37,954 nt of DNA from Candidatus Magasanikiibacteriota bacterium (GTDB taxonomy: Bacteria; Patescibacteriota; Patescibacteriia; Magasanikbacterales; UBA10003). Each line of letters opens with the position of its first letter. The stretch's first letter is position 1. This document shows positions 1-37,954 of the stretch, one piece after another. Location: the NCBI GenBank assembly GCA_016214465.1, contig JACROI010000025.1, positions 1 through 37,954 on the forward strand. Direction: 5' to 3'. The notes under the pieces were generated by a model. The model saw nothing but the letters and a program-made list of their open reading frames with translations, had not been told where the DNA came from and searched no databases. A program made the position numbers and the translations under genes.

Positions 1-49
1 CCGCTCCTCCGTCTTGCGAAAGATAATCGTGAACCAGAGCGACTCTCAT
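1..49 (-). CDS. Glycosyltransferase family 4 protein, N-terminal fragment (runs off window)
   Basis: Manual translation from ATG at 49 gives MRVALVHDYLSQDGGA, the typical GT4 N-terminal HD...GGAE motif. Lies downstream of a sugar transferase on the same strand. Confidence 0.8.
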   Translation of the reverse strand, partial: MRVALVHDYLSQDGGA

Positions 50-50
50 A

Positions 51-110
51 ATTTCTAGGGATGAGCCAAGCCAAAAATTTATTTTTGGCTTGCGAAGCCC
101 GACGAAATTT
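51..110. repeat. Intergenic palindrome/hairpin (REP-like or terminator)
   Basis: CAAGCCAAAAAT-ttt-ATTTTTGGCTTG perfect stem with imperfect outer arms AATTTC...GAAATT. Confidence 0.45.
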
Positions 111-128
111 CAAGCTCCGCTTATAAAA

Positions 129-1556
129 CTACAATGCCTTCCTCGCTTTAAACAATATAAACGGCGTTTTCAATAAAATTATCAAATCCAACAATACTGT
201 CCAATGCTCCAAATATAATGTATCCAACCGCACTTCTTCTTCAAACTCCAAATCACTGCGACCGGAAATCTGCGCCAAACCAGTGATGCCCGGCTTGATA
301 TTTAAAACACGGCGATGATGCTTGGCGTATTTAGCCACTTCGCGCGGCTGGTGCGGCCGTGGCCCGACAAGTGACATTTCGCCTTTCAAAACATTAAACA
401 ATTGTGGCAATTCATCCAAACTCAAACGACGCAAAACCCGACCTACCAGCGTCACTCGCGGATCATCTTTAATTTTATACACAGGCCCTTCTTTAATGCT
501 TTTTTTCGCGATCAATTCTTTTTCCACAATCAAGGCCTTTTCCTGATTGCCAAACTGCGGCCCGATGCAATACTTTTGGCGCATTGACCTGAATTTCAAA
601 GTAAAAAATTTCTTGCCCGCCTCACCCACTCGTTCATTTTTGTAAATAATAGGCCGGCCACTTTCCAAAGCCACTGCCAAAGCTGATAAAATCGTCAAAG
701 GACTGGTGATAATGATTATCATAATTGAGCCAATAATATCCAAAATTCGTTTGATCACTCTTCCCCAAATTTGCAAACGGGTTTTCTGCATTTCCACCAC
801 CGGAATTCCGGCCATTGCCGTTACCGACATATTGGACATATATGTTGAAAACAAATCAGCCGAGTATTTGAAAGTCAAGTGATTTTCATCGCAAAAATCA
901 ATCAAGGCCAATGTTTCCTGCTGGTCGGCTTTGGGATCAGTTAACAAAATTTCGTCAATCTTTTTTTGTTTGACCAATTTTAAAATTTCCGTTCGCGCGT
1001 TATCATTAAATTTCACAAATTGCGCCGCGAGCACATAACCAAATCCTTTGCGCTGTAAAATCGTTTCGCGCAAAATGTCAGTCACATGGCCATCGCCGAT
1101 AATTGCCACAAAGCGCACGCCAACGCCAAGGCGATGCAATAAATTTTTAACCAGCCGCATAATCGCGCGCTCAACACTTACAAAAACAATAGCCAAAATC
1201 CATCCAATTATCACAATAAAACGCGAATCAAAAAGTTCGCGTTGAAAAAAAATGTAAATGGTGACAGCGGCAATGCCGGTGGAGCAAGCGAAAACCACGC
1301 GCGATAAATCATTTACCAAACGCCTGTTGGGATTGACTTTGTAAAGTCCGGAGAAAACAAAAAGAACCATCCATCCGGCTGCCACAGCCAGCATCAAAGG
1401 CAAATATTTTTCAAATTTTAAATCAAACAGAACCGGCTTAATGGAGGTAAAAAAAGATGAAAAACGCAAAAAATACGCCGCCAAACCGGCTAAAACCAAC
1501 ATTAAAAAATCAAGCGGAAAATGAATGGTGGTTAAGATTATTTCCGATTTTTTCAT
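129..1556 (-). CDS. Exopolysaccharide biosynthesis polyprenyl glycosylphosphotransferase (WcaJ/CpsE-like sugar transferase)
   Basis: N-terminal TM helices; C-terminal KFRSM, DDPRVT, LDELPQLFNVLKGEMSLVGPRP and KPGITGLAQ motifs. Start moved to MKKSEI (ATG at 1556). Confidence 0.92.
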   Translation of the reverse strand: MKKSEIILTTIHFPLDFLMLVLAGLAAYFLRFSSFFTSIKPVLFDLKFEKYLPLMLAVAAGWMVLFVFSGLYKVNPNRRLVNDLSRVVFACSTGIAAVTIYIFFQRELFDSRFIVIIGWILAIVFVSVERAIMRLVKNLLHRLGVGVRFVAIIGDGHVTDILRETILQRKGFGYVLAAQFVKFNDNARTEILKLVKQKKIDEILLTDPKADQQETLALIDFCDENHLTFKYSADLFSTYMSNMSVTAMAGIPVVEMQKTRLQIWGRVIKRILDIIGSIMIIIITSPLTILSALAVALESGRPIIYKNERVGEAGKKFFTLKFRSMRQKYCIGPQFGNQEKALIVEKELIAKKSIKEGPVYKIKDDPRVTLVGRVLRRLSLDELPQLFNVLKGEMSLVGPRPHQPREVAKYAKHHRRVLNIKPGITGLAQISGRSDLEFEEEVRLDTLYLEHWTVLLDLIILLKTPFILFKARKAL

Positions 1557-1562
1557 ACAATT

Positions 1563-1600
1563 TGTCATTGCGAGCGAAACGAAGTGGAGCGTGGCAATCT
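1563..1600 (+). repeat. Half-copy of GTCATTGCGAG...GCAATCT palindromic repeat family
   Basis: TGTCATTGCGAGCGAAACGAAGTGGAGCGTGGCAATCT; same family as 10541-10632, 10753-10779 and 35430-35506. Confidence 0.8.
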
Positions 1601-1612
1601 AGAATTACTCTA

Positions 1613-1663
1613 ATTGTACCCCAATCTCACCCCCTTGACAAGCATCATATTTTATGCTAAAAT
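1613..1663. promoter_or_regulatory. Back-to-back sigma70 promoters sharing a TTGACAA -35 core
   Basis: Plus strand: TTGACA(1635-1640)-17 bp-TAAAAT(1658-1663) with TG extension, for rnpB. Minus strand: TTGTCA(1641-1636)-17 bp-TACAAT(1618-1613), for the sugar transferase. Confidence 0.75.
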
Positions 1664-1668
1664 ACCCG

Positions 1669-2072
1669 TGTCTTTGATTTGTCGAATGATCGCCTCGAAT
1701 CAAATCGGGGAGGAAAGTCCGAACGCCCCTTTAATAAAATAGAGGAAGTGGGTACCACCTAACGGGTGGGCAAGCTGGCAGGATATATGGTAAACCTGCC
1801 TGACGGACAGTGCCACAGAGACAATACTAACCCCGCAAGGGGCCAAAGGTGAAAAGTGAAGCGGTGTATCGCAATAATGACCCTAAAGGTCAAAATTACG
1901 TTTGCTACGCTTCTCATGTTTAGGCAACTAAACATTGTGGAAAACCCTACCTGGCGCAATCTCAAATACGAGAGCTTGAGCTCTGGCGCGAGCCACGGCC
2001 CAGATAGATGATCATTTCCCCGCTTTTGCAGGCGGCAGAAACAAAATTCGGCTTACGAGCAAATCAGAGACA
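1669..2072 (+). ncRNA. rnpB: RNase P RNA
   Basis: Conserved GAGGAAAGTCC, AGTGCCACAGA, AGATAGATGATC and ACAAAATTCGGCTTA motifs. P1 helix TGTCTTTGATTTG/CAAATCAGAGACA. Own promoter and terminator. Confidence 0.95.
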
Positions 2073-2075
2073 AAA

Positions 2076-2108
2076 ACAACGCCTCAGAAATCGGGGGCGT
2101 TGTTTTTT
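2076..2108 (+). terminator. Intrinsic terminator of rnpB
   Basis: ACAACGCCTC-agaaatc-GGGGGCGTTGT stem followed by a T run. Confidence 0.85.
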
Positions 2109-2218
2109 GCAAAAATACATTCTGGAAATGATGTACTTGTCAAACATTCGACTCCGTACTTCACTTTGATAGCCTTTTGTTCTTCCGTATGGTAAAATAG
2201 CGTCAACGGTCTATATTT

Positions 2219-3226
2219 ATGAAAAAAATGCCGGACAATCAAATAACTTTCTATCAATCACCGGACGGCTCGGTGAATATTGAAGTATTATTTGCCGAAG
2301 AGAACATTTGGCTAACTCAAAAAAAAATGGCTGAACTTTTTAGCATTGACAGAAGCGTGGTCACAAAACATCTTAAAAATATCTTTAGCGAAAAAGAAAT
2401 TGAAGAAAAATCAGTTAGTGCAAATTTTGCACATACTGCCGAAGACGGAAAAACTTATGAAACACAATTTTATTCCCTCGAAGCCATTATAGCGGTCGGT
2501 TATCGCGTGAATTCCGAGCGCGGTACGCAATTTCGTCAATGGGCCACGAGAATTTTAAAGAATTATATCCACAAGGGTTATACTTTAGATGTTAATCGGA
2601 TGAAATATGGCTCTCGCTTTAGCACTAGATATTTTGACGAGCTTTACGAAGAAATCAAAGATATCCGCACGAGCGAACGGATTATTTATCAAAAAATAAC
2701 TGACATTTACGCGACATCGATTGACTATTCGCCCAAAGCGTATGAGAGCAAAAAATTTTTTGCTACGGTGCAAAACAAACTTCATTTTGCCATAACCGGT
2801 AAAACCGCGGCAGAAATTATCACGAATCGCGCCAACAGCAAAAAAGACAAAATGGGATTAACTTCGTGGAGACGCTCTCCGCATGGGAAAATAATGCCGA
2901 GCGACACGGTGATCGCCAAAAATTATTTGGACAAGAAAGAAATAGAGCACCTGAATCGCATCGGCAATATGTATTTGGATTATGCCGAGATGCAAGCGGC
3001 GCGAGGCAAAGCGATGTCAATGAAAGATTGGACGGAAAAACTCAATGCCTTTCTAAAATTCAGCGAATACGAAATTTTGACAAATGCCGGCAAAATCAGT
3101 CGCGAGGTGGCGGAGGCGTTGGCGCTAAAAGAATATGAAAAATTTAGAAAAATTCAAAATAAAAACTATATATCCGATTTTGACCGCGAGGTTAAAAAAC
3201 TTTTAAAATCTAGAAAAGACAGATAA
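2219..3226 (+). CDS. Virulence RhuM family protein
   Basis: ENIWLTQKKMAELF, YSLEAIIAVGYRVNS, FRQWA, IRTSER and FFATVQNKLHFA motifs. Confidence 0.9.
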   Translation: MKKMPDNQITFYQSPDGSVNIEVLFAEENIWLTQKKMAELFSIDRSVVTKHLKNIFSEKEIEEKSVSANFAHTAEDGKTYETQFYSLEAIIAVGYRVNSERGTQFRQWATRILKNYIHKGYTLDVNRMKYGSRFSTRYFDELYEEIKDIRTSERIIYQKITDIYATSIDYSPKAYESKKFFATVQNKLHFAITGKTAAEIITNRANSKKDKMGLTSWRRSPHGKIMPSDTVIAKNYLDKKEIEHLNRIGNMYLDYAEMQAARGKAMSMKDWTEKLNAFLKFSEYEILTNAGKISREVAEALALKEYEKFRKIQNKNYISDFDREVKKLLKSRKDR

Positions 3227-3323
3227 TCATCCCCCGCGAAAGCGTGGGTAGAAACAAAATTCGGCTTACGAGCAAATCAAAGACAATTCAACAACGCCTC
3301 CGGAATCGGAGGCGTTGTTGTTT
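3217..3323 (+). repeat. Duplicate of the rnpB 3' end plus terminator (att-like direct repeat)
   Basis: 3250-3279 is identical to 2037-2066 (30 bp). Flanking similarity covers AGAYAGATRATCAT and the ACAACGCCTC...GCGTTGT terminator. Confidence 0.9.
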
Positions 3324-3433
3324 ATAAAATAAAAAGACAATCATCTAGACATATGTTTGTTGCACACAGTCGAGACAATGGTTAGAAGTTATTGACCAAT
3401 CACTTGAGCAGAGATCACAGGCATACAGAATCT

Positions 3434-4063
3434 CTACTCACACACGAGGATGCCGTGACTCTGCCTATTGAGCGGATTGTTAAAGAAAAAAAGTTTGAAT
3501 TCACGGTGCGCGCCGCGCACACTAGCAAAGGGTACAAAAGTTTTACCCATACCATCATCCGCCCACCGAGAACTGACACTTATGGCAAAGACCCACTCCC
3601 ATCTTCTCATTTCTCCTGGATAATCGTACATAAAACAGGCAAGGTCGCCAACATCAGCCAAAGTACGGCCAGCGGCCACGAGACGCGCCGCAGCTTGTTC
3701 ACCGGTCTCATCATCCAATAATGGTTCAACCCGCAAATTTACCGCACGGATACCTGTCCACGCCAACTTGAAATGCTCCGGTGTTAAATGCCGATTTATA
3801 TTCACGACATTTTTTTTCCCCACCGCCATCTTGATTAGAGCTCGAAGGCCGATCGCCTGATTGTAGATGGTTCGGAATGGGCCCCGCTTGATCACTTTCA
3901 AGTTACCATTGCGAAGCCCGGCGATAAGATCAAGGTGGGTAACTGCCCATCGGATGATTTCCGGATGGTCAGCAGCCCATCCCAACTCATCCGCCGTAAA
4001 GTGTCAGGCACGACGTTTCTCGAGTAAGTCGAACAGAATCCCTTCGTCAATCCTCTGGCCCAT
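3434..4063 (-). pseudogene. Hypothetical protein interrupted by an in-frame TGA at codon 20
   Basis: SD GAGGAGG 5 nt before ATG at 4063. MGQRIDEGILFDLLEKRRA*HFTADELGWAADHPE continues in frame into ORF 3434..3985. Confidence 0.65.
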
Positions 4064-4245
4064 AGTATCCTCCTCGCCAGCAGATAATTCATCCCAACAA
4101 TCAATATTACTTAATATTGACCGCCAACAATGATACATTCTGCTGACAAACTGGCCGAGACCAATTCCCGGCCTTCTTTCTAGCTTATTTAACCTAAATT
4201 AAGCAAAAAGAAAGCCGGGAACTTAAAAAGAACGATCAACTTAAT

Positions 4246-4274
4246 TTTATACCACACATTATTAATTATGTCAA
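4246..4274 (-). promoter_or_regulatory. sigma70 promoter whose -35 overlaps the glnA stop codon
   Basis: TTGACA(4274-4269)-17 bp-TATAAA with TG extension. Confidence 0.55.
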
Positions 4275-5638
4275 TACACCTCCAAATACCTCTCTTTTTC
4301 CCACTCGGTCACAGCGATTCTGAATTCATCCCACTCTCGCATCTTAATTTCATAATACTTTTTGAACACTTCTTCGCCCAATGTGGCTCTCACTACCTCA
4401 TCTTTATCCAAAGCGCGCAGAGCGCCATATAAATCCGGCGGCAAGGTCTCAATGCCGCGACTGACTTTTTCCATTTCATTCAATTCATAAACATTTTCTT
4501 CAATGGATGCGGGACAAACACTCTTTTTTTCAATGCCGTCCAAACCGGCCGCGAGCATGCTGGCAAATACCAAATAAGGATTGGCTGATGGGTCTGGCGA
4601 GCGTAGTTCACAGCGCGTGGCTTTAGGTTTTTGAGGATTAATGCGCGGCACGCGAATCAAAGCAGAACGATTGGTGCGGCCCCAGCTCAAATATACCGGC
4701 GCTTCATAGCCGGCCACCAGCCGCTTGTAAGAATTCACCAGTGGATTCAAGATGGCGGACAAAGCTTTCACATGATTTAATTGTCCGGCAATAAAATATC
4801 GAGCCAAAGACGACAATCCATATGAATCGACCGGGTCAAAGAAAAGGTTTTGGTTGTCCTGAAACAAACTTTGATGCACATGCATGCCCGAGCCATTGAT
4901 TCCAAAAAACGGTTTGGGCATAAAAGTTGCGTGTAGCCCATAATGCGCGGCAATATTTTTCAACGCGTATTTTAGAGTAACCACGCTATCGGCCGCATTC
5001 AGGGCGTCGGTATATTTAAAATCAATTTCCTGCTGGCCATTGGCCACCTCGTGATGCAAGGCCTCCACATCAATGTTCAATTCCTGAAGCGCGCGCGTCA
5101 TTTCTTTTCTAACCTCGCCGGCTTTATCCAGAACTTGGTCAAAATAGCAGGCCTGATCGTGCGGCTCTTTCACCAATCCACCATCAAAATTTCGTTTCAA
5201 AAGAAAAAATTCCATTTCCGGGCCGACATAATAGGTGTAGCCGATATTCTTGGCGCGAACAATTTGTTTTTTTAAAATATATCGCGGGTCGCTCGCATAT
5301 GGCTCGCCGGCCGGTGTAAAAACATCACAGATAACGCGCGCGGTGACAGAATGCTTGATGGAATCATCTTTGAACAAGCCGTTGGTCCACGGTACAATCG
5401 CGAAAGTGCTCAAATCCAATTTCAAATACATATCGCTTTCAAAAATTCGCGCGAATCCTTCAATTGACGAACCGTCAAACCAAATGTTGTATTCAATGGC
5501 TTCGGGCAGTTTGGAAACCGGAATTGTCACGGCTTTTAATTGCCCCAATAAATCCGTGAACTGCAAGTCAATAAACTTGACATTGTTTTTTTGGCAAAGC
5601 GCCAATACTTCCTCCTTGTCCAAAGTATGGTCTGGCAT
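4271..5638 (-). CDS. glnA: Glutamine synthetase type I
   Basis: FDGSSIEGF, HHEVANGQQEI, ATFMPKP..GINGSGMHVHQSL, NSYKRLV.GYEAP and NRSALIRVP motifs. Start set at MPDHTL because the longer ORF overlaps tRNA-Asn. Confidence 0.96.
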   Translation of the reverse strand: MPDHTLDKEEVLALCQKNNVKFIDLQFTDLLGQLKAVTIPVSKLPEAIEYNIWFDGSSIEGFARIFESDMYLKLDLSTFAIVPWTNGLFKDDSIKHSVTARVICDVFTPAGEPYASDPRYILKKQIVRAKNIGYTYYVGPEMEFFLLKRNFDGGLVKEPHDQACYFDQVLDKAGEVRKEMTRALQELNIDVEALHHEVANGQQEIDFKYTDALNAADSVVTLKYALKNIAAHYGLHATFMPKPFFGINGSGMHVHQSLFQDNQNLFFDPVDSYGLSSLARYFIAGQLNHVKALSAILNPLVNSYKRLVAGYEAPVYLSWGRTNRSALIRVPRINPQKPKATRCELRSPDPSANPYLVFASMLAAGLDGIEKKSVCPASIEENVYELNEMEKVSRGIETLPPDLYGALRALDKDEVVRATLGEEVFKKYYEIKMREWDEFRIAVTEWEKERYLEVY

Positions 5639-5689
5639 ATGTTTGTGTGGATTGCCCACATTAAATAAATAATTTATTTTGCGACAAAT

Positions 5690-5761
5690 CTCTCGGGGAA
5701 GGAATCGAACCTTCACTATCCTCGTTAACAGCGAGGCGTTTTACCATTAAACTACCCGAGA
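5690..5761 (-). tRNA. tRNA-Asn (GTT)
   Basis: Cloverleaf: acceptor stem TCTCGGG/CCCGAGA, anticodon arm CTCG-ctGTTaa-CGAG, TTCGATT T-loop. No encoded CCA. Confidence 0.95.
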
Positions 5762-5779
5762 AAATTGACGCAAAGCCAT

Positions 5780-5812
5780 AAAATTAAAACACCCTCCAAG
5801 CGGTCGGAGGGT
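5780..5812 (-). terminator. Attenuator terminator (3:4 hairpin) upstream of tRNA-Asn/glnA
   Basis: ACCCTCCGA-ccgc-TTGGAGGGT stem followed by GTTTTAATTTT on the minus strand. Confidence 0.85.
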
Positions 5813-5838
5813 ATCTGATGCTATGATTTTCAGCGCAA

Positions 5839-5907
5839 TCAGAAAGCCCTCCGGCTCAAAGCGGAGTTATTATTATTGTTATTCAAGTTATACACAGTTC
5901 TTTTCAT
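5839..5907 (-). CDS. Poly-Asn leader peptide MKRTVYNLNNNNNNSALSRRAF (22 aa)
   Basis: ATG at 5907 to TGA at 5839. 7 Asn in 8 codons using mixed AAT/AAC. Overlaps alternative pairing segments of an attenuator. Confidence 0.85.
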   Translation of the reverse strand: MKRTVYNLNNNNNNSALSRRAF

Positions 5908-5913
5908 AAATAT

Positions 5914-5942
5914 ACTATACAATATCGGCTGGCCGCGGTCAA
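5914..5942 (-). promoter_or_regulatory. sigma70 promoter for a leaderless leader-peptide transcript
   Basis: TTGACC(5942-5937)-17 bp-TATAGT(5919-5914). The ATG starts 7 nt after the -10 box. The -35 overlaps the trpS TGA stop. Confidence 0.8.
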
Positions 5943-6919
5943 ATTAAACCAACTTTTTCTCTCACTTCCTTAATCTTTTTTTCTGCCAATTTTTGGGCGC
6001 GAACTTGCCCATCAGACAAAATTTTCAACACCGCTTTGTTATCAAAGGCGGATATTTTTTTCTGAATCGGTTGCAAAAATTTATTAATCTCTTGCGCCAA
6101 AGATTTTTTAAAATCCGCGTAACCCTGGCCGACAAATTCTTTTTCAGATTGCGCGATAGTTTGATTGGTTAATAAAGAATAAATTGTCAGAAGATTGGTG
6201 AGCGCCGGTTTGTCTTGGCCTGAAACAACATCTCGGCCGGAATCAGTGACGGCGCGAGCGATTTTTTTCTCCACTGTTTTAGTATCATCGGTCAAAGCGA
6301 TAAAATTAAAAGATGAAGCCGCGCTCTTGCTCATTTTCTTTAATGGATCATCCAATCCCATAATACGCGCGCCTTGTTTTTGCACCAAACATTCTGGCAC
6401 GACAAATGTCTCACCAAAATTTTCGTTAAACCGCCGCGCCAAAACGCGCGCCAATTCCACATGCTGTTTCTGGTCTTCGCCAACCGGCACAACGGCCGTG
6501 TCATACAGCAAAATATCAGCCGCCATTAAAACCGGATAAATGAACAAACCAGCATTGATATTTTCTTTATGCACAAGAGATTTATCTTTAAATTGCGTCA
6601 TTCGTTCCAATTCAGGCAGTTTAGTTATGGTATTTAAAATCCAAGCCAAATCGGCATGCTGCGGCACTTGCGATTGAACAAAAATTGTTGATTTTTGAAA
6701 ATCAAGCCCCAAAGCCAAATATATTTTCGCCAATTCAATTGTATTTCTCCTTAATTCTTCCGGCTTTTGACGCACAGTCAGGGCGTGCAAATCCACAATA
6801 CAAAAAATACTGTCGTATTTCTTGACCAATTCCAGCCACTGCTTAATGGCTCCCAAATAATTGCCCAAATGAATCATGCCGGACGGCTGAATGCCTGAAA
6901 AAAGACGAGGTGTATTCAT
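5939..6919 (-). CDS. trpS: Tryptophan--tRNA ligase
   Basis: SGIQPSG.IHLGNYLGA (HIGH), VPVGEDQKQH and KMSKS motifs. Confidence 0.97.
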   Translation of the reverse strand: MNTPRLFSGIQPSGMIHLGNYLGAIKQWLELVKKYDSIFCIVDLHALTVRQKPEELRRNTIELAKIYLALGLDFQKSTIFVQSQVPQHADLAWILNTITKLPELERMTQFKDKSLVHKENINAGLFIYPVLMAADILLYDTAVVPVGEDQKQHVELARVLARRFNENFGETFVVPECLVQKQGARIMGLDDPLKKMSKSAASSFNFIALTDDTKTVEKKIARAVTDSGRDVVSGQDKPALTNLLTIYSLLTNQTIAQSEKEFVGQGYADFKKSLAQEINKFLQPIQKKISAFDNKAVLKILSDGQVRAQKLAEKKIKEVREKVGLI

Positions 6920-6928
6920 ATTGGTATA

Positions 6929-8755
6929 TTATACCTCAATAATCACCGGCAAGACCATAGGGCGGCGTTTGGTTTGGGTATAGAGAAACTGTCCGAGATC
7001 ATTGCGGATTTTGTTTTTAATGAATTCGGCAAAAGCCGGGGAACGAGGATCGCCATCGCGCAATAATTTCTTGGCGCGCATTCGCGTCTTTTCCACCAGC
7101 TCTTTGTTTTCTTTCATATAAATAAATCCTCGAGAAATCAAATCAGGATTGCCTATCAAACGGCCGGTCTTTTTTTCAATAGTGGCGATGACCACGAGCA
7201 TGCCATCCTCAGCCATTACGCGCCTGTCACGCAAAACAACATTGGACACATCGCCCACTCCCAGTCCGTCCACCATTACATATTCAGACGGAACATATTC
7301 AGTTGTAAGCCGTGCGCCTTTTTTATCAAACTCCATCACTTGTCCATTGTCGGCGATAAAAATATTTTCTTTGGGAATACCAATTGAGATAGCCAAATCA
7401 GCGTGCGATTGCAACATAAAACGATTACCGTGAATTGGAATAAAATATTTTGGTTTGGTCAGGCGCATCATTAATTTCAAATCCTCTTGTTTGGCATGGC
7501 CGCCGGCATGCACATCCATCATTTTGGAATGTACAACCCGCGCGCCATGGCGCACCAAAGTATCTTTCAAACTTTGCACCGTTCGTTCATTGCCAGGAAC
7601 AACGGAAGAAGAAAAAATAATAGTGTCATTTTGTTTTATCTTTAAAAATCGATGTTCTTCGTTGGCAATACGCATTAAGACAGCGTTTTTTTCGCCCTGC
7701 GCGCCGGTGCAAACAACAATTAAACTTTCATCGGGAATTTTCCTAACCTCGCCTTCTTCAATAATAGTGCCCGGTTTGTATTTCATATATCCAAGCTCGT
7801 GAGCAATCTCAATGTTGTTAATCATGCTGCGGCCGTCAATAAAAACCTTGCGGTTGTTTTTTTCCGCCAAAGTCATAATTTGCTGAGCGCGAGTTAAAAG
7901 CGACGCGAAAGTTCCAATAATAATGCGGCCGGGAGCTGCGGCAATAATTCTGTCTAATTCCTCGCCCACAACTTTTTCAGAAGTTTGGTGCCCCGGGCTT
8001 TCCGCGTCAGTTGATTCAGACATCAATGCCAAAACATTTTTCGTGCCAAACATGGCAATGCGATGCAGGTCGGCCGGCTCGTCATTTACCGGCGTAAAAT
8101 CAAATTTAAAGTCCCCGGTGTGCAAAACCAATCCCAAAGGAGTGGATAGGGCCACGCCAAACGCGTCCGAGATATTGTGATTGATGTGAAACGGCTCAAA
8201 AACAAAATTCTGACCCAATGGCACTTTGGTTTGGCCATTAACTAAAACAATGCGCAATGGCGGGGCGTCGCGAAATTCTTCCTGTCGTTTGCGCATAATG
8301 CCGGCGGTCAAAGGCGCGGTGTAGATAATCGGATTGCCCAATTTGCCCACCAAATGCGGCACGCCGCCAATATGGTCGTAGTGACCGTGCGTAATAATCA
8401 CCCCGCGAATATTTTTTTCTTTACCTTTCAGATAATTAATATCCGGAATAATGTAATCAATGCCAGGCATGTCTTCTTCGGGAAATTGCAAACCGATGTC
8501 CACAATCACAATATCATTACCATATTCAAAAATGGTCATGTTACGGCCGACTTCTTCCAAACCGCCCAAAGGAATAATTCTAAGACGATCGCTGGCTGGT
8601 TCAGAATGATGCAATGGCGCCGGAACCTGATGAGACGCTGGACGCGGCCCGGCCAAGGGCCGTATATGAGCTCCGCCGGTTTTGGCGTGAGCTGTTGCTG
8701 ACGGACGAACGCCGCTGTGGCGCGGTTTTTGTCCAGACCAAAAATGAGTTGTCAT
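6929..8755 (-). CDS. rnj: Ribonuclease J
   Basis: PLGGLEEVGRNM, THGHYDHIGG, HTGDFKFD, HAGGHA and RRPMVLPVIIEV motifs. Low-complexity N-terminal extension; ATG at 8755. Confidence 0.95.
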   Translation of the reverse strand: MTTHFWSGQKPRHSGVRPSATAHAKTGGAHIRPLAGPRPASHQVPAPLHHSEPASDRLRIIPLGGLEEVGRNMTIFEYGNDIVIVDIGLQFPEEDMPGIDYIIPDINYLKGKEKNIRGVIITHGHYDHIGGVPHLVGKLGNPIIYTAPLTAGIMRKRQEEFRDAPPLRIVLVNGQTKVPLGQNFVFEPFHINHNISDAFGVALSTPLGLVLHTGDFKFDFTPVNDEPADLHRIAMFGTKNVLALMSESTDAESPGHQTSEKVVGEELDRIIAAAPGRIIIGTFASLLTRAQQIMTLAEKNNRKVFIDGRSMINNIEIAHELGYMKYKPGTIIEEGEVRKIPDESLIVVCTGAQGEKNAVLMRIANEEHRFLKIKQNDTIIFSSSVVPGNERTVQSLKDTLVRHGARVVHSKMMDVHAGGHAKQEDLKLMMRLTKPKYFIPIHGNRFMLQSHADLAISIGIPKENIFIADNGQVMEFDKKGARLTTEYVPSEYVMVDGLGVGDVSNVVLRDRRVMAEDGMLVVIATIEKKTGRLIGNPDLISRGFIYMKENKELVEKTRMRAKKLLRDGDPRSPAFAEFIKNKIRNDLGQFLYTQTKRRPMVLPVIIEV

Positions 8756-8866
8756 AAATAAGAGTTGGGAAAACAGTTGTTTTCCCTTAAACAAGAGATT
8801 AAATAGAGATTATTTCCACTATTGGACGCAATCTTCATTTAACCATAACTCTACCCGCCTGAAATA

Positions 8867-8895
8867 AGTATACCACAAAACTGAAATTCTGTCAA
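8867..8895 (-). promoter_or_regulatory. sigma70 promoter for rnj-trpS
   Basis: TTGACA(8895-8890)-17 bp-TATACT(8872-8867) with TG extension. The -35 overlaps the AEC gene stop codon. Confidence 0.8.
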
Positions 8896-9827
8896 ATCTG
8901 GTGTAGTATTGAAATCCAAAACGGCAGCGAGATAACTGATAAAATTGTGCTTAAGACAATGGAACGTGCGATAAATTCTTTATGCAAGCCAAACTTGTCG
9001 GCTAAAGCAAATGGAGTAATAGCCAAAGGCATGGCGGCTTGAATTATTGACGGCAAAAAAGCCGAAGGAGAAAATCCTAAAAATTTTACGCCAAAATAAA
9101 ATGCGGCCGGTAAAAAAATAAGTGTTGCCAGTGAAAATAACAATGCTGGAACCCAATCCATTACTTTTCCAATTCTAGATTTGCCAATAAAAAGTCCGAT
9201 GACAATCAGCACGGTCGGTGTTACTGATGCGGTAATCATATCCAGCGACTTAGTTAAAACAGCTGGCAAAATTATTTTAAAACTCGCAACCAGTATTCCC
9301 AATACCACCCCTATCAACAGCGGATTTTTTACCAAATCAACAAAAATAGTTTTAAAAATATCTCTTTTTCTTTTTTGCTTATCATTAAATTCTAAAAATC
9401 CAATGCCAATGGTAAAGAGCCAAAACAAATAAATCGCCACAATCAAGCTGGCCGAAGAAAGAATTTTTTCGCCTAATATTTGAATGAGCACCGGAATACC
9501 GAGATAAGCCGTGTTTCCGAAAATAAGACAAAGAAAAAAAGTCCTGAACATTTTATTTTCCAATCGCAAAATTTTTCCCAATAAAAAAGCGAAAATAAAT
9601 GTCGCGATGATAAAAATGGAATTTGAAATTATCAACGATGATTGCTCGAAAAAAGAAAAAGATGTCTGGGCTAAGGCGGAAAAAATCAATACCGGCAAAC
9701 CAATTTTTAAAGCCAGATCATTTAAAACTTGCGACCAGTTTTCCCCTATTTTCAGCCAGCGCTGAAGAGCGGCGCTGACAAAAATTATTAAAAACAACGG
9801 CGCGATGATGGAAAAAATTTGAGACAT
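8892..9827 (-). CDS. AEC family (auxin efflux carrier/malate permease-like) transporter
   Basis: About 10 TM helices; FGNTAYLGIP, KNPLL, QAAMP and STILS motifs. Confidence 0.88.
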   Translation of the reverse strand: MSQIFSIIAPLFLIIFVSAALQRWLKIGENWSQVLNDLALKIGLPVLIFSALAQTSFSFFEQSSLIISNSIFIIATFIFAFLLGKILRLENKMFRTFFLCLIFGNTAYLGIPVLIQILGEKILSSASLIVAIYLFWLFTIGIGFLEFNDKQKRKRDIFKTIFVDLVKNPLLIGVVLGILVASFKIILPAVLTKSLDMITASVTPTVLIVIGLFIGKSRIGKVMDWVPALLFSLATLIFLPAAFYFGVKFLGFSPSAFLPSIIQAAMPLAITPFALADKFGLHKEFIARSIVLSTILSVISLPFWISILHQI

Positions 9828-9840
9828 AAATTTTAATTTT

Positions 9841-9912
9841 TGCCTCCAAGAGGAGTCGAACCTCTATTACAAGATCCGGAATCTTGCGTCCTATCCATTG
9901 AACGATGGAGGC
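9841..9912 (-). tRNA. tRNA-Arg (CCG)
   Basis: Acceptor stem GCCTCCA/TGGAGGC; anticodon arm CAAGA-ttCCGga-TCTTG; GGTTCGACTCC. Confidence 0.95.
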
Positions 9913-9913
9913 A

Positions 9914-11017
9914 TTAAATCAGTTTTCGTATTTTTTTTATTTGCTGAAATAATTTATACACTTTCGGCTGGAACGGCAGTTCGTAAGCGCCGGCAAAACT
10001 GTGCGTCTCTCCGCCAAAACCGCGCTTAAAACGGGTAATCCCGGTCCAGCTCGTTTTAAAATCAAAATCATTTTCATCATCCGGATTAATTCCCCCAAAA
10101 TCATAATAATGATAACCGTTCTGTTTGGCAAATTGAATCGCTTGCCAGTGCAAAAAATATGGAGCCATTAAATCGCGGCATTCTTTGGAAGATGCGCCGT
10201 GAACATAAATGAACGAATCGCCGAAACCGATAAAAATGCCGCCGGCTAACATTTTGTCTTGATAATTTACTAACAAAAGACGACAAACGGGAATTTGTAA
10301 CATTAATTGATAATATTTTTTTGCGTGTAATTTGATTTTATCGCGGCGAGAGGTTTCTTTCATCAAATTCCGAAAAACATCAAACCCAGTTTTACTGTCA
10401 CTGAATTTCAAATCTTTTTTTTCCGCCAATCGGATATTGTATCTGGTTTTTTGATGCATTTCCGTGAGTAATTGCTCTTCGGATTTGTTCAAATCCAACA
10501 ACAAGGTATGCGTCGGCTGAATGGAAGGCACTCGGTAATGCGTCATTGCGAGCGACCCCGACGGCAGTCGGGGAGCGTGGCAATCTCGTATATTATCAGG
10601 ATTGCTTCGTCGCTCCGCTCCTCGCAATGACGATTCTTGCGTCGTTTGTTCACTAAAATGGGGCTCAAACCGAAAAAAAACATGCCCATAATTAACAATA
10701 TTTTTTTTAATAAATTCAAACAATCTATTTATTCCTGGTTCATTATCGTTGGAGATTCCTCGCTCCGCTCGGAATGACAAGAAAAAAATCGGCCCGCGCG
10801 GACAATACAAATAACCCATTCCAAAGCCCAAATAATGTTCAATAATTTGCGCAACGCCAATTAATTCCATGCTGTCAAACACGCCAACACGCCACACTCT
10901 TCGGCCAAATTCCTTTTGAAATTCTCCCCAATCCCATGATTGCAAAAACTGGGCATGCGATTGCCCAGCCACAAATTTATTCCATTGTTCTTTATCATCA
11001 ATCAATCGGCATTGCAT
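9914..11017 (-). CDS. FemABX/FemX family peptidoglycan peptidyltransferase with in-frame repeat insertions
   Basis: FLQSWDWGEF, YCPRGP, KTRYNIRLAEKK, YDFGG and GITRFKRGFGG motifs. Confidence 0.88.
   Translation of the reverse strand: MQCRLIDDKEQWNKFVAGQSHAQFLQSWDWGEFQKEFGRRVWRVGVFDSMELIGVAQIIEHYLGFGMGYLYCPRGPIFFLSFRAERGISNDNEPGINRLFEFIKKNIVNYGHVFFRFEPHFSEQTTQESSLRGAERRSNPDNIRDCHAPRLPSGSLAMTHYRVPSIQPTHTLLLDLNKSEEQLLTEMHQKTRYNIRLAEKKDLKFSDSKTGFDVFRNLMKETSRRDKIKLHAKKYYQLMLQIPVCRLLLVNYQDKMLAGGIFIGFGDSFIYVHGASSKECRDLMAPYFLHWQAIQFAKQNGYHYYDFGGINPDDENDFDFKTSWTGITRFKRGFGGETHSFAGAYELPFQPKVYKLFQQIKKIRKLI
10541..10632. repeat. Full palindromic element inside the FemX CDS
   Basis: 12-bp perfect terminal inverted repeat CGTCATTGCGAG/CTCGCAATGACG. 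Translated as SSLRGAERRSNPDNIRDCHAPRLPSGSLAMT. Confidence 0.9.
10753..10779 (-). repeat. Variant half-element inside the FemX CDS
   Basis: TGTCATTCCGAGCGGAGCGAGGAATCT on the minus strand. Translated as LSFRAERGIS. Confidence 0.8.
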
Positions 11018-11019
11018 AT

Positions 11020-11595
11020 CTATTTTTTATTCAACACCTTCAACGCCTCTTTCAAAACTTTTGACGCGTCTCCATCGGTTTTGACACACTTCACCGCGTC
11101 CCGCGCCTGATTTAATGAATAGCCCATTTCCACCAAGGCCTCCACGACATCACCCAATTTGGAAGAATCCCGCGCTCCGGCCACGCCTTCTGTTTTTTCC
11201 AATTTATCTTTCAACTCCACGACAATTCGTTCGGCAATTTTTTTGCCAATTCCAGAAACTTTTGTCAAATAGGTAAGGTCGCCGTGAACAATAGCGCTTT
11301 TGATTTCCGTCAATGACCCCAAAGCCAAAATATGCAAAGCGCTTTTGGGGCCAACACCACTAACGGAAATCAAAATTTTAAAAAAATCCAATTCTTCACC
11401 GGAAGAAACACCATACAAATCATGATTGTCTTCGCGTACTTGCAAATAGGTGAAAATTTTAATTGAGTCGCCAACACTGTGTTGCAATAACAAACCAGGT
11501 GCGACTTTTACCTCGTAGCCCACACCACAAGCGGTCAAAATCACAAAAAAATTTTTCCCGCGTGAAATAATTTTGCCCTCCAAATATGAGATCAT
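11020..11595 (-). CDS. ruvA: Holliday junction branch migration protein RuvA
   Basis: MISYLEGKI, GVGYEV, VRED...LYG, VSGVGPKSAL and GIGKKIAERIVVELKDK motifs. Confidence 0.96.
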   Translation of the reverse strand: MISYLEGKIISRGKNFFVILTACGVGYEVKVAPGLLLQHSVGDSIKIFTYLQVREDNHDLYGVSSGEELDFFKILISVSGVGPKSALHILALGSLTEIKSAIVHGDLTYLTKVSGIGKKIAERIVVELKDKLEKTEGVAGARDSSKLGDVVEALVEMGYSLNQARDAVKCVKTDGDASKVLKEALKVLNKK

Positions 11596-12020
11596 ACATC
11601 TTTTATTCCTATTCTATCCAAAGCCTTGTTATCAAAACGCTTTTTCACTTCAGCCACAATTTCTTGATAACGCGCCTGTTGTTCATCATTTAATAAATCT
11701 GGATGATTTTTTACCACATCATGCAAATTCACAAACGCCAACAAATCAAACGACATTCCCTTTTCTCCCAAATTCGCCGGCTGGGCTGGTGACGGCTCTT
11801 GCTTCCAACGCGCCATAATTTGATTTATCCGTTCAAATTTTTGATCCAATACTAATCTGACCGGCAATTTTTCCGACTTGGCCTCTTGCTTCATTCCTTC
11901 ATCTTCTATTGGCGGCGGGACTAATCTTAATTCCACTTTTTTTGCTTGTTGCCCACCTTCCTGTTCTGCTTCCGGCAACTCTCTAAATTGTTGACGCGCT
12001 TCCACTGGCATTGCGCACAT
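11592..12020 (-). CDS. Hypothetical protein
   Basis: Fills the operon gap with an ATGA overlap into ruvA. No recognisable motif; start may be 12011. Confidence 0.6.
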   Translation of the reverse strand: MCAMPVEARQQFRELPEAEQEGGQQAKKVELRLVPPPIEDEGMKQEAKSEKLPVRLVLDQKFERINQIMARWKQEPSPAQPANLGEKGMSFDLLAFVNLHDVVKNHPDLLNDEQQARYQEIVAEVKKRFDNKALDRIGIKDV

Positions 12021-12024
12021 ACAT

Positions 12025-12987
12025 TTATTTCTTCACCCTGCTCACGCGAATCAAACCGGAGCAAGGAATAATTTTTATGCCTTTTTTCTCCAACTCATCC
12101 AAAAATAAATTCAAACCCAAAGAATCCGACGCCATATGGCCGGCAATAATAATGTTCAAAAATGCGCCTTTGGCTTCGGCAAAACTTTTTTCATTCAGAT
12201 GCATGCCCACGATTGTGCTAATGCCCGCTTTGGATAATTCCTGAAAAATTTTCTCCGAAGGATTGGTGCCGCCGGTCATATCCACATACACTTTGCCGGC
12301 GCGATTGCCAACCCGGCCGCTCGTAATTTGCGGCCCGCCAGCGCGCCGTTTGGCCTCTTGATATTCCGGCAATTCCAACAACGCATCAACCACATCGCCT
12401 ACTGTTTCCATTTTTTTCTTTTTGAAAAAATCAGTTAAAAATTCCTGCACCAAATTATCAGTCAAAGTGTGAATGTTCATCAAATTCAGTCCGAGCAATC
12501 GTGCCGCGTCAATTTCGCGATAATGATTGGCCGCGTGCACACTGCGCCCAACTTCGCTAATGCGATCCTGCATCAAACTTTCAGCCACATGCACCGGCAC
12601 GCCTTGTTTGGCAAAACTGTCCACCTGCAAATCCATTACCTCGTGCAATTCAGCCAAGGGTTTGCCAATGGGATGATGTGCCAATACCAAATCAATTTTT
12701 TCTCCGCGATCGCGCAATTCTTCTGCCAACAATAACTCACTCACGCCAATATCCACGCCCACCATTACTCCGCGTACTTCAGAGGCTGGCTTATCAGCTA
12801 AATGAATGCTGGAATCAGCATACGGATCAACCAGCTTGCTCTGGTCAAAATATTTCTTCTCATTGGCCGGCAGTGCCTCATACTGTTTTTTAACCTTAGC
12901 CAAATACTTTTTAACTCCTACTTCGCCGCGCGGGTCGGCCTTCAGGCCCATTTTCAGAGCCAAATCGTAGATTTGTTGTATGGTCAT
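12025..12987 (-). CDS. NIF3-like (NGG1p interacting factor) metal-binding protein
   Basis: ADPRG, PYADS, LAHHP, IHT.TDN and IAGHMASDSLG motifs. Confidence 0.8.
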   Translation of the reverse strand: MTIQQIYDLALKMGLKADPRGEVGVKKYLAKVKKQYEALPANEKKYFDQSKLVDPYADSSIHLADKPASEVRGVMVGVDIGVSELLLAEELRDRGEKIDLVLAHHPIGKPLAELHEVMDLQVDSFAKQGVPVHVAESLMQDRISEVGRSVHAANHYREIDAARLLGLNLMNIHTLTDNLVQEFLTDFFKKKKMETVGDVVDALLELPEYQEAKRRAGGPQITSGRVGNRAGKVYVDMTGGTNPSEKIFQELSKAGISTIVGMHLNEKSFAEAKGAFLNIIIAGHMASDSLGLNLFLDELEKKGIKIIPCSGLIRVSRVKK

Positions 12988-13070
12988 AGTGAATTGATTT
13001 TAACAAAAAAAGATGAAAAAAGCAACCTGCACTGCCACAAACCATCACTTTCTGCTAAAATACACTCACT

Positions 13071-15491
13071 ATGTCCCAAGAACTTTTAACCCAAATCATC
13101 CATCATCGGCACGAATACAAAGGCCTGACTTCAGCACAGGCCGAGGCGCGATTGCGCGAATTCGGCCACAACAGCCGCAAACCAACAAAAAAGAAAAACA
13201 GCTGGCAGAGGGCCTGGCACATTGCCACCGAACCCATGATGCTATTTTTAATCGCCGGCGCCGCTGTGTATTTTTTTGTTGGCAAATTTTTGGAAACCGC
13301 TATCTTACTTGGTTCCATCATACCAATCGTGCTCATGGAATTTTTCCAAGAACAGCACGTAGACAAGACATTGGAGGCCTTGGATAAAATCATGGAAACC
13401 TACTGCATGGTTTGGCGCGATGGAAAAACGCAAAAACTGGAAATTAAATTTTTAGCGCCCGGGGATTTGGTGTATCTGACTGCCGGAGATAAAATCCCGG
13501 CTGATGGAATATTACTTAAATCGCCCGGACTCATGATTGACGAATCAATGCTCACAGGCGAATCATTAGCCGTGGCCAAATCAGAAACGCCGGTCGCGCA
13601 AGAAAAAATCAATCGCGAACATCAGCTTTGGCAAGGAACTGTGGCGGTGCAAGGTGAGGGCGAGCTACTGGTTCTCGCCACCGGTGAAAAAACCACTTAC
13701 GGGCATTTGGAAACATTGGTTGGCCGCATCAAATCAGAGACAACTCCATTGCAGAAAAAAATCAATCAGCTGGTGCGTTATGTGGCGGCTGGCGCCATCT
13801 TTGTTGCTCTAAGCGTGGGGATTTTGCTTTCTTTTAAACACGACCTGGTGGCAGGACTTTTGGGCGGCATTACCATGGCCATTTCTTTGATTCCTGAAGA
13901 ATTCCCAATTGTTTTCAACGTCTTTTTAATTATGGGCGTATGGCGGCTGGCTCGCAAACAAACATTGGTGCGCGACATGGCCAAAGTGGAAATGCTTGGT
14001 TCAGCCACAGTGATTTGCTCTGACAAAACCGGCACTTTGACACAAGGTCAAATGTCTCTGGAACAAGTCTACACTCACGGCCGTTTGTATAATGTTAAAG
14101 ATAAAGAACAAGACGGCCATTTTACGCATTTGATAAAATCCGCCCTACTGTCTTTGGAACAAGTGGCTGTTGACCCGATGGAGGTGGAAATTCAACGATT
14201 TGCCAAAACCCTGCGACTGGACGCGGCCGGAATTTATGACGAACATGTTTTGATTCAAGACAGCACTTTCAGCACCCAGACCAAAATGGTGCATCATTTA
14301 TGGCAGGAAAAATCCGGCGCTTGTTTTCAATACACTGCCGGCGCGCCGGAAGCTGTACTGGCACATTGTAATTTGCCAAAAGAGGAAAAAGATAAAACTG
14401 AAAATGTTTTATCAAAGATGACTGAAAAGGGTTGGCGCGTGATTGCGATTGCTGAACGGCCCTGCGCGGTTGGAGAAAAAATCGCCGCGCGTGAAATGCG
14501 ATTTGTCGGACTTTTGGCCATGAGCGACCCGCCGCGCGAGGGAGTTAAAGAGGCCTTGGCTGCGTGCCAAACCGCAGGCATTCGCGTAATTATGATTACG
14601 GGCGACAACAAACTGACGGCTCACACCATTGCCGAGCAGATCGGCTTGGCGCATCATGAAGAAATTATTACCGGAGATGACTTGAAAAAATTATCGCCAG
14701 CGGCGTTGAAACAAGCTGTCTTACGCCATGAAATTTTCGCCCGCATTGAACCGGAGCAAAAATATCTGATTGTGGAGGCCTTGCAATCAGCGGGCGAAAT
14801 CGTGGCCATGACCGGCGACGGAGTGAATGACGCGCCGGCGTTAAAAAAAGCCCACTTGGGCATTGCCATGGGCCAGCGAGGCACGGAAGCCGCGCGAGCG
14901 GCCGCCAGCATGGTGCTGTTGGATGATAATTTTGCCACAATTGTCACAGCTGTAAAAGAAGGCCGCCGCATTTATGACAATCTGCGCCAGGCGTTTGTAT
15001 TTTTATTCTCATTTCATTTGCCGATTGTCGGACTCGCGATTTTGCCGCTATTTTTCGGCCAGCCCCTGATTTTCTTTCCAATTCACGTAATATTTTTGGA
15101 ATTGATTTGCGATCCAGCCGCGGTCTTGGGTTTTGATAGGGAAAAAGCGCGGTATGGCCTGATGAACGAACCGCCGCGGTCGACAAACGAACCAATTATC
15201 AACCACAAGCACATTAAACAAATCCTTCTGCGCGGCTTGGGAATTTTAACAATTAGTTTTGGCTTATATTATTGGGCGGCTATATATGGGAGCAATATCG
15301 TGCTCGGCCGCACCCTGGCTTTCAGTTCGCTGGTGATTTCTCAAGTCCTACTAATTTTACTGTCTCGCGAGTGGCAACAGGTCAAAAGCAATCCCCTGCT
15401 TTTAAGCATTTCCGGCCTAACTTTAGTCGCGCTCGCCGCGATTCTGTTTATCCCGACATTGCGGGAAGTGTTTTATTTTGGATTAAAATAA
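13071..15491 (+). CDS. P-type cation-transporting ATPase (P2-type)
   Basis: TGES, IPEEFP, CSDKTGTLT, MITGDN and TGDGVNDAPALKKA motifs. C-terminus looks short. Confidence 0.93.
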   Translation: MSQELLTQIIHHRHEYKGLTSAQAEARLREFGHNSRKPTKKKNSWQRAWHIATEPMMLFLIAGAAVYFFVGKFLETAILLGSIIPIVLMEFFQEQHVDKTLEALDKIMETYCMVWRDGKTQKLEIKFLAPGDLVYLTAGDKIPADGILLKSPGLMIDESMLTGESLAVAKSETPVAQEKINREHQLWQGTVAVQGEGELLVLATGEKTTYGHLETLVGRIKSETTPLQKKINQLVRYVAAGAIFVALSVGILLSFKHDLVAGLLGGITMAISLIPEEFPIVFNVFLIMGVWRLARKQTLVRDMAKVEMLGSATVICSDKTGTLTQGQMSLEQVYTHGRLYNVKDKEQDGHFTHLIKSALLSLEQVAVDPMEVEIQRFAKTLRLDAAGIYDEHVLIQDSTFSTQTKMVHHLWQEKSGACFQYTAGAPEAVLAHCNLPKEEKDKTENVLSKMTEKGWRVIAIAERPCAVGEKIAAREMRFVGLLAMSDPPREGVKEALAACQTAGIRVIMITGDNKLTAHTIAEQIGLAHHEEIITGDDLKKLSPAALKQAVLRHEIFARIEPEQKYLIVEALQSAGEIVAMTGDGVNDAPALKKAHLGIAMGQRGTEAARAAASMVLLDDNFATIVTAVKEGRRIYDNLRQAFVFLFSFHLPIVGLAILPLFFGQPLIFFPIHVIFLELICDPAAVLGFDREKARYGLMNEPPRSTNEPIINHKHIKQILLRGLGILTISFGLYYWAAIYGSNIVLGRTLAFSSLVISQVLLILLSREWQQVKSNPLLLSISGLTLVALAAILFIPTLREVFYFGLK

Positions 15492-15504
15492 ACATTATAT
15501 TCTA

Positions 15505-16206
15505 TCATCTATTCTCCGATTCTCTGATTTTTTGTTGAAGTAAAAATAAAAATTCTTTGACCAAATTTTCTTTAATCCAAATTTTTTGCTTTTCCAATAC
15601 CAATTCGCCAATACCTTGCAAAATATTATTCACTTTTTTATCATTGATAAAATCATACAAATATCTATAATACGCCGTCAAATCCTTACCTGTTTTTTCT
15701 TTTATGATGTCCGCGCTAATCGGCAAATTATTTTTTAGAAAAAAATACGCGTCAAATAAATCGCGATTGACAAATTTTTTTCTAGAAGATAAAGCGACTA
15801 ATTTATTGGCCACTAGCGCTGACTGTTCCATAACTAAAAAAGGGAAACCAAACAAACTCTTTACCTCATATTTTTCAAATTTCTCCGGTCGCGTGGAAAC
15901 CTCAATTTTAATATTGTGATCTTTGAGCGCATAAGACGACAGCAAAAAAATAGTGTGCTTTTTAATATATTTGTCTTTAACTTCTCCAAACTGTTCAACG
16001 ATCGTTGATAATTTGGCAAAAACATCTTTGGCCTGTGCTGGAGCCAAGAGATTAAAATCCAAATCCACTGAAAAGCGCGGCAGATTGTAAAAAAGATAAG
16101 CGGCAGTTCCGCCTTTAAAACCTAAAATATTTCGCAAGCTGTGGTCGCCGTAGATACTGATCAGGATTCTTTCCATTATTTCCTGATGTTTTAATTTATT
16201 TAACAT
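15505..16206 (-). CDS. abiEii: AbiEii/AbiGii family nucleotidyltransferase toxin (type IV TA)
   Basis: FKGGTA.......RFSVDLDF, K..AL and RDLFD motifs. Overlaps the upstream antitoxin gene. Confidence 0.88.
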   Translation of the reverse strand: MLNKLKHQEIMERILISIYGDHSLRNILGFKGGTAAYLFYNLPRFSVDLDFNLLAPAQAKDVFAKLSTIVEQFGEVKDKYIKKHTIFLLSSYALKDHNIKIEVSTRPEKFEKYEVKSLFGFPFLVMEQSALVANKLVALSSRKKFVNRDLFDAYFFLKNNLPISADIIKEKTGKDLTAYYRYLYDFINDKKVNNILQGIGELVLEKQKIWIKENLVKEFLFLLQQKIRESENR

Positions 16207-16771
16207 AAGTTTGATACAAATTTTGCAAACGGTTTTCTAATTTTTTATTCTGATAAATCTTCACAAATTCAAAACACATATCCCAATTTATCGGCCGGAT
16301 ATTGTCAAAATAACAATCTTTTTGCAAATATAAAGTATCTAAAATTGCCCGCTCCAAAACGGCGCTGGTGCAATCATTTGTTATTTTTAATCCGGTGATA
16401 TTAAAAAGTACCTCGTTTTTTATTTTCTGATAAACAAATTTTTGTTTACCGACTGTGACAACTCTGCTATTTTTAGCGATTGAGTATATTGTTGAATCAT
16501 ATTGAAAAATGACCCCGCTGGCGGCTAACACTGTTCTTAAACTTACATAAGACGGGGAACACAATTTATTGGCCAATTCCCAAACATTATAATTATCATC
16601 AAAAGCAAAAAACCCTTTTTTAATTCTTTTTAAAGCCCCGCTTTTTACCAGACGATAAACCTTTACTTTCAAATAATTAAGATCATCAATCTTCCACAAC
16701 ATTGCTAAATCCTTGGTGGAAAACACGGTTCTTTTAGTTTTAAGTAAAATTACAATTGAATTGTCAGACAT
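16196..16771 (-). CDS. abiEi: AbiEi family antitoxin/transcriptional regulator
   Basis: N-terminal wHTH (LKRIKKG), PSYVSL..L...G.I and ERAILDTLY motifs. Directly upstream of AbiEii. Confidence 0.8.
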   Translation of the reverse strand: MSDNSIVILLKTKRTVFSTKDLAMLWKIDDLNYLKVKVYRLVKSGALKRIKKGFFAFDDNYNVWELANKLCSPSYVSLRTVLAASGVIFQYDSTIYSIAKNSRVVTVGKQKFVYQKIKNEVLFNITGLKITNDCTSAVLERAILDTLYLQKDCYFDNIRPINWDMCFEFVKIYQNKKLENRLQNLYQTYVK

Positions 16772-16773
16772 AG

Positions 16774-16839
16774 AGTTATCACCTAAAAGTTATCATATTT
16801 GATAACTCCTAGTATACCATAAACCAATAAAAATGTCAA
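16774..16839 (-). promoter_or_regulatory. abiE promoter with repeated operator boxes
   Basis: TTGACA(16839-16834)-17 bp-TATACT(16816-16811). AGTTATCA boxes at 16774-16781 and 16788-16795, with inverted TGATAACT at 16800-16807. Confidence 0.75.
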
Positions 16840-16870
16840 ATTTAGCTCTAAACAACAAAATTTTATACAT

Positions 16871-16910
16871 AAAAAGAGGAGCGAACGGATGTGCAATCCA
16901 ACAGCTCCTC
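16871..16910 (-). terminator. Intrinsic terminator of ileS
   Basis: GAGGAGC...GCTCCTC stem followed by TTTTT on the minus strand. Confidence 0.7.
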
Positions 16911-16916
16911 AAAAAG

Positions 16917-19796
16917 TTATATTTTTTCAATCTTAATCTCCACCGACACCCCATCAATTTCTATTTTTTCACCTTCGCCTTCTTCCAACTTTTTCGCCAA
17001 CACGCTCTTTTTTATTTCCTCACTAAATTCCGTAAATACTTCTCGCAATAATTTATCATCGGTTTGATATTTAATAATTACTTGGTCATGAATAGTCAAG
17101 CCGATTTCTTTGCGTTTTTGATTGATAGCGCGGATAATTTCGCGCGCCAAGCCCTCTTTTTTCAACTCCTGTGTTATCTCAACATCCAACTCCACTTTCA
17201 ATTCACTGCCTTTTTTATTTATCTCAACTTTTTTCACATTCAATTCATCAGCCACAATTTGTCGCATGGCCTCGGACAATTCGCCACCCGCCACCAGCAG
17301 ACGCGGCAATGGTTGGCGCACTTTAACACACTTGGCCGCTCGCAAAGCCAAACCCATTTCCACAATTTTTCGCGCCGTTGTCATTTCGGCCAACAATTTT
17401 TCATCAATCAATTTTTCATCCGCTTTCGGCCAATCCTCCAAATGCACACTTTCTTTTTCTCCACCCAATGCCAAATAAATTTTTTCCACGATAAACGGCG
17501 TGAATGGCGCCATTAATTTTGAAAGCGTCATCAAAACCTCGCGCAAAGTAACCAAAGCCGCCTGCTTGTCCGCTTCATCATCGCCCTTGAATCTATCGCG
17601 CGACCGGCGCAGATACCAAGTGGACAAATCATCAATAAAATCCTTAATCGACCGGCTGGCTTTTACCGTGTTGTAATTATCCATTTGCTCGGTAATTTCT
17701 TTAATCAATAAATTCAATTTGGCCAAAATCCATTTATCCAATATATTATCGGATAATTGCTTGCCACTAACCGCACCGTCCTTTTCCGCGTACATTTTGT
17801 AAAACTCCACGACATTCCATAAGATATTGATGACTTTATTGTAAATTTCTTTTACTTCTTTATCGCTAAAAAATAAATTCTCGGCATCCATCACCACGCT
17901 ATTCATCATATAGTATCGCATCGCGTCCACGCCATATTGCTCAATAATCACCCACGGGTCAGTGTAGTTTAGTTTGGATTTGGATAATTTTTCGCCTTTG
18001 GCATTTAAAATCGTACCAGTAGTAACACAATTTTCAAAACTAACATCATCAAACAAAAGAGCGGACACCACATGCATATAATAAAACCAAGCGCGGGTTT
18101 GAGCAATGTATTCGGCAATGTACTGCCCTGGAAATCGTGATTTAAACACCTTTTTGTTTTCAAACGGATAATGCCACTCTGCAAATGGCATTGCGGCCGA
18201 CTCCATCCAGCAGTCAATCACCTCTGGAATACGAGCCATCTCTTTCCCGCAGGCGCATTTTAATTTAATTTTATCCATCTGGTCTTTGTGCAAATCCAAA
18301 TCTTCAACTTTTTCCGTATTATATACCGCATCAAAATTTATGGCCTGCGCTTTTAATTCTTTGACACTGCCGATACACTTGGTCTGACCGCATTCACATT
18401 TCCAAAAAGGCAAAGGCGTTGCCCAATAGCGATTGCGCGAGATGTTCCAGTCCGGCGCGGTCTCCAAAATGTTTAAAAATCTACCGTGTTTCAGATGCTC
18501 CGGATACCAATTTATTTTTTCATTTAACTCAATCAACCGCGATTTTATTTTTTGAATATCAATAAACCAAGCGGAAATGGCATTGTAAAAAAGCTGGGTG
18601 TCGCAACGCCAGCAATGAGGATAAGAGTGGGTGTATTTTTCTTTGGTAAACAATAAACCGCGCTTTTCCAAATCTTCTTTTATGGCTTTTTCCGCTTTTT
18701 TAAAATATTGGCCACGGATTAACTCTGGCGCGTCTTCATTAAAATGCCCTTTTTCATCCAACAACGGCACCATTGGCAAATCAAGCTTCACGCCTAAATT
18801 ATAGTCGTCTTCGCCATAAATTACAGCAGTGTGCACAATACCCGTGCCTTCTTCTGTGGTTACAAAATCGGCCGACGCCACATACCAGGCATTTTTGCCG
18901 GAATTTTTTACAGCCGGAATATCAAACAATGGTTCATATTCCAGGCCAATCAAATCCGCGCCTGATAATTCCTTAAACACTTCATATTTTTCACTTAAAA
19001 CATTGGTAACACGATCTTTGGCTAAAATATAATTTTCCGCGCCTGATTTTACCAACAAATATTCAATCTTCTCGCCCACTGCCAACGCCACATTGCCAGG
19101 CAAAGTCCAAGGTGTCGTAGTCCAAGCCAAAAGATAAGTATTTTCCGACAAACCATGTTTGGTCGGATTTTTCACTTTAAACTTCACTGTCACCGCTTCC
19201 TCAATAATATCTTTGTAACTATTATCCATGGCAATTTCCGCTTTTGAAACAGGAGTTTCGCAACGCGGGCAGTACATCAACACTTTTCGGCCATTATAAA
19301 TCAAACCTTTATCCCAAATGGTTTTCAAAGCCCACCACACCGACTCCATATATGTTGAGTCCATTGTTTTATAAGCATTGTCAAACTCCACCCAACGACC
19401 AATACGATCAATCATCTTTTTCCAATCATGCGTGTATGTTAAAACTTTTGAACGGCATATCTCATTAAATTTTTCTACGCCTAATTTTTCTTCAATATCT
19501 TTCTTGCCCGATATTTTCAATTCCTTTTCCACTATATTTTCAATCGGCAAGCCATGACAATCCCAACCCCAACGCCGGCGCACGCGCCAACCCTTCATGG
19601 TTTGATAGCGCGGCACCACATCTTTTATAACCGAACCCAAAATATGCCCGTAATGCGGAAGTCCGGTCGCAAACGGCGGGCCATCATAAAAAACATAGGG
19701 CTTGCTCACAGACCGGCTTTCCACTGATTTCTCAAAACACTTATGCTCCTCCCAGTATTTAAGTATTTCTTGTTCTTCTTTATTGGCATTATACAT
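16917..19796 (-). CDS. ileS: Isoleucine--tRNA ligase (type 2)
   Basis: FYDGPPFATGLPHYGH, GWDCHGLPIE, AWTTTPWTLP, WNISRNRYW and KLSKS motifs. Confidence 0.96.
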   Translation of the reverse strand: MYNANKEEQEILKYWEEHKCFEKSVESRSVSKPYVFYDGPPFATGLPHYGHILGSVIKDVVPRYQTMKGWRVRRRWGWDCHGLPIENIVEKELKISGKKDIEEKLGVEKFNEICRSKVLTYTHDWKKMIDRIGRWVEFDNAYKTMDSTYMESVWWALKTIWDKGLIYNGRKVLMYCPRCETPVSKAEIAMDNSYKDIIEEAVTVKFKVKNPTKHGLSENTYLLAWTTTPWTLPGNVALAVGEKIEYLLVKSGAENYILAKDRVTNVLSEKYEVFKELSGADLIGLEYEPLFDIPAVKNSGKNAWYVASADFVTTEEGTGIVHTAVIYGEDDYNLGVKLDLPMVPLLDEKGHFNEDAPELIRGQYFKKAEKAIKEDLEKRGLLFTKEKYTHSYPHCWRCDTQLFYNAISAWFIDIQKIKSRLIELNEKINWYPEHLKHGRFLNILETAPDWNISRNRYWATPLPFWKCECGQTKCIGSVKELKAQAINFDAVYNTEKVEDLDLHKDQMDKIKLKCACGKEMARIPEVIDCWMESAAMPFAEWHYPFENKKVFKSRFPGQYIAEYIAQTRAWFYYMHVVSALLFDDVSFENCVTTGTILNAKGEKLSKSKLNYTDPWVIIEQYGVDAMRYYMMNSVVMDAENLFFSDKEVKEIYNKVINILWNVVEFYKMYAEKDGAVSGKQLSDNILDKWILAKLNLLIKEITEQMDNYNTVKASRSIKDFIDDLSTWYLRRSRDRFKGDDEADKQAALVTLREVLMTLSKLMAPFTPFIVEKIYLALGGEKESVHLEDWPKADEKLIDEKLLAEMTTARKIVEMGLALRAAKCVKVRQPLPRLLVAGGELSEAMRQIVADELNVKKVEINKKGSELKVELDVEITQELKKEGLAREIIRAINQKRKEIGLTIHDQVIIKYQTDDKLLREVFTEFSEEIKKSVLAKKLEEGEGEKIEIDGVSVEIKIEKI

Positions 19797-19814
19797 ATTG
19801 ACTTATTGTAGACC

Positions 19815-19849
19815 AAAAACTCCCCTGACGCAAGCCAGAGGAGTTTTTT
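19815..19849 (-). terminator. Terminator of the giant surface-protein gene, overlapping a probable ileS promoter
   Basis: AAAAACTCC.CTG...CAG.GGAGTTTTT stem. On the minus strand, TTGCGT-17 bp-TACAAT ends 8 nt before the ileS ATG. Confidence 0.7.
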
Positions 19850-19857
19850 GTTTTTCG

Positions 19858-22800
19858 CTATTTCAATTCAATGCTGAAAAACAAACTATTTTCCGTCAAT
19901 AATTCTTTTGTCTTCCAATCATAGGCAACAATACGAATGGAATAATTGCCGGCTGATAAGTTGACCGCCACCGGCTGTTTGACATTCAACGAGTCATTTT
20001 CACCCGCTTTCATCGTCCATTTGCCGCTTCCGGTCTGCATAATCTTTCCGTCAGCGCCCAACAATTGCCGCACCATTTTCACCACCTGTTTTGCTTCGGT
20101 GTTATTCGTATAACTATAATGGAAGTTCACCATGGTCGGCACCGGCACATTGGATTTTATCTTAGCCAAAATTGTCTCATCAAAAGCAATGTCAGAAGCA
20201 CTATTGCTCACTCCGCCCATAATAAACATTTTCTTTTTCAGCTTTTCCACTTGAATGTTAAAACTGTTTTCATCAATTAGCTTACCTGTCTTAGCATTCA
20301 AAATCTTAACCTTAACAATATACTCACCGGCTGTTAATTTTTTGTTAACTGCCTCTGATATATCTGCTTGAAATGATTTGCCGGTTTTTATTGTTTTAAC
20401 AGCTGAGGCAGTACTGACCACCTTGCCTTTGCTATTTAATAATTGGCGGACAATTTTAATGGATACTGCTTTGGCGCTATCATTTTGATATTCATAACTG
20501 AATTTCAGTATATCACCAGGCTGATAAGAAGAAGCTACGACATCGGTAATCGCCACCTTGGAAGAAGGCGTGGAGATGGTAATTTCTCCGGGCACAGACG
20601 ACGCGACGGTTTTTGGCTGAACAGTCGCGGTCGAGGCAACGGGAGCTGTTGCCGGCACAGTGGCCGGTGTTGCGGAAATACTCGCTATATTCAAATCCAA
20701 AACCGTGGCTTCGCTTACTCCGCCCAAAGATGTACGAAATTTAATGTACAATTTCTTCGCGCCCAGACCATCAGATAGTTTGAAACTTTTGGTCGTAACA
20801 TAACTTTCCCAAGAGGATCCTGAAAAATCCGTTTTTTCCGAAATGGCCATTTGCACGGCATCAGTAACATTGAACTTCAACACCACATCCAGAGAAGTTA
20901 AAGCATTTGCATTGCCACCGACTATGACAGAGGTGGTAGTAACTTTGGGAGCCGGCTGAACAATCGTGGCTCCGGCGCCGCCAGTGGTTGGAGCAACCGG
21001 AGCAGCGGAGTTGGAGGCAGAAGAAAATTCAGACTCTAAACCACCGGTGTCAGTGGCTGTGATTCTGTAATAATAAGTACTTCCATTGACAGCCGATGAG
21101 TCGGTATAACTATTGGTAGTGGCAGAACCAAGAGAAGAAAAAGTGCCATTGGCAGTACTGGAACGATAAATATCATAACCCTGTAAATCGCCTTCGCTAT
21201 TGGCTGTCCATGTAATGGAAACAGTGGCGTTGCCGGCAACCGCCGCCACATTGGCCGGAGCGCTTGGAGCCATGCCGTCAGACGGAGCGATTGGATTGAA
21301 TGAGGAAAAGTGAGATGTCTGGCCGGTATAAGCCAAAGTGGAAGCGCTGGCTGATGGTTCAATAAATTTACCACTGGAATCCTTGTAACCAATGGTGGTT
21401 GGCAAGGTTTGCCAATTGTCAGCCGTATCGTCCCAAGAAGCCATATTTACTTTTTCCAATTTAACCAAAGTCAATGCGCCCAAGGCAGTTGTCATAACGC
21501 TATTGGAATAACTGGCGCCGACAGAAACATCACTATTTAACAAGGTTACGGCATTGCCATCATTATCATAACTGCTAACTGTCTTGGCCTCTCCGCTAAC
21601 GGGCGTGCCGGCATTGCCGCCCACCACATTGGAAACCTCTTTTTCATTAAGAGAATACGGATTGGCTGAGTTAGCCAACGCGCCTTCCGAGGAATTGACC
21701 GAAACGCCGGCGGAAGAATCATTCATAGAGCCGCCATTCTGCGGAGTAAGCGATTGAGAAGTGGATCCGGAGAGCGAGGTGGCAGTGGTAGAAAGAGTAA
21801 TATCTTTGCCGCTCACATTGGCGCCACTGACAGCCACAATAGAACTGTAAGTGCTTTCAGTGTATCCATCTGCCGCGGCGGAAATTTTCCAATTACCATT
21901 AATGACTTTCAAAGAATAAGTACCGTCAGTGGCGGTGGTTGCAGTCACAATTCCTCCGCCCAATTTTTCCGCGCGCACCGTGGCGCCGGATGCCGCCGAA
22001 CTGCCAGCAGTAATCGTACCGGAAATGGTATAGGCGGCCGCGGTCATTGTTGTGGCTGAATCAGCCAACGCGCCGCTTGCGCTAATAGCCACGCTGGAAG
22101 CCGTATCAATGTAGCCGTCTTTGGTGGCGCTTACTAAATAGGTCGCGTTGGAAACTTTAGCGGAATAATTGCCGCTGGTGTCGGCCAAAACATCAACTTT
22201 TTCATTGGTTGAAGAATTTTCCAAATGCACCGTAGCTCCGGGCACAGCTGTACCGTCAGCATCTTTCACTGTCCCGCTTACATAATTAATGGCCGGCAAT
22301 CTTATATTAATTGATTCCGTGTTGGCATCCACTTCCACTTTCCAATAACCGCTGGCCGCGGTGGAGGTGGCCAGCACAGTATTACTGTCCGCACCAGACA
22401 CATTTAAACTGCTGTCGGAAACACCGGGAATAGTCACATTCATTAAATACATGTTGGTCGGATTGGTGCTGGTGACTGCATTTAATGCATTAGCTACATC
22501 ATATTGCGGCAACGATATTGTACTTGAAGCAACACCACTCCACGATTCCACTTTGTCGGTCTTCCCGCCGATTTGCATAAATTCCACCACTGCCTGAACA
22601 CTACTCGTGGCATTACCGCTGGAATCTAAGATATTAATTGTAACGGCGCCGGTTTTTGGAGCCAAAATATCATAAGGAGCTGTGGCAACAGTCCCGGCTC
22701 CATTAACCACAATACTTTGAGTGGAAGAAGACATTTCGCCTTGCGTTGGAGAAAAAGCAGTCATAGTATAAGTGCCTGGAGGAAGTTTCAAAGTGGAACT

Positions 22801-25659
22801 ACCGTTGGTGTCGGTCATTACACTATTGATATAGCTCGTGTTTTCGCCGGTATCGCTGGTATCCCCATCATTATTCAAGTCCCCGGTCGTACCCTGAACA
22901 ATTATTTGCACATTGCTCGTTCCCTCTCCGGAATCAAACACACCATCAGCATCGGCATCATTGCCAACACTCTTGGTGATCGTGGCATAATTAACAGAGC
23001 TGGTGTTGGGCTCAAAATTTTGTCCACTAGAACTGGAACCGCTAATAGTCACTGTTTTTTCAGGCAATTTTCCATAGTCAGGAGCAAACGCCTGAACTTT
23101 CCAAATACCATTTGCCACATACAAAGTATAATTTCCTGAAGAATTCGTAAATGTTTCTGAATGGCCCGGCCCATCGGTGCGATAGGCGTTGACCGGCGCG
23201 TTAGCAACCGGATTTGTGCCGTCAGTAACTTGACCTGAAATTGTGTAAGATGGCTTGCTGATAGTCAATGTCAAACTGGCGCTGGTCATGCTGGATAAAG
23301 CAATACCGGTGCTTGAACCATCAACGAACATTTTATCAGCGCCGCCATCATCTTTAATAAGAATTGACCTCTCCACGCCACCTGGCATGCCGGAAACGCT
23401 CGCACCTATTTTATACGAACCATAAGACAAATTTAGCGAACCTGTTCCATCGGCATTGGCTGCGGTATCGTTGCCAGATCCGCCTGCCGGAGAATACGCA
23501 AAAACATTGGCATTGGCAATTGCATTGCTTGACGCGTCTTTAACTGTAAATTTAATTGTCTTATTAGCCGCTGAGATATTGAAAGTTAAAGTTGATGGAT
23601 TTACAGAACAAGAAGATGGACAGCCGCTCACCTGCACTTCTTGCGGTTTTGGCGGCATCCAAGCTGTTGGAGCTGACGGCCCACCCTTGCCAAACATTTC
23701 CGTGGACATTTGCGGTCCAAAACCAACCATCCACACGCCATTGGTATTTAATTTTATGGAATTGGAAGTATTACCGGCAAGCGTACCATTCAAAGTGGAA
23801 GTGGCTTTTCTAAACGAACCTGGTCCTCCTGCAAAAATATCAATTGCATCATTGCTGAATGTGCCGCTGATATTCAAAGTGACAGTGGCACCGGTGGAAG
23901 CATCCACAACCGAGATATTCTGACTGCAAATGTTGGAAGAACAATTAGTTGAGTTAACATTGATTGGGCCTGGAAATCCTGCAGTGTAGCTCGTGCCGCC
24001 TGATTTTGCAAATTGTTCGGCTCCCAACATATATGTTCCAGCCACCAAATTTTGAAACATGAATTCTCCATCTTGTGCGTTAAAACGACCATTGGCAGTT
24101 GAGGAAGATTGCGGGCCGGTCATTGGCGACATTAAGAAAACATTAATACCATTGACCCCGCTAGCCCCGGACATCACGCGGCCGCGCACGGTGAAACTGC
24201 CGGCGGCCGAAGTGGAAAAAGAACTGGAAGACAATGTTTCTAAAACAGTGCCATCTGCTTTTTTAGTGGAAACAGTGGCGGAATTACCACTCATACCAAC
24301 TTTTGTCGCGTTGGAAGGATTAACTATTTGCGCGATGTCCATTCGCAAGAAATCATGCTGGTCGCCATCGCCGGAAGTCAGATTAGCTGTGCCGCGACGC
24401 GTAGCCACCGCTCCTAAAATAATCCTCACAGTACGCGAGTCTGTATTCACTATCACGCCATCACTAGCCGCGCCGCCAGTTGTCCAGCCGGATGGTAAAG
24501 TCCCTTCGCTTGTGCCAAAAACAACCGTGCCCGAACCAGGCCCGTTCAAATCATTATTCGGCGGACTGGCAGTGTCTTTTTTAGCATTAACAACATCGGT
24601 TCCATCCGGGAAAGCAATATCAATAAATCCGGCATTGGGAACTTGATAAGACAAAGGAATCTCCACGCCATAAATTGTACTCACACTAGCCATTGAATTA
24701 AATGGATAAACTTTAACGCCCGGAGCAAAACCGATTCCTGAATCAATAAAAGTTCCAACCATTGCCGGCGGCCCGCCCATCATTCCGCCCTGCATCATGT
24801 TGCCATCGGTGCCAAACATCGGCCCGGTCATACCGCCGCCGGTAAAATTACCGGTCTTGCCGCTGGATTGCGCGGTAGTGGTCGCGGCCGCGGCCGTGCT
24901 GGCGGCAATATCATTAAAACCAATATCCTTGGCGCTGGCCACACTGATGTTGACCAAATTATTGGCAACGATGCCAGTGATGCCATTCAAAGCCACGCTA
25001 CGACTGGGCGCGTCATAAGTGATGGTCGCCGCGGAAGTGGAAATGGTGGACTGTGTGGCTCCAGCGGAACTGACTAGATGAACAGTATAATTGGCCGGTT
25101 TCAAAACGCTATTGGCATAATTCAAATCACTGACCGAACCGGCCAACATTGGCTTGGAAAATACCACTTTCAAGGCGTAATCATTGGCTTGAGCGGAAAC
25201 TACTGTTGGAGAAGAAGTATCGGCGTTACCGGTGGTGAAAGTGCGCAAAAGAGTTGATGCCAAAGCATTGCCGGCTAAATCTTGTACGCCGGTCGTAACT
25301 GTGATGGTATAGGTGCTGGTGGCGGCCAAAGAATAATTTGGAATAAAAGTAGCTGTCCAATTATTGGAATCATAAGTTAAACTGCCGGCCACAGCCGAAG
25401 ACCCCAGTTTCACTAACACAGAATTCTCGGTGACGGTCGTTGGGTTCATGGCCTCGGAAAAACTAAAAATAATCGGCTTCAAAGTTGACACGCCGGTCGC
25501 GGTATCAGCCGGCACAGTATTATCAACAGTCGGAGCGGTAAGATCCCCGGTCGCGCTGGAACTGGTGTCAAAATCCGATTGATATTTAACACTGGTCAAA
25601 TAACCGGATGTTCCCGGATTTCCCAATGGGATTCCTTTGGAAGATGTCATTCCGCCCAA
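19858..25659 (-). CDS. Giant surface protein, C-terminal part (Ig-like Big_5, carboxypeptidase-regulatory-like repeats, FN3)
   Basis: S/T/G/A-rich 1933-aa frame. Contains APTV...FSFSEAMNP (Big_5), repeated ISGxVTD/VSGTVKD units, FN3 APSAPANV...W...GYDIYRS and DxDxDG loops. No signal peptide of its own. Confidence 0.8.
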   Translation of the reverse strand: MGGMTSSKGIPLGNPGTSGYLTSVKYQSDFDTSSSATGDLTAPTVDNTVPADTATGVSTLKPIIFSFSEAMNPTTVTENSVLVKLGSSAVAGSLTYDSNNWTATFIPNYSLAATSTYTITVTTGVQDLAGNALASTLLRTFTTGNADTSSPTVVSAQANDYALKVVFSKPMLAGSVSDLNYANSVLKPANYTVHLVSSAGATQSTISTSAATITYDAPSRSVALNGITGIVANNLVNISVASAKDIGFNDIAASTAAAATTTAQSSGKTGNFTGGGMTGPMFGTDGNMMQGGMMGGPPAMVGTFIDSGIGFAPGVKVYPFNSMASVSTIYGVEIPLSYQVPNAGFIDIAFPDGTDVVNAKKDTASPPNNDLNGPGSGTVVFGTSEGTLPSGWTTGGAASDGVIVNTDSRTVRIILGAVATRRGTANLTSGDGDQHDFLRMDIAQIVNPSNATKVGMSGNSATVSTKKADGTVLETLSSSSFSTSAAGSFTVRGRVMSGASGVNGINVFLMSPMTGPQSSSTANGRFNAQDGEFMFQNLVAGTYMLGAEQFAKSGGTSYTAGFPGPINVNSTNCSSNICSQNISVVDASTGATVTLNISGTFSNDAIDIFAGGPGSFRKATSTLNGTLAGNTSNSIKLNTNGVWMVGFGPQMSTEMFGKGGPSAPTAWMPPKPQEVQVSGCPSSCSVNPSTLTFNISAANKTIKFTVKDASSNAIANANVFAYSPAGGSGNDTAANADGTGSLNLSYGSYKIGASVSGMPGGVERSILIKDDGGADKMFVDGSSTGIALSSMTSASLTLTISKPSYTISGQVTDGTNPVANAPVNAYRTDGPGHSETFTNSSGNYTLYVANGIWKVQAFAPDYGKLPEKTVTISGSSSSGQNFEPNTSSVNYATITKSVGNDADADGVFDSGEGTSNVQIIVQGTTGDLNNDGDTSDTGENTSYINSVMTDTNGSSTLKLPPGTYTMTAFSPTQGEMSSSTQSIVVNGAGTVATAPYDILAPKTGAVTINILDSSGNATSSVQAVVEFMQIGGKTDKVESWSGVASSTISLPQYDVANALNAVTSTNPTNMYLMNVTIPGVSDSSLNVSGADSNTVLATSTAASGYWKVEVDANTESINIRLPAINYVSGTVKDADGTAVPGATVHLENSSTNEKVDVLADTSGNYSAKVSNATYLVSATKDGYIDTASSVAISASGALADSATTMTAAAYTISGTITAGSSAASGATVRAEKLGGGIVTATTATDGTYSLKVINGNWKISAAADGYTESTYSSIVAVSGANVSGKDITLSTTATSLSGSTSQSLTPQNGGSMNDSSAGVSVNSSEGALANSANPYSLNEKEVSNVVGGNAGTPVSGEAKTVSSYDNDGNAVTLLNSDVSVGASYSNSVMTTALGALTLVKLEKVNMASWDDTADNWQTLPTTIGYKDSSGKFIEPSASASTLAYTGQTSHFSSFNPIAPSDGMAPSAPANVAAVAGNATVSITWTANSEGDLQGYDIYRSSTANGTFSSLGSATTNSYTDSSAVNGSTYYYRITATDTGGLESEFSSASNSAAPVAPTTGGAGATIVQPAPKVTTTSVIVGGNANALTSLDVVLKFNVTDAVQMAISEKTDFSGSSWESYVTTKSFKLSDGLGAKKLYIKFRTSLGGVSEATVLDLNIASISATPATVPATAPVASTATVQPKTVASSVPGEITISTPSSKVAITDVVASSYQPGDILKFSYEYQNDSAKAVSIKIVRQLLNSKGKVVSTASAVKTIKTGKSFQADISEAVNKKLTAGEYIVKVKILNAKTGKLIDENSFNIQVEKLKKKMFIMGGVSNSASDIAFDETILAKIKSNVPVPTMVNFHYSYTNNTEAKQVVKMVRQLLGADGKIMQTGSGKWTMKAGENDSLNVKQPVAVNLSAGNYSIRIVAYDWKTKELLTENSLFFSIELK

Positions 25660-28382
25660 ATATTGCGCGCCACGCTCTGTTTGCCCGGAGCTGGCTGACT
25701 GCCAACCACATACGCCGGAAAGGCGTTACCAGTACCAAAATTTCCACCAATATCCGACACACTACTGTACATTCCCCCACCGGTTGAAAAAGGCAAAACA
25801 TATTTACCATCAACATTATTGCCCATGATCGGATTGCCGGCCGGATCTTTAATTCCGGTAGTCAAAGAAAAAATATAATTCTTGCCTGAGGTCAAGGCCG
25901 AAGTCGGAGTGAATTTTAATTGAGTTGTTGAGCCAACCGAGACCGAACCGGCAACCGCGCTGCCACCGACTTCGGTTAAAGAAACATTAGCGGACAAAAA
26001 AGTGGTGATATCCATGGCTTTGCTGAAATTCACTTCTATGGAAGAAATTGTGCCATCGCCTTTTAATGTTGGGAAGCCCATCATGTTGGGAGCCGGAAAA
26101 GAATTGGTCACTTTTGGCTGATTATAATCCCCGCCAGCGCCCATGGCGCCGCTAACCAATGTCAATGCTGGCAAAGAAACCACTCCGGAAGCTGGAATAT
26201 AAAAAGCCATAGAAAGATCGCCATAGCCGTCTTTCGCTATTTTCAAAGTGGCGCCGCCGGACGGACCGACATTGGCAAAACTGAAAGAACCGTCACTGCC
26301 GGTAGTCGCGGCGAATTGCGTGCCTTCAATCCAAACAGTGGCGCCGCTAATGGCCACGCTGGAACTATCATTAATCGTACCCGTAATGGAGGCGCTGCCC
26401 AAATTGCCGGAACTTAAAGTAACTGATATGGATTTACTTAGTTGCAGAGCCGTGGTTTGAATGCCGGTGCCAGTGGTGTCGTAAGTAACAGTATCAAAAG
26501 TTGGGTCAATGGTATAAACCTTGGTCTTGGCTGGCGTGGCTGAATCAGCCGCTTGCAAATAATATTTCAAAAGCGTTTTTCCCGTTCCCCAAGCAGTGGA
26601 GGTAGTGCTGAATTTATACCAACCGGAACCGATACTCGTGCCATAAATCGGTGTTGACGACGCCGGCGTGCAAGAAGCCGCGGCCGTAACGCAATAAATC
26701 AACTGAGTGTTACCGGCAGGTAAAGTGCCGCCATCATCATAAATTCTCGCTACCAAATTAAAAGTGGAATCAACACTGGCTTTGAAAATAGACGCGTGTT
26801 GAATGTTGGGCGCTTGGTTGTTTGATCCACCATAAGAACCGCCGGTGGGATTTTCCGCTGAAACAATGCGGCTATTTTGCGGTTCAGGAATCGTCCGAGT
26901 CACAAAATCAAAATTGTTGTTTTGTGTGTCCACACCATTGCCATCATCAGCGTCTTGCCAGGGATTAGAACCGCTAACCAGCATGCTGGCCGAAGTGGAA
27001 TCATTAAATGCCTTGCGTTCAATTGAAATTCCATCATTAGTACTTAAACCACTCGCTGCGCTACCTTCGCAATCTGCCAACACAGCATGGCCACCCCAAC
27101 AAACTTTGTCCATTACCGCGGTGGAACTGGCCGCGCTATTACTAATGTAAGCCGCTCCGCCAGGCACTAAAGAAGCAATGGTTGAGGTGGTATACACCGC
27201 GTCAGCACTGGAAGAAGCGGAAGAAGTAATCGGCGCTATCAATAAAAATTTATGGGATGGTATATTGGGCACCATACTTTCATTCAGCCATGTTAAAGGA
27301 ACATTGGTGTCAACAGTGCCAGCAGTATTTACAAAATGCAATTTTACGGTGGAAGTTGGAATATTCCCGCCGGAACGATTATACACTTCAATAAACTCGT
27401 CATATTGATCCGTGGCCGAACCGACTTTAACCTCTGAAATCAGCAACGGCACCTGCGCGCTCATAATGGAAAAAGCGGTAGTTCCAAAATTGGCCTGGCC
27501 AAAAGTATTTTTAACTCCATTGGACACAGTTACTGAATAGGTTCCGTCAGATGGGATGGTAACTCCGCTAGCCGCGGTCAGACGAACTGATTTATTATCC
27601 GGTAAAACAACAATGGAATTGATTGTTTGAGAAACGCCGGAAGCATTCTTCAAAATATAATTGGCAGATGATGTGGCATTGCCGGTATTCAAATCCAAAT
27701 TATCCGTAAAAGAAACATCCGCATTGGACGCGTTAACAAAAGAAACACTGCTAACGCTAAAACCACTCCACCCGCCACCGCCGCCAAAAGAAATCGCCCG
27801 GCTACTGGTTATGGCGGAAACTGTCGGTGAATTGCCTGACGGATTAACCACGATGCCATTAGTTGGAAAATTAACATAAATGGAATCTCCGGCCGCCCAA
27901 CCGGATGCTGTTTTAATCGCCACAAAAAAACTTGTGGGCAAAGAGCCATTGTCAGCCAAGGTATTATTGCTTCCGGTGGTAATGGTGGTGGCCGAACCAA
28001 CATTTACTGTGCTTTGCGAACCGGCAAACCCATCATTTTGCGGATCAAAATAATTATTGTTGTTAGAATCTTTAAAAACAACCAATTGAGAAATGTGTGA
28101 AGCCAGAGTGGCGTTGTTGGTTGGCACAGTGCTCGTAACAGTAACCGTGATGCTGGTCAAAGTCTCGCTGCCTCCAACACTCTTGTTCAAAGCAATACGA
28201 AAAACCGGAATATCATAACTGCTTGCCGTGGCCGACATGCCGCCTGTTGGCAAAAGTTCGTACGGACCGCTGGCTGTGACTACAGCGGCTTGAACAGGTT
28301 GAGAAATAAAAGCGGAAATTCCCAGCGACCAAAGTATGGTGCTGGCGACAGTGAACATCGTAAAACATTTTTTGAAAGACAT
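25647..28382 (-). CDS. Giant surface protein, N-terminal part (signal peptide, lamin-tail domain, Ig-like domains)
   Basis: MSFKKCF...VQA signal peptide; LLISEV....DEFIEVYN lamin-tail motif; a Big_5 domain. Ends abruptly inside the next Ig domain. Confidence 0.8.
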   Translation of the reverse strand: MSFKKCFTMFTVASTILWSLGISAFISQPVQAAVVTASGPYELLPTGGMSATASSYDIPVFRIALNKSVGGSETLTSITVTVTSTVPTNNATLASHISQLVVFKDSNNNNYFDPQNDGFAGSQSTVNVGSATTITTGSNNTLADNGSLPTSFFVAIKTASGWAAGDSIYVNFPTNGIVVNPSGNSPTVSAITSSRAISFGGGGGWSGFSVSSVSFVNASNADVSFTDNLDLNTGNATSSANYILKNASGVSQTINSIVVLPDNKSVRLTAASGVTIPSDGTYSVTVSNGVKNTFGQANFGTTAFSIMSAQVPLLISEVKVGSATDQYDEFIEVYNRSGGNIPTSTVKLHFVNTAGTVDTNVPLTWLNESMVPNIPSHKFLLIAPITSSASSSADAVYTTSTIASLVPGGAAYISNSAASSTAVMDKVCWGGHAVLADCEGSAASGLSTNDGISIERKAFNDSTSASMLVSGSNPWQDADDGNGVDTQNNNFDFVTRTIPEPQNSRIVSAENPTGGSYGGSNNQAPNIQHASIFKASVDSTFNLVARIYDDGGTLPAGNTQLIYCVTAAASCTPASSTPIYGTSIGSGWYKFSTTSTAWGTGKTLLKYYLQAADSATPAKTKVYTIDPTFDTVTYDTTGTGIQTTALQLSKSISVTLSSGNLGSASITGTINDSSSVAISGATVWIEGTQFAATTGSDGSFSFANVGPSGGATLKIAKDGYGDLSMAFYIPASGVVSLPALTLVSGAMGAGGDYNQPKVTNSFPAPNMMGFPTLKGDGTISSIEVNFSKAMDITTFLSANVSLTEVGGSAVAGSVSVGSTTQLKFTPTSALTSGKNYIFSLTTGIKDPAGNPIMGNNVDGKYVLPFSTGGGMYSSVSDIGGNFGTGNAFPAYVVGSQPAPGKQSVARNIWAE

Positions 28383-28499
28383 ATTCAAAAAAATTAAAAT
28401 CTTAATAAATTAAACTGTCTTCATTTTAACACTTTTCTAAATTAATTGACAGGTAGTTATTCACATGTCAATACACTTAAAAATAGTATGATTATCCGC

Positions 28500-28528
28500 T
28501 TGGCACAAGCCCTATCATCTGATAGAAT
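28500..28528 (+). promoter_or_regulatory. sigma70 promoter of the pentose-phosphate/fermentation operon
   Basis: TTGGCA(28500-28505)-17 bp-TAGAAT(28523-28528) with TG extension. Confidence 0.55.
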
Positions 28529-28553
28529 AAAAGAAACACTAACACACAAAAAT

Positions 28554-28991
28554 ATGCCTCAAATAATATATTTAGGCGCGGACCACGCCGGTTTTGAATT
28601 AAAGGAGAAAATAAAGGACTTTTTGAAACTTAATGAATACTTGCCGGAGGACTTGACACCCGGGCCGATTGACCCGCAAGATGATTATCCTGACGCGGCC
28701 GCCAAAGTCGCGGCCAAGGTTTTGGAAACAGGTGGTTTGGGAATTTTGATTTGTGGCTCGGGCAATGGCATTTGCATGGCGGCGAATAAAATCAAAGGAA
28801 TTCGCGCGGCCTTGGGCTACAACACGCGGGCTGGAAAATTGGCGCGCGAACATTTGAACGCCAACATACTGTGTCTGGCCGGCAGTGTGTTACAATCTGA
28901 TTACGCGCAAGCCATCACGCGACATTTTTTGGAAACGCCGTTTTCCGAAGATGAAAGACATAAAAGAAGAATTGAAAAATTAGGATCTTAA
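28554..28991 (+). CDS. rpiB: Ribose-5-phosphate isomerase B
   Basis: GADHAGF, DDYPD, ICGSGNG, ANKIKGIRA and RHKRRI motifs. Start at MPQIIY. Confidence 0.93.
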   Translation: MPQIIYLGADHAGFELKEKIKDFLKLNEYLPEDLTPGPIDPQDDYPDAAAKVAAKVLETGGLGILICGSGNGICMAANKIKGIRAALGYNTRAGKLAREHLNANILCLAGSVLQSDYAQAITRHFLETPFSEDERHKRRIEKLGS

Positions 28992-28992
28992 A

Positions 28993-29165
28993 AGAGTGGC
29001 GGTTAGTTGTTTTTTCGGACAGGCGACGCACGTTGAGCGTCGCCTCTATCCTCGCTCGCTGTCACTTCGTATTATCTTTAATTTGTTTGGATTATTTTTT
29101 TTCAATTTAAACCTTCTTTCCCCAGCTCGCTCCGGACGTCCTCAAAAACAACTAACCGCCACTCT
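28993..29165. mobile_element. MITE-like non-autonomous element
   Basis: Perfect 22-bp terminal inverted repeats AGAGTGGCGGTTAGTTGTTTTT (28993-29014 and 29144-29165). TAA lies one base outside each end. Internal hairpin at 29021-29045. Confidence 0.7.
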
Positions 29166-29172
29166 ATAATAT

Positions 29173-29811
29173 ATGCCGAAGATTATTCCGGCGATTCTAA
29201 CAGACAATTTAGAAACATTTAAAACCCAAATAAAACAAATGGAAGGCGCGACTGACTGGGTGCAAATTGATGTTTCCGATGGTATTTTTGTCTCGCAAAA
29301 AACTTTGGCGGCTGAAAAAATCAAAACCGTAATCACCAACTTAAAATATGAACTGCATTTAATGGTGGCCGACCCGACAACAGAGATTGAAAAATGGTAT
29401 GATTTATCCAACGTCAAAAGGATTGTATTCCATTATGAAGCAGTAAAAATTCCTTTGGCCGTGGTCAAACATATTGAGGCCTATGGCTTTGACGCCGGCG
29501 TGGCTGTTAATCCCGACACCGGACTGGAAAATTTAGAGGCCTTGGCCTATCAAGCGGATTTAATCCTTTTTATGGCGGTAACTCCTGGCAAACAAGGCCG
29601 AAAATTCATTCCCGATACATTTAATAAAATCAAAGAATTTAAAATCAAGCATCCAAATGTGCCGGTCGCGGTTGATGGCGGAATTCATCAAGAAGAAATC
29701 AAACAACTGGCAACTCTGAGCGTGGAATATCTGGATGTGGGCAGTGAAATTTTTGCCCACTCCAACCCGCGCGAACATTTAAAGGAATTGCAACATTTAA
29801 TCTATGCCTAA
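29173..29811 (+). CDS. rpe: Ribulose-phosphate 3-epimerase
   Basis: IIPAIL, QIDVSDG.FV, ELHLMV, HYEA, MAVTPGKQG and VDGGI motifs. Confidence 0.92.
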   Translation: MPKIIPAILTDNLETFKTQIKQMEGATDWVQIDVSDGIFVSQKTLAAEKIKTVITNLKYELHLMVADPTTEIEKWYDLSNVKRIVFHYEAVKIPLAVVKHIEAYGFDAGVAVNPDTGLENLEALAYQADLILFMAVTPGKQGRKFIPDTFNKIKEFKIKHPNVPVAVDGGIHQEEIKQLATLSVEYLDVGSEIFAHSNPREHLKELQHLIYA

Positions 29812-30223
29812 TTTTGAAACTAATCCTGATTTGAAACTTCTTGGCACGGAAACCGCTTTTGACTTTGGGGCTGAAGTAATGGCAGTTGAAAAAACCAAAA
29901 AATTTTTACAAATTTACAAATTTCACATTGGCGACACCGGGCCAAAAACACCGGAACCAATTATCAACACCGCTATTCAGGCCTTGAAAGACAAACAAAC
30001 AAAATACGCCCATTTCCAAGGGTATTTACAAGTGCGCGCGAATATTGCCAAACATTGGACCAAAACGCGCGGAGTGGAAATAAAACCGGAAAACATTATC
30101 CCGGGTGTGAAACATTTTATTAAAATTGTTATTGATTTAATCGCCAAATCCGGCCTGACCCCACCATTATCAATGGAGGAAGTGGAGGAGAAAGTGGAAA
30201 AAATTAAAAATAAATATTTTTAA
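29804..30223 (+). pseudogene. Internally deleted class I/II PLP aminotransferase
   Basis: N-terminus (ETAF, FHIGD...TP, TKY...G...R..IA, KPENII) is AspC-like, but the ORF is only 139 aa and lacks the NNPTG/DE.Y/PLP-Lys core. Confidence 0.7.
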
Positions 30224-30224
30224 T

Positions 30225-31142
30225 ATGCATGATATTGTTATTTTAGGCGGTTCAGCCGCCGGCGTCACCGCCGCCATTTACGCCGCTCGCCGCCAGTTGG
30301 ACATTAAATTAATCGCAGGTAACATTGGCGGAGAAATCGCTACCACAGACATTATTGAAAATTATCCCGGCTATGTAAAAGTGGGCGGTTTGGAATTGGC
30401 GGAAAAATTCAAAGAACAATTGAAATACAATAATGTTTTCGTAGATGATGGCTGGCTCGCAAAAAAAATAGAAAAAAAAGATAATCTTTTTGTCGTCACT
30501 GCCAAAAATTTTTCCGGCGAAGAAAAAATCTATGAAACCAAAGCGGTGATTGTTGCCACTGGTGTTCATCCGCGCCGTTTGGGTGTGCCCGGTGAAAAAG
30601 AATTATTCCATCGCGGGGTCACTTACTGCGCGGTTTGCGACGCTCCGCTGTTCAAAAATAAAATCGTGGCGGTGGTGGGCGGCGGCAACAGCGCTTTGGA
30701 ATCGGCTTTGATGCTCGGAGAAATTGCCTCGCAAGTGTTTCTCTTAAATCGCAATCCGCAATTCAAAGGCGAAGCGGTTTTAATTGAAAAAGTAAAAAAT
30801 CATTCCAAAATTACTATTCTAACGCAAGCCGCGACACAAAAAATTCTCGGTGAAAAATCCGTGACCGGAGTGGAATACAAAGACGCGGACGGCCAAACAC
30901 AACAAATCACTGTCAATGGCGTTTTTGTTCACGCCGGCTGGGAACCTAACGCCGACTTTATTGATCTAGTGAAAAAAAATACCAAAGGAGAAATTATGGT
31001 TGACCAAAATAGCGCGACTGATATGCCGGGAATTTTTGCCGCCGGAGATGTTACTGACACTGCTTACAAACAAATTATCGTGGCGGCCGGAATGGGTGCA
31101 ACCGCCGCCTTATCAGCCGTGAATTTTCTAAACAAAAAATAA
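30225..31142 (+). CDS. trxB: Thioredoxin-disulfide reductase
   Basis: GVTYCAVCD, VVGGGNSALE and GIFAAGDVT motifs. Confidence 0.93.
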   Translation: MHDIVILGGSAAGVTAAIYAARRQLDIKLIAGNIGGEIATTDIIENYPGYVKVGGLELAEKFKEQLKYNNVFVDDGWLAKKIEKKDNLFVVTAKNFSGEEKIYETKAVIVATGVHPRRLGVPGEKELFHRGVTYCAVCDAPLFKNKIVAVVGGGNSALESALMLGEIASQVFLLNRNPQFKGEAVLIEKVKNHSKITILTQAATQKILGEKSVTGVEYKDADGQTQQITVNGVFVHAGWEPNADFIDLVKKNTKGEIMVDQNSATDMPGIFAAGDVTDTAYKQIIVAAGMGATAALSAVNFLNKK

Positions 31143-31143
31143 T

Positions 31144-33285
31144 ATGCCCAACACTGACCCGATTCACCTCAATCTTCAAAATTCTTCCGCCTCGCTTTTT
31201 ACGCGGCTGGATGAAGATAAAAACACCAAACTGGCATCGCTTATCCGCGCTTTGGCGTTTATTGCCATTGAATCAGCACGTTCAGGACATCCTGGTGGTT
31301 CATCTTCCAAAGTGGAGCAACTGTTAGCTATGCTATTGAGCGGACTCTTTGCTTTTGACCCGCTTAACCCGAAAAATCCCAGTCGCGACCGCTTGGTTTG
31401 GTCTGCCGGCCATTGCACTCCTCTGCTTTATGGCACATTGGCTCTGATTTATGAATCTCTAAAACGCACTGGCATTAATTTTGATAAAGAAAAACTCAAT
31501 GCTATTCTTCCGGAATGCTTGCTTAAATTTCGACATTGCGATGGTCTTTCCGGGCATGTAGAATCAATCTATCCCCTGGCTGATGTTTCCACTGGCTCAT
31601 CAGGACACGGACTGTCTGCCGCCGCGGGAATTGCCGCTTTGCACCGTTCTTGCGGACTAGCCACCAAGATCTGGGTCTTAATGGGCGACGCGGAAACAGA
31701 AGAAGGCATTACCTATGAAGCGCGCAACATTTTGGATTACAATCATTTTGGCATTGATGGCAACATTAATGAAGTAATTTCCACTCCATATATCAATCAC
31801 TGGCTTGGACTGGGCTGGAATGTGATTGAGGTGAACGGACACAATATCGCGGAATTATTGGAAGCGTATAAAAAAGCCAAAGAAGGATTTAAAAACGACC
31901 ATCCGACAGTGGTGCTGTGCCACGGCACCAAAGGCCTGCATTATGGCAAAAACGAAAACAAATCCGACTCGCACGGCACTCCAGCCAAGCATGGCGAATA
32001 TGTGGAAATAATGAAAGCCATGAGATTTGATATTCCCGGAGTTGATAAAAAAGCCCAAGACGATTTGAATTTTGTTTTATCATCGCTAGACAAGGATTTA
32101 GCCGAATACTTTTTGGAAAAATTAAAAAAAGGACAAGAACTTTTACCTCAAGAAAAACACCAAGTTGAAAAAATGAAAGAAACTTTGCCGGGGCGGCCTT
32201 TGACCAAGCCAATTGCCATCACCCGTCCAGCGCAACTGCCGCCAGAACTGGTTTTTGCCCAAGGAACCGAAGTCACCACGCGTAAAGCCACCGAGGCCTG
32301 GTTTAAATGGCTGATGACGCAAAGCGCATTTTTCTATTTGGGCGCCGGTGATTTGATGAAATCAATTTTGACCGGCGCGGCGGAAAATATTTATGGAATT
32401 ATTAATAAAGATAACCCGTTGGGTCGCGGATTTAGATTTGGCATTGCTGAACAAAATATGGCTATGCTCTCCGCTACTCTTACACAAGATGTTTTGCCGG
32501 GCGGATTTCAAGCTGTTTCAGTCTTTGCTTCTTACGGTGTCTTTACATCAATAATGGCCAATTCCGTGCGCATGGCTTTAATTAACAACGCGGTGAATCC
32601 GACAAATAAAGGATTTTTCATTATGCTCGCGGCGCATGACGGCCCGGAAACAGGCGAAGACGGCCCGACTCATCACGGCCTGTTTTGGATGTCGCTTTTT
32701 AACGCCTATCCTGGCATTAAAGCGTATAAACCATTGGATGCCAATGAAACAATTGAAATGCTTTTTTACGCTTTAAACAAAGGCGAACCGATTGCTTTGT
32801 CAATAATGCGCCCAAATACTTTGGTATTCAAACGCGATGATGGCATACCGCCCGCGAGCGAGGCAGTGAACGGCGCGTATGTTTTTATCAAGCACGCGGA
32901 TAATGGCAAGAAAAAAATTGTATTGGCAGTGTCAGGCGGACAAACCATGGTCAATGTTTTGAAAATTTTGCCGGAATTGGAAAAAAATTATGATGTTAAA
33001 ATTTTAGCTGTCACTTCTCCGGAATTATTTGAAGAACTGCGCACCGCTAATCAAAAAAAAGCCGAAGCGATTTTCTCTAATGAAGAAAGAGCACACACTA
33101 TCGCCTTGCACAATGGCTGGCCCGGATTTCTTTATCCGTTTCTATTGCCGGCCGGCTACCCTGCTCGCTCCATCGGCGTAAATAAATTTCTCAAATCCGG
33201 CCCGCCAACAGAGGTGTATGAAATGGCCGGACTTGATCCCCAAGGAATTAAAAATAAAATAATAAATGCCATAAAATATGTTTGA
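31144..33285 (+). CDS. tkt: Transketolase
   Basis: SGHPGGS, RDRLVWSAGH, STGSSGHG, GDAE..EG, FGIAEQNM and GEDGPTH motifs. TPP motif is shortened. Confidence 0.88.
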   Translation: MPNTDPIHLNLQNSSASLFTRLDEDKNTKLASLIRALAFIAIESARSGHPGGSSSKVEQLLAMLLSGLFAFDPLNPKNPSRDRLVWSAGHCTPLLYGTLALIYESLKRTGINFDKEKLNAILPECLLKFRHCDGLSGHVESIYPLADVSTGSSGHGLSAAAGIAALHRSCGLATKIWVLMGDAETEEGITYEARNILDYNHFGIDGNINEVISTPYINHWLGLGWNVIEVNGHNIAELLEAYKKAKEGFKNDHPTVVLCHGTKGLHYGKNENKSDSHGTPAKHGEYVEIMKAMRFDIPGVDKKAQDDLNFVLSSLDKDLAEYFLEKLKKGQELLPQEKHQVEKMKETLPGRPLTKPIAITRPAQLPPELVFAQGTEVTTRKATEAWFKWLMTQSAFFYLGAGDLMKSILTGAAENIYGIINKDNPLGRGFRFGIAEQNMAMLSATLTQDVLPGGFQAVSVFASYGVFTSIMANSVRMALINNAVNPTNKGFFIMLAAHDGPETGEDGPTHHGLFWMSLFNAYPGIKAYKPLDANETIEMLFYALNKGEPIALSIMRPNTLVFKRDDGIPPASEAVNGAYVFIKHADNGKKKIVLAVSGGQTMVNVLKILPELEKNYDVKILAVTSPELFEELRTANQKKAEAIFSNEERAHTIALHNGWPGFLYPFLLPAGYPARSIGVNKFLKSGPPTEVYEMAGLDPQGIKNKIINAIKYV

Positions 33286-34243
33286 CATCATTTCCATCGG
33301 CGACTGCACCATTGACACGCTGCTCCAAATTCACGACGCGGAAATAAACTGCAAATTGCATCCGGACCGCTGTGTTATCTGCGTTAATTTCGCGGACAAA
33401 ATTCCGGTGGACAGTTTTCACCGCAAAGTGGCCGGCAACGCAGCCAATAATGCCGTGGGCAGCGCGCGGCTGGGACTCAAAACCGCCATTTACACCATAC
33501 TTGGCAATGACGGCAATGGCGAATTTATCAAAGAGACATTGAAAAAAGAAAATGTCTCGGATGAATATCTGATTTATGACCCCAAAAAAGAAACCAACGC
33601 ATCGGTCGTGATTAATTTCCAAGGCGAACGCACAATTTTTGTCTATCACGCCAAACGCGATTACGCCCTGCCGATGAAAGCGCAAACCAAATGGGCCTAT
33701 TACACCTCTGTCGCCGCTCATCACGATGGTTTGAACAATCAAATCGCCAAATGGGTGGCAAAGAATAAAATAAAATTGGGATACAATCCGGGAACATTTC
33801 AATTGCGCGCCGGTTTGGCAAAAATGAAACCACTTTTAAAAATTTGCGAAGCGCTGTTTGTCAATAAAGAAGAGGCGGCGCGCATGGTTGGCGCACAACA
33901 CGACATCCGCCGCTATCTTTTGGCTTTGCATAAAATCGGACCGAAAATTATCATTATTACCGACGGCCAAGCCGGCTCGTTTGTGTTTGATGGTGATAAA
34001 TTTTGGCAAATGGGCATTTTTGACACGCCCAACATTGAACGCACCGGAGCCGGGGACGCTTTTGCAACCGGATTTTTGGCCGCTTTGCAATATAGCAAAA
34101 AAATCCCTATGGCTATGTGCTGGGGATCGGCCAATTCTTCGTCGGTGATAATGAAAATCGGCCCGCAAGACGGTTTGCTTTCCAAAAAAGGCATTGAAGA
34201 TTTTCATAAAAAATATAAACATAAATGCCCAACTAATTTTTAA
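33278..34243 (+). CDS. PfkB family carbohydrate kinase
   Basis: AGNAANNAVGSARLG, GERTI, NKEEA and ERTGAGDAF motifs. Confidence 0.9.
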   Translation: MFDIISIGDCTIDTLLQIHDAEINCKLHPDRCVICVNFADKIPVDSFHRKVAGNAANNAVGSARLGLKTAIYTILGNDGNGEFIKETLKKENVSDEYLIYDPKKETNASVVINFQGERTIFVYHAKRDYALPMKAQTKWAYYTSVAAHHDGLNNQIAKWVAKNKIKLGYNPGTFQLRAGLAKMKPLLKICEALFVNKEEAARMVGAQHDIRRYLLALHKIGPKIIIITDGQAGSFVFDGDKFWQMGIFDTPNIERTGAGDAFATGFLAALQYSKKIPMAMCWGSANSSSVIMKIGPQDGLLSKKGIEDFHKKYKHKCPTNF

Positions 34244-34247
34244 TTTT

Positions 34248-35225
34248 ATGCCGAAAAAACTTCTCTCTTTAAAAAACTCAAAACAAATTCTCGCTCCCGC
34301 GATTGAAACCACCCGCGTGGTTATCATTGGCACGGGTTTTGTCGGCTCCACTTCCGCTTTTGCCATTATGATGAGCGGCATTGCTTCGGAAATTGTCTTG
34401 GTTGATGTGAACAAAGACAAATGTCTGGGCGAGGCCTGGGATTTGGAACACGGCATTTCTTTTGTACCGCAAACCAAAATCTGGGCCGGTGATTATTCTG
34501 ATTGTAAAGACGCTGATGTGGTGGTGATTACCGCAGGCTTGGGACAAAAAGTCGGACAAACGCGATTGGAGTTGGCCGCGGCCAATGCTAAAATAGTTGG
34601 AGATATTATTGAAAAAATAAAACGCTATACTAACAAAGCCGTGATTCTGACAGTGACAAACCCTTTGGACGTAATGACTTATGTTGCTTTGAAAAAATCC
34701 GGCCTGCCTGATTACCAAGTGTTTGGCACAGGCACCACTTTGGACTCAGCCCGTTTTAGATTTTTATTGGCGCAAGAATTTGGCGTCGCGCCGGACAGCA
34801 TGGGCGCGTATTTGATCGGCGAACATGGCGATTCCGAAGTGCCGGTTTATTCGCATGTAAATTTAATGGGCGAAAACATCTCGGCTCTGCCGGAATATGA
34901 CAAAAAGGCCGTGGAACAGGCATACACAAAAACCAAAACCGCCGCTTACGACATCATTTGCAAAAAAGGCGCAACATATTATGCCATTGCCCTGGCAGTG
35001 GAACGGATTGTTCGAGCAATTTTATATGATGAAAATCACATTTTTCCAGTTTCTTCTTTGCTTACCGGCCAATACGGACTTAAAGATGTTTGCCTGTCAT
35101 TGCCGGCTGTAATCGGCCGTACCGGAATTAAAAAAGTAATGGAAATAAAACTGTCGCCCGATGAACTGGCCAAATTGCGCCAGTCAGCTAAAACAATCAT
35201 GGACACAATTGAAAAAGTAAAATAA
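34248..35225 (+). CDS. ldh: L-lactate dehydrogenase
   Basis: GTGFVG, ITAGLGQKVGQTRLEL (Gln at the specificity position), NPLD, LDSAR and GEHGDS motifs. Confidence 0.92.
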   Translation: MPKKLLSLKNSKQILAPAIETTRVVIIGTGFVGSTSAFAIMMSGIASEIVLVDVNKDKCLGEAWDLEHGISFVPQTKIWAGDYSDCKDADVVVITAGLGQKVGQTRLELAAANAKIVGDIIEKIKRYTNKAVILTVTNPLDVMTYVALKKSGLPDYQVFGTGTTLDSARFRFLLAQEFGVAPDSMGAYLIGEHGDSEVPVYSHVNLMGENISALPEYDKKAVEQAYTKTKTAAYDIICKKGATYYAIALAVERIVRAILYDENHIFPVSSLLTGQYGLKDVCLSLPAVIGRTGIKKVMEIKLSPDELAKLRQSAKTIMDTIEKVK

Positions 35226-35235
35226 ACATTAAATC

Positions 35236-35268
35236 AAAACACCCGCAACATGAATCGCGGGTGTTTTT
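35236..35268. terminator. Bidirectional terminator between ldh and tRNA-Gly
   Basis: AAAACACCCGC...GCGGGTGTTTTT. Confidence 0.8.
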
Positions 35269-35274
35269 AATTTT

Positions 35275-35349
35275 TGGAGCGGGTAAGGGGAGTCGAACCC
35301 CTGTCACGAGTTTGGAAAACTCGGATAATAGCCGTTATATGATACCCGC
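35275..35349 (-). tRNA. tRNA-Gly (TCC)
   Basis: Acceptor stem GCGGGTA/TACCCGC; anticodon arm CGAGT-ttTCCaa-ACTCG; encoded CCA. Confidence 0.95.
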
Positions 35350-35429
35350 AGTGAGTGAAAAGTGAAAATTTATTTTCACTTTTCCGAGCAAGGGTATTAT
35401 ATACCTTAGTATATGATACCAGCATTGTA

Positions 35430-35506
35430 TGTCATTGCGAGCAAAGCGAAGCAATCTCGTGATCCAAATATGAGATTGCTTCGTCGCTTCGCTCCTCGAA
35501 ATGACA
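35430..35506. repeat. Full intergenic copy of the palindromic repeat family
   Basis: TGTCATTGCGAGCAAAGCGAAGCAATCTC...GAGATTGCTTCGTCGCTTCGCTCCTCGAAATGACA. Confidence 0.88.
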
Positions 35507-35524
35507 AAACAAAAATTCTATTTT

Positions 35525-35935
35525 TTATTCTTGGTCTTTCTTTTTCGCGCCCATCCAGTGCAAAGCAAACAAAGGCAAGCCAACCACAATCATGGAAATG
35601 TCCCGCACCAAATCCTGTTCGCGTTGAGCCAGACGGTCTTCCTCGGCTCTTTTTTTGTTTTCCGCTTCTTGCTTTTCGCAATCTTCTTTGGAAATCGGCG
35701 TTACCTCGGGCGCTGTTTTAACATTGGGATCTTTTATTGCCGCCACTGGCACATTGCAAGACATTGCCTGATAATAAGAAAAATTATCAGCGCGTTTAAA
35801 AATATACATCCTCAATGCTGTATTGACCAAATCAGCCAAAGAAAAAACGACCATCATTAAGGCCACGAAAGAGACCAGATAAAAATAGATTTTTTTGATC
35901 AACAAAATTTTGTTTATCGCGCCGGCATTATCCAT
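35525..35935 (-). CDS. Two-TM membrane protein (DUF5671-like)
   Basis: KKIYFYLVSFVAL...IVVGLPLFALHW. Promoter TTGACT-17 bp-TATCAT at 35997-35969. Confidence 0.7.
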   Translation of the reverse strand: MDNAGAINKILLIKKIYFYLVSFVALMMVVFSLADLVNTALRMYIFKRADNFSYYQAMSCNVPVAAIKDPNVKTAPEVTPISKEDCEKQEAENKKRAEEDRLAQREQDLVRDISMIVVGLPLFALHWMGAKKKDQE

Positions 35936-36007
35936 AATGAATAAAGATTAAGAATTAAATACACTGTTATGATAATTGAAAAAACCAAAACAGTCAAGAT
36001 ATGTGAT

Positions 36008-36066
36008 AAAAAAGTGGTCCGATAGGCAGGGGTACCTACGGACCACAGGGCTGTAGTTCACAGCCC
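36008..36066 (-). terminator. Double hairpin/terminator downstream of the GC-rich ORF
   Basis: GGGCTGTG-aac-TACAGCCC, then GTGGTCCG...CGGACCAC plus TTTTTT on the minus strand. Confidence 0.7.
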
Positions 36067-36089
36067 AAGAACTTGTTGCCAAGAATCGG

Positions 36090-36509
36090 CTAGGACGCGA
36101 CGCTCGGCCGCAGCAAAGCGTTCATGGACCCGATGCCGCGCAGGAACTTGACCCGCTCATCGCCACCGCTCATGCAGCGACGCACATCACTGATGTAGCG
36201 CTTCAGGAAAGGAAGCCGCTCCGTCAGCTGATGAACATCCTGCTCCGGACGCGTGGCCGCGAATGTCTGAAAGTTAAAGACCCTGATCGACGGGCTTTTG
36301 CGGCTGCCGAGCTCAATTCCGGGAATCCGGCCGTTTCTGCCGAAGCTGGACACACGGCTGTTGAAAGCCGAGCCGCTGATGCGCGCGACCTCTTTCAGCT
36401 CCCACGGACCATCCGAACCATCGGGCGAGTACGGAACCATGATGATCACCTGCTCCTCCGAAACCCCCAGAGCAATATTCGTCAACGCACAGACCTTGTT
36501 ACCTTTCAA
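36090..36509 (-). CDS. Hypothetical protein, GC-rich
   Basis: TTG start with AAGGAG SD and its own terminator. No recognisable motif. Confidence 0.55.
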   Translation of the reverse strand: MKGNKVCALTNIALGVSEEQVIIMVPYSPDGSDGPWELKEVARISGSAFNSRVSSFGRNGRIPGIELGSRKSPSIRVFNFQTFAATRPEQDVHQLTERLPFLKRYISDVRRCMSGGDERVKFLRGIGSMNALLRPSVAS

Positions 36510-36644
36510 AGTATCACTCCTTCTTAGAACTTGAATGTTGTTTTTCGCGAACTCCTTGCTCGCGAAATCCGAAAGGACTCCCCACTGTCCTTTATGAGGA
36601 ATATATTAATCGAAAAGAGTCAAAAAGTCAAGAGGCTGTCAATC

Positions 36645-37172
36645 TTATTCCTCAACTTCATTGATTAGAGACAAATATTTTTCAATTACCGCGCGGCCGA
36701 ATTTTTCTTCTTCTACATGTCGGAATTGTTCCAACATCGCCGTTTCAACTTCCTTGGTTAAAGCAGTCTCAGCCATTGGATACAAAATGTTATCTTCTTT
36801 AAAAATATGCTCCTGCAACAGTTGCGCGTAATTGCGCGCGTTCTCCATAATTTTAACCGCGTCTTCCACTGCCAACCCTTCTTCCAACCCTTTTACAAAT
36901 CCCCGCCCCAAATCATGCTCATAAAGCATCTGTCCGATCGGATTGCAATGCATATTGGCCTCGGGCTTGTTTAATTCCACGAATAAAATATCCTCTTCTT
37001 TGGCATGATGAAATTTATCGGCGTAATGTTTGATAAAATCCACCGCTCTTTCAAAAAATGATTTCTTCAACGGCTGGCCAGATTCCAAAGTCGTACATTC
37101 TTTGAGCAACAAATCCAACATCTTTAAAATGTTTTGATGTTCGGCCGAAAGTATTTTGGTTGTCTCTCTCAT
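36645..37172 (-). CDS. Hemerythrin/HHE cation-binding domain protein
   Basis: EH..I, HHAKEEDILF, EHDLGR and HIFKEDNILYP motifs. Confidence 0.88.
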   Translation of the reverse strand: MRETTKILSAEHQNILKMLDLLLKECTTLESGQPLKKSFFERAVDFIKHYADKFHHAKEEDILFVELNKPEANMHCNPIGQMLYEHDLGRGFVKGLEEGLAVEDAVKIMENARNYAQLLQEHIFKEDNILYPMAETALTKEVETAMLEQFRHVEEEKFGRAVIEKYLSLINEVEE

Positions 37173-37173
37173 A

Positions 37174-37839
37174 TTATTGTATTTGAATATGTTTGTTAAA
37201 TAATTTTTGAAAATAAATCAAAATGGCGAAAATCAAGCAACTCGCGCCGAACATTTCCAATCCCTCCTCCGCCACAATCAATATGTAATACAACGGCACA
37301 TTGATGATAATCTGCAAAAGCAAGTAGCGGCCAAAAAACTCCACGCCCAAGCTACCGGCTAACAAAACAACGCCAATCAAAAACCACCAAAATGCTTCAC
37401 GACAATCTTTTCGCAATTCAAGTATCAAACCAAAAAACACCAAGAGTCCAGCAATGATAAAAGGCGTATAAAAAATCAGCCAATTGAACGACTCGCCATA
37501 AAATCCGCCAAAACCAAAAATGTTATTTAACACAAACCCCATACGCTCGTGAATGACCATCATATCGTCTAGGCCGATGTATGCCAGTCCCAAAGCCAAA
37601 AACAAAAAAAGCGCTTGTTTAAAACGCGAACTTTTTAATCGGCGCAAAATATAAAAACTTATCAAAGCGATTGTGGCCCCACTCCATAATTTAATGCCGG
37701 CGTAAAGCGAGCCGAGATTTCCTTCTTTATCCAAATCAAAAAAACCGAATTTTTTGCGCAGAAAAAAATGTAACAAAATAAGGGCCAGGTCAGCCCCAAA
37801 AAATATAAAAATAATATAATTTTTTCTAAAAAAGGACAT
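37174..37839 (-). CDS. Multi-pass membrane hypothetical protein
   Basis: About 6 TM helices with LDD...IHE and EEGLEM.G motifs. Start set at MSFFRK because the longer ORF overlaps tRNA-Pro. Confidence 0.7.
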   Translation of the reverse strand: MSFFRKNYIIFIFFGADLALILLHFFLRKKFGFFDLDKEGNLGSLYAGIKLWSGATIALISFYILRRLKSSRFKQALFLFLALGLAYIGLDDMMVIHERMGFVLNNIFGFGGFYGESFNWLIFYTPFIIAGLLVFFGLILELRKDCREAFWWFLIGVVLLAGSLGVEFFGRYLLLQIIINVPLYYILIVAEEGLEMFGASCLIFAILIYFQKLFNKHIQIQ

Positions 37840-37853
37840 ATTGGGTTTAAAAA

Positions 37854-37927
37854 TCGGGCTGGTGGGACTTGAACCCACGACCTTCTGGTCCCAAACCAGA
37901 CGCTCTAGCCAACTGAGCCACAGCCCG
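37854..37927 (-). tRNA. tRNA-Pro (TGG)
   Basis: Acceptor stem CGGGCTG/CAGCCCG; anticodon arm CTGGT-tTGGg-ACCAG region; GGTTCAAGTCC. Confidence 0.95.
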
Positions 37928-37954
37928 ACCAATATCTATCAATTTACAGTATTG

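Follow-up and report, generated by a model that had tools for sequence, protein, structure and literature searches.

A candidate asparagine leader-peptide attenuator ahead of tRNA-Asn and glutamine synthetase genes in a Magasanikbacterales genome

Why does a glutamine synthetase (GS) gene lie directly behind a gene for tRNA-Asn, and could the two be controlled together? This arrangement is found in a 37,954-nt stretch of DNA (contig JACROI010000025.1 of assembly GCA_016214465.1; hereafter, the window) from a Candidatus Magasanikiibacteriota bacterium of the order Magasanikbacterales, whose genome is 97.6% complete. A sequence-only reading of the locus had proposed that glnA is co-transcribed behind tRNA-Asn and an asparagine, not a glutamine, leader, such that a shortage of glutamine would lower Asn-tRNA(Asn) and induce GS with no regulator protein such as GlnR or NtrC. 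Here, we compare the genome of the window (G000) with the genomes of its order (240 in all) and with 128 genomes sampled elsewhere in the class. On the minus strand of the window, we observe, in order, a strong promoter, an ORF of 22 codons (7 of them for Asn), hairpins for antitermination and termination, the tRNA-Asn(GUU) gene, and glnA. The features are as follows:

5939..6919, minus strand: trpS (tryptophan--tRNA ligase), the upstream neighbour, given for context and outside the switch
5914..5942, minus strand: sigma-70-like promoter (consensus scan, 10/12 matches)
5839..5907, minus strand: leader ORF MKRTVYNLNNNNNNSALSRRAF, 22 codons followed by a stop (ATG at 5907, TGA at 5841..5839; 7 Asn among 22 residues)
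5847..5853, minus strand: 5' strand of the antiterminator, CGGAGGG, within the last leader codons and ending 6 nt before the stop codon
5777..5816, minus strand: intrinsic terminator, with a hairpin at 5816..5787 (13 pairs, loop CCGC) and a U-rich tail at 5786..5777 (dG -17.1 kcal/mol)
5689..5762, minus strand: tRNA-Asn(GUU) (ARAGORN, 5762..5689; Rfam tRNA, 5761..5690, 73 bits)
5639..5688, minus strand: AU-rich tRNA-glnA spacer (51 nt counted from the discriminator base at 5690)
4271..5638, minus strand: glnA, type I GS of 455 aa (ATG at 5638; TIGR00653, 532.1 bits, cut-off 429.15)

The -35 box of the promoter (TTGACC, 5942..5937) shares bases with the stop codon of trpS (5941..5939), and 17 nt separate it from the -10 box (TATAGT, 5919..5914). 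With the -10 box ending 6 nt upstream of the ATG, the leader ORF is probably carried on a leaderless mRNA. An equivalent promoter with 9-12 of 12 matches is present in 49 of 50 unique loci, and in 46 of these 49, it ends 6-9 nt upstream of the leader ATG. No Shine-Dalgarno motif precedes the leader ORF, and such motifs are not enriched before ORFs across the genome (7% vs. 8% background). The Asn codons of the ORF lie at 5889..5887 and 5883..5866, and Asn-run ORFs homologous to it are found at 49 unique loci (median of 17 codons, 6 Asn), where the peptide sequences differ while the Asn run is kept. Among the 48 tRNA genes of the genome, only the tRNA-Asn gene of this locus has an upstream short ORF that is rich in its own amino acid. 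We infer that the leader ORF is translated. An Asn-codon leader thus does stand ahead of glnA, as had been proposed, and in the genome of the window, it contains no Gln codon. By our own count, Gln codons occur in 7 of 11 GS-linked leaders and in 14 of 38 others; the loci are related, and we draw nothing from the difference. At gathering thresholds, Rfam detects no leader or T-box family here (His, Trp, Thr, Leu and Phe leaders), its matches in the window being limited to tRNAs and RNase P RNA.

The CGGAGGG strand in the last leader codons can pair with CCCUCCG at 5811..5805, which forms the 5' arm of the terminator. The minimum free energy fold of 5912..5763 takes the antiterminator form (-38.1 kcal/mol, z = -2.14), and the antiterminator duplex is predicted at -15.3 kcal/mol vs. 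a shuffle mean of -7.2. The terminator ends approximately 15-25 nt upstream of the tRNA. Scanned for consensus sites from 4000 to 6300, the minus strand yields just two matches, the promoter (5942..5914) and the terminator-like hairpin (5816..5787), each of which lies upstream of the tRNA; the same scan reveals no terminator-like site between the trpS stop codon and the leader promoter. Across the compared loci, a simple terminator is found 14-37 nt past the leader stop codon in all cases (53/53), including after a stricter search at L110, L113 and L114, where the automatic call had merged both hairpins. Complementarity between the terminator 5' arm and the stop-codon window exceeds that of 95% of shuffles at the majority of loci (33/53), while the simple duplex test is non-significant at the others (20/53), and folds computed without the 3' arm adopt the antiterminator in 16 of 19 loci. 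A mutually exclusive antiterminator is thus predicted, placed such that a terminating ribosome would mask it and a stalled ribosome would not. At the level of sequence and comparison, then, the parts, their conservation and their alternative pairings are established.

The tRNA gene behind this switch is the second, non-canonical tRNA-Asn paralogue of the genome, with a D-stem of GUUU/AAAC, discriminator G73 and no encoded CCA; the canonical copy is located elsewhere (contig C36:1658-1732). Since a U1-A72 pair is common in bacterial tRNA-Asn generally, its presence is permissive for the indirect, amidotransferase-dependent pathway and not diagnostic of it. Both tRNA-Asn copies here, including the leader-linked one, have U1-A72, and tRNA-Asp has G1-C72, the same pairs that are named as bacterial amidotransferase determinants in PMC1635274.

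To follow the module across genomes, we used a search pattern of 4 Asn codons located 85-145 nt before a tRNA-Asn anticodon loop. The pattern matches 98 of the 240 genomes of the order, of which 9, by our reading, have non-tRNA matches only, while a reversed control pattern matches 20 genomes. The Asn leader with tRNA-Asn is thus present in approximately 88 of 240 genomes. Outside the order, the pattern occurs in 9 of the 128 sampled genomes of the class, with a clear leader ORF in 4 of 5 loci checked; at L169, the Asn run is out of frame with the nearest ATG. By BLAST, an Asn-run ORF lies upstream in 8 of 11 tRNA-Asn loci of other genera. GS is found in only 14 of the 240 genomes, and several loci have asnS as downstream cargo, either directly behind the leader-tRNA unit (G160, G187, G189 and G121), further downstream of it (G149 and G178) or behind glnA (G211 and G212). 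Judging from these neighbourhoods, the conserved cargo of the leader is the tRNA-Asn gene, to which glnA or, in other genera, asnS are add-ons.

With moderate confidence, we therefore interpret the locus as a transcription attenuator of the ribosome-mediated, leader-peptide type, which responds to charged tRNA-Asn and raises the supply of Asn-tRNA(Asn), with glnA as added cargo. Transcription would begin at or next to the AUG of the 22-codon ORF. If Asn-tRNA(Asn) were ample, the ribosome would reach the stop codon and cover 5853..5847, the terminator at 5816..5777 would form, and transcription would stop. If Asn-tRNA(Asn) were scarce, the ribosome would stall on the Asn run, the antiterminator would pair with the 5' arm of the terminator, and RNA polymerase would enter the second, inducible tRNA-Asn gene and then glnA, 51 nt further on. 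RNase P, together with a 3' nuclease, would presumably process the co-transcript at the tRNA. The difference in frequency between the leader-tRNA unit and GS, together with asnS as an alternative cargo, argues that the switch is a regulator of Asn-tRNA supply for which glnA is an occasional cargo.

The downstream gene is assigned to GS from family models and full-length matches. Its product has both GS domains (PF00120 and PF03951) and matches 7tfa, 7tdp, 4lnf and 8oow over the full length; among solved structures, it is closest to the Gram-positive and archaeal enzymes, which are classed as GSI-alpha. Gene calls and the consensus scan bear out that glnA begins 51 nt after tRNA-Asn with no promoter-like or terminator-like minus-strand site in between (5639..5689). 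A TTGTCG box in the spacer is conserved and was considered as part of a promoter; it was rejected because G000, G001 and G002 share no -10 box at a workable distance from it. Within the spacer, a hairpin at 5660..5646 (UGUGG gcaau CCACA) retains its pairing through different sequences in both congeners. In the wider comparison, none of the 11 GS loci has a terminator between tRNA and glnA, vs. 13 of 37 loci without GS in which one begins no more than 25 nt past the tRNA, and the tRNA-to-glnA spacers measure 22-50 nt in 9 loci, shrinking to 22-24 nt in G067, G083, G154 and G184. Because a terminator behind the tRNA is missing from all 11 of these loci and the spacer can be as little as 22-24 nt long, glnA is very probably on the same transcript as the leader and tRNA-Asn, in agreement with the co-transcription suggested earlier.

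Of the 13 GS loci of the order that could be assessed, 11 have the module ahead of glnA, and this recurrence of the same layout argues against a chance adjacency. All 13 GS genes fall into one clade (support of 100/100), and the 11 loci are thus not independent events; the glnA linkage may trace to a single one. Two GS loci lack the module: in G060, glnA follows its own intergenic region, and in G169, a trpS-like gene (called from its C-terminus by eye, with no family scan) adjoins glnA directly, with neither leader nor tRNA. GS can therefore work without the module. Among 78 contig loci of GS relatives outside the order, tRNA-Asn with a leader is found only in 2, at 91% identity, and is absent from the other 76.

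How Asn-tRNA(Asn) is made in this genome bears on the proposed link to glutamine. GatCAB is complete (gatB, 539.9 bits; gatA, 588.7 bits; gatC, PF02686, 41.4 bits, adjoining gatA). The sole AspRS found, identified by NF003483 and TIGR00458, is of the archaeal type (contig C32:2122-3474). It scores 506.5 bits against NF003483, 'aspartate--tRNA(Asn) ligase' (cut-off 353), and reaches TIGR00458 only at threshold (368.9 vs. 368.4), such scores not giving specificity. Families such as TIGR00458 include discriminating enzymes. This AspRS is putatively non-discriminating and would then charge tRNA-Asn as well. Neither asnA nor asnB is found in the genome, nor is glnS (GlnRS). Because asnA and asnB are not present, Asn would be made only on tRNA in this genome, by the archaeal-type AspRS and GatCAB with glutamine as the amide donor. 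The argument from missing AsnB is not valid for all GS-carrying genomes because G211 and G037 have an asnB-family gene over the cut-off; a partial one is also over the cut-off in G006, and none is in G000, G083 or G154.

The part of the earlier proposal that fares less well is its reliance on the indirect pathway. An asnS gene is present in the genome (448-519 bits, over the cut-offs), at C32:201-1487 and without a leader, and asnS is over the cut-off in 215 of the 240 genomes of the order. This genome thus does not have an obligate indirect pathway to Asn-tRNA(Asn), which would lack AsnRS, and the indirect route can only be facultative or, with no asnA or asnB, the sole route of asparagine synthesis. 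Nor does the leader track an obligate indirect pathway across the order. Whether the leader goes together with asnS loss was also considered as a test and set aside, as asnS is near-universal and no contrast is visible. The combination that would speak against the proposal, asnS with no glutamine-dependent route to Asn, is found only by half. Because asnS allows charging from imported Asn without glutamine, Asn-tRNA(Asn) is not a clean readout of glutamine; the gene set makes possible the circuit in which a glutamine shortage lowers Asn-tRNA(Asn) and induces glnA, but AsnRS can bypass it.

For the idea that no protein regulator of nitrogen is at hand, our search covered PII, MerR/GlnR-type proteins and NtrC. 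PII (PF00543) is found in 0 of 5 GS genomes examined, and in G000, we detect no MerR/GlnR-type protein (PF13411) and no NtrC, the single Sigma54_activat match (PF00158) being a ClpB-like AAA+ protein. GOGAT and Amt are not found either. The predicted lack of GlnR- or NtrC-type regulators therefore holds for the families searched, but the evidence favors Asn-tRNA supply over general nitrogen control. The likeliest physiological rationale is a greater supply of Asn-tRNA(Asn), to which the extra tRNA-Asn would contribute the scaffold and GS the donor. GS also feeds GlmS and other amidotransferases, and its tie to Asn may be only one reason among several. A fuller version of this rationale, which we put forward only tentatively, is an inducible operon for tRNA-dependent Asn synthesis: the tRNA-Asn paralogue (D-stem GUUN/NAAC) would be a dedicated scaffold for AspRS and GatCAB, GS would supply the amide donor, and end-product feedback by Asn-tRNA(Asn) would also be the sole control of glutamine synthesis in regulator-poor cells.

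The same parts could instead serve nitrogen or glutamine control of GS as their main purpose, with the Asn-tRNA(Asn) level reporting the glutamine pool and the attenuator acting as the sole, protein-free regulator of glnA. The absence of the regulators searched for fits this explanation, as does glnA having no detectable promoter of its own, and with a complete GatCAB and no GlnRS, the amide aminoacyl-tRNAs would depend on glutamine. We nevertheless judge it unlikely, as the attenuator is far commoner than GS and also drives asnS, which suggests that it evolved around Asn-tRNA, and AsnRS would uncouple Asn-tRNA from glutamine whenever Asn is imported. Without GOGAT or Amt, moreover, GS would stand outside an assimilation cycle that needs control by nitrogen status, and a Gln-codon leader, absent from G000, would report glutamine more directly, Gln-tRNA(Gln) being made via GatCAB as well.

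Two further explanations dispense with the attenuator in part or in whole. In one, the adjacency is historical: glnA landed by a tRNA gene once, tRNA genes being common insertion points, and is transcribed independently of the attenuator from a weak promoter in the tRNA gene or the AU-rich spacer, of a kind that consensus scans would miss. The single clade of GS genes and the module-free loci of G060 and G169 are compatible with such a history. Yet the spacers of 22-24 nt are too short to hold a promoter outside the tRNA, no spacer element in a promoter-like position is conserved among G000, G001 and G002, and promoters are near consensus wherever they are present in these genomes. The linkage has also held while leader, terminator and tRNA sequences diverged, and terminators after the tRNA are confined to loci without GS in the comparison above; we regard this explanation as decidedly improbable. 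In the other, the small ORF is untranslated, the hairpin at 5816..5787 is the trpS terminator, and the tRNA arises from unregulated read-through. The missing Shine-Dalgarno motif and the lack of any other terminator-like site between trpS and the leader would be expected in this case. It is hardly credible, however, given that 49 unique loci with differing upstream genes all retain the Asn run, that the consensus promoter sits 6-9 nt before the ATG in 46/49, that the terminator arm can pair with the region around the stop codon in 33/53, and that only tRNA-Asn, out of 48 tRNA genes, has such an ORF.

The proposed Asn-tRNA attenuator closely resembles the classical leader-peptide attenuators of amino-acid operons in E. 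coli and Salmonella (trpL, hisL, pheL, thrL, leuL and ilvL). It shares with the trpL/hisL class a small ORF in which regulatory codons are clustered, and mutually exclusive terminator and antiterminator structures, with the 5' strand of the antiterminator at the end of the ORF, such that the position of the ribosome would decide the outcome. Unlike in that class, it is Asn that would be sensed, and the cargo is a tRNA gene and GS, not enzymes of the pathway of the sensed amino acid; further differences are the apparently leaderless mRNA, the lack of an Rfam match, and the CPR/Patescibacteria host. In E. coli, the pheST operon has the pheM leader, a leader-peptide attenuator of an aminoacyl-tRNA synthetase, and here too, a leader peptide sensing charged tRNA would control the charging machinery, as the Asn leader precedes asnS in the four genomes where asnS lies directly behind the unit. 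The first cargo here, however, is a tRNA, and the asnS of this genome lies elsewhere with no leader. In the E. coli tufB operon (thrU-tyrU-glyT-thrT-tufB), tRNA genes are co-transcribed with a downstream mRNA, and the layout is similar in that a tRNA is directly followed by a protein gene within a single transcript that is split by processing, which in our case is predicted; to our knowledge, the tufB operon is not controlled by an attenuator. Finally, Thermus and Deinococcus have an archaeal-type, non-discriminating AspRS2 and GatCAB alongside AsnRS, with no AsnA or AsnB. The same gene set is found here, except that the archaeal-type AspRS is the only AspRS found. We know of no regulation of tRNA or GS by Asn-tRNA in Thermus or Deinococcus.

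Leader-peptide attenuation is a textbook mechanism. In the open-access papers and preprints searched, we find no case in which it senses asparagine or controls a tRNA gene or glutamine synthetase. The terms asparagine, asnS, glnA and 'tRNA gene' are all absent from PMC2965389, and passages of PMC2704369 are likewise not relevant. If the proposed mechanism is correct, CPR bacteria with almost no transcription factors would tune a tRNA, a synthetase and an amide-donor enzyme with the ribosome as the only sensor. It would also be a rare regulatory link of Asn and Gln pools via tRNA-dependent amidation, and would make the use of the indirect Asn pathway by CPR bacteria that have AsnRS directly testable. 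The module is short, self-contained and available in many sequence variants, and thus suited to reporter tests. The host is an ultra-small groundwater bacterium; the sequencing runs listed for positions 4900-6000 of the window (21, all of DNA) are nearly all labelled as groundwater metagenomes.

The tRNA-Asn and glnA of the window form a compact minus-strand unit downstream of trpS.

Features of the tRNA-Asn/glnA unit and a neighboring RNA gene (window positions)
ending at 5939, minus: trpS, upstream neighbor of the leader promoter
TTGACC 5942..5937, 17-nt spacer, TATAGT 5919..5914, minus: sigma-70-like promoter (consensus scan, 10/12 positions)
5907..5839, minus: leader ORF of 22 codons, MKRTVYNLNNNNNNSALSRRAF, starting 6 bases past the promoter
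5853..5847, minus: antiterminator strand CGGAGGG, within the last leader codons, able to pair with CCCUCCG at 5811..5805
5816..5787, minus: terminator hairpin and U-rich tail, the 5′ arm including CCCUCCG at 5811..5805
5762..5689, minus: tRNA-Asn(GUU) (tRNA prediction and Rfam)
51 nt, minus: AU-rich spacer between tRNA-Asn and glnA
5638..4271, minus: glnA, type I glutamine synthetase (GS; TIGR00653 532.1, cut-off 429.15; matches to both Pfam domains)
1674-2071, plus: RNase P RNA, bacterial class A (Rfam, 156 bits)

The sequence-only reading had placed glnA 51 nt behind tRNA-Asn without an obvious terminator or promoter between them, and this layout is correct in every detail, with a consensus scan of the minus strand from the tRNA to glnA returning zero promoter-like or terminator-like sites. 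The leader peptide contains seven Asn residues, six of them consecutive, and folding of 5912..5763 gives the antiterminator form as the most stable structure (-38.1 kcal/mol, z = -2.14; 7 of 200 shuffles were as stable). With ample Asn-tRNA(Asn), a ribosome would reach the leader stop and mask the antiterminator strand, such that the terminator forms; with scarce Asn-tRNA(Asn), it would stall on the Asn run, the antiterminator would form, and RNA polymerase would go on to transcribe a spare tRNA-Asn and glnA. Among the 48 tRNA genes of the host genome, only the tRNA-Asn of the window is preceded by a cognate-rich leader.

Two further pairings are seen within the unit. The tRNA-Asn flanks (5763-5775 and 5678-5688, minus; UUUGCGUCAA and UUUGUCGCAAA) are mutually complementary and lengthen the acceptor stem, with similar pairing at two other loci (L108 and L109), and may constitute a precursor-processing stem. 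A hairpin at 5646-5660 (minus), 8 nt upstream of the glnA ATG, remains paired despite differing sequences in the three genomes of the genus (equivalents in loci L009 and L010), two having the GUGG..CCAC type and the third GGGGC..GCCCC; it may stabilize the glnA mRNA or serve in its processing.

The leader module recurs across the order Magasanikbacterales. Among the 13 glnA-bearing loci with upstream DNA, 11 carry tRNA-Asn shortly upstream of glnA, preceded in turn by an Asn-run ORF and a terminator; the leader peptides vary (e.g., MKYIFVNNNNNNNRPTGGMCLFVE, MEKLNQNNNNNNNSLPDGRAF, MKLYIQNNNNNNNNKPKRRA), and the Asn run is kept in all. The module also precedes tRNA-Asn in genomes without GS, at 8 of 11 tRNA-Asn loci recovered by BLAST from other genera. 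A pattern of four Asn codons 85-145 nt upstream of the tRNA-Asn anticodon loop matches 98 of the 240 genomes of the order, versus 20 for a reversed control; judging from the printed matches, 9 of the 98 have non-tRNA matches only, leaving about 88-89. Outside the order, the pattern occurs in 9/128 genomes sampled evenly across the class, spread over nine families, with a clear leader in four of the five such loci inspected. Across 49 unique loci, median leader length is 17 codons and median Asn content 6; in 46 of these, the leader ATG lies 6-9 nt past the end of a promoter that matches at 9-12 of 12 positions, which implies that the leader mRNA is leaderless or nearly so. A simple terminator lies 14-37 nt past the leader stop in all 53 loci compared (median -13.8 kcal/mol), and in 33 of them the complementarity between its 5′ arm and a 32-nt stretch spanning the leader stop exceeds that of 95% of shuffles. 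Terminator stems differ among lineages (CCCUCCG, CCCGCC, CUCUCCC, and CUCCCC, among others), with matching changes in the antiterminator strand. Taken as a comparative pattern, the leader is very probably a conserved attenuator, whose core cargo appears to be tRNA-Asn.

Individual loci show some variation. The longest run seen, 18 consecutive Asn codons, is in the leader of L133 (MQFTR, N x18, KPPCCE; genome G076). A genome from another family of the class (G341) has two near-identical Asn-run/tRNA-Asn modules 3.4 kb apart (C5:55867-55998 and 59304-59434). L169 (G309) has an Asn run and a terminator upstream of tRNA-Asn, the run being out of frame with the nearest ATG, and this leader could be frameshifted, decayed, or differently started.

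The host genome has a separate, canonical tRNA-Asn(GUU) (contig C36:1658-1732) with a GCUC/GAGC D-stem, an encoded CCA, and its own plain promoter, whereas the leader-linked copy (5689-5762) has a GUUU/AAAC D-stem and no CCA. The attenuated gene therefore appears to be an extra paralogue that is inducible and differs in its D-stem. Relatives of the host have both types: many contain full-length relatives of the canonical tRNA, some of them together with the leader-linked type (e.g., G018 and G039), and in three genomes (G030, G024, and G009), the second type stands behind a plain promoter without a leader.

The indirect case for glnA being part of the transcript is fairly strong. No terminator lies between the tRNA and glnA in any of 11 GS loci; in loci without GS, one starts within 25 nt past the tRNA in 13 of 37. 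The spacer is 22-50 nt in nine GS loci, four of which, at 22-24 nt, are too short to hold a promoter; in G202, it is 144 nt. In G037, the leader-linked tRNA-Asn and glnA are separated by a gene for a LysE-type translocator (PF01810, 63 bits; L011 2881-3513), and an amino-acid exporter or importer may thus belong to the unit there. The 13 GS proteins form a single clade among 30 tree rows (support 100/100), so the linkage may stem from a single event. Two clade members have lost it: glnA has its own intergenic region in G060 and abuts a trpS-like gene, so called from its translated C-terminus, in G169. On this arrangement, glnA is probably co-transcribed with the leader and tRNA.

The sequence-only reading had further proposed that Asn-tRNA serves as a proxy for glutamine status, with a glutamine-dependent route to Asn-tRNA and nitrogen control without a protein regulator; this proposal is supported in part. 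The gatCAB genes it looked to are all present (gatB, gatA, and gatC adjoining gatA), alongside a single AspRS of archaeal type (NF003483, "aspartate--tRNA(Asn) ligase," 506.5 versus 353; TIGR00458, 368.9 versus 368.4), lysS, and an epmA-like gene. Searches of the host genome found no asnA, no GlnRS, and no asnB-family gene above cut-off, the best match being glmS; among other GS genomes, G211 and G037 have an asnB-family gene, and G083 and G154 have none. From the gat genes, the archaeal-type AspRS, and the lack of asnA and asnB, a glutamine- and tRNA-dependent route to Asn is plausible in the host, where it is the only Asn-synthesis route visible. The first base pair is U1-A72 in the two copies of tRNA-Asn and in both tRNA-Gln genes, and G1-C72 in tRNA-Asp and tRNA-Glu, matching the pattern given for bacterial amidotransferase substrates in PMC1635274. 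However, asnS is also present (NF003037, 518.9 versus 414), and AsnRS is above cut-off in 215/240 genomes of the order. Of the nitrogen-related proteins searched for, PII and Amt are each found in 0/5 GS genomes, the host has no MerR_1 protein, and its sole Sigma54_activat match is a ClpB-like AAA+ protein rather than an NtrC-type regulator. Glu_synthase is likewise not found in the host, and among GS genomes only as two marginal matches (17-20 bits; G037 and G083).

Sensing of glutamine through Asn-tRNA is possible, given that glnA has no other visible regulator; the presence of AsnRS, the spread of the switch far beyond GS, and asnS as an alternative cargo weaken this reading. By coordinates of above-cut-off matches and class II aaRS domains, asnS lies 107-213 nt downstream of the leader-tRNA in G160, G187, G189, and G121, at a greater distance in G149 and G178, and past glnA and one ORF in G211 and G212. 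The remaining downstream genes are miscellaneous and mostly mutually unrelated, several behind a terminator. Those cargoes that do recur, tRNA-Asn, AsnRS, and GS, all bear on making Asn-tRNA(Asn), and we read the unit as a putative supply regulon for this product, which has the same wiring as the glutamine proxy seen from the other end. The extra tRNA-Asn would be a scaffold for AspRS and GatCAB, and GS would make the amide donor for that route, a tentative rationale with slightly less than even chances.

Classical leader-peptide attenuators, with pheM-pheST as the case for an aminoacyl-tRNA synthetase, are the mechanistic reference that the Asn leader unit would resemble. The E. coli tufB operon is a precedent for tRNA-mRNA co-transcription, as predicted here, and Thermus/Deinococcus, the type case of tRNA-dependent Asn formation, has a gene set that the host's matches. 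Unlike these systems, the sensed residue is Asn, the cargo is a tRNA gene and GS, the leader mRNA is apparently leaderless, and the host belongs to the Candidate Phyla Radiation. The leader matches no Rfam family, and searches of open-access papers and preprints found no paper on such an Asn attenuator. The mechanism would be a known one, leader-peptide attenuation; the apparent novelty is in Asn sensing and the unusual cargo, the latter giving the unit its significance together with the proposed Asn-Gln cross-link.

The host genome comprises 826,452 bases in 63 contigs (97.6% complete, 42.6% G+C). Its GS is 91% identical to the closest public records, and the nearest solved structures are Gram-positive and archaeal GS. 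Neither the leader ORF nor glnA is preceded by a Shine-Dalgarno motif, which is not unusual here because such motifs are no commoner ahead of 595 long ORFs than in the background (7% at -20..-4 versus 8%); translation initiation in the lineage seems largely SD-independent. Elsewhere in the window, a FemAB-family gene (9840-11017, minus) ends at the exact start of tRNA-Arg(CCG) on the same strand, a further tight tRNA/protein-gene pair; we take this family to be aminoacyl-tRNA-dependent peptidoglycan transferases. Near the locus are several genes of an accessory or mobile type: one for an AbiEii-type nucleotidyltransferase toxin, overlapping a 191-aa ORF that belongs to no family and is probably the antitoxin (15505-16771, minus), and a RhuM-family gene (2219-3226, plus). 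Big_5 and CarboxypepD_reg repeats occur in a tandem pair of very large ORFs (1933 and 913 aa; 19858-28388, minus), which probably encode cell-surface proteins.

Follow-up and report, generated by a model that had tools for sequence, protein, structure and literature searches.

The minus-strand element described here is very probably a ribosome-mediated, asparagine-specific transcription attenuator that regulates a tRNA-Asn gene. It lies in a stretch of 37,954 nt which is called the window below, and the order of its parts is promoter, ATG, Asn-rich short ORF (sORF), antiterminator/terminator pair with T tract, tRNA-Asn(GTT) and glnA. The attenuator interpretation is strongly supported by comparative evidence. 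Most likely, the cell would make more of this tRNA, referred to as type-B tRNA-Asn, when charged tRNA-Asn is short for the ribosomes.

The putative promoter is composed of a -35 hexamer TTGACC (5942-5937), which overlaps the stop codon TGA of trpS (5941-5939), and after a 17-nt spacer a -10 hexamer TATAGT (5919-5914), which stands 6 nt before the ATG at 5907-5905. Agreeing at 10 of 12 positions, this promoter was the best match within 3.2 kb, in simple scans that returned 8 promoter-like sites (6.3 expected from shuffles) and 5 terminator-like sites (4.0 expected). The leaderless leader ORF (5839-5907) contains 22 codons, MKRTVYNLNNNNNNSALSRRAF, and is closed by a TGA stop codon at 5841-5839. 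Seven of eight codons at 5866-5889 encode Asn and form the predicted sensor: AAC at 5889-5887, then six AAT or AAC codons at 5883-5866, so that both Asn codons are mixed in the run. The AAY run is open in the Ile frame, too. All features that an earlier note on this DNA had named were recovered on the minus strand, base for base.

When all 826 kb of the genome were scanned in six frames, the Asn density of the leader was at the top. Among 1,649,628 eight-codon windows only two contained 7 Asn; one was this leader, and the other was interrupted by a stop codon. The leader before tRNA-Asn was the only leaderless homo-residue sORF of the genome with a terminator hairpin and a T tract downstream, and tRNA-Asn(GTT) was the only tRNA preceded by an sORF in which its own codons form a run. 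One other tRNA-upstream sORF was flagged, before tRNA-Ala; there, 3 of 6 codons are for Ala, but they do not form a run.

Alternative pairings were found downstream of the Asn run. Segment 1 (CTCCG, 5866-5862) pairs weakly with segment 2, the 1:2 hairpin having 5 bp and -6.0 kcal/mol at this locus. Segment 2 (5838-5853), the 5' arm of the antiterminator, consists of CGGAGGG (5853-5847) and the inner-stem motif TCTGAT (5843-5838) and spans the stop codon. Segment 3 (5805-5819), with the inner-stem motif ATCAGA (5819-5814) and CCCTCCG (5811-5805), is common to antiterminator and terminator. Segment 4 (TGGAGGGT, 5798-5791) and the T tract GTTTTAATTTT that follows it (together 5780-5798) would form an intrinsic terminator with segment 3; the T tract is imperfect at this locus, being interrupted (TGTTTTAATTTT), and the terminator scan gave a terminator-like site of 13 pairs at 5816-5787. 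The antiterminator 2:3 was calculated at -24.3 kcal/mol (z = -4.15) and the terminator 3:4 at -17.8 to -18.3 kcal/mol. The fold of 5907-5770 reached -36 kcal/mol (z = -2.57), and 1 of 200 shuffles was as stable.

Folding with a ribosome mask had been proposed earlier as a check, and the predicted switch was seen in the masked folds. In the absence of a ribosome the antiterminator was the minimum-energy fold at this locus, which means that the element would be 'on' if the leader were untranslated. When 5861-5782 was folded with segment 2 free, the terminator was still present (-31.5 kcal/mol), and a mask 3 nt shorter gave the antiterminator fold in the window. In the full stalled-state RNA the two folds were near-equal in energy at this locus. 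Because of this near-degeneracy, regulation must depend on the order of folding, as in a kinetic switch.

The search of relatives for Asn-run sORFs with compensating stems, likewise suggested by the earlier note, was clearly positive. The order of promoter, ATG, Asn run, stop codon, antiterminator/terminator and tRNA was found at 64 of 69 type-B tRNA-Asn loci, relatives that are not independent samples, when at least 3 Asn in 8 codons were demanded, and at 59 of 69 when at least 4 were demanded. Five of the 69 loci were without a leader, and five leaders had 3 Asn only. The leader-bearing loci come from one class, in which they span at least 25 coded families. Their sORFs start with ATG, are rich in Asn and encode 12-22 aa, and peptide conservation is limited to the Asn run, the flanking residues varying freely. 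Where the run is broken, it is by whole sense codons (Leu, Ser, Asp, Ile) and not by indels that shift the frame, and the ATG is in the Asn frame at 47 of 52 loci. Altogether, the 47 leaders contain 209 AAT versus 71 AAC codons; the ratio is as in the long ORFs of the genome, and the variation is synonymous. The stems are unrelated in sequence between loci and complementary within each locus.

The upstream part of the unit was conserved as well. At the -35 place a perfect TTGACA was present in 27 of 47 homologous leaders, and 43 of the 47 had a promoter with a score of at least 9 of 12 placed 6-11 nt ahead of the ATG. The distance between -10 hexamer and ATG was 6-11 nt in 45 of 47 leaders, i.e. 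in all with an assignable promoter, which leaves no space for a Shine-Dalgarno site and supports the leaderless start that had been claimed. Downstream, 33 of 45 loci had the start of the T tract at most 35 nt from the tRNA, and 21 of 45 at most 20 nt, so that a separate tRNA promoter would not fit into most loci. The leader was specific for type B: none of 30 loci of the type-A (constitutive) tRNA-Asn was preceded by one, and in other classes of the phylum 12 tRNA-Asn loci, a sample drawn with a BLAST query that favours type-B-like tRNAs, showed no convincing leader. Among 80 phage-borne tRNA-Asn look-alikes, there was 1 weak match.

Of the 47 leaders, 45 contain a local terminator, and at these loci the predicted folds depended on ribosome position. 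With a ribosome on a middle Asn codon and nascent RNA ending before segment 4, segment 3 was captured in 35 of 45 loci (threshold, at least 70% captured), versus 0 of 45 with the ribosome at the stop codon; mean capture was 0.80 in the stalled state and 0.10 with the ribosome at the stop codon, and in 44 of 45 loci it was above the level in shuffled sequence of that locus. Equilibrium folds contained the terminator in all 45 loci when the ribosome was at the stop codon versus 16 of 45 when it was stalled, and without a ribosome the antiterminator was the minimum-energy fold in 20 of 45. At all 45 loci the capturing segment was positioned between -13 and +17 nt relative to the stop codon, with the 5' end of segment 2 between -13 and +11 nt. 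Duplexes between the stop-codon window and segment 3 of the same locus had -1.228 kcal/mol per nt, versus -0.853 with segment 3 of other loci; 0 of 10,000 permutations reached the value of the same-locus duplexes, and a control window showed no difference. These masked folds give the switch that had been proposed, from antiterminator upon stalling to terminator upon arrival at the stop codon, and the duplex energies show covariation between the stop-codon window and the terminator arm of each locus.

Column covariation was analyzed in addition. For the terminator helix 25 compensatory cells were counted, a number that none of 500 shuffles attained. For the antiterminator, column covariation was modest: in a sequence-only MAFFT alignment 70.5% of the cells were paired versus 67.7% after shuffling (reached by 29 of 500 shuffles), the covariation score was reached by 15 of 500 shuffles, and a partner slid by one column scored almost equally. 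RNAalifold on a 42-sequence MAFFT alignment returned 3 terminator pairs only. Since a sequence-only alignment loses the helix register, we relied on the folds of individual loci and on the cross-locus duplex permutation. In 22 of 47 leaders only 1-3 codons separate the Asn run from the stop codon; such short leaders have no room for a 1:2 hairpin, which therefore is not general in the family. Of the four-segment, trp-type geometry suggested earlier, the 2:3 and 3:4 pairings held, and the 1:2 pairing is weak here (-6.0 kcal/mol) and has no counterpart in the many short leaders. The conserved core is three segments.

The tRNA-Asn at 5689-5762 (anticodon GTT, Rfam tRNA 73 bits) starts 17 nt past the end of the T tract, carries a U1-A72 pair and has no encoded CCA. 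It reads Asn codons, as had been stated, but is not their sole reader in this genome: it is a divergent second copy beside a constitutive type-A tRNA-Asn gene on contig C36. Type-B genes were located at recombinase and integration hot spots. The gene upstream and outside of the element, trpS (5939-6919, TIGR00233 367.9 bits), is replaced by other genes in many homologous loci. On the other side glnA (4271-5638, ATG at 5638), which encodes a type I glutamine synthetase (TIGR00653, 532.1 bits versus a cut-off of 429.15), begins 50 nt after the tRNA, and the scan detected no promoter-like or terminator-like site on the glnA strand in this interval. Among relatives, glnA is present in 5 of 61, and all five copies are downstream of the attenuator element on the same strand, including those of G037 and G042, which were missed by a pattern-based search and found in a later one. 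Co-transcription of glnA with tRNA-Asn is thus probable, and the control of glnA that the earlier note had assumed gains indirect support. The nearest glnA relatives outside the group are about 55% identical and belong to archaeal and Bacillota MAGs.

The anatomy of the element, its conservation, its specificity for type B, the placement of the stop codon at the antiterminator arm and the alternative pairings are observations, and from these a course of events can be proposed. Transcription would begin at, or a few bases from, the ATG of the 22-codon ORF, and the leader would be translated. With ample Asn-tRNA(Asn), the ribosome would reach the TGA and cover the stop-spanning segment 2; segment 3 would then pair with segment 4, and transcription would terminate at the T tract, which ends 17 nt upstream of the tRNA. 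When Asn-tRNA(Asn) is scarce, the ribosome would stall in the run of 7 Asn codons and leave segment 2 exposed, which would capture segment 3 on its emergence. No terminator would form, and RNAP would read through into tRNA-Asn and, in this genus, into glnA. How efficiently transcription terminates, and how it responds to Asn, we infer from sequence. Type A would provide a constitutive baseline and type B a second, divergent and attenuated copy; an inducible gene over a constitutive one would establish a negative feedback loop on the capacity to decode Asn, presumably to the benefit of a cell that obtains extra tRNA-Asn.

Regarding the supply of asparagine, the genome contains asnS (AsnRS) at C32:204-1481, a gene for aspartate--tRNA(Asn) ligase (NF003483, 504.7 bits versus a cut-off of 353) at C32:2143-3456, gatA and gatB. 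In profile searches of the genome asnA gave no match, the best asnB score was 34 bits versus a cut-off of 267, and glnS (GlnRS) reached 46.6 bits versus 425.8. These gene contents suggest that extra tRNA-Asn, amidated with glutamine from GlnA as donor, may raise the formation of Asn on the tRNA when free asparagine is scarce. An asnS match over the cut-off was absent in 8 of 61 genomes, and the families of these genomes have no type-B match except for G057, where contig ends truncate the asnS match. In this order, genomes without asnS over the cut-off thus seem to manage on type A alone, and type B would not be required for amidation.

Two further assignments found no support. Type B as the amidation substrate and type A as the AsnRS substrate was considered, but U1-A72 is present in both kinds of tRNA and the distribution of asnS is indecisive. 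Similarly, the leader showed no tie to the kind of AspRS, as archaeal and bacterial AspRS both occur among the leader-bearing genomes. A wider idea, which we put forward tentatively and hold to be rather doubtful, is that type-B tRNA-Asn might be an inducible scaffold for on-tRNA asparagine synthesis via aspartate--tRNA(Asn) ligase and GatCAB. The unit could then be viewed as an amino-acid biosynthesis operon with an RNA 'enzyme', to which glnA (and a LysE-type translocator in one genus) might have been recruited to supply or balance the amide donor, and it might represent the sole self-sensed amino-acid supply in otherwise auxotrophic, reduced bacteria.

A switch between terminator and antiterminator could also operate on untranslated RNA if the AAY run were bound by a protein or, like a T-box specifier, by the GUU anticodon of tRNA-Asn. 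The antiterminator/terminator pair indeed adjoins codons that the downstream tRNA reads, as in T-box logic, the antiterminator is often the minimum-energy fold without a ribosome, and translation of the sORF is deduced from indirect signs. However, neither a T-box nor another leader family exceeded the Rfam threshold, and the ATG, 6-11 nt past a consensus promoter, is in the Asn frame at 47 of 52 loci. With an in-frame stop that falls within the antiterminator arm or shortly before it at all 45 loci, a run interrupted by whole sense codons and AAT and AAC varying synonymously, binding to untranslated RNA seems quite improbable. Already very unlikely is a constitutive terminator that insulates against trpS transcripts, in which case the sORF would be accidental or irrelevant and the tRNA would originate from leaky read-through or an unrecognised start. 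The terminator does lie about 130 nt after trpS, and the numbers of promoter-like and terminator-like sites are close to those in shuffled sequence (8 versus 6.3 and 5 versus 4.0), but the unit is kept where the upstream gene is not trpS, and a strong promoter stands between trpS and the terminator. Moreover, 79 of the 80 phage sites, like all 30 type-A loci, were devoid of Asn-rich sORFs, most loci are without room for another promoter, and the stop-codon window covaries with the terminator arm.

The tie between stop codon and RNA switch also bears on the question whether the sORF gives rise to an Asn-rich micropeptide with a function of its own (for instance as a signal or a RiPP precursor), located before the tRNA incidentally or for co-expression. 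This appears scarcely credible: although the sORF is conserved and probably translated, with many peptides beginning with MK, the Asn run alone is conserved within 12-22 aa with free flanks, and no conserved modifying or export genes are nearby. A different trigger for the same attenuator would be the loss of functional tRNA-Asn, caused by an anticodon nuclease or a toxin of competitors or phages, with type B as a spare for damaged type A. Two sequence-distinct tRNA-Asn genes, of which the second alone would be inducible, and the location of type-B genes at recombinase and integration hot spots would fit such a role. In mycobacteria, stalling caused by the tRNA-cleaving toxin VapC4 reportedly engages Cys sORFs, which we count in its favour. 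Nevertheless, the locus has no link to a nuclease or toxin, and the linkage to glnA points to amide and nitrogen metabolism, so that we consider damage an unlikely trigger; the mechanism would be identical to that of the Asn attenuator, with the trigger alone differing.

The Asn attenuator preferred here can be compared with the leader-peptide attenuators of enterobacteria, known from the trp, his, leu, thr, pheA and ilv operons and from pheST. As in these, a short ORF with tandem codons for the sensed residue precedes an antiterminator hairpin and a terminator hairpin that exclude each other. A ribosome at the stop codon would block the antiterminator, a stalled ribosome would permit it, and control would be kinetic. 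In trp, the 3:4 helix is likewise more stable than the 2:3 helix. Unlike the classical cases, the element would sense Asn and regulate a tRNA instead of an enzyme or a synthetase; its start would be leaderless and not led by a Shine-Dalgarno site, and it has a three-segment core in which 1:2 is weak or absent. The conserved regulated gene encodes tRNA-Asn and does not belong to the usual attenuator targets, i.e. genes for amino-acid biosynthesis or aminoacyl-tRNA synthetases. We take this as the point of novelty; it is no argument against an attenuation mechanism.

Among known RNA families, the tRNA alone reached its Rfam gathering score at the locus. Phe_leader (RF01859) scored 22.5 bits versus a gathering score of 55 (E = 0.25), which does not indicate membership, and the T-box model (RF00230) gave no match at E up to 10 within 5500-6100 on both strands. 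For the tRNA-dependent formation of asparagine in Clostridium acetobutylicum, control by a T-box is reportedly described (Saad et al. 2012, J Biol Chem 287:20382). To judge from the title of that study, a leader RNA switch couples the state of tRNA-Asn to the indirect Asn-tRNA pathway there as well. However, the T-box binds tRNA directly, whereas here a translating ribosome would be the sensor and tRNA itself the product.

Parallels to the leaderless start are found elsewhere. In Deinococcus deserti, transcription starts at the AUG of small peptides rich in one residue, as would be the case here, and 14 leaderless leader peptides are predicted to function in transcription attenuation (PMC4007540). 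'Asn' is absent from the main text of that paper, and its Table S9, which lists the peptides, may bear on the Asn case (PMC4007540). Deinococcus belongs to a different phylum from the leader-bearing Patescibacteria. In mycobacteria, stalling on leaderless polycysteine sORFs is described to remodel the downstream RNA and to raise expression of the operon (bioRxiv 10.1101/834739). These sORFs share with our leaders the leaderless start, the run of one codon and the predicted action of stalling on downstream RNA structure, but sense Cys and control protein-coding genes of cysteine metabolism, whereas Asn and a tRNA would be involved here (bioRxiv 10.1101/834739).

A full-text search of the literature found neither an Asn-specific leader peptide nor a leader-peptide attenuator of a cognate tRNA gene. 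It thereby agreed with the earlier note, whose author was not aware of an attenuator with the cognate tRNA as first regulated gene. Leader-peptide attenuation of a cognate tRNA, as predicted here from sequence comparison, would be new relative to the texts searched.

Leader-peptide attenuation is a textbook mechanism which has been described for enzyme and synthetase genes. Wiring its logic to the tRNA that reads the sensor codons would create a direct feedback from decoding demand to tRNA supply. To our knowledge, almost no gene regulation is known from Patescibacteria (CPR) of this class, which are uncultured; the host of the element is a groundwater bacterium, and its nearest relative with a name is a Candidatus Magasanikbacteria genome. 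The element would represent a rare regulatory circuit with clear logic in the Patescibacteria, present in at least 25 coded families of one class. In many of these genomes a constitutive tRNA-Asn gene stands beside a presumably inducible one of another kind, and together with the link to the rare glnA this offers a testable hypothesis on how these cells obtain asparagine.

The element on the minus strand is very probably an Asn-sensing, ribosome-mediated attenuator of the tRNA-Asn gene; it is a genuine feature with wide conservation and a coherent mechanism. An attenuator of this kind, controlling both tRNA-Asn and glnA, had been proposed in the earlier note, and every coordinate given there was correct when the strand was re-read. 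The promoter (-35 TTGACC, 5942-5937; 17-nt spacer; -10 TATAGT, 5919-5914) is separated by six bases from the ATG (5907) of the leader ORF MKRTVYNLNNNNNNSALSRRAF, which ends with TGA at 5841-5839. Four pairing segments, segment 1 CTCCG (5866-5862), segment 2 CGGAGGG (5853-5847), segment 3 CCCTCCG (5811-5805) and segment 4 TGGAGGGT (5798-5791), can form a weak protector hairpin (1:2), an antiterminator (2:3; inner stem TCTGAT/ATCAGA at 5843-5838 and 5819-5814) or a terminator (3:4). The T tract GTTTTAATTTT lies between segment 4 and tRNA-Asn(GTT) (5762-5689), and glnA (4271-5638; TIGR00653, 532.1 bits) starts at ATG 5638, 50 nt 3' of the tRNA. Upstream, the stop codon of trpS (TGA 5941-5939; TIGR00233, 367.9 bits) sits inside the -35 hexamer (ATT TGA CC; 5937-5942), so that the leader begins 32 nt past the trpS end without an intervening terminator. 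Read-through from trpS would bring an untranslated 5' extension into the leader.

Several observations speak against a chance origin. The leader promoter was the top match within 3.2 kb (10/12 positions) and the terminator-like hairpin comprises 13 pairs, while simple promoter-like and terminator-like scans were overall no richer than in shuffled sequence (8 vs 6.3 and 5 vs 4.0, respectively). Among 1,649,628 eight-codon windows in six frames of the 826-kb genome, 7/8 Asn was reached by only two, the leader ORF and one with a stop codon inside; in the long ORFs of this genome, 4.7% of residues are Asn. As G+C across the window is 37-49%, the Asn run is no by-product of extreme A+T content.

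Two classes of tRNA-Asn were distinguished. The window gene belongs to type B: it follows the attenuator and lacks an encoded CCA. A second tRNA-Asn(GTT) gene of the same genome (G000; locus L028, C36:1658-1732) belongs to the constitutive type A, with a canonical GCTCAGTGGTAGAGC D-arm, encoded CCA and a promoter directly 5'. Both types coexist in many relatives and, in 30 type-A and 53 type-B genes, were consistently distinct at positions 11-24 (U-A in type B, not C-G), 26-27 and in the variable region.

When 5960-5640 was run against 61 genomes of the same order, 25 were matched. The whole leader was matched in two same-genus genomes (87% identity); the remaining matches cover the tRNA only. 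In their upstream DNA, 21 of the 25 loci repeat the order of parts, i.e. consensus promoter, ATG, short Asn-run ORF, stop, hairpins, T tract and tRNA, with stems and non-Asn residues unrelated from locus to locus. In a class-wide sample type B was matched in 60/301 genomes; the 30 loci among the matches listed were read, together with another 20 regions. One additional class member carrying the leader came from a phylum-wide sample (401 genomes); at 12 tRNA-Asn loci of other classes in this sample no convincing leader was found.

With a leader defined as an ORF that starts with ATG, is no longer than 45 aa and has at least 3 Asn in 8 codons, 64 of 69 type-B loci possess one (47 + 1 + 1 + 15 from successive sets of 52, 1, 1 and 15), and 59 do so at a threshold of at least 4 Asn (43 + 1 + 1 + 14). 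The Asn-run sORFs that the earlier note had suggested looking for upstream of tRNA-Asn in relatives are thus present. Left out of the tally were the duplicates L057 and L058, loci with a tRNA other than tRNA-Asn (L026, L055, L073, L176, L183, L201, L203, L204, L209) and one type-A gene with just 21 nt of upstream DNA, which reduced the first set from 53 to 52. Four of the five type-B loci lacking a leader (L007, L010, L018, L023) have a promoter directly 5' of the tRNA. In the fifth, L068 (G130:C1), an Asn run (NNNNNPAGGW followed by a stop) lies upstream of the tRNA at 241160; it comes after seven A and is shifted by one frame relative to the ATG nearest the promoter, which reflects a homopolymer assembly error or else a genuine leader frameshift. 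Type-A loci carried the leader in 0/30 cases, and in none of the 29 type-A loci of the 61 same-order genomes; L205, a type-A locus additional to the 30 scored, also has none. On phage contigs, 80 tRNA-Asn sites resembling type B served as a control, and at least 4 Asn was reached at one of them, in an atypical 41-aa ORF. Leader-bearing genomes fall into at least 25 coded families.

Several features point to translation of the sORF. An Asn-frame ATG was found in 47/52 loci, although the AAY run is open in the Ile frame too, and where the run is broken, it is broken by whole codons (Leu, Ser, Asp, Ile, Arg). In the leaders AAT alternates with AAC at 209:71, in agreement with the genome ratio of 7211:2301. 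The peptides, of 12-22 aa with 3-10 Asn, share no other conserved feature. Promoters scoring at least 9/12 were assigned in 43/47 leaders, scores being biased upward because the best-scoring combination was kept; 27/47 have a perfect TTGACA. The promoter ends 6-11 nt from the ATG, which implies that the 5' UTR spans about 0-5 nt and cannot accommodate a Shine-Dalgarno site. Leaderless leader peptides are described for Deinococcus deserti (PMC4007540) and mycobacteria (10.1101/834739).

The isolated hairpins of the window had energies of -6.0 (1:2), -24.3 (2:3) and -17.8 kcal/mol (3:4). When a ribosome was placed within the Asn run, the nascent RNA through segment 3 (5861-5801) folded as the 2:3 antiterminator (z = -4.15); when it was moved to the stop codon, 5827-5801 was unstructured and 5827-5782 adopted the terminator fold (-18.3 kcal/mol, z = -4.78). 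Nascent folds therefore switched as had been claimed, but full folds of the stalled state were nearly equal in energy: started from 5861 the minimum-energy fold contained the terminator, from 5864 it did not. The decision must hence be kinetic, as it likewise is in the trp attenuator.

The switch was quantified in those 45 loci where a local terminator could be recognised; L017 and L025 had none by the definition used. Before segment 4 was available, the fraction of the terminator 5' arm paired upstream was 0.79, 0.80 and 0.66 with the ribosome on the first, middle and last Asn codon, respectively, versus 0.10 for a ribosome at the stop and 0.46 for a shuffled upstream part. Capture reached 70% or more of the arm in 35/45 loci in the stalled state and in 0/45 at the stop, and stalled capture exceeded the locus' own shuffled mean in 44/45. 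The capturing segment starts between -13 and +11 nt from the first stop-codon base in 45/45 loci, which is the site occupied by a terminating ribosome. At equilibrium through segment 4, the terminator formed in 45/45 loci with the ribosome at the stop, in 16/45 when stalled and in 25/45 with no ribosome.

Since the helices shift register between loci, covariation was assessed by pairing the 33-nt stop-codon window of each locus with its own terminator arm and with the arms of the other 44. Pairing energy per nt of arm averaged -1.228 kcal/mol for own pairs, a mean reached by 0/10,000 permutations, and -0.853 for cross pairs; the first 33 nt of the ORF, as control, gave no difference (-0.291 vs -0.269). 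The test is conservative because relatives share arms. In a MAFFT alignment of 42 leaders, terminator columns were 80.6% paired with 25 compensatory cells (0/500 shuffles as high), antiterminator columns 70.5% paired vs 67.7% in shuffles (29/500 as high). The covariation score of the latter was equalled by 15/500 shuffles and was nearly as good when the columns were slid by one; the antiterminator columns are only modestly above control. RNAalifold retained three pairs only. Two runs are conserved in the same alignment (columns about 51-57 and 70-77), one of T directly 3' of segment 2 (consensus GnGnTTTT), the other of A (ATAAAAA) 5' of segment 3; they would extend the antiterminator helix through A-U pairs. 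Segment 2 with its T run also resembles the terminator's 3' half.

By its structural features the element belongs with the leader-peptide attenuators of trp/his/thr type; the 1:2 hairpin is doubtful. Attenuators of this class regulate biosynthetic or synthetase genes, and the window element differs from them in its target. A T-box and membership of an Rfam leader family were ruled out by an Rfam search, which returned no T-box; a weak Phe_leader match at 5783-5877 (-) (RF01859, E = 0.25; 22.5 bits, gathering score 55) reflects a like hairpin layout, not membership. The earlier note was aware of no attenuator whose first regulated gene is the cognate tRNA; searches of the full text of openly available articles likewise found neither an attenuator ahead of a tRNA gene nor an Asn leader peptide.

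The genes downstream of the unit vary by locus, which leaves the tRNA as the conserved target. From the start of the T tract to the tRNA the distance is at most 20 nt in 21/45 loci and at most 35 nt in 33/45, and in most loci the tRNA is reachable by read-through only. For glnA, no promoter-like or terminator-like site was found on the same strand between tRNA and glnA in the window, and co-transcription is likely; co-regulation of glnA in this genus appears somewhat more probable than its absence. Rare in the order, glnA occurs over cut-off in 5/61 genomes (G000, G001, G002, G037, G042), in all five 3' of the leader-tRNA unit and with the same orientation, and in four directly adjacent. In G037 (L186, G037:C6) a gene for a LysE-type translocator of 199 aa (PF01810, 63.5 bits) intervenes on the same strand, and its glnA is 71% identical to that of the window. 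Judged by glnA, a Candidatus Magasanikbacteria MAG is the closest named relative (91% identity); outside the group, the most similar copies come from archaeal and Bacillota MAGs and have only about 55%, which suggests an old lateral acquisition set beside the tRNA-Asn unit. DNA of the locus was detected in groundwater metagenome runs of one study.

Type-B tRNA-Asn genes seem to be favoured sites of integration. Partial 5' tRNA-Asn copies lie between terminator and intact tRNA in L060, L063, L064, L065, L067, L024, L062 and L072, and large serine recombinase genes just downstream on the opposite strand in L009, L011 (ORF matching Resolvase, Recombinase and Zn_ribbon_recom) and L020. Beyond glnA in the window, a RhuM-family gene (2219-3226 (+); PF13310, 341.5 bits) and a 183-aa ORF (3434-3985 (-); no Pfam match) may be mobile-element remains.

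The genome, 97.6% complete, was searched for asparagine metabolism, family names in these searches being no assay of function. AsnRS (L089, C32:204-1481; 448 bits in the genome search, 446.9 by hmmscan) adjoins an archaeal-type aspartate--tRNA(Asn) ligase (L091, C32:2143-3456; NCBIfam NF003483, 504.7 bits, cut-off 353; TIGR00458, 368.9 bits, cut-off 368.4), the sole AspRS, with no bacterial-type AspRS over cut-off. This pairing recurs in relatives of family f1, and G005 and G049 have extra AsnRS-like paralogues. gatB and gatA (588.7 bits) are present; asnA had no match, and asnB (34 bits, cut-off 267) and glnS (46.6 bits, cut-off 425.8) were under cut-off. Genomes of the order without an asnS match over cut-off apparently have type A only, and type B thus seems dispensable for amidation as such; a role of type B as a scaffold dedicated to asparagine formation on the tRNA is less likely than not. 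The gene set is the same as in organisms said to form asparagine solely on tRNA (PMC4206432), and on this match we base the proposal that extra tRNA-Asn, together with glutamine made by GlnA as amide donor, would increase Asn-tRNA formation when free Asn is scarce, which would close a negative feedback loop.
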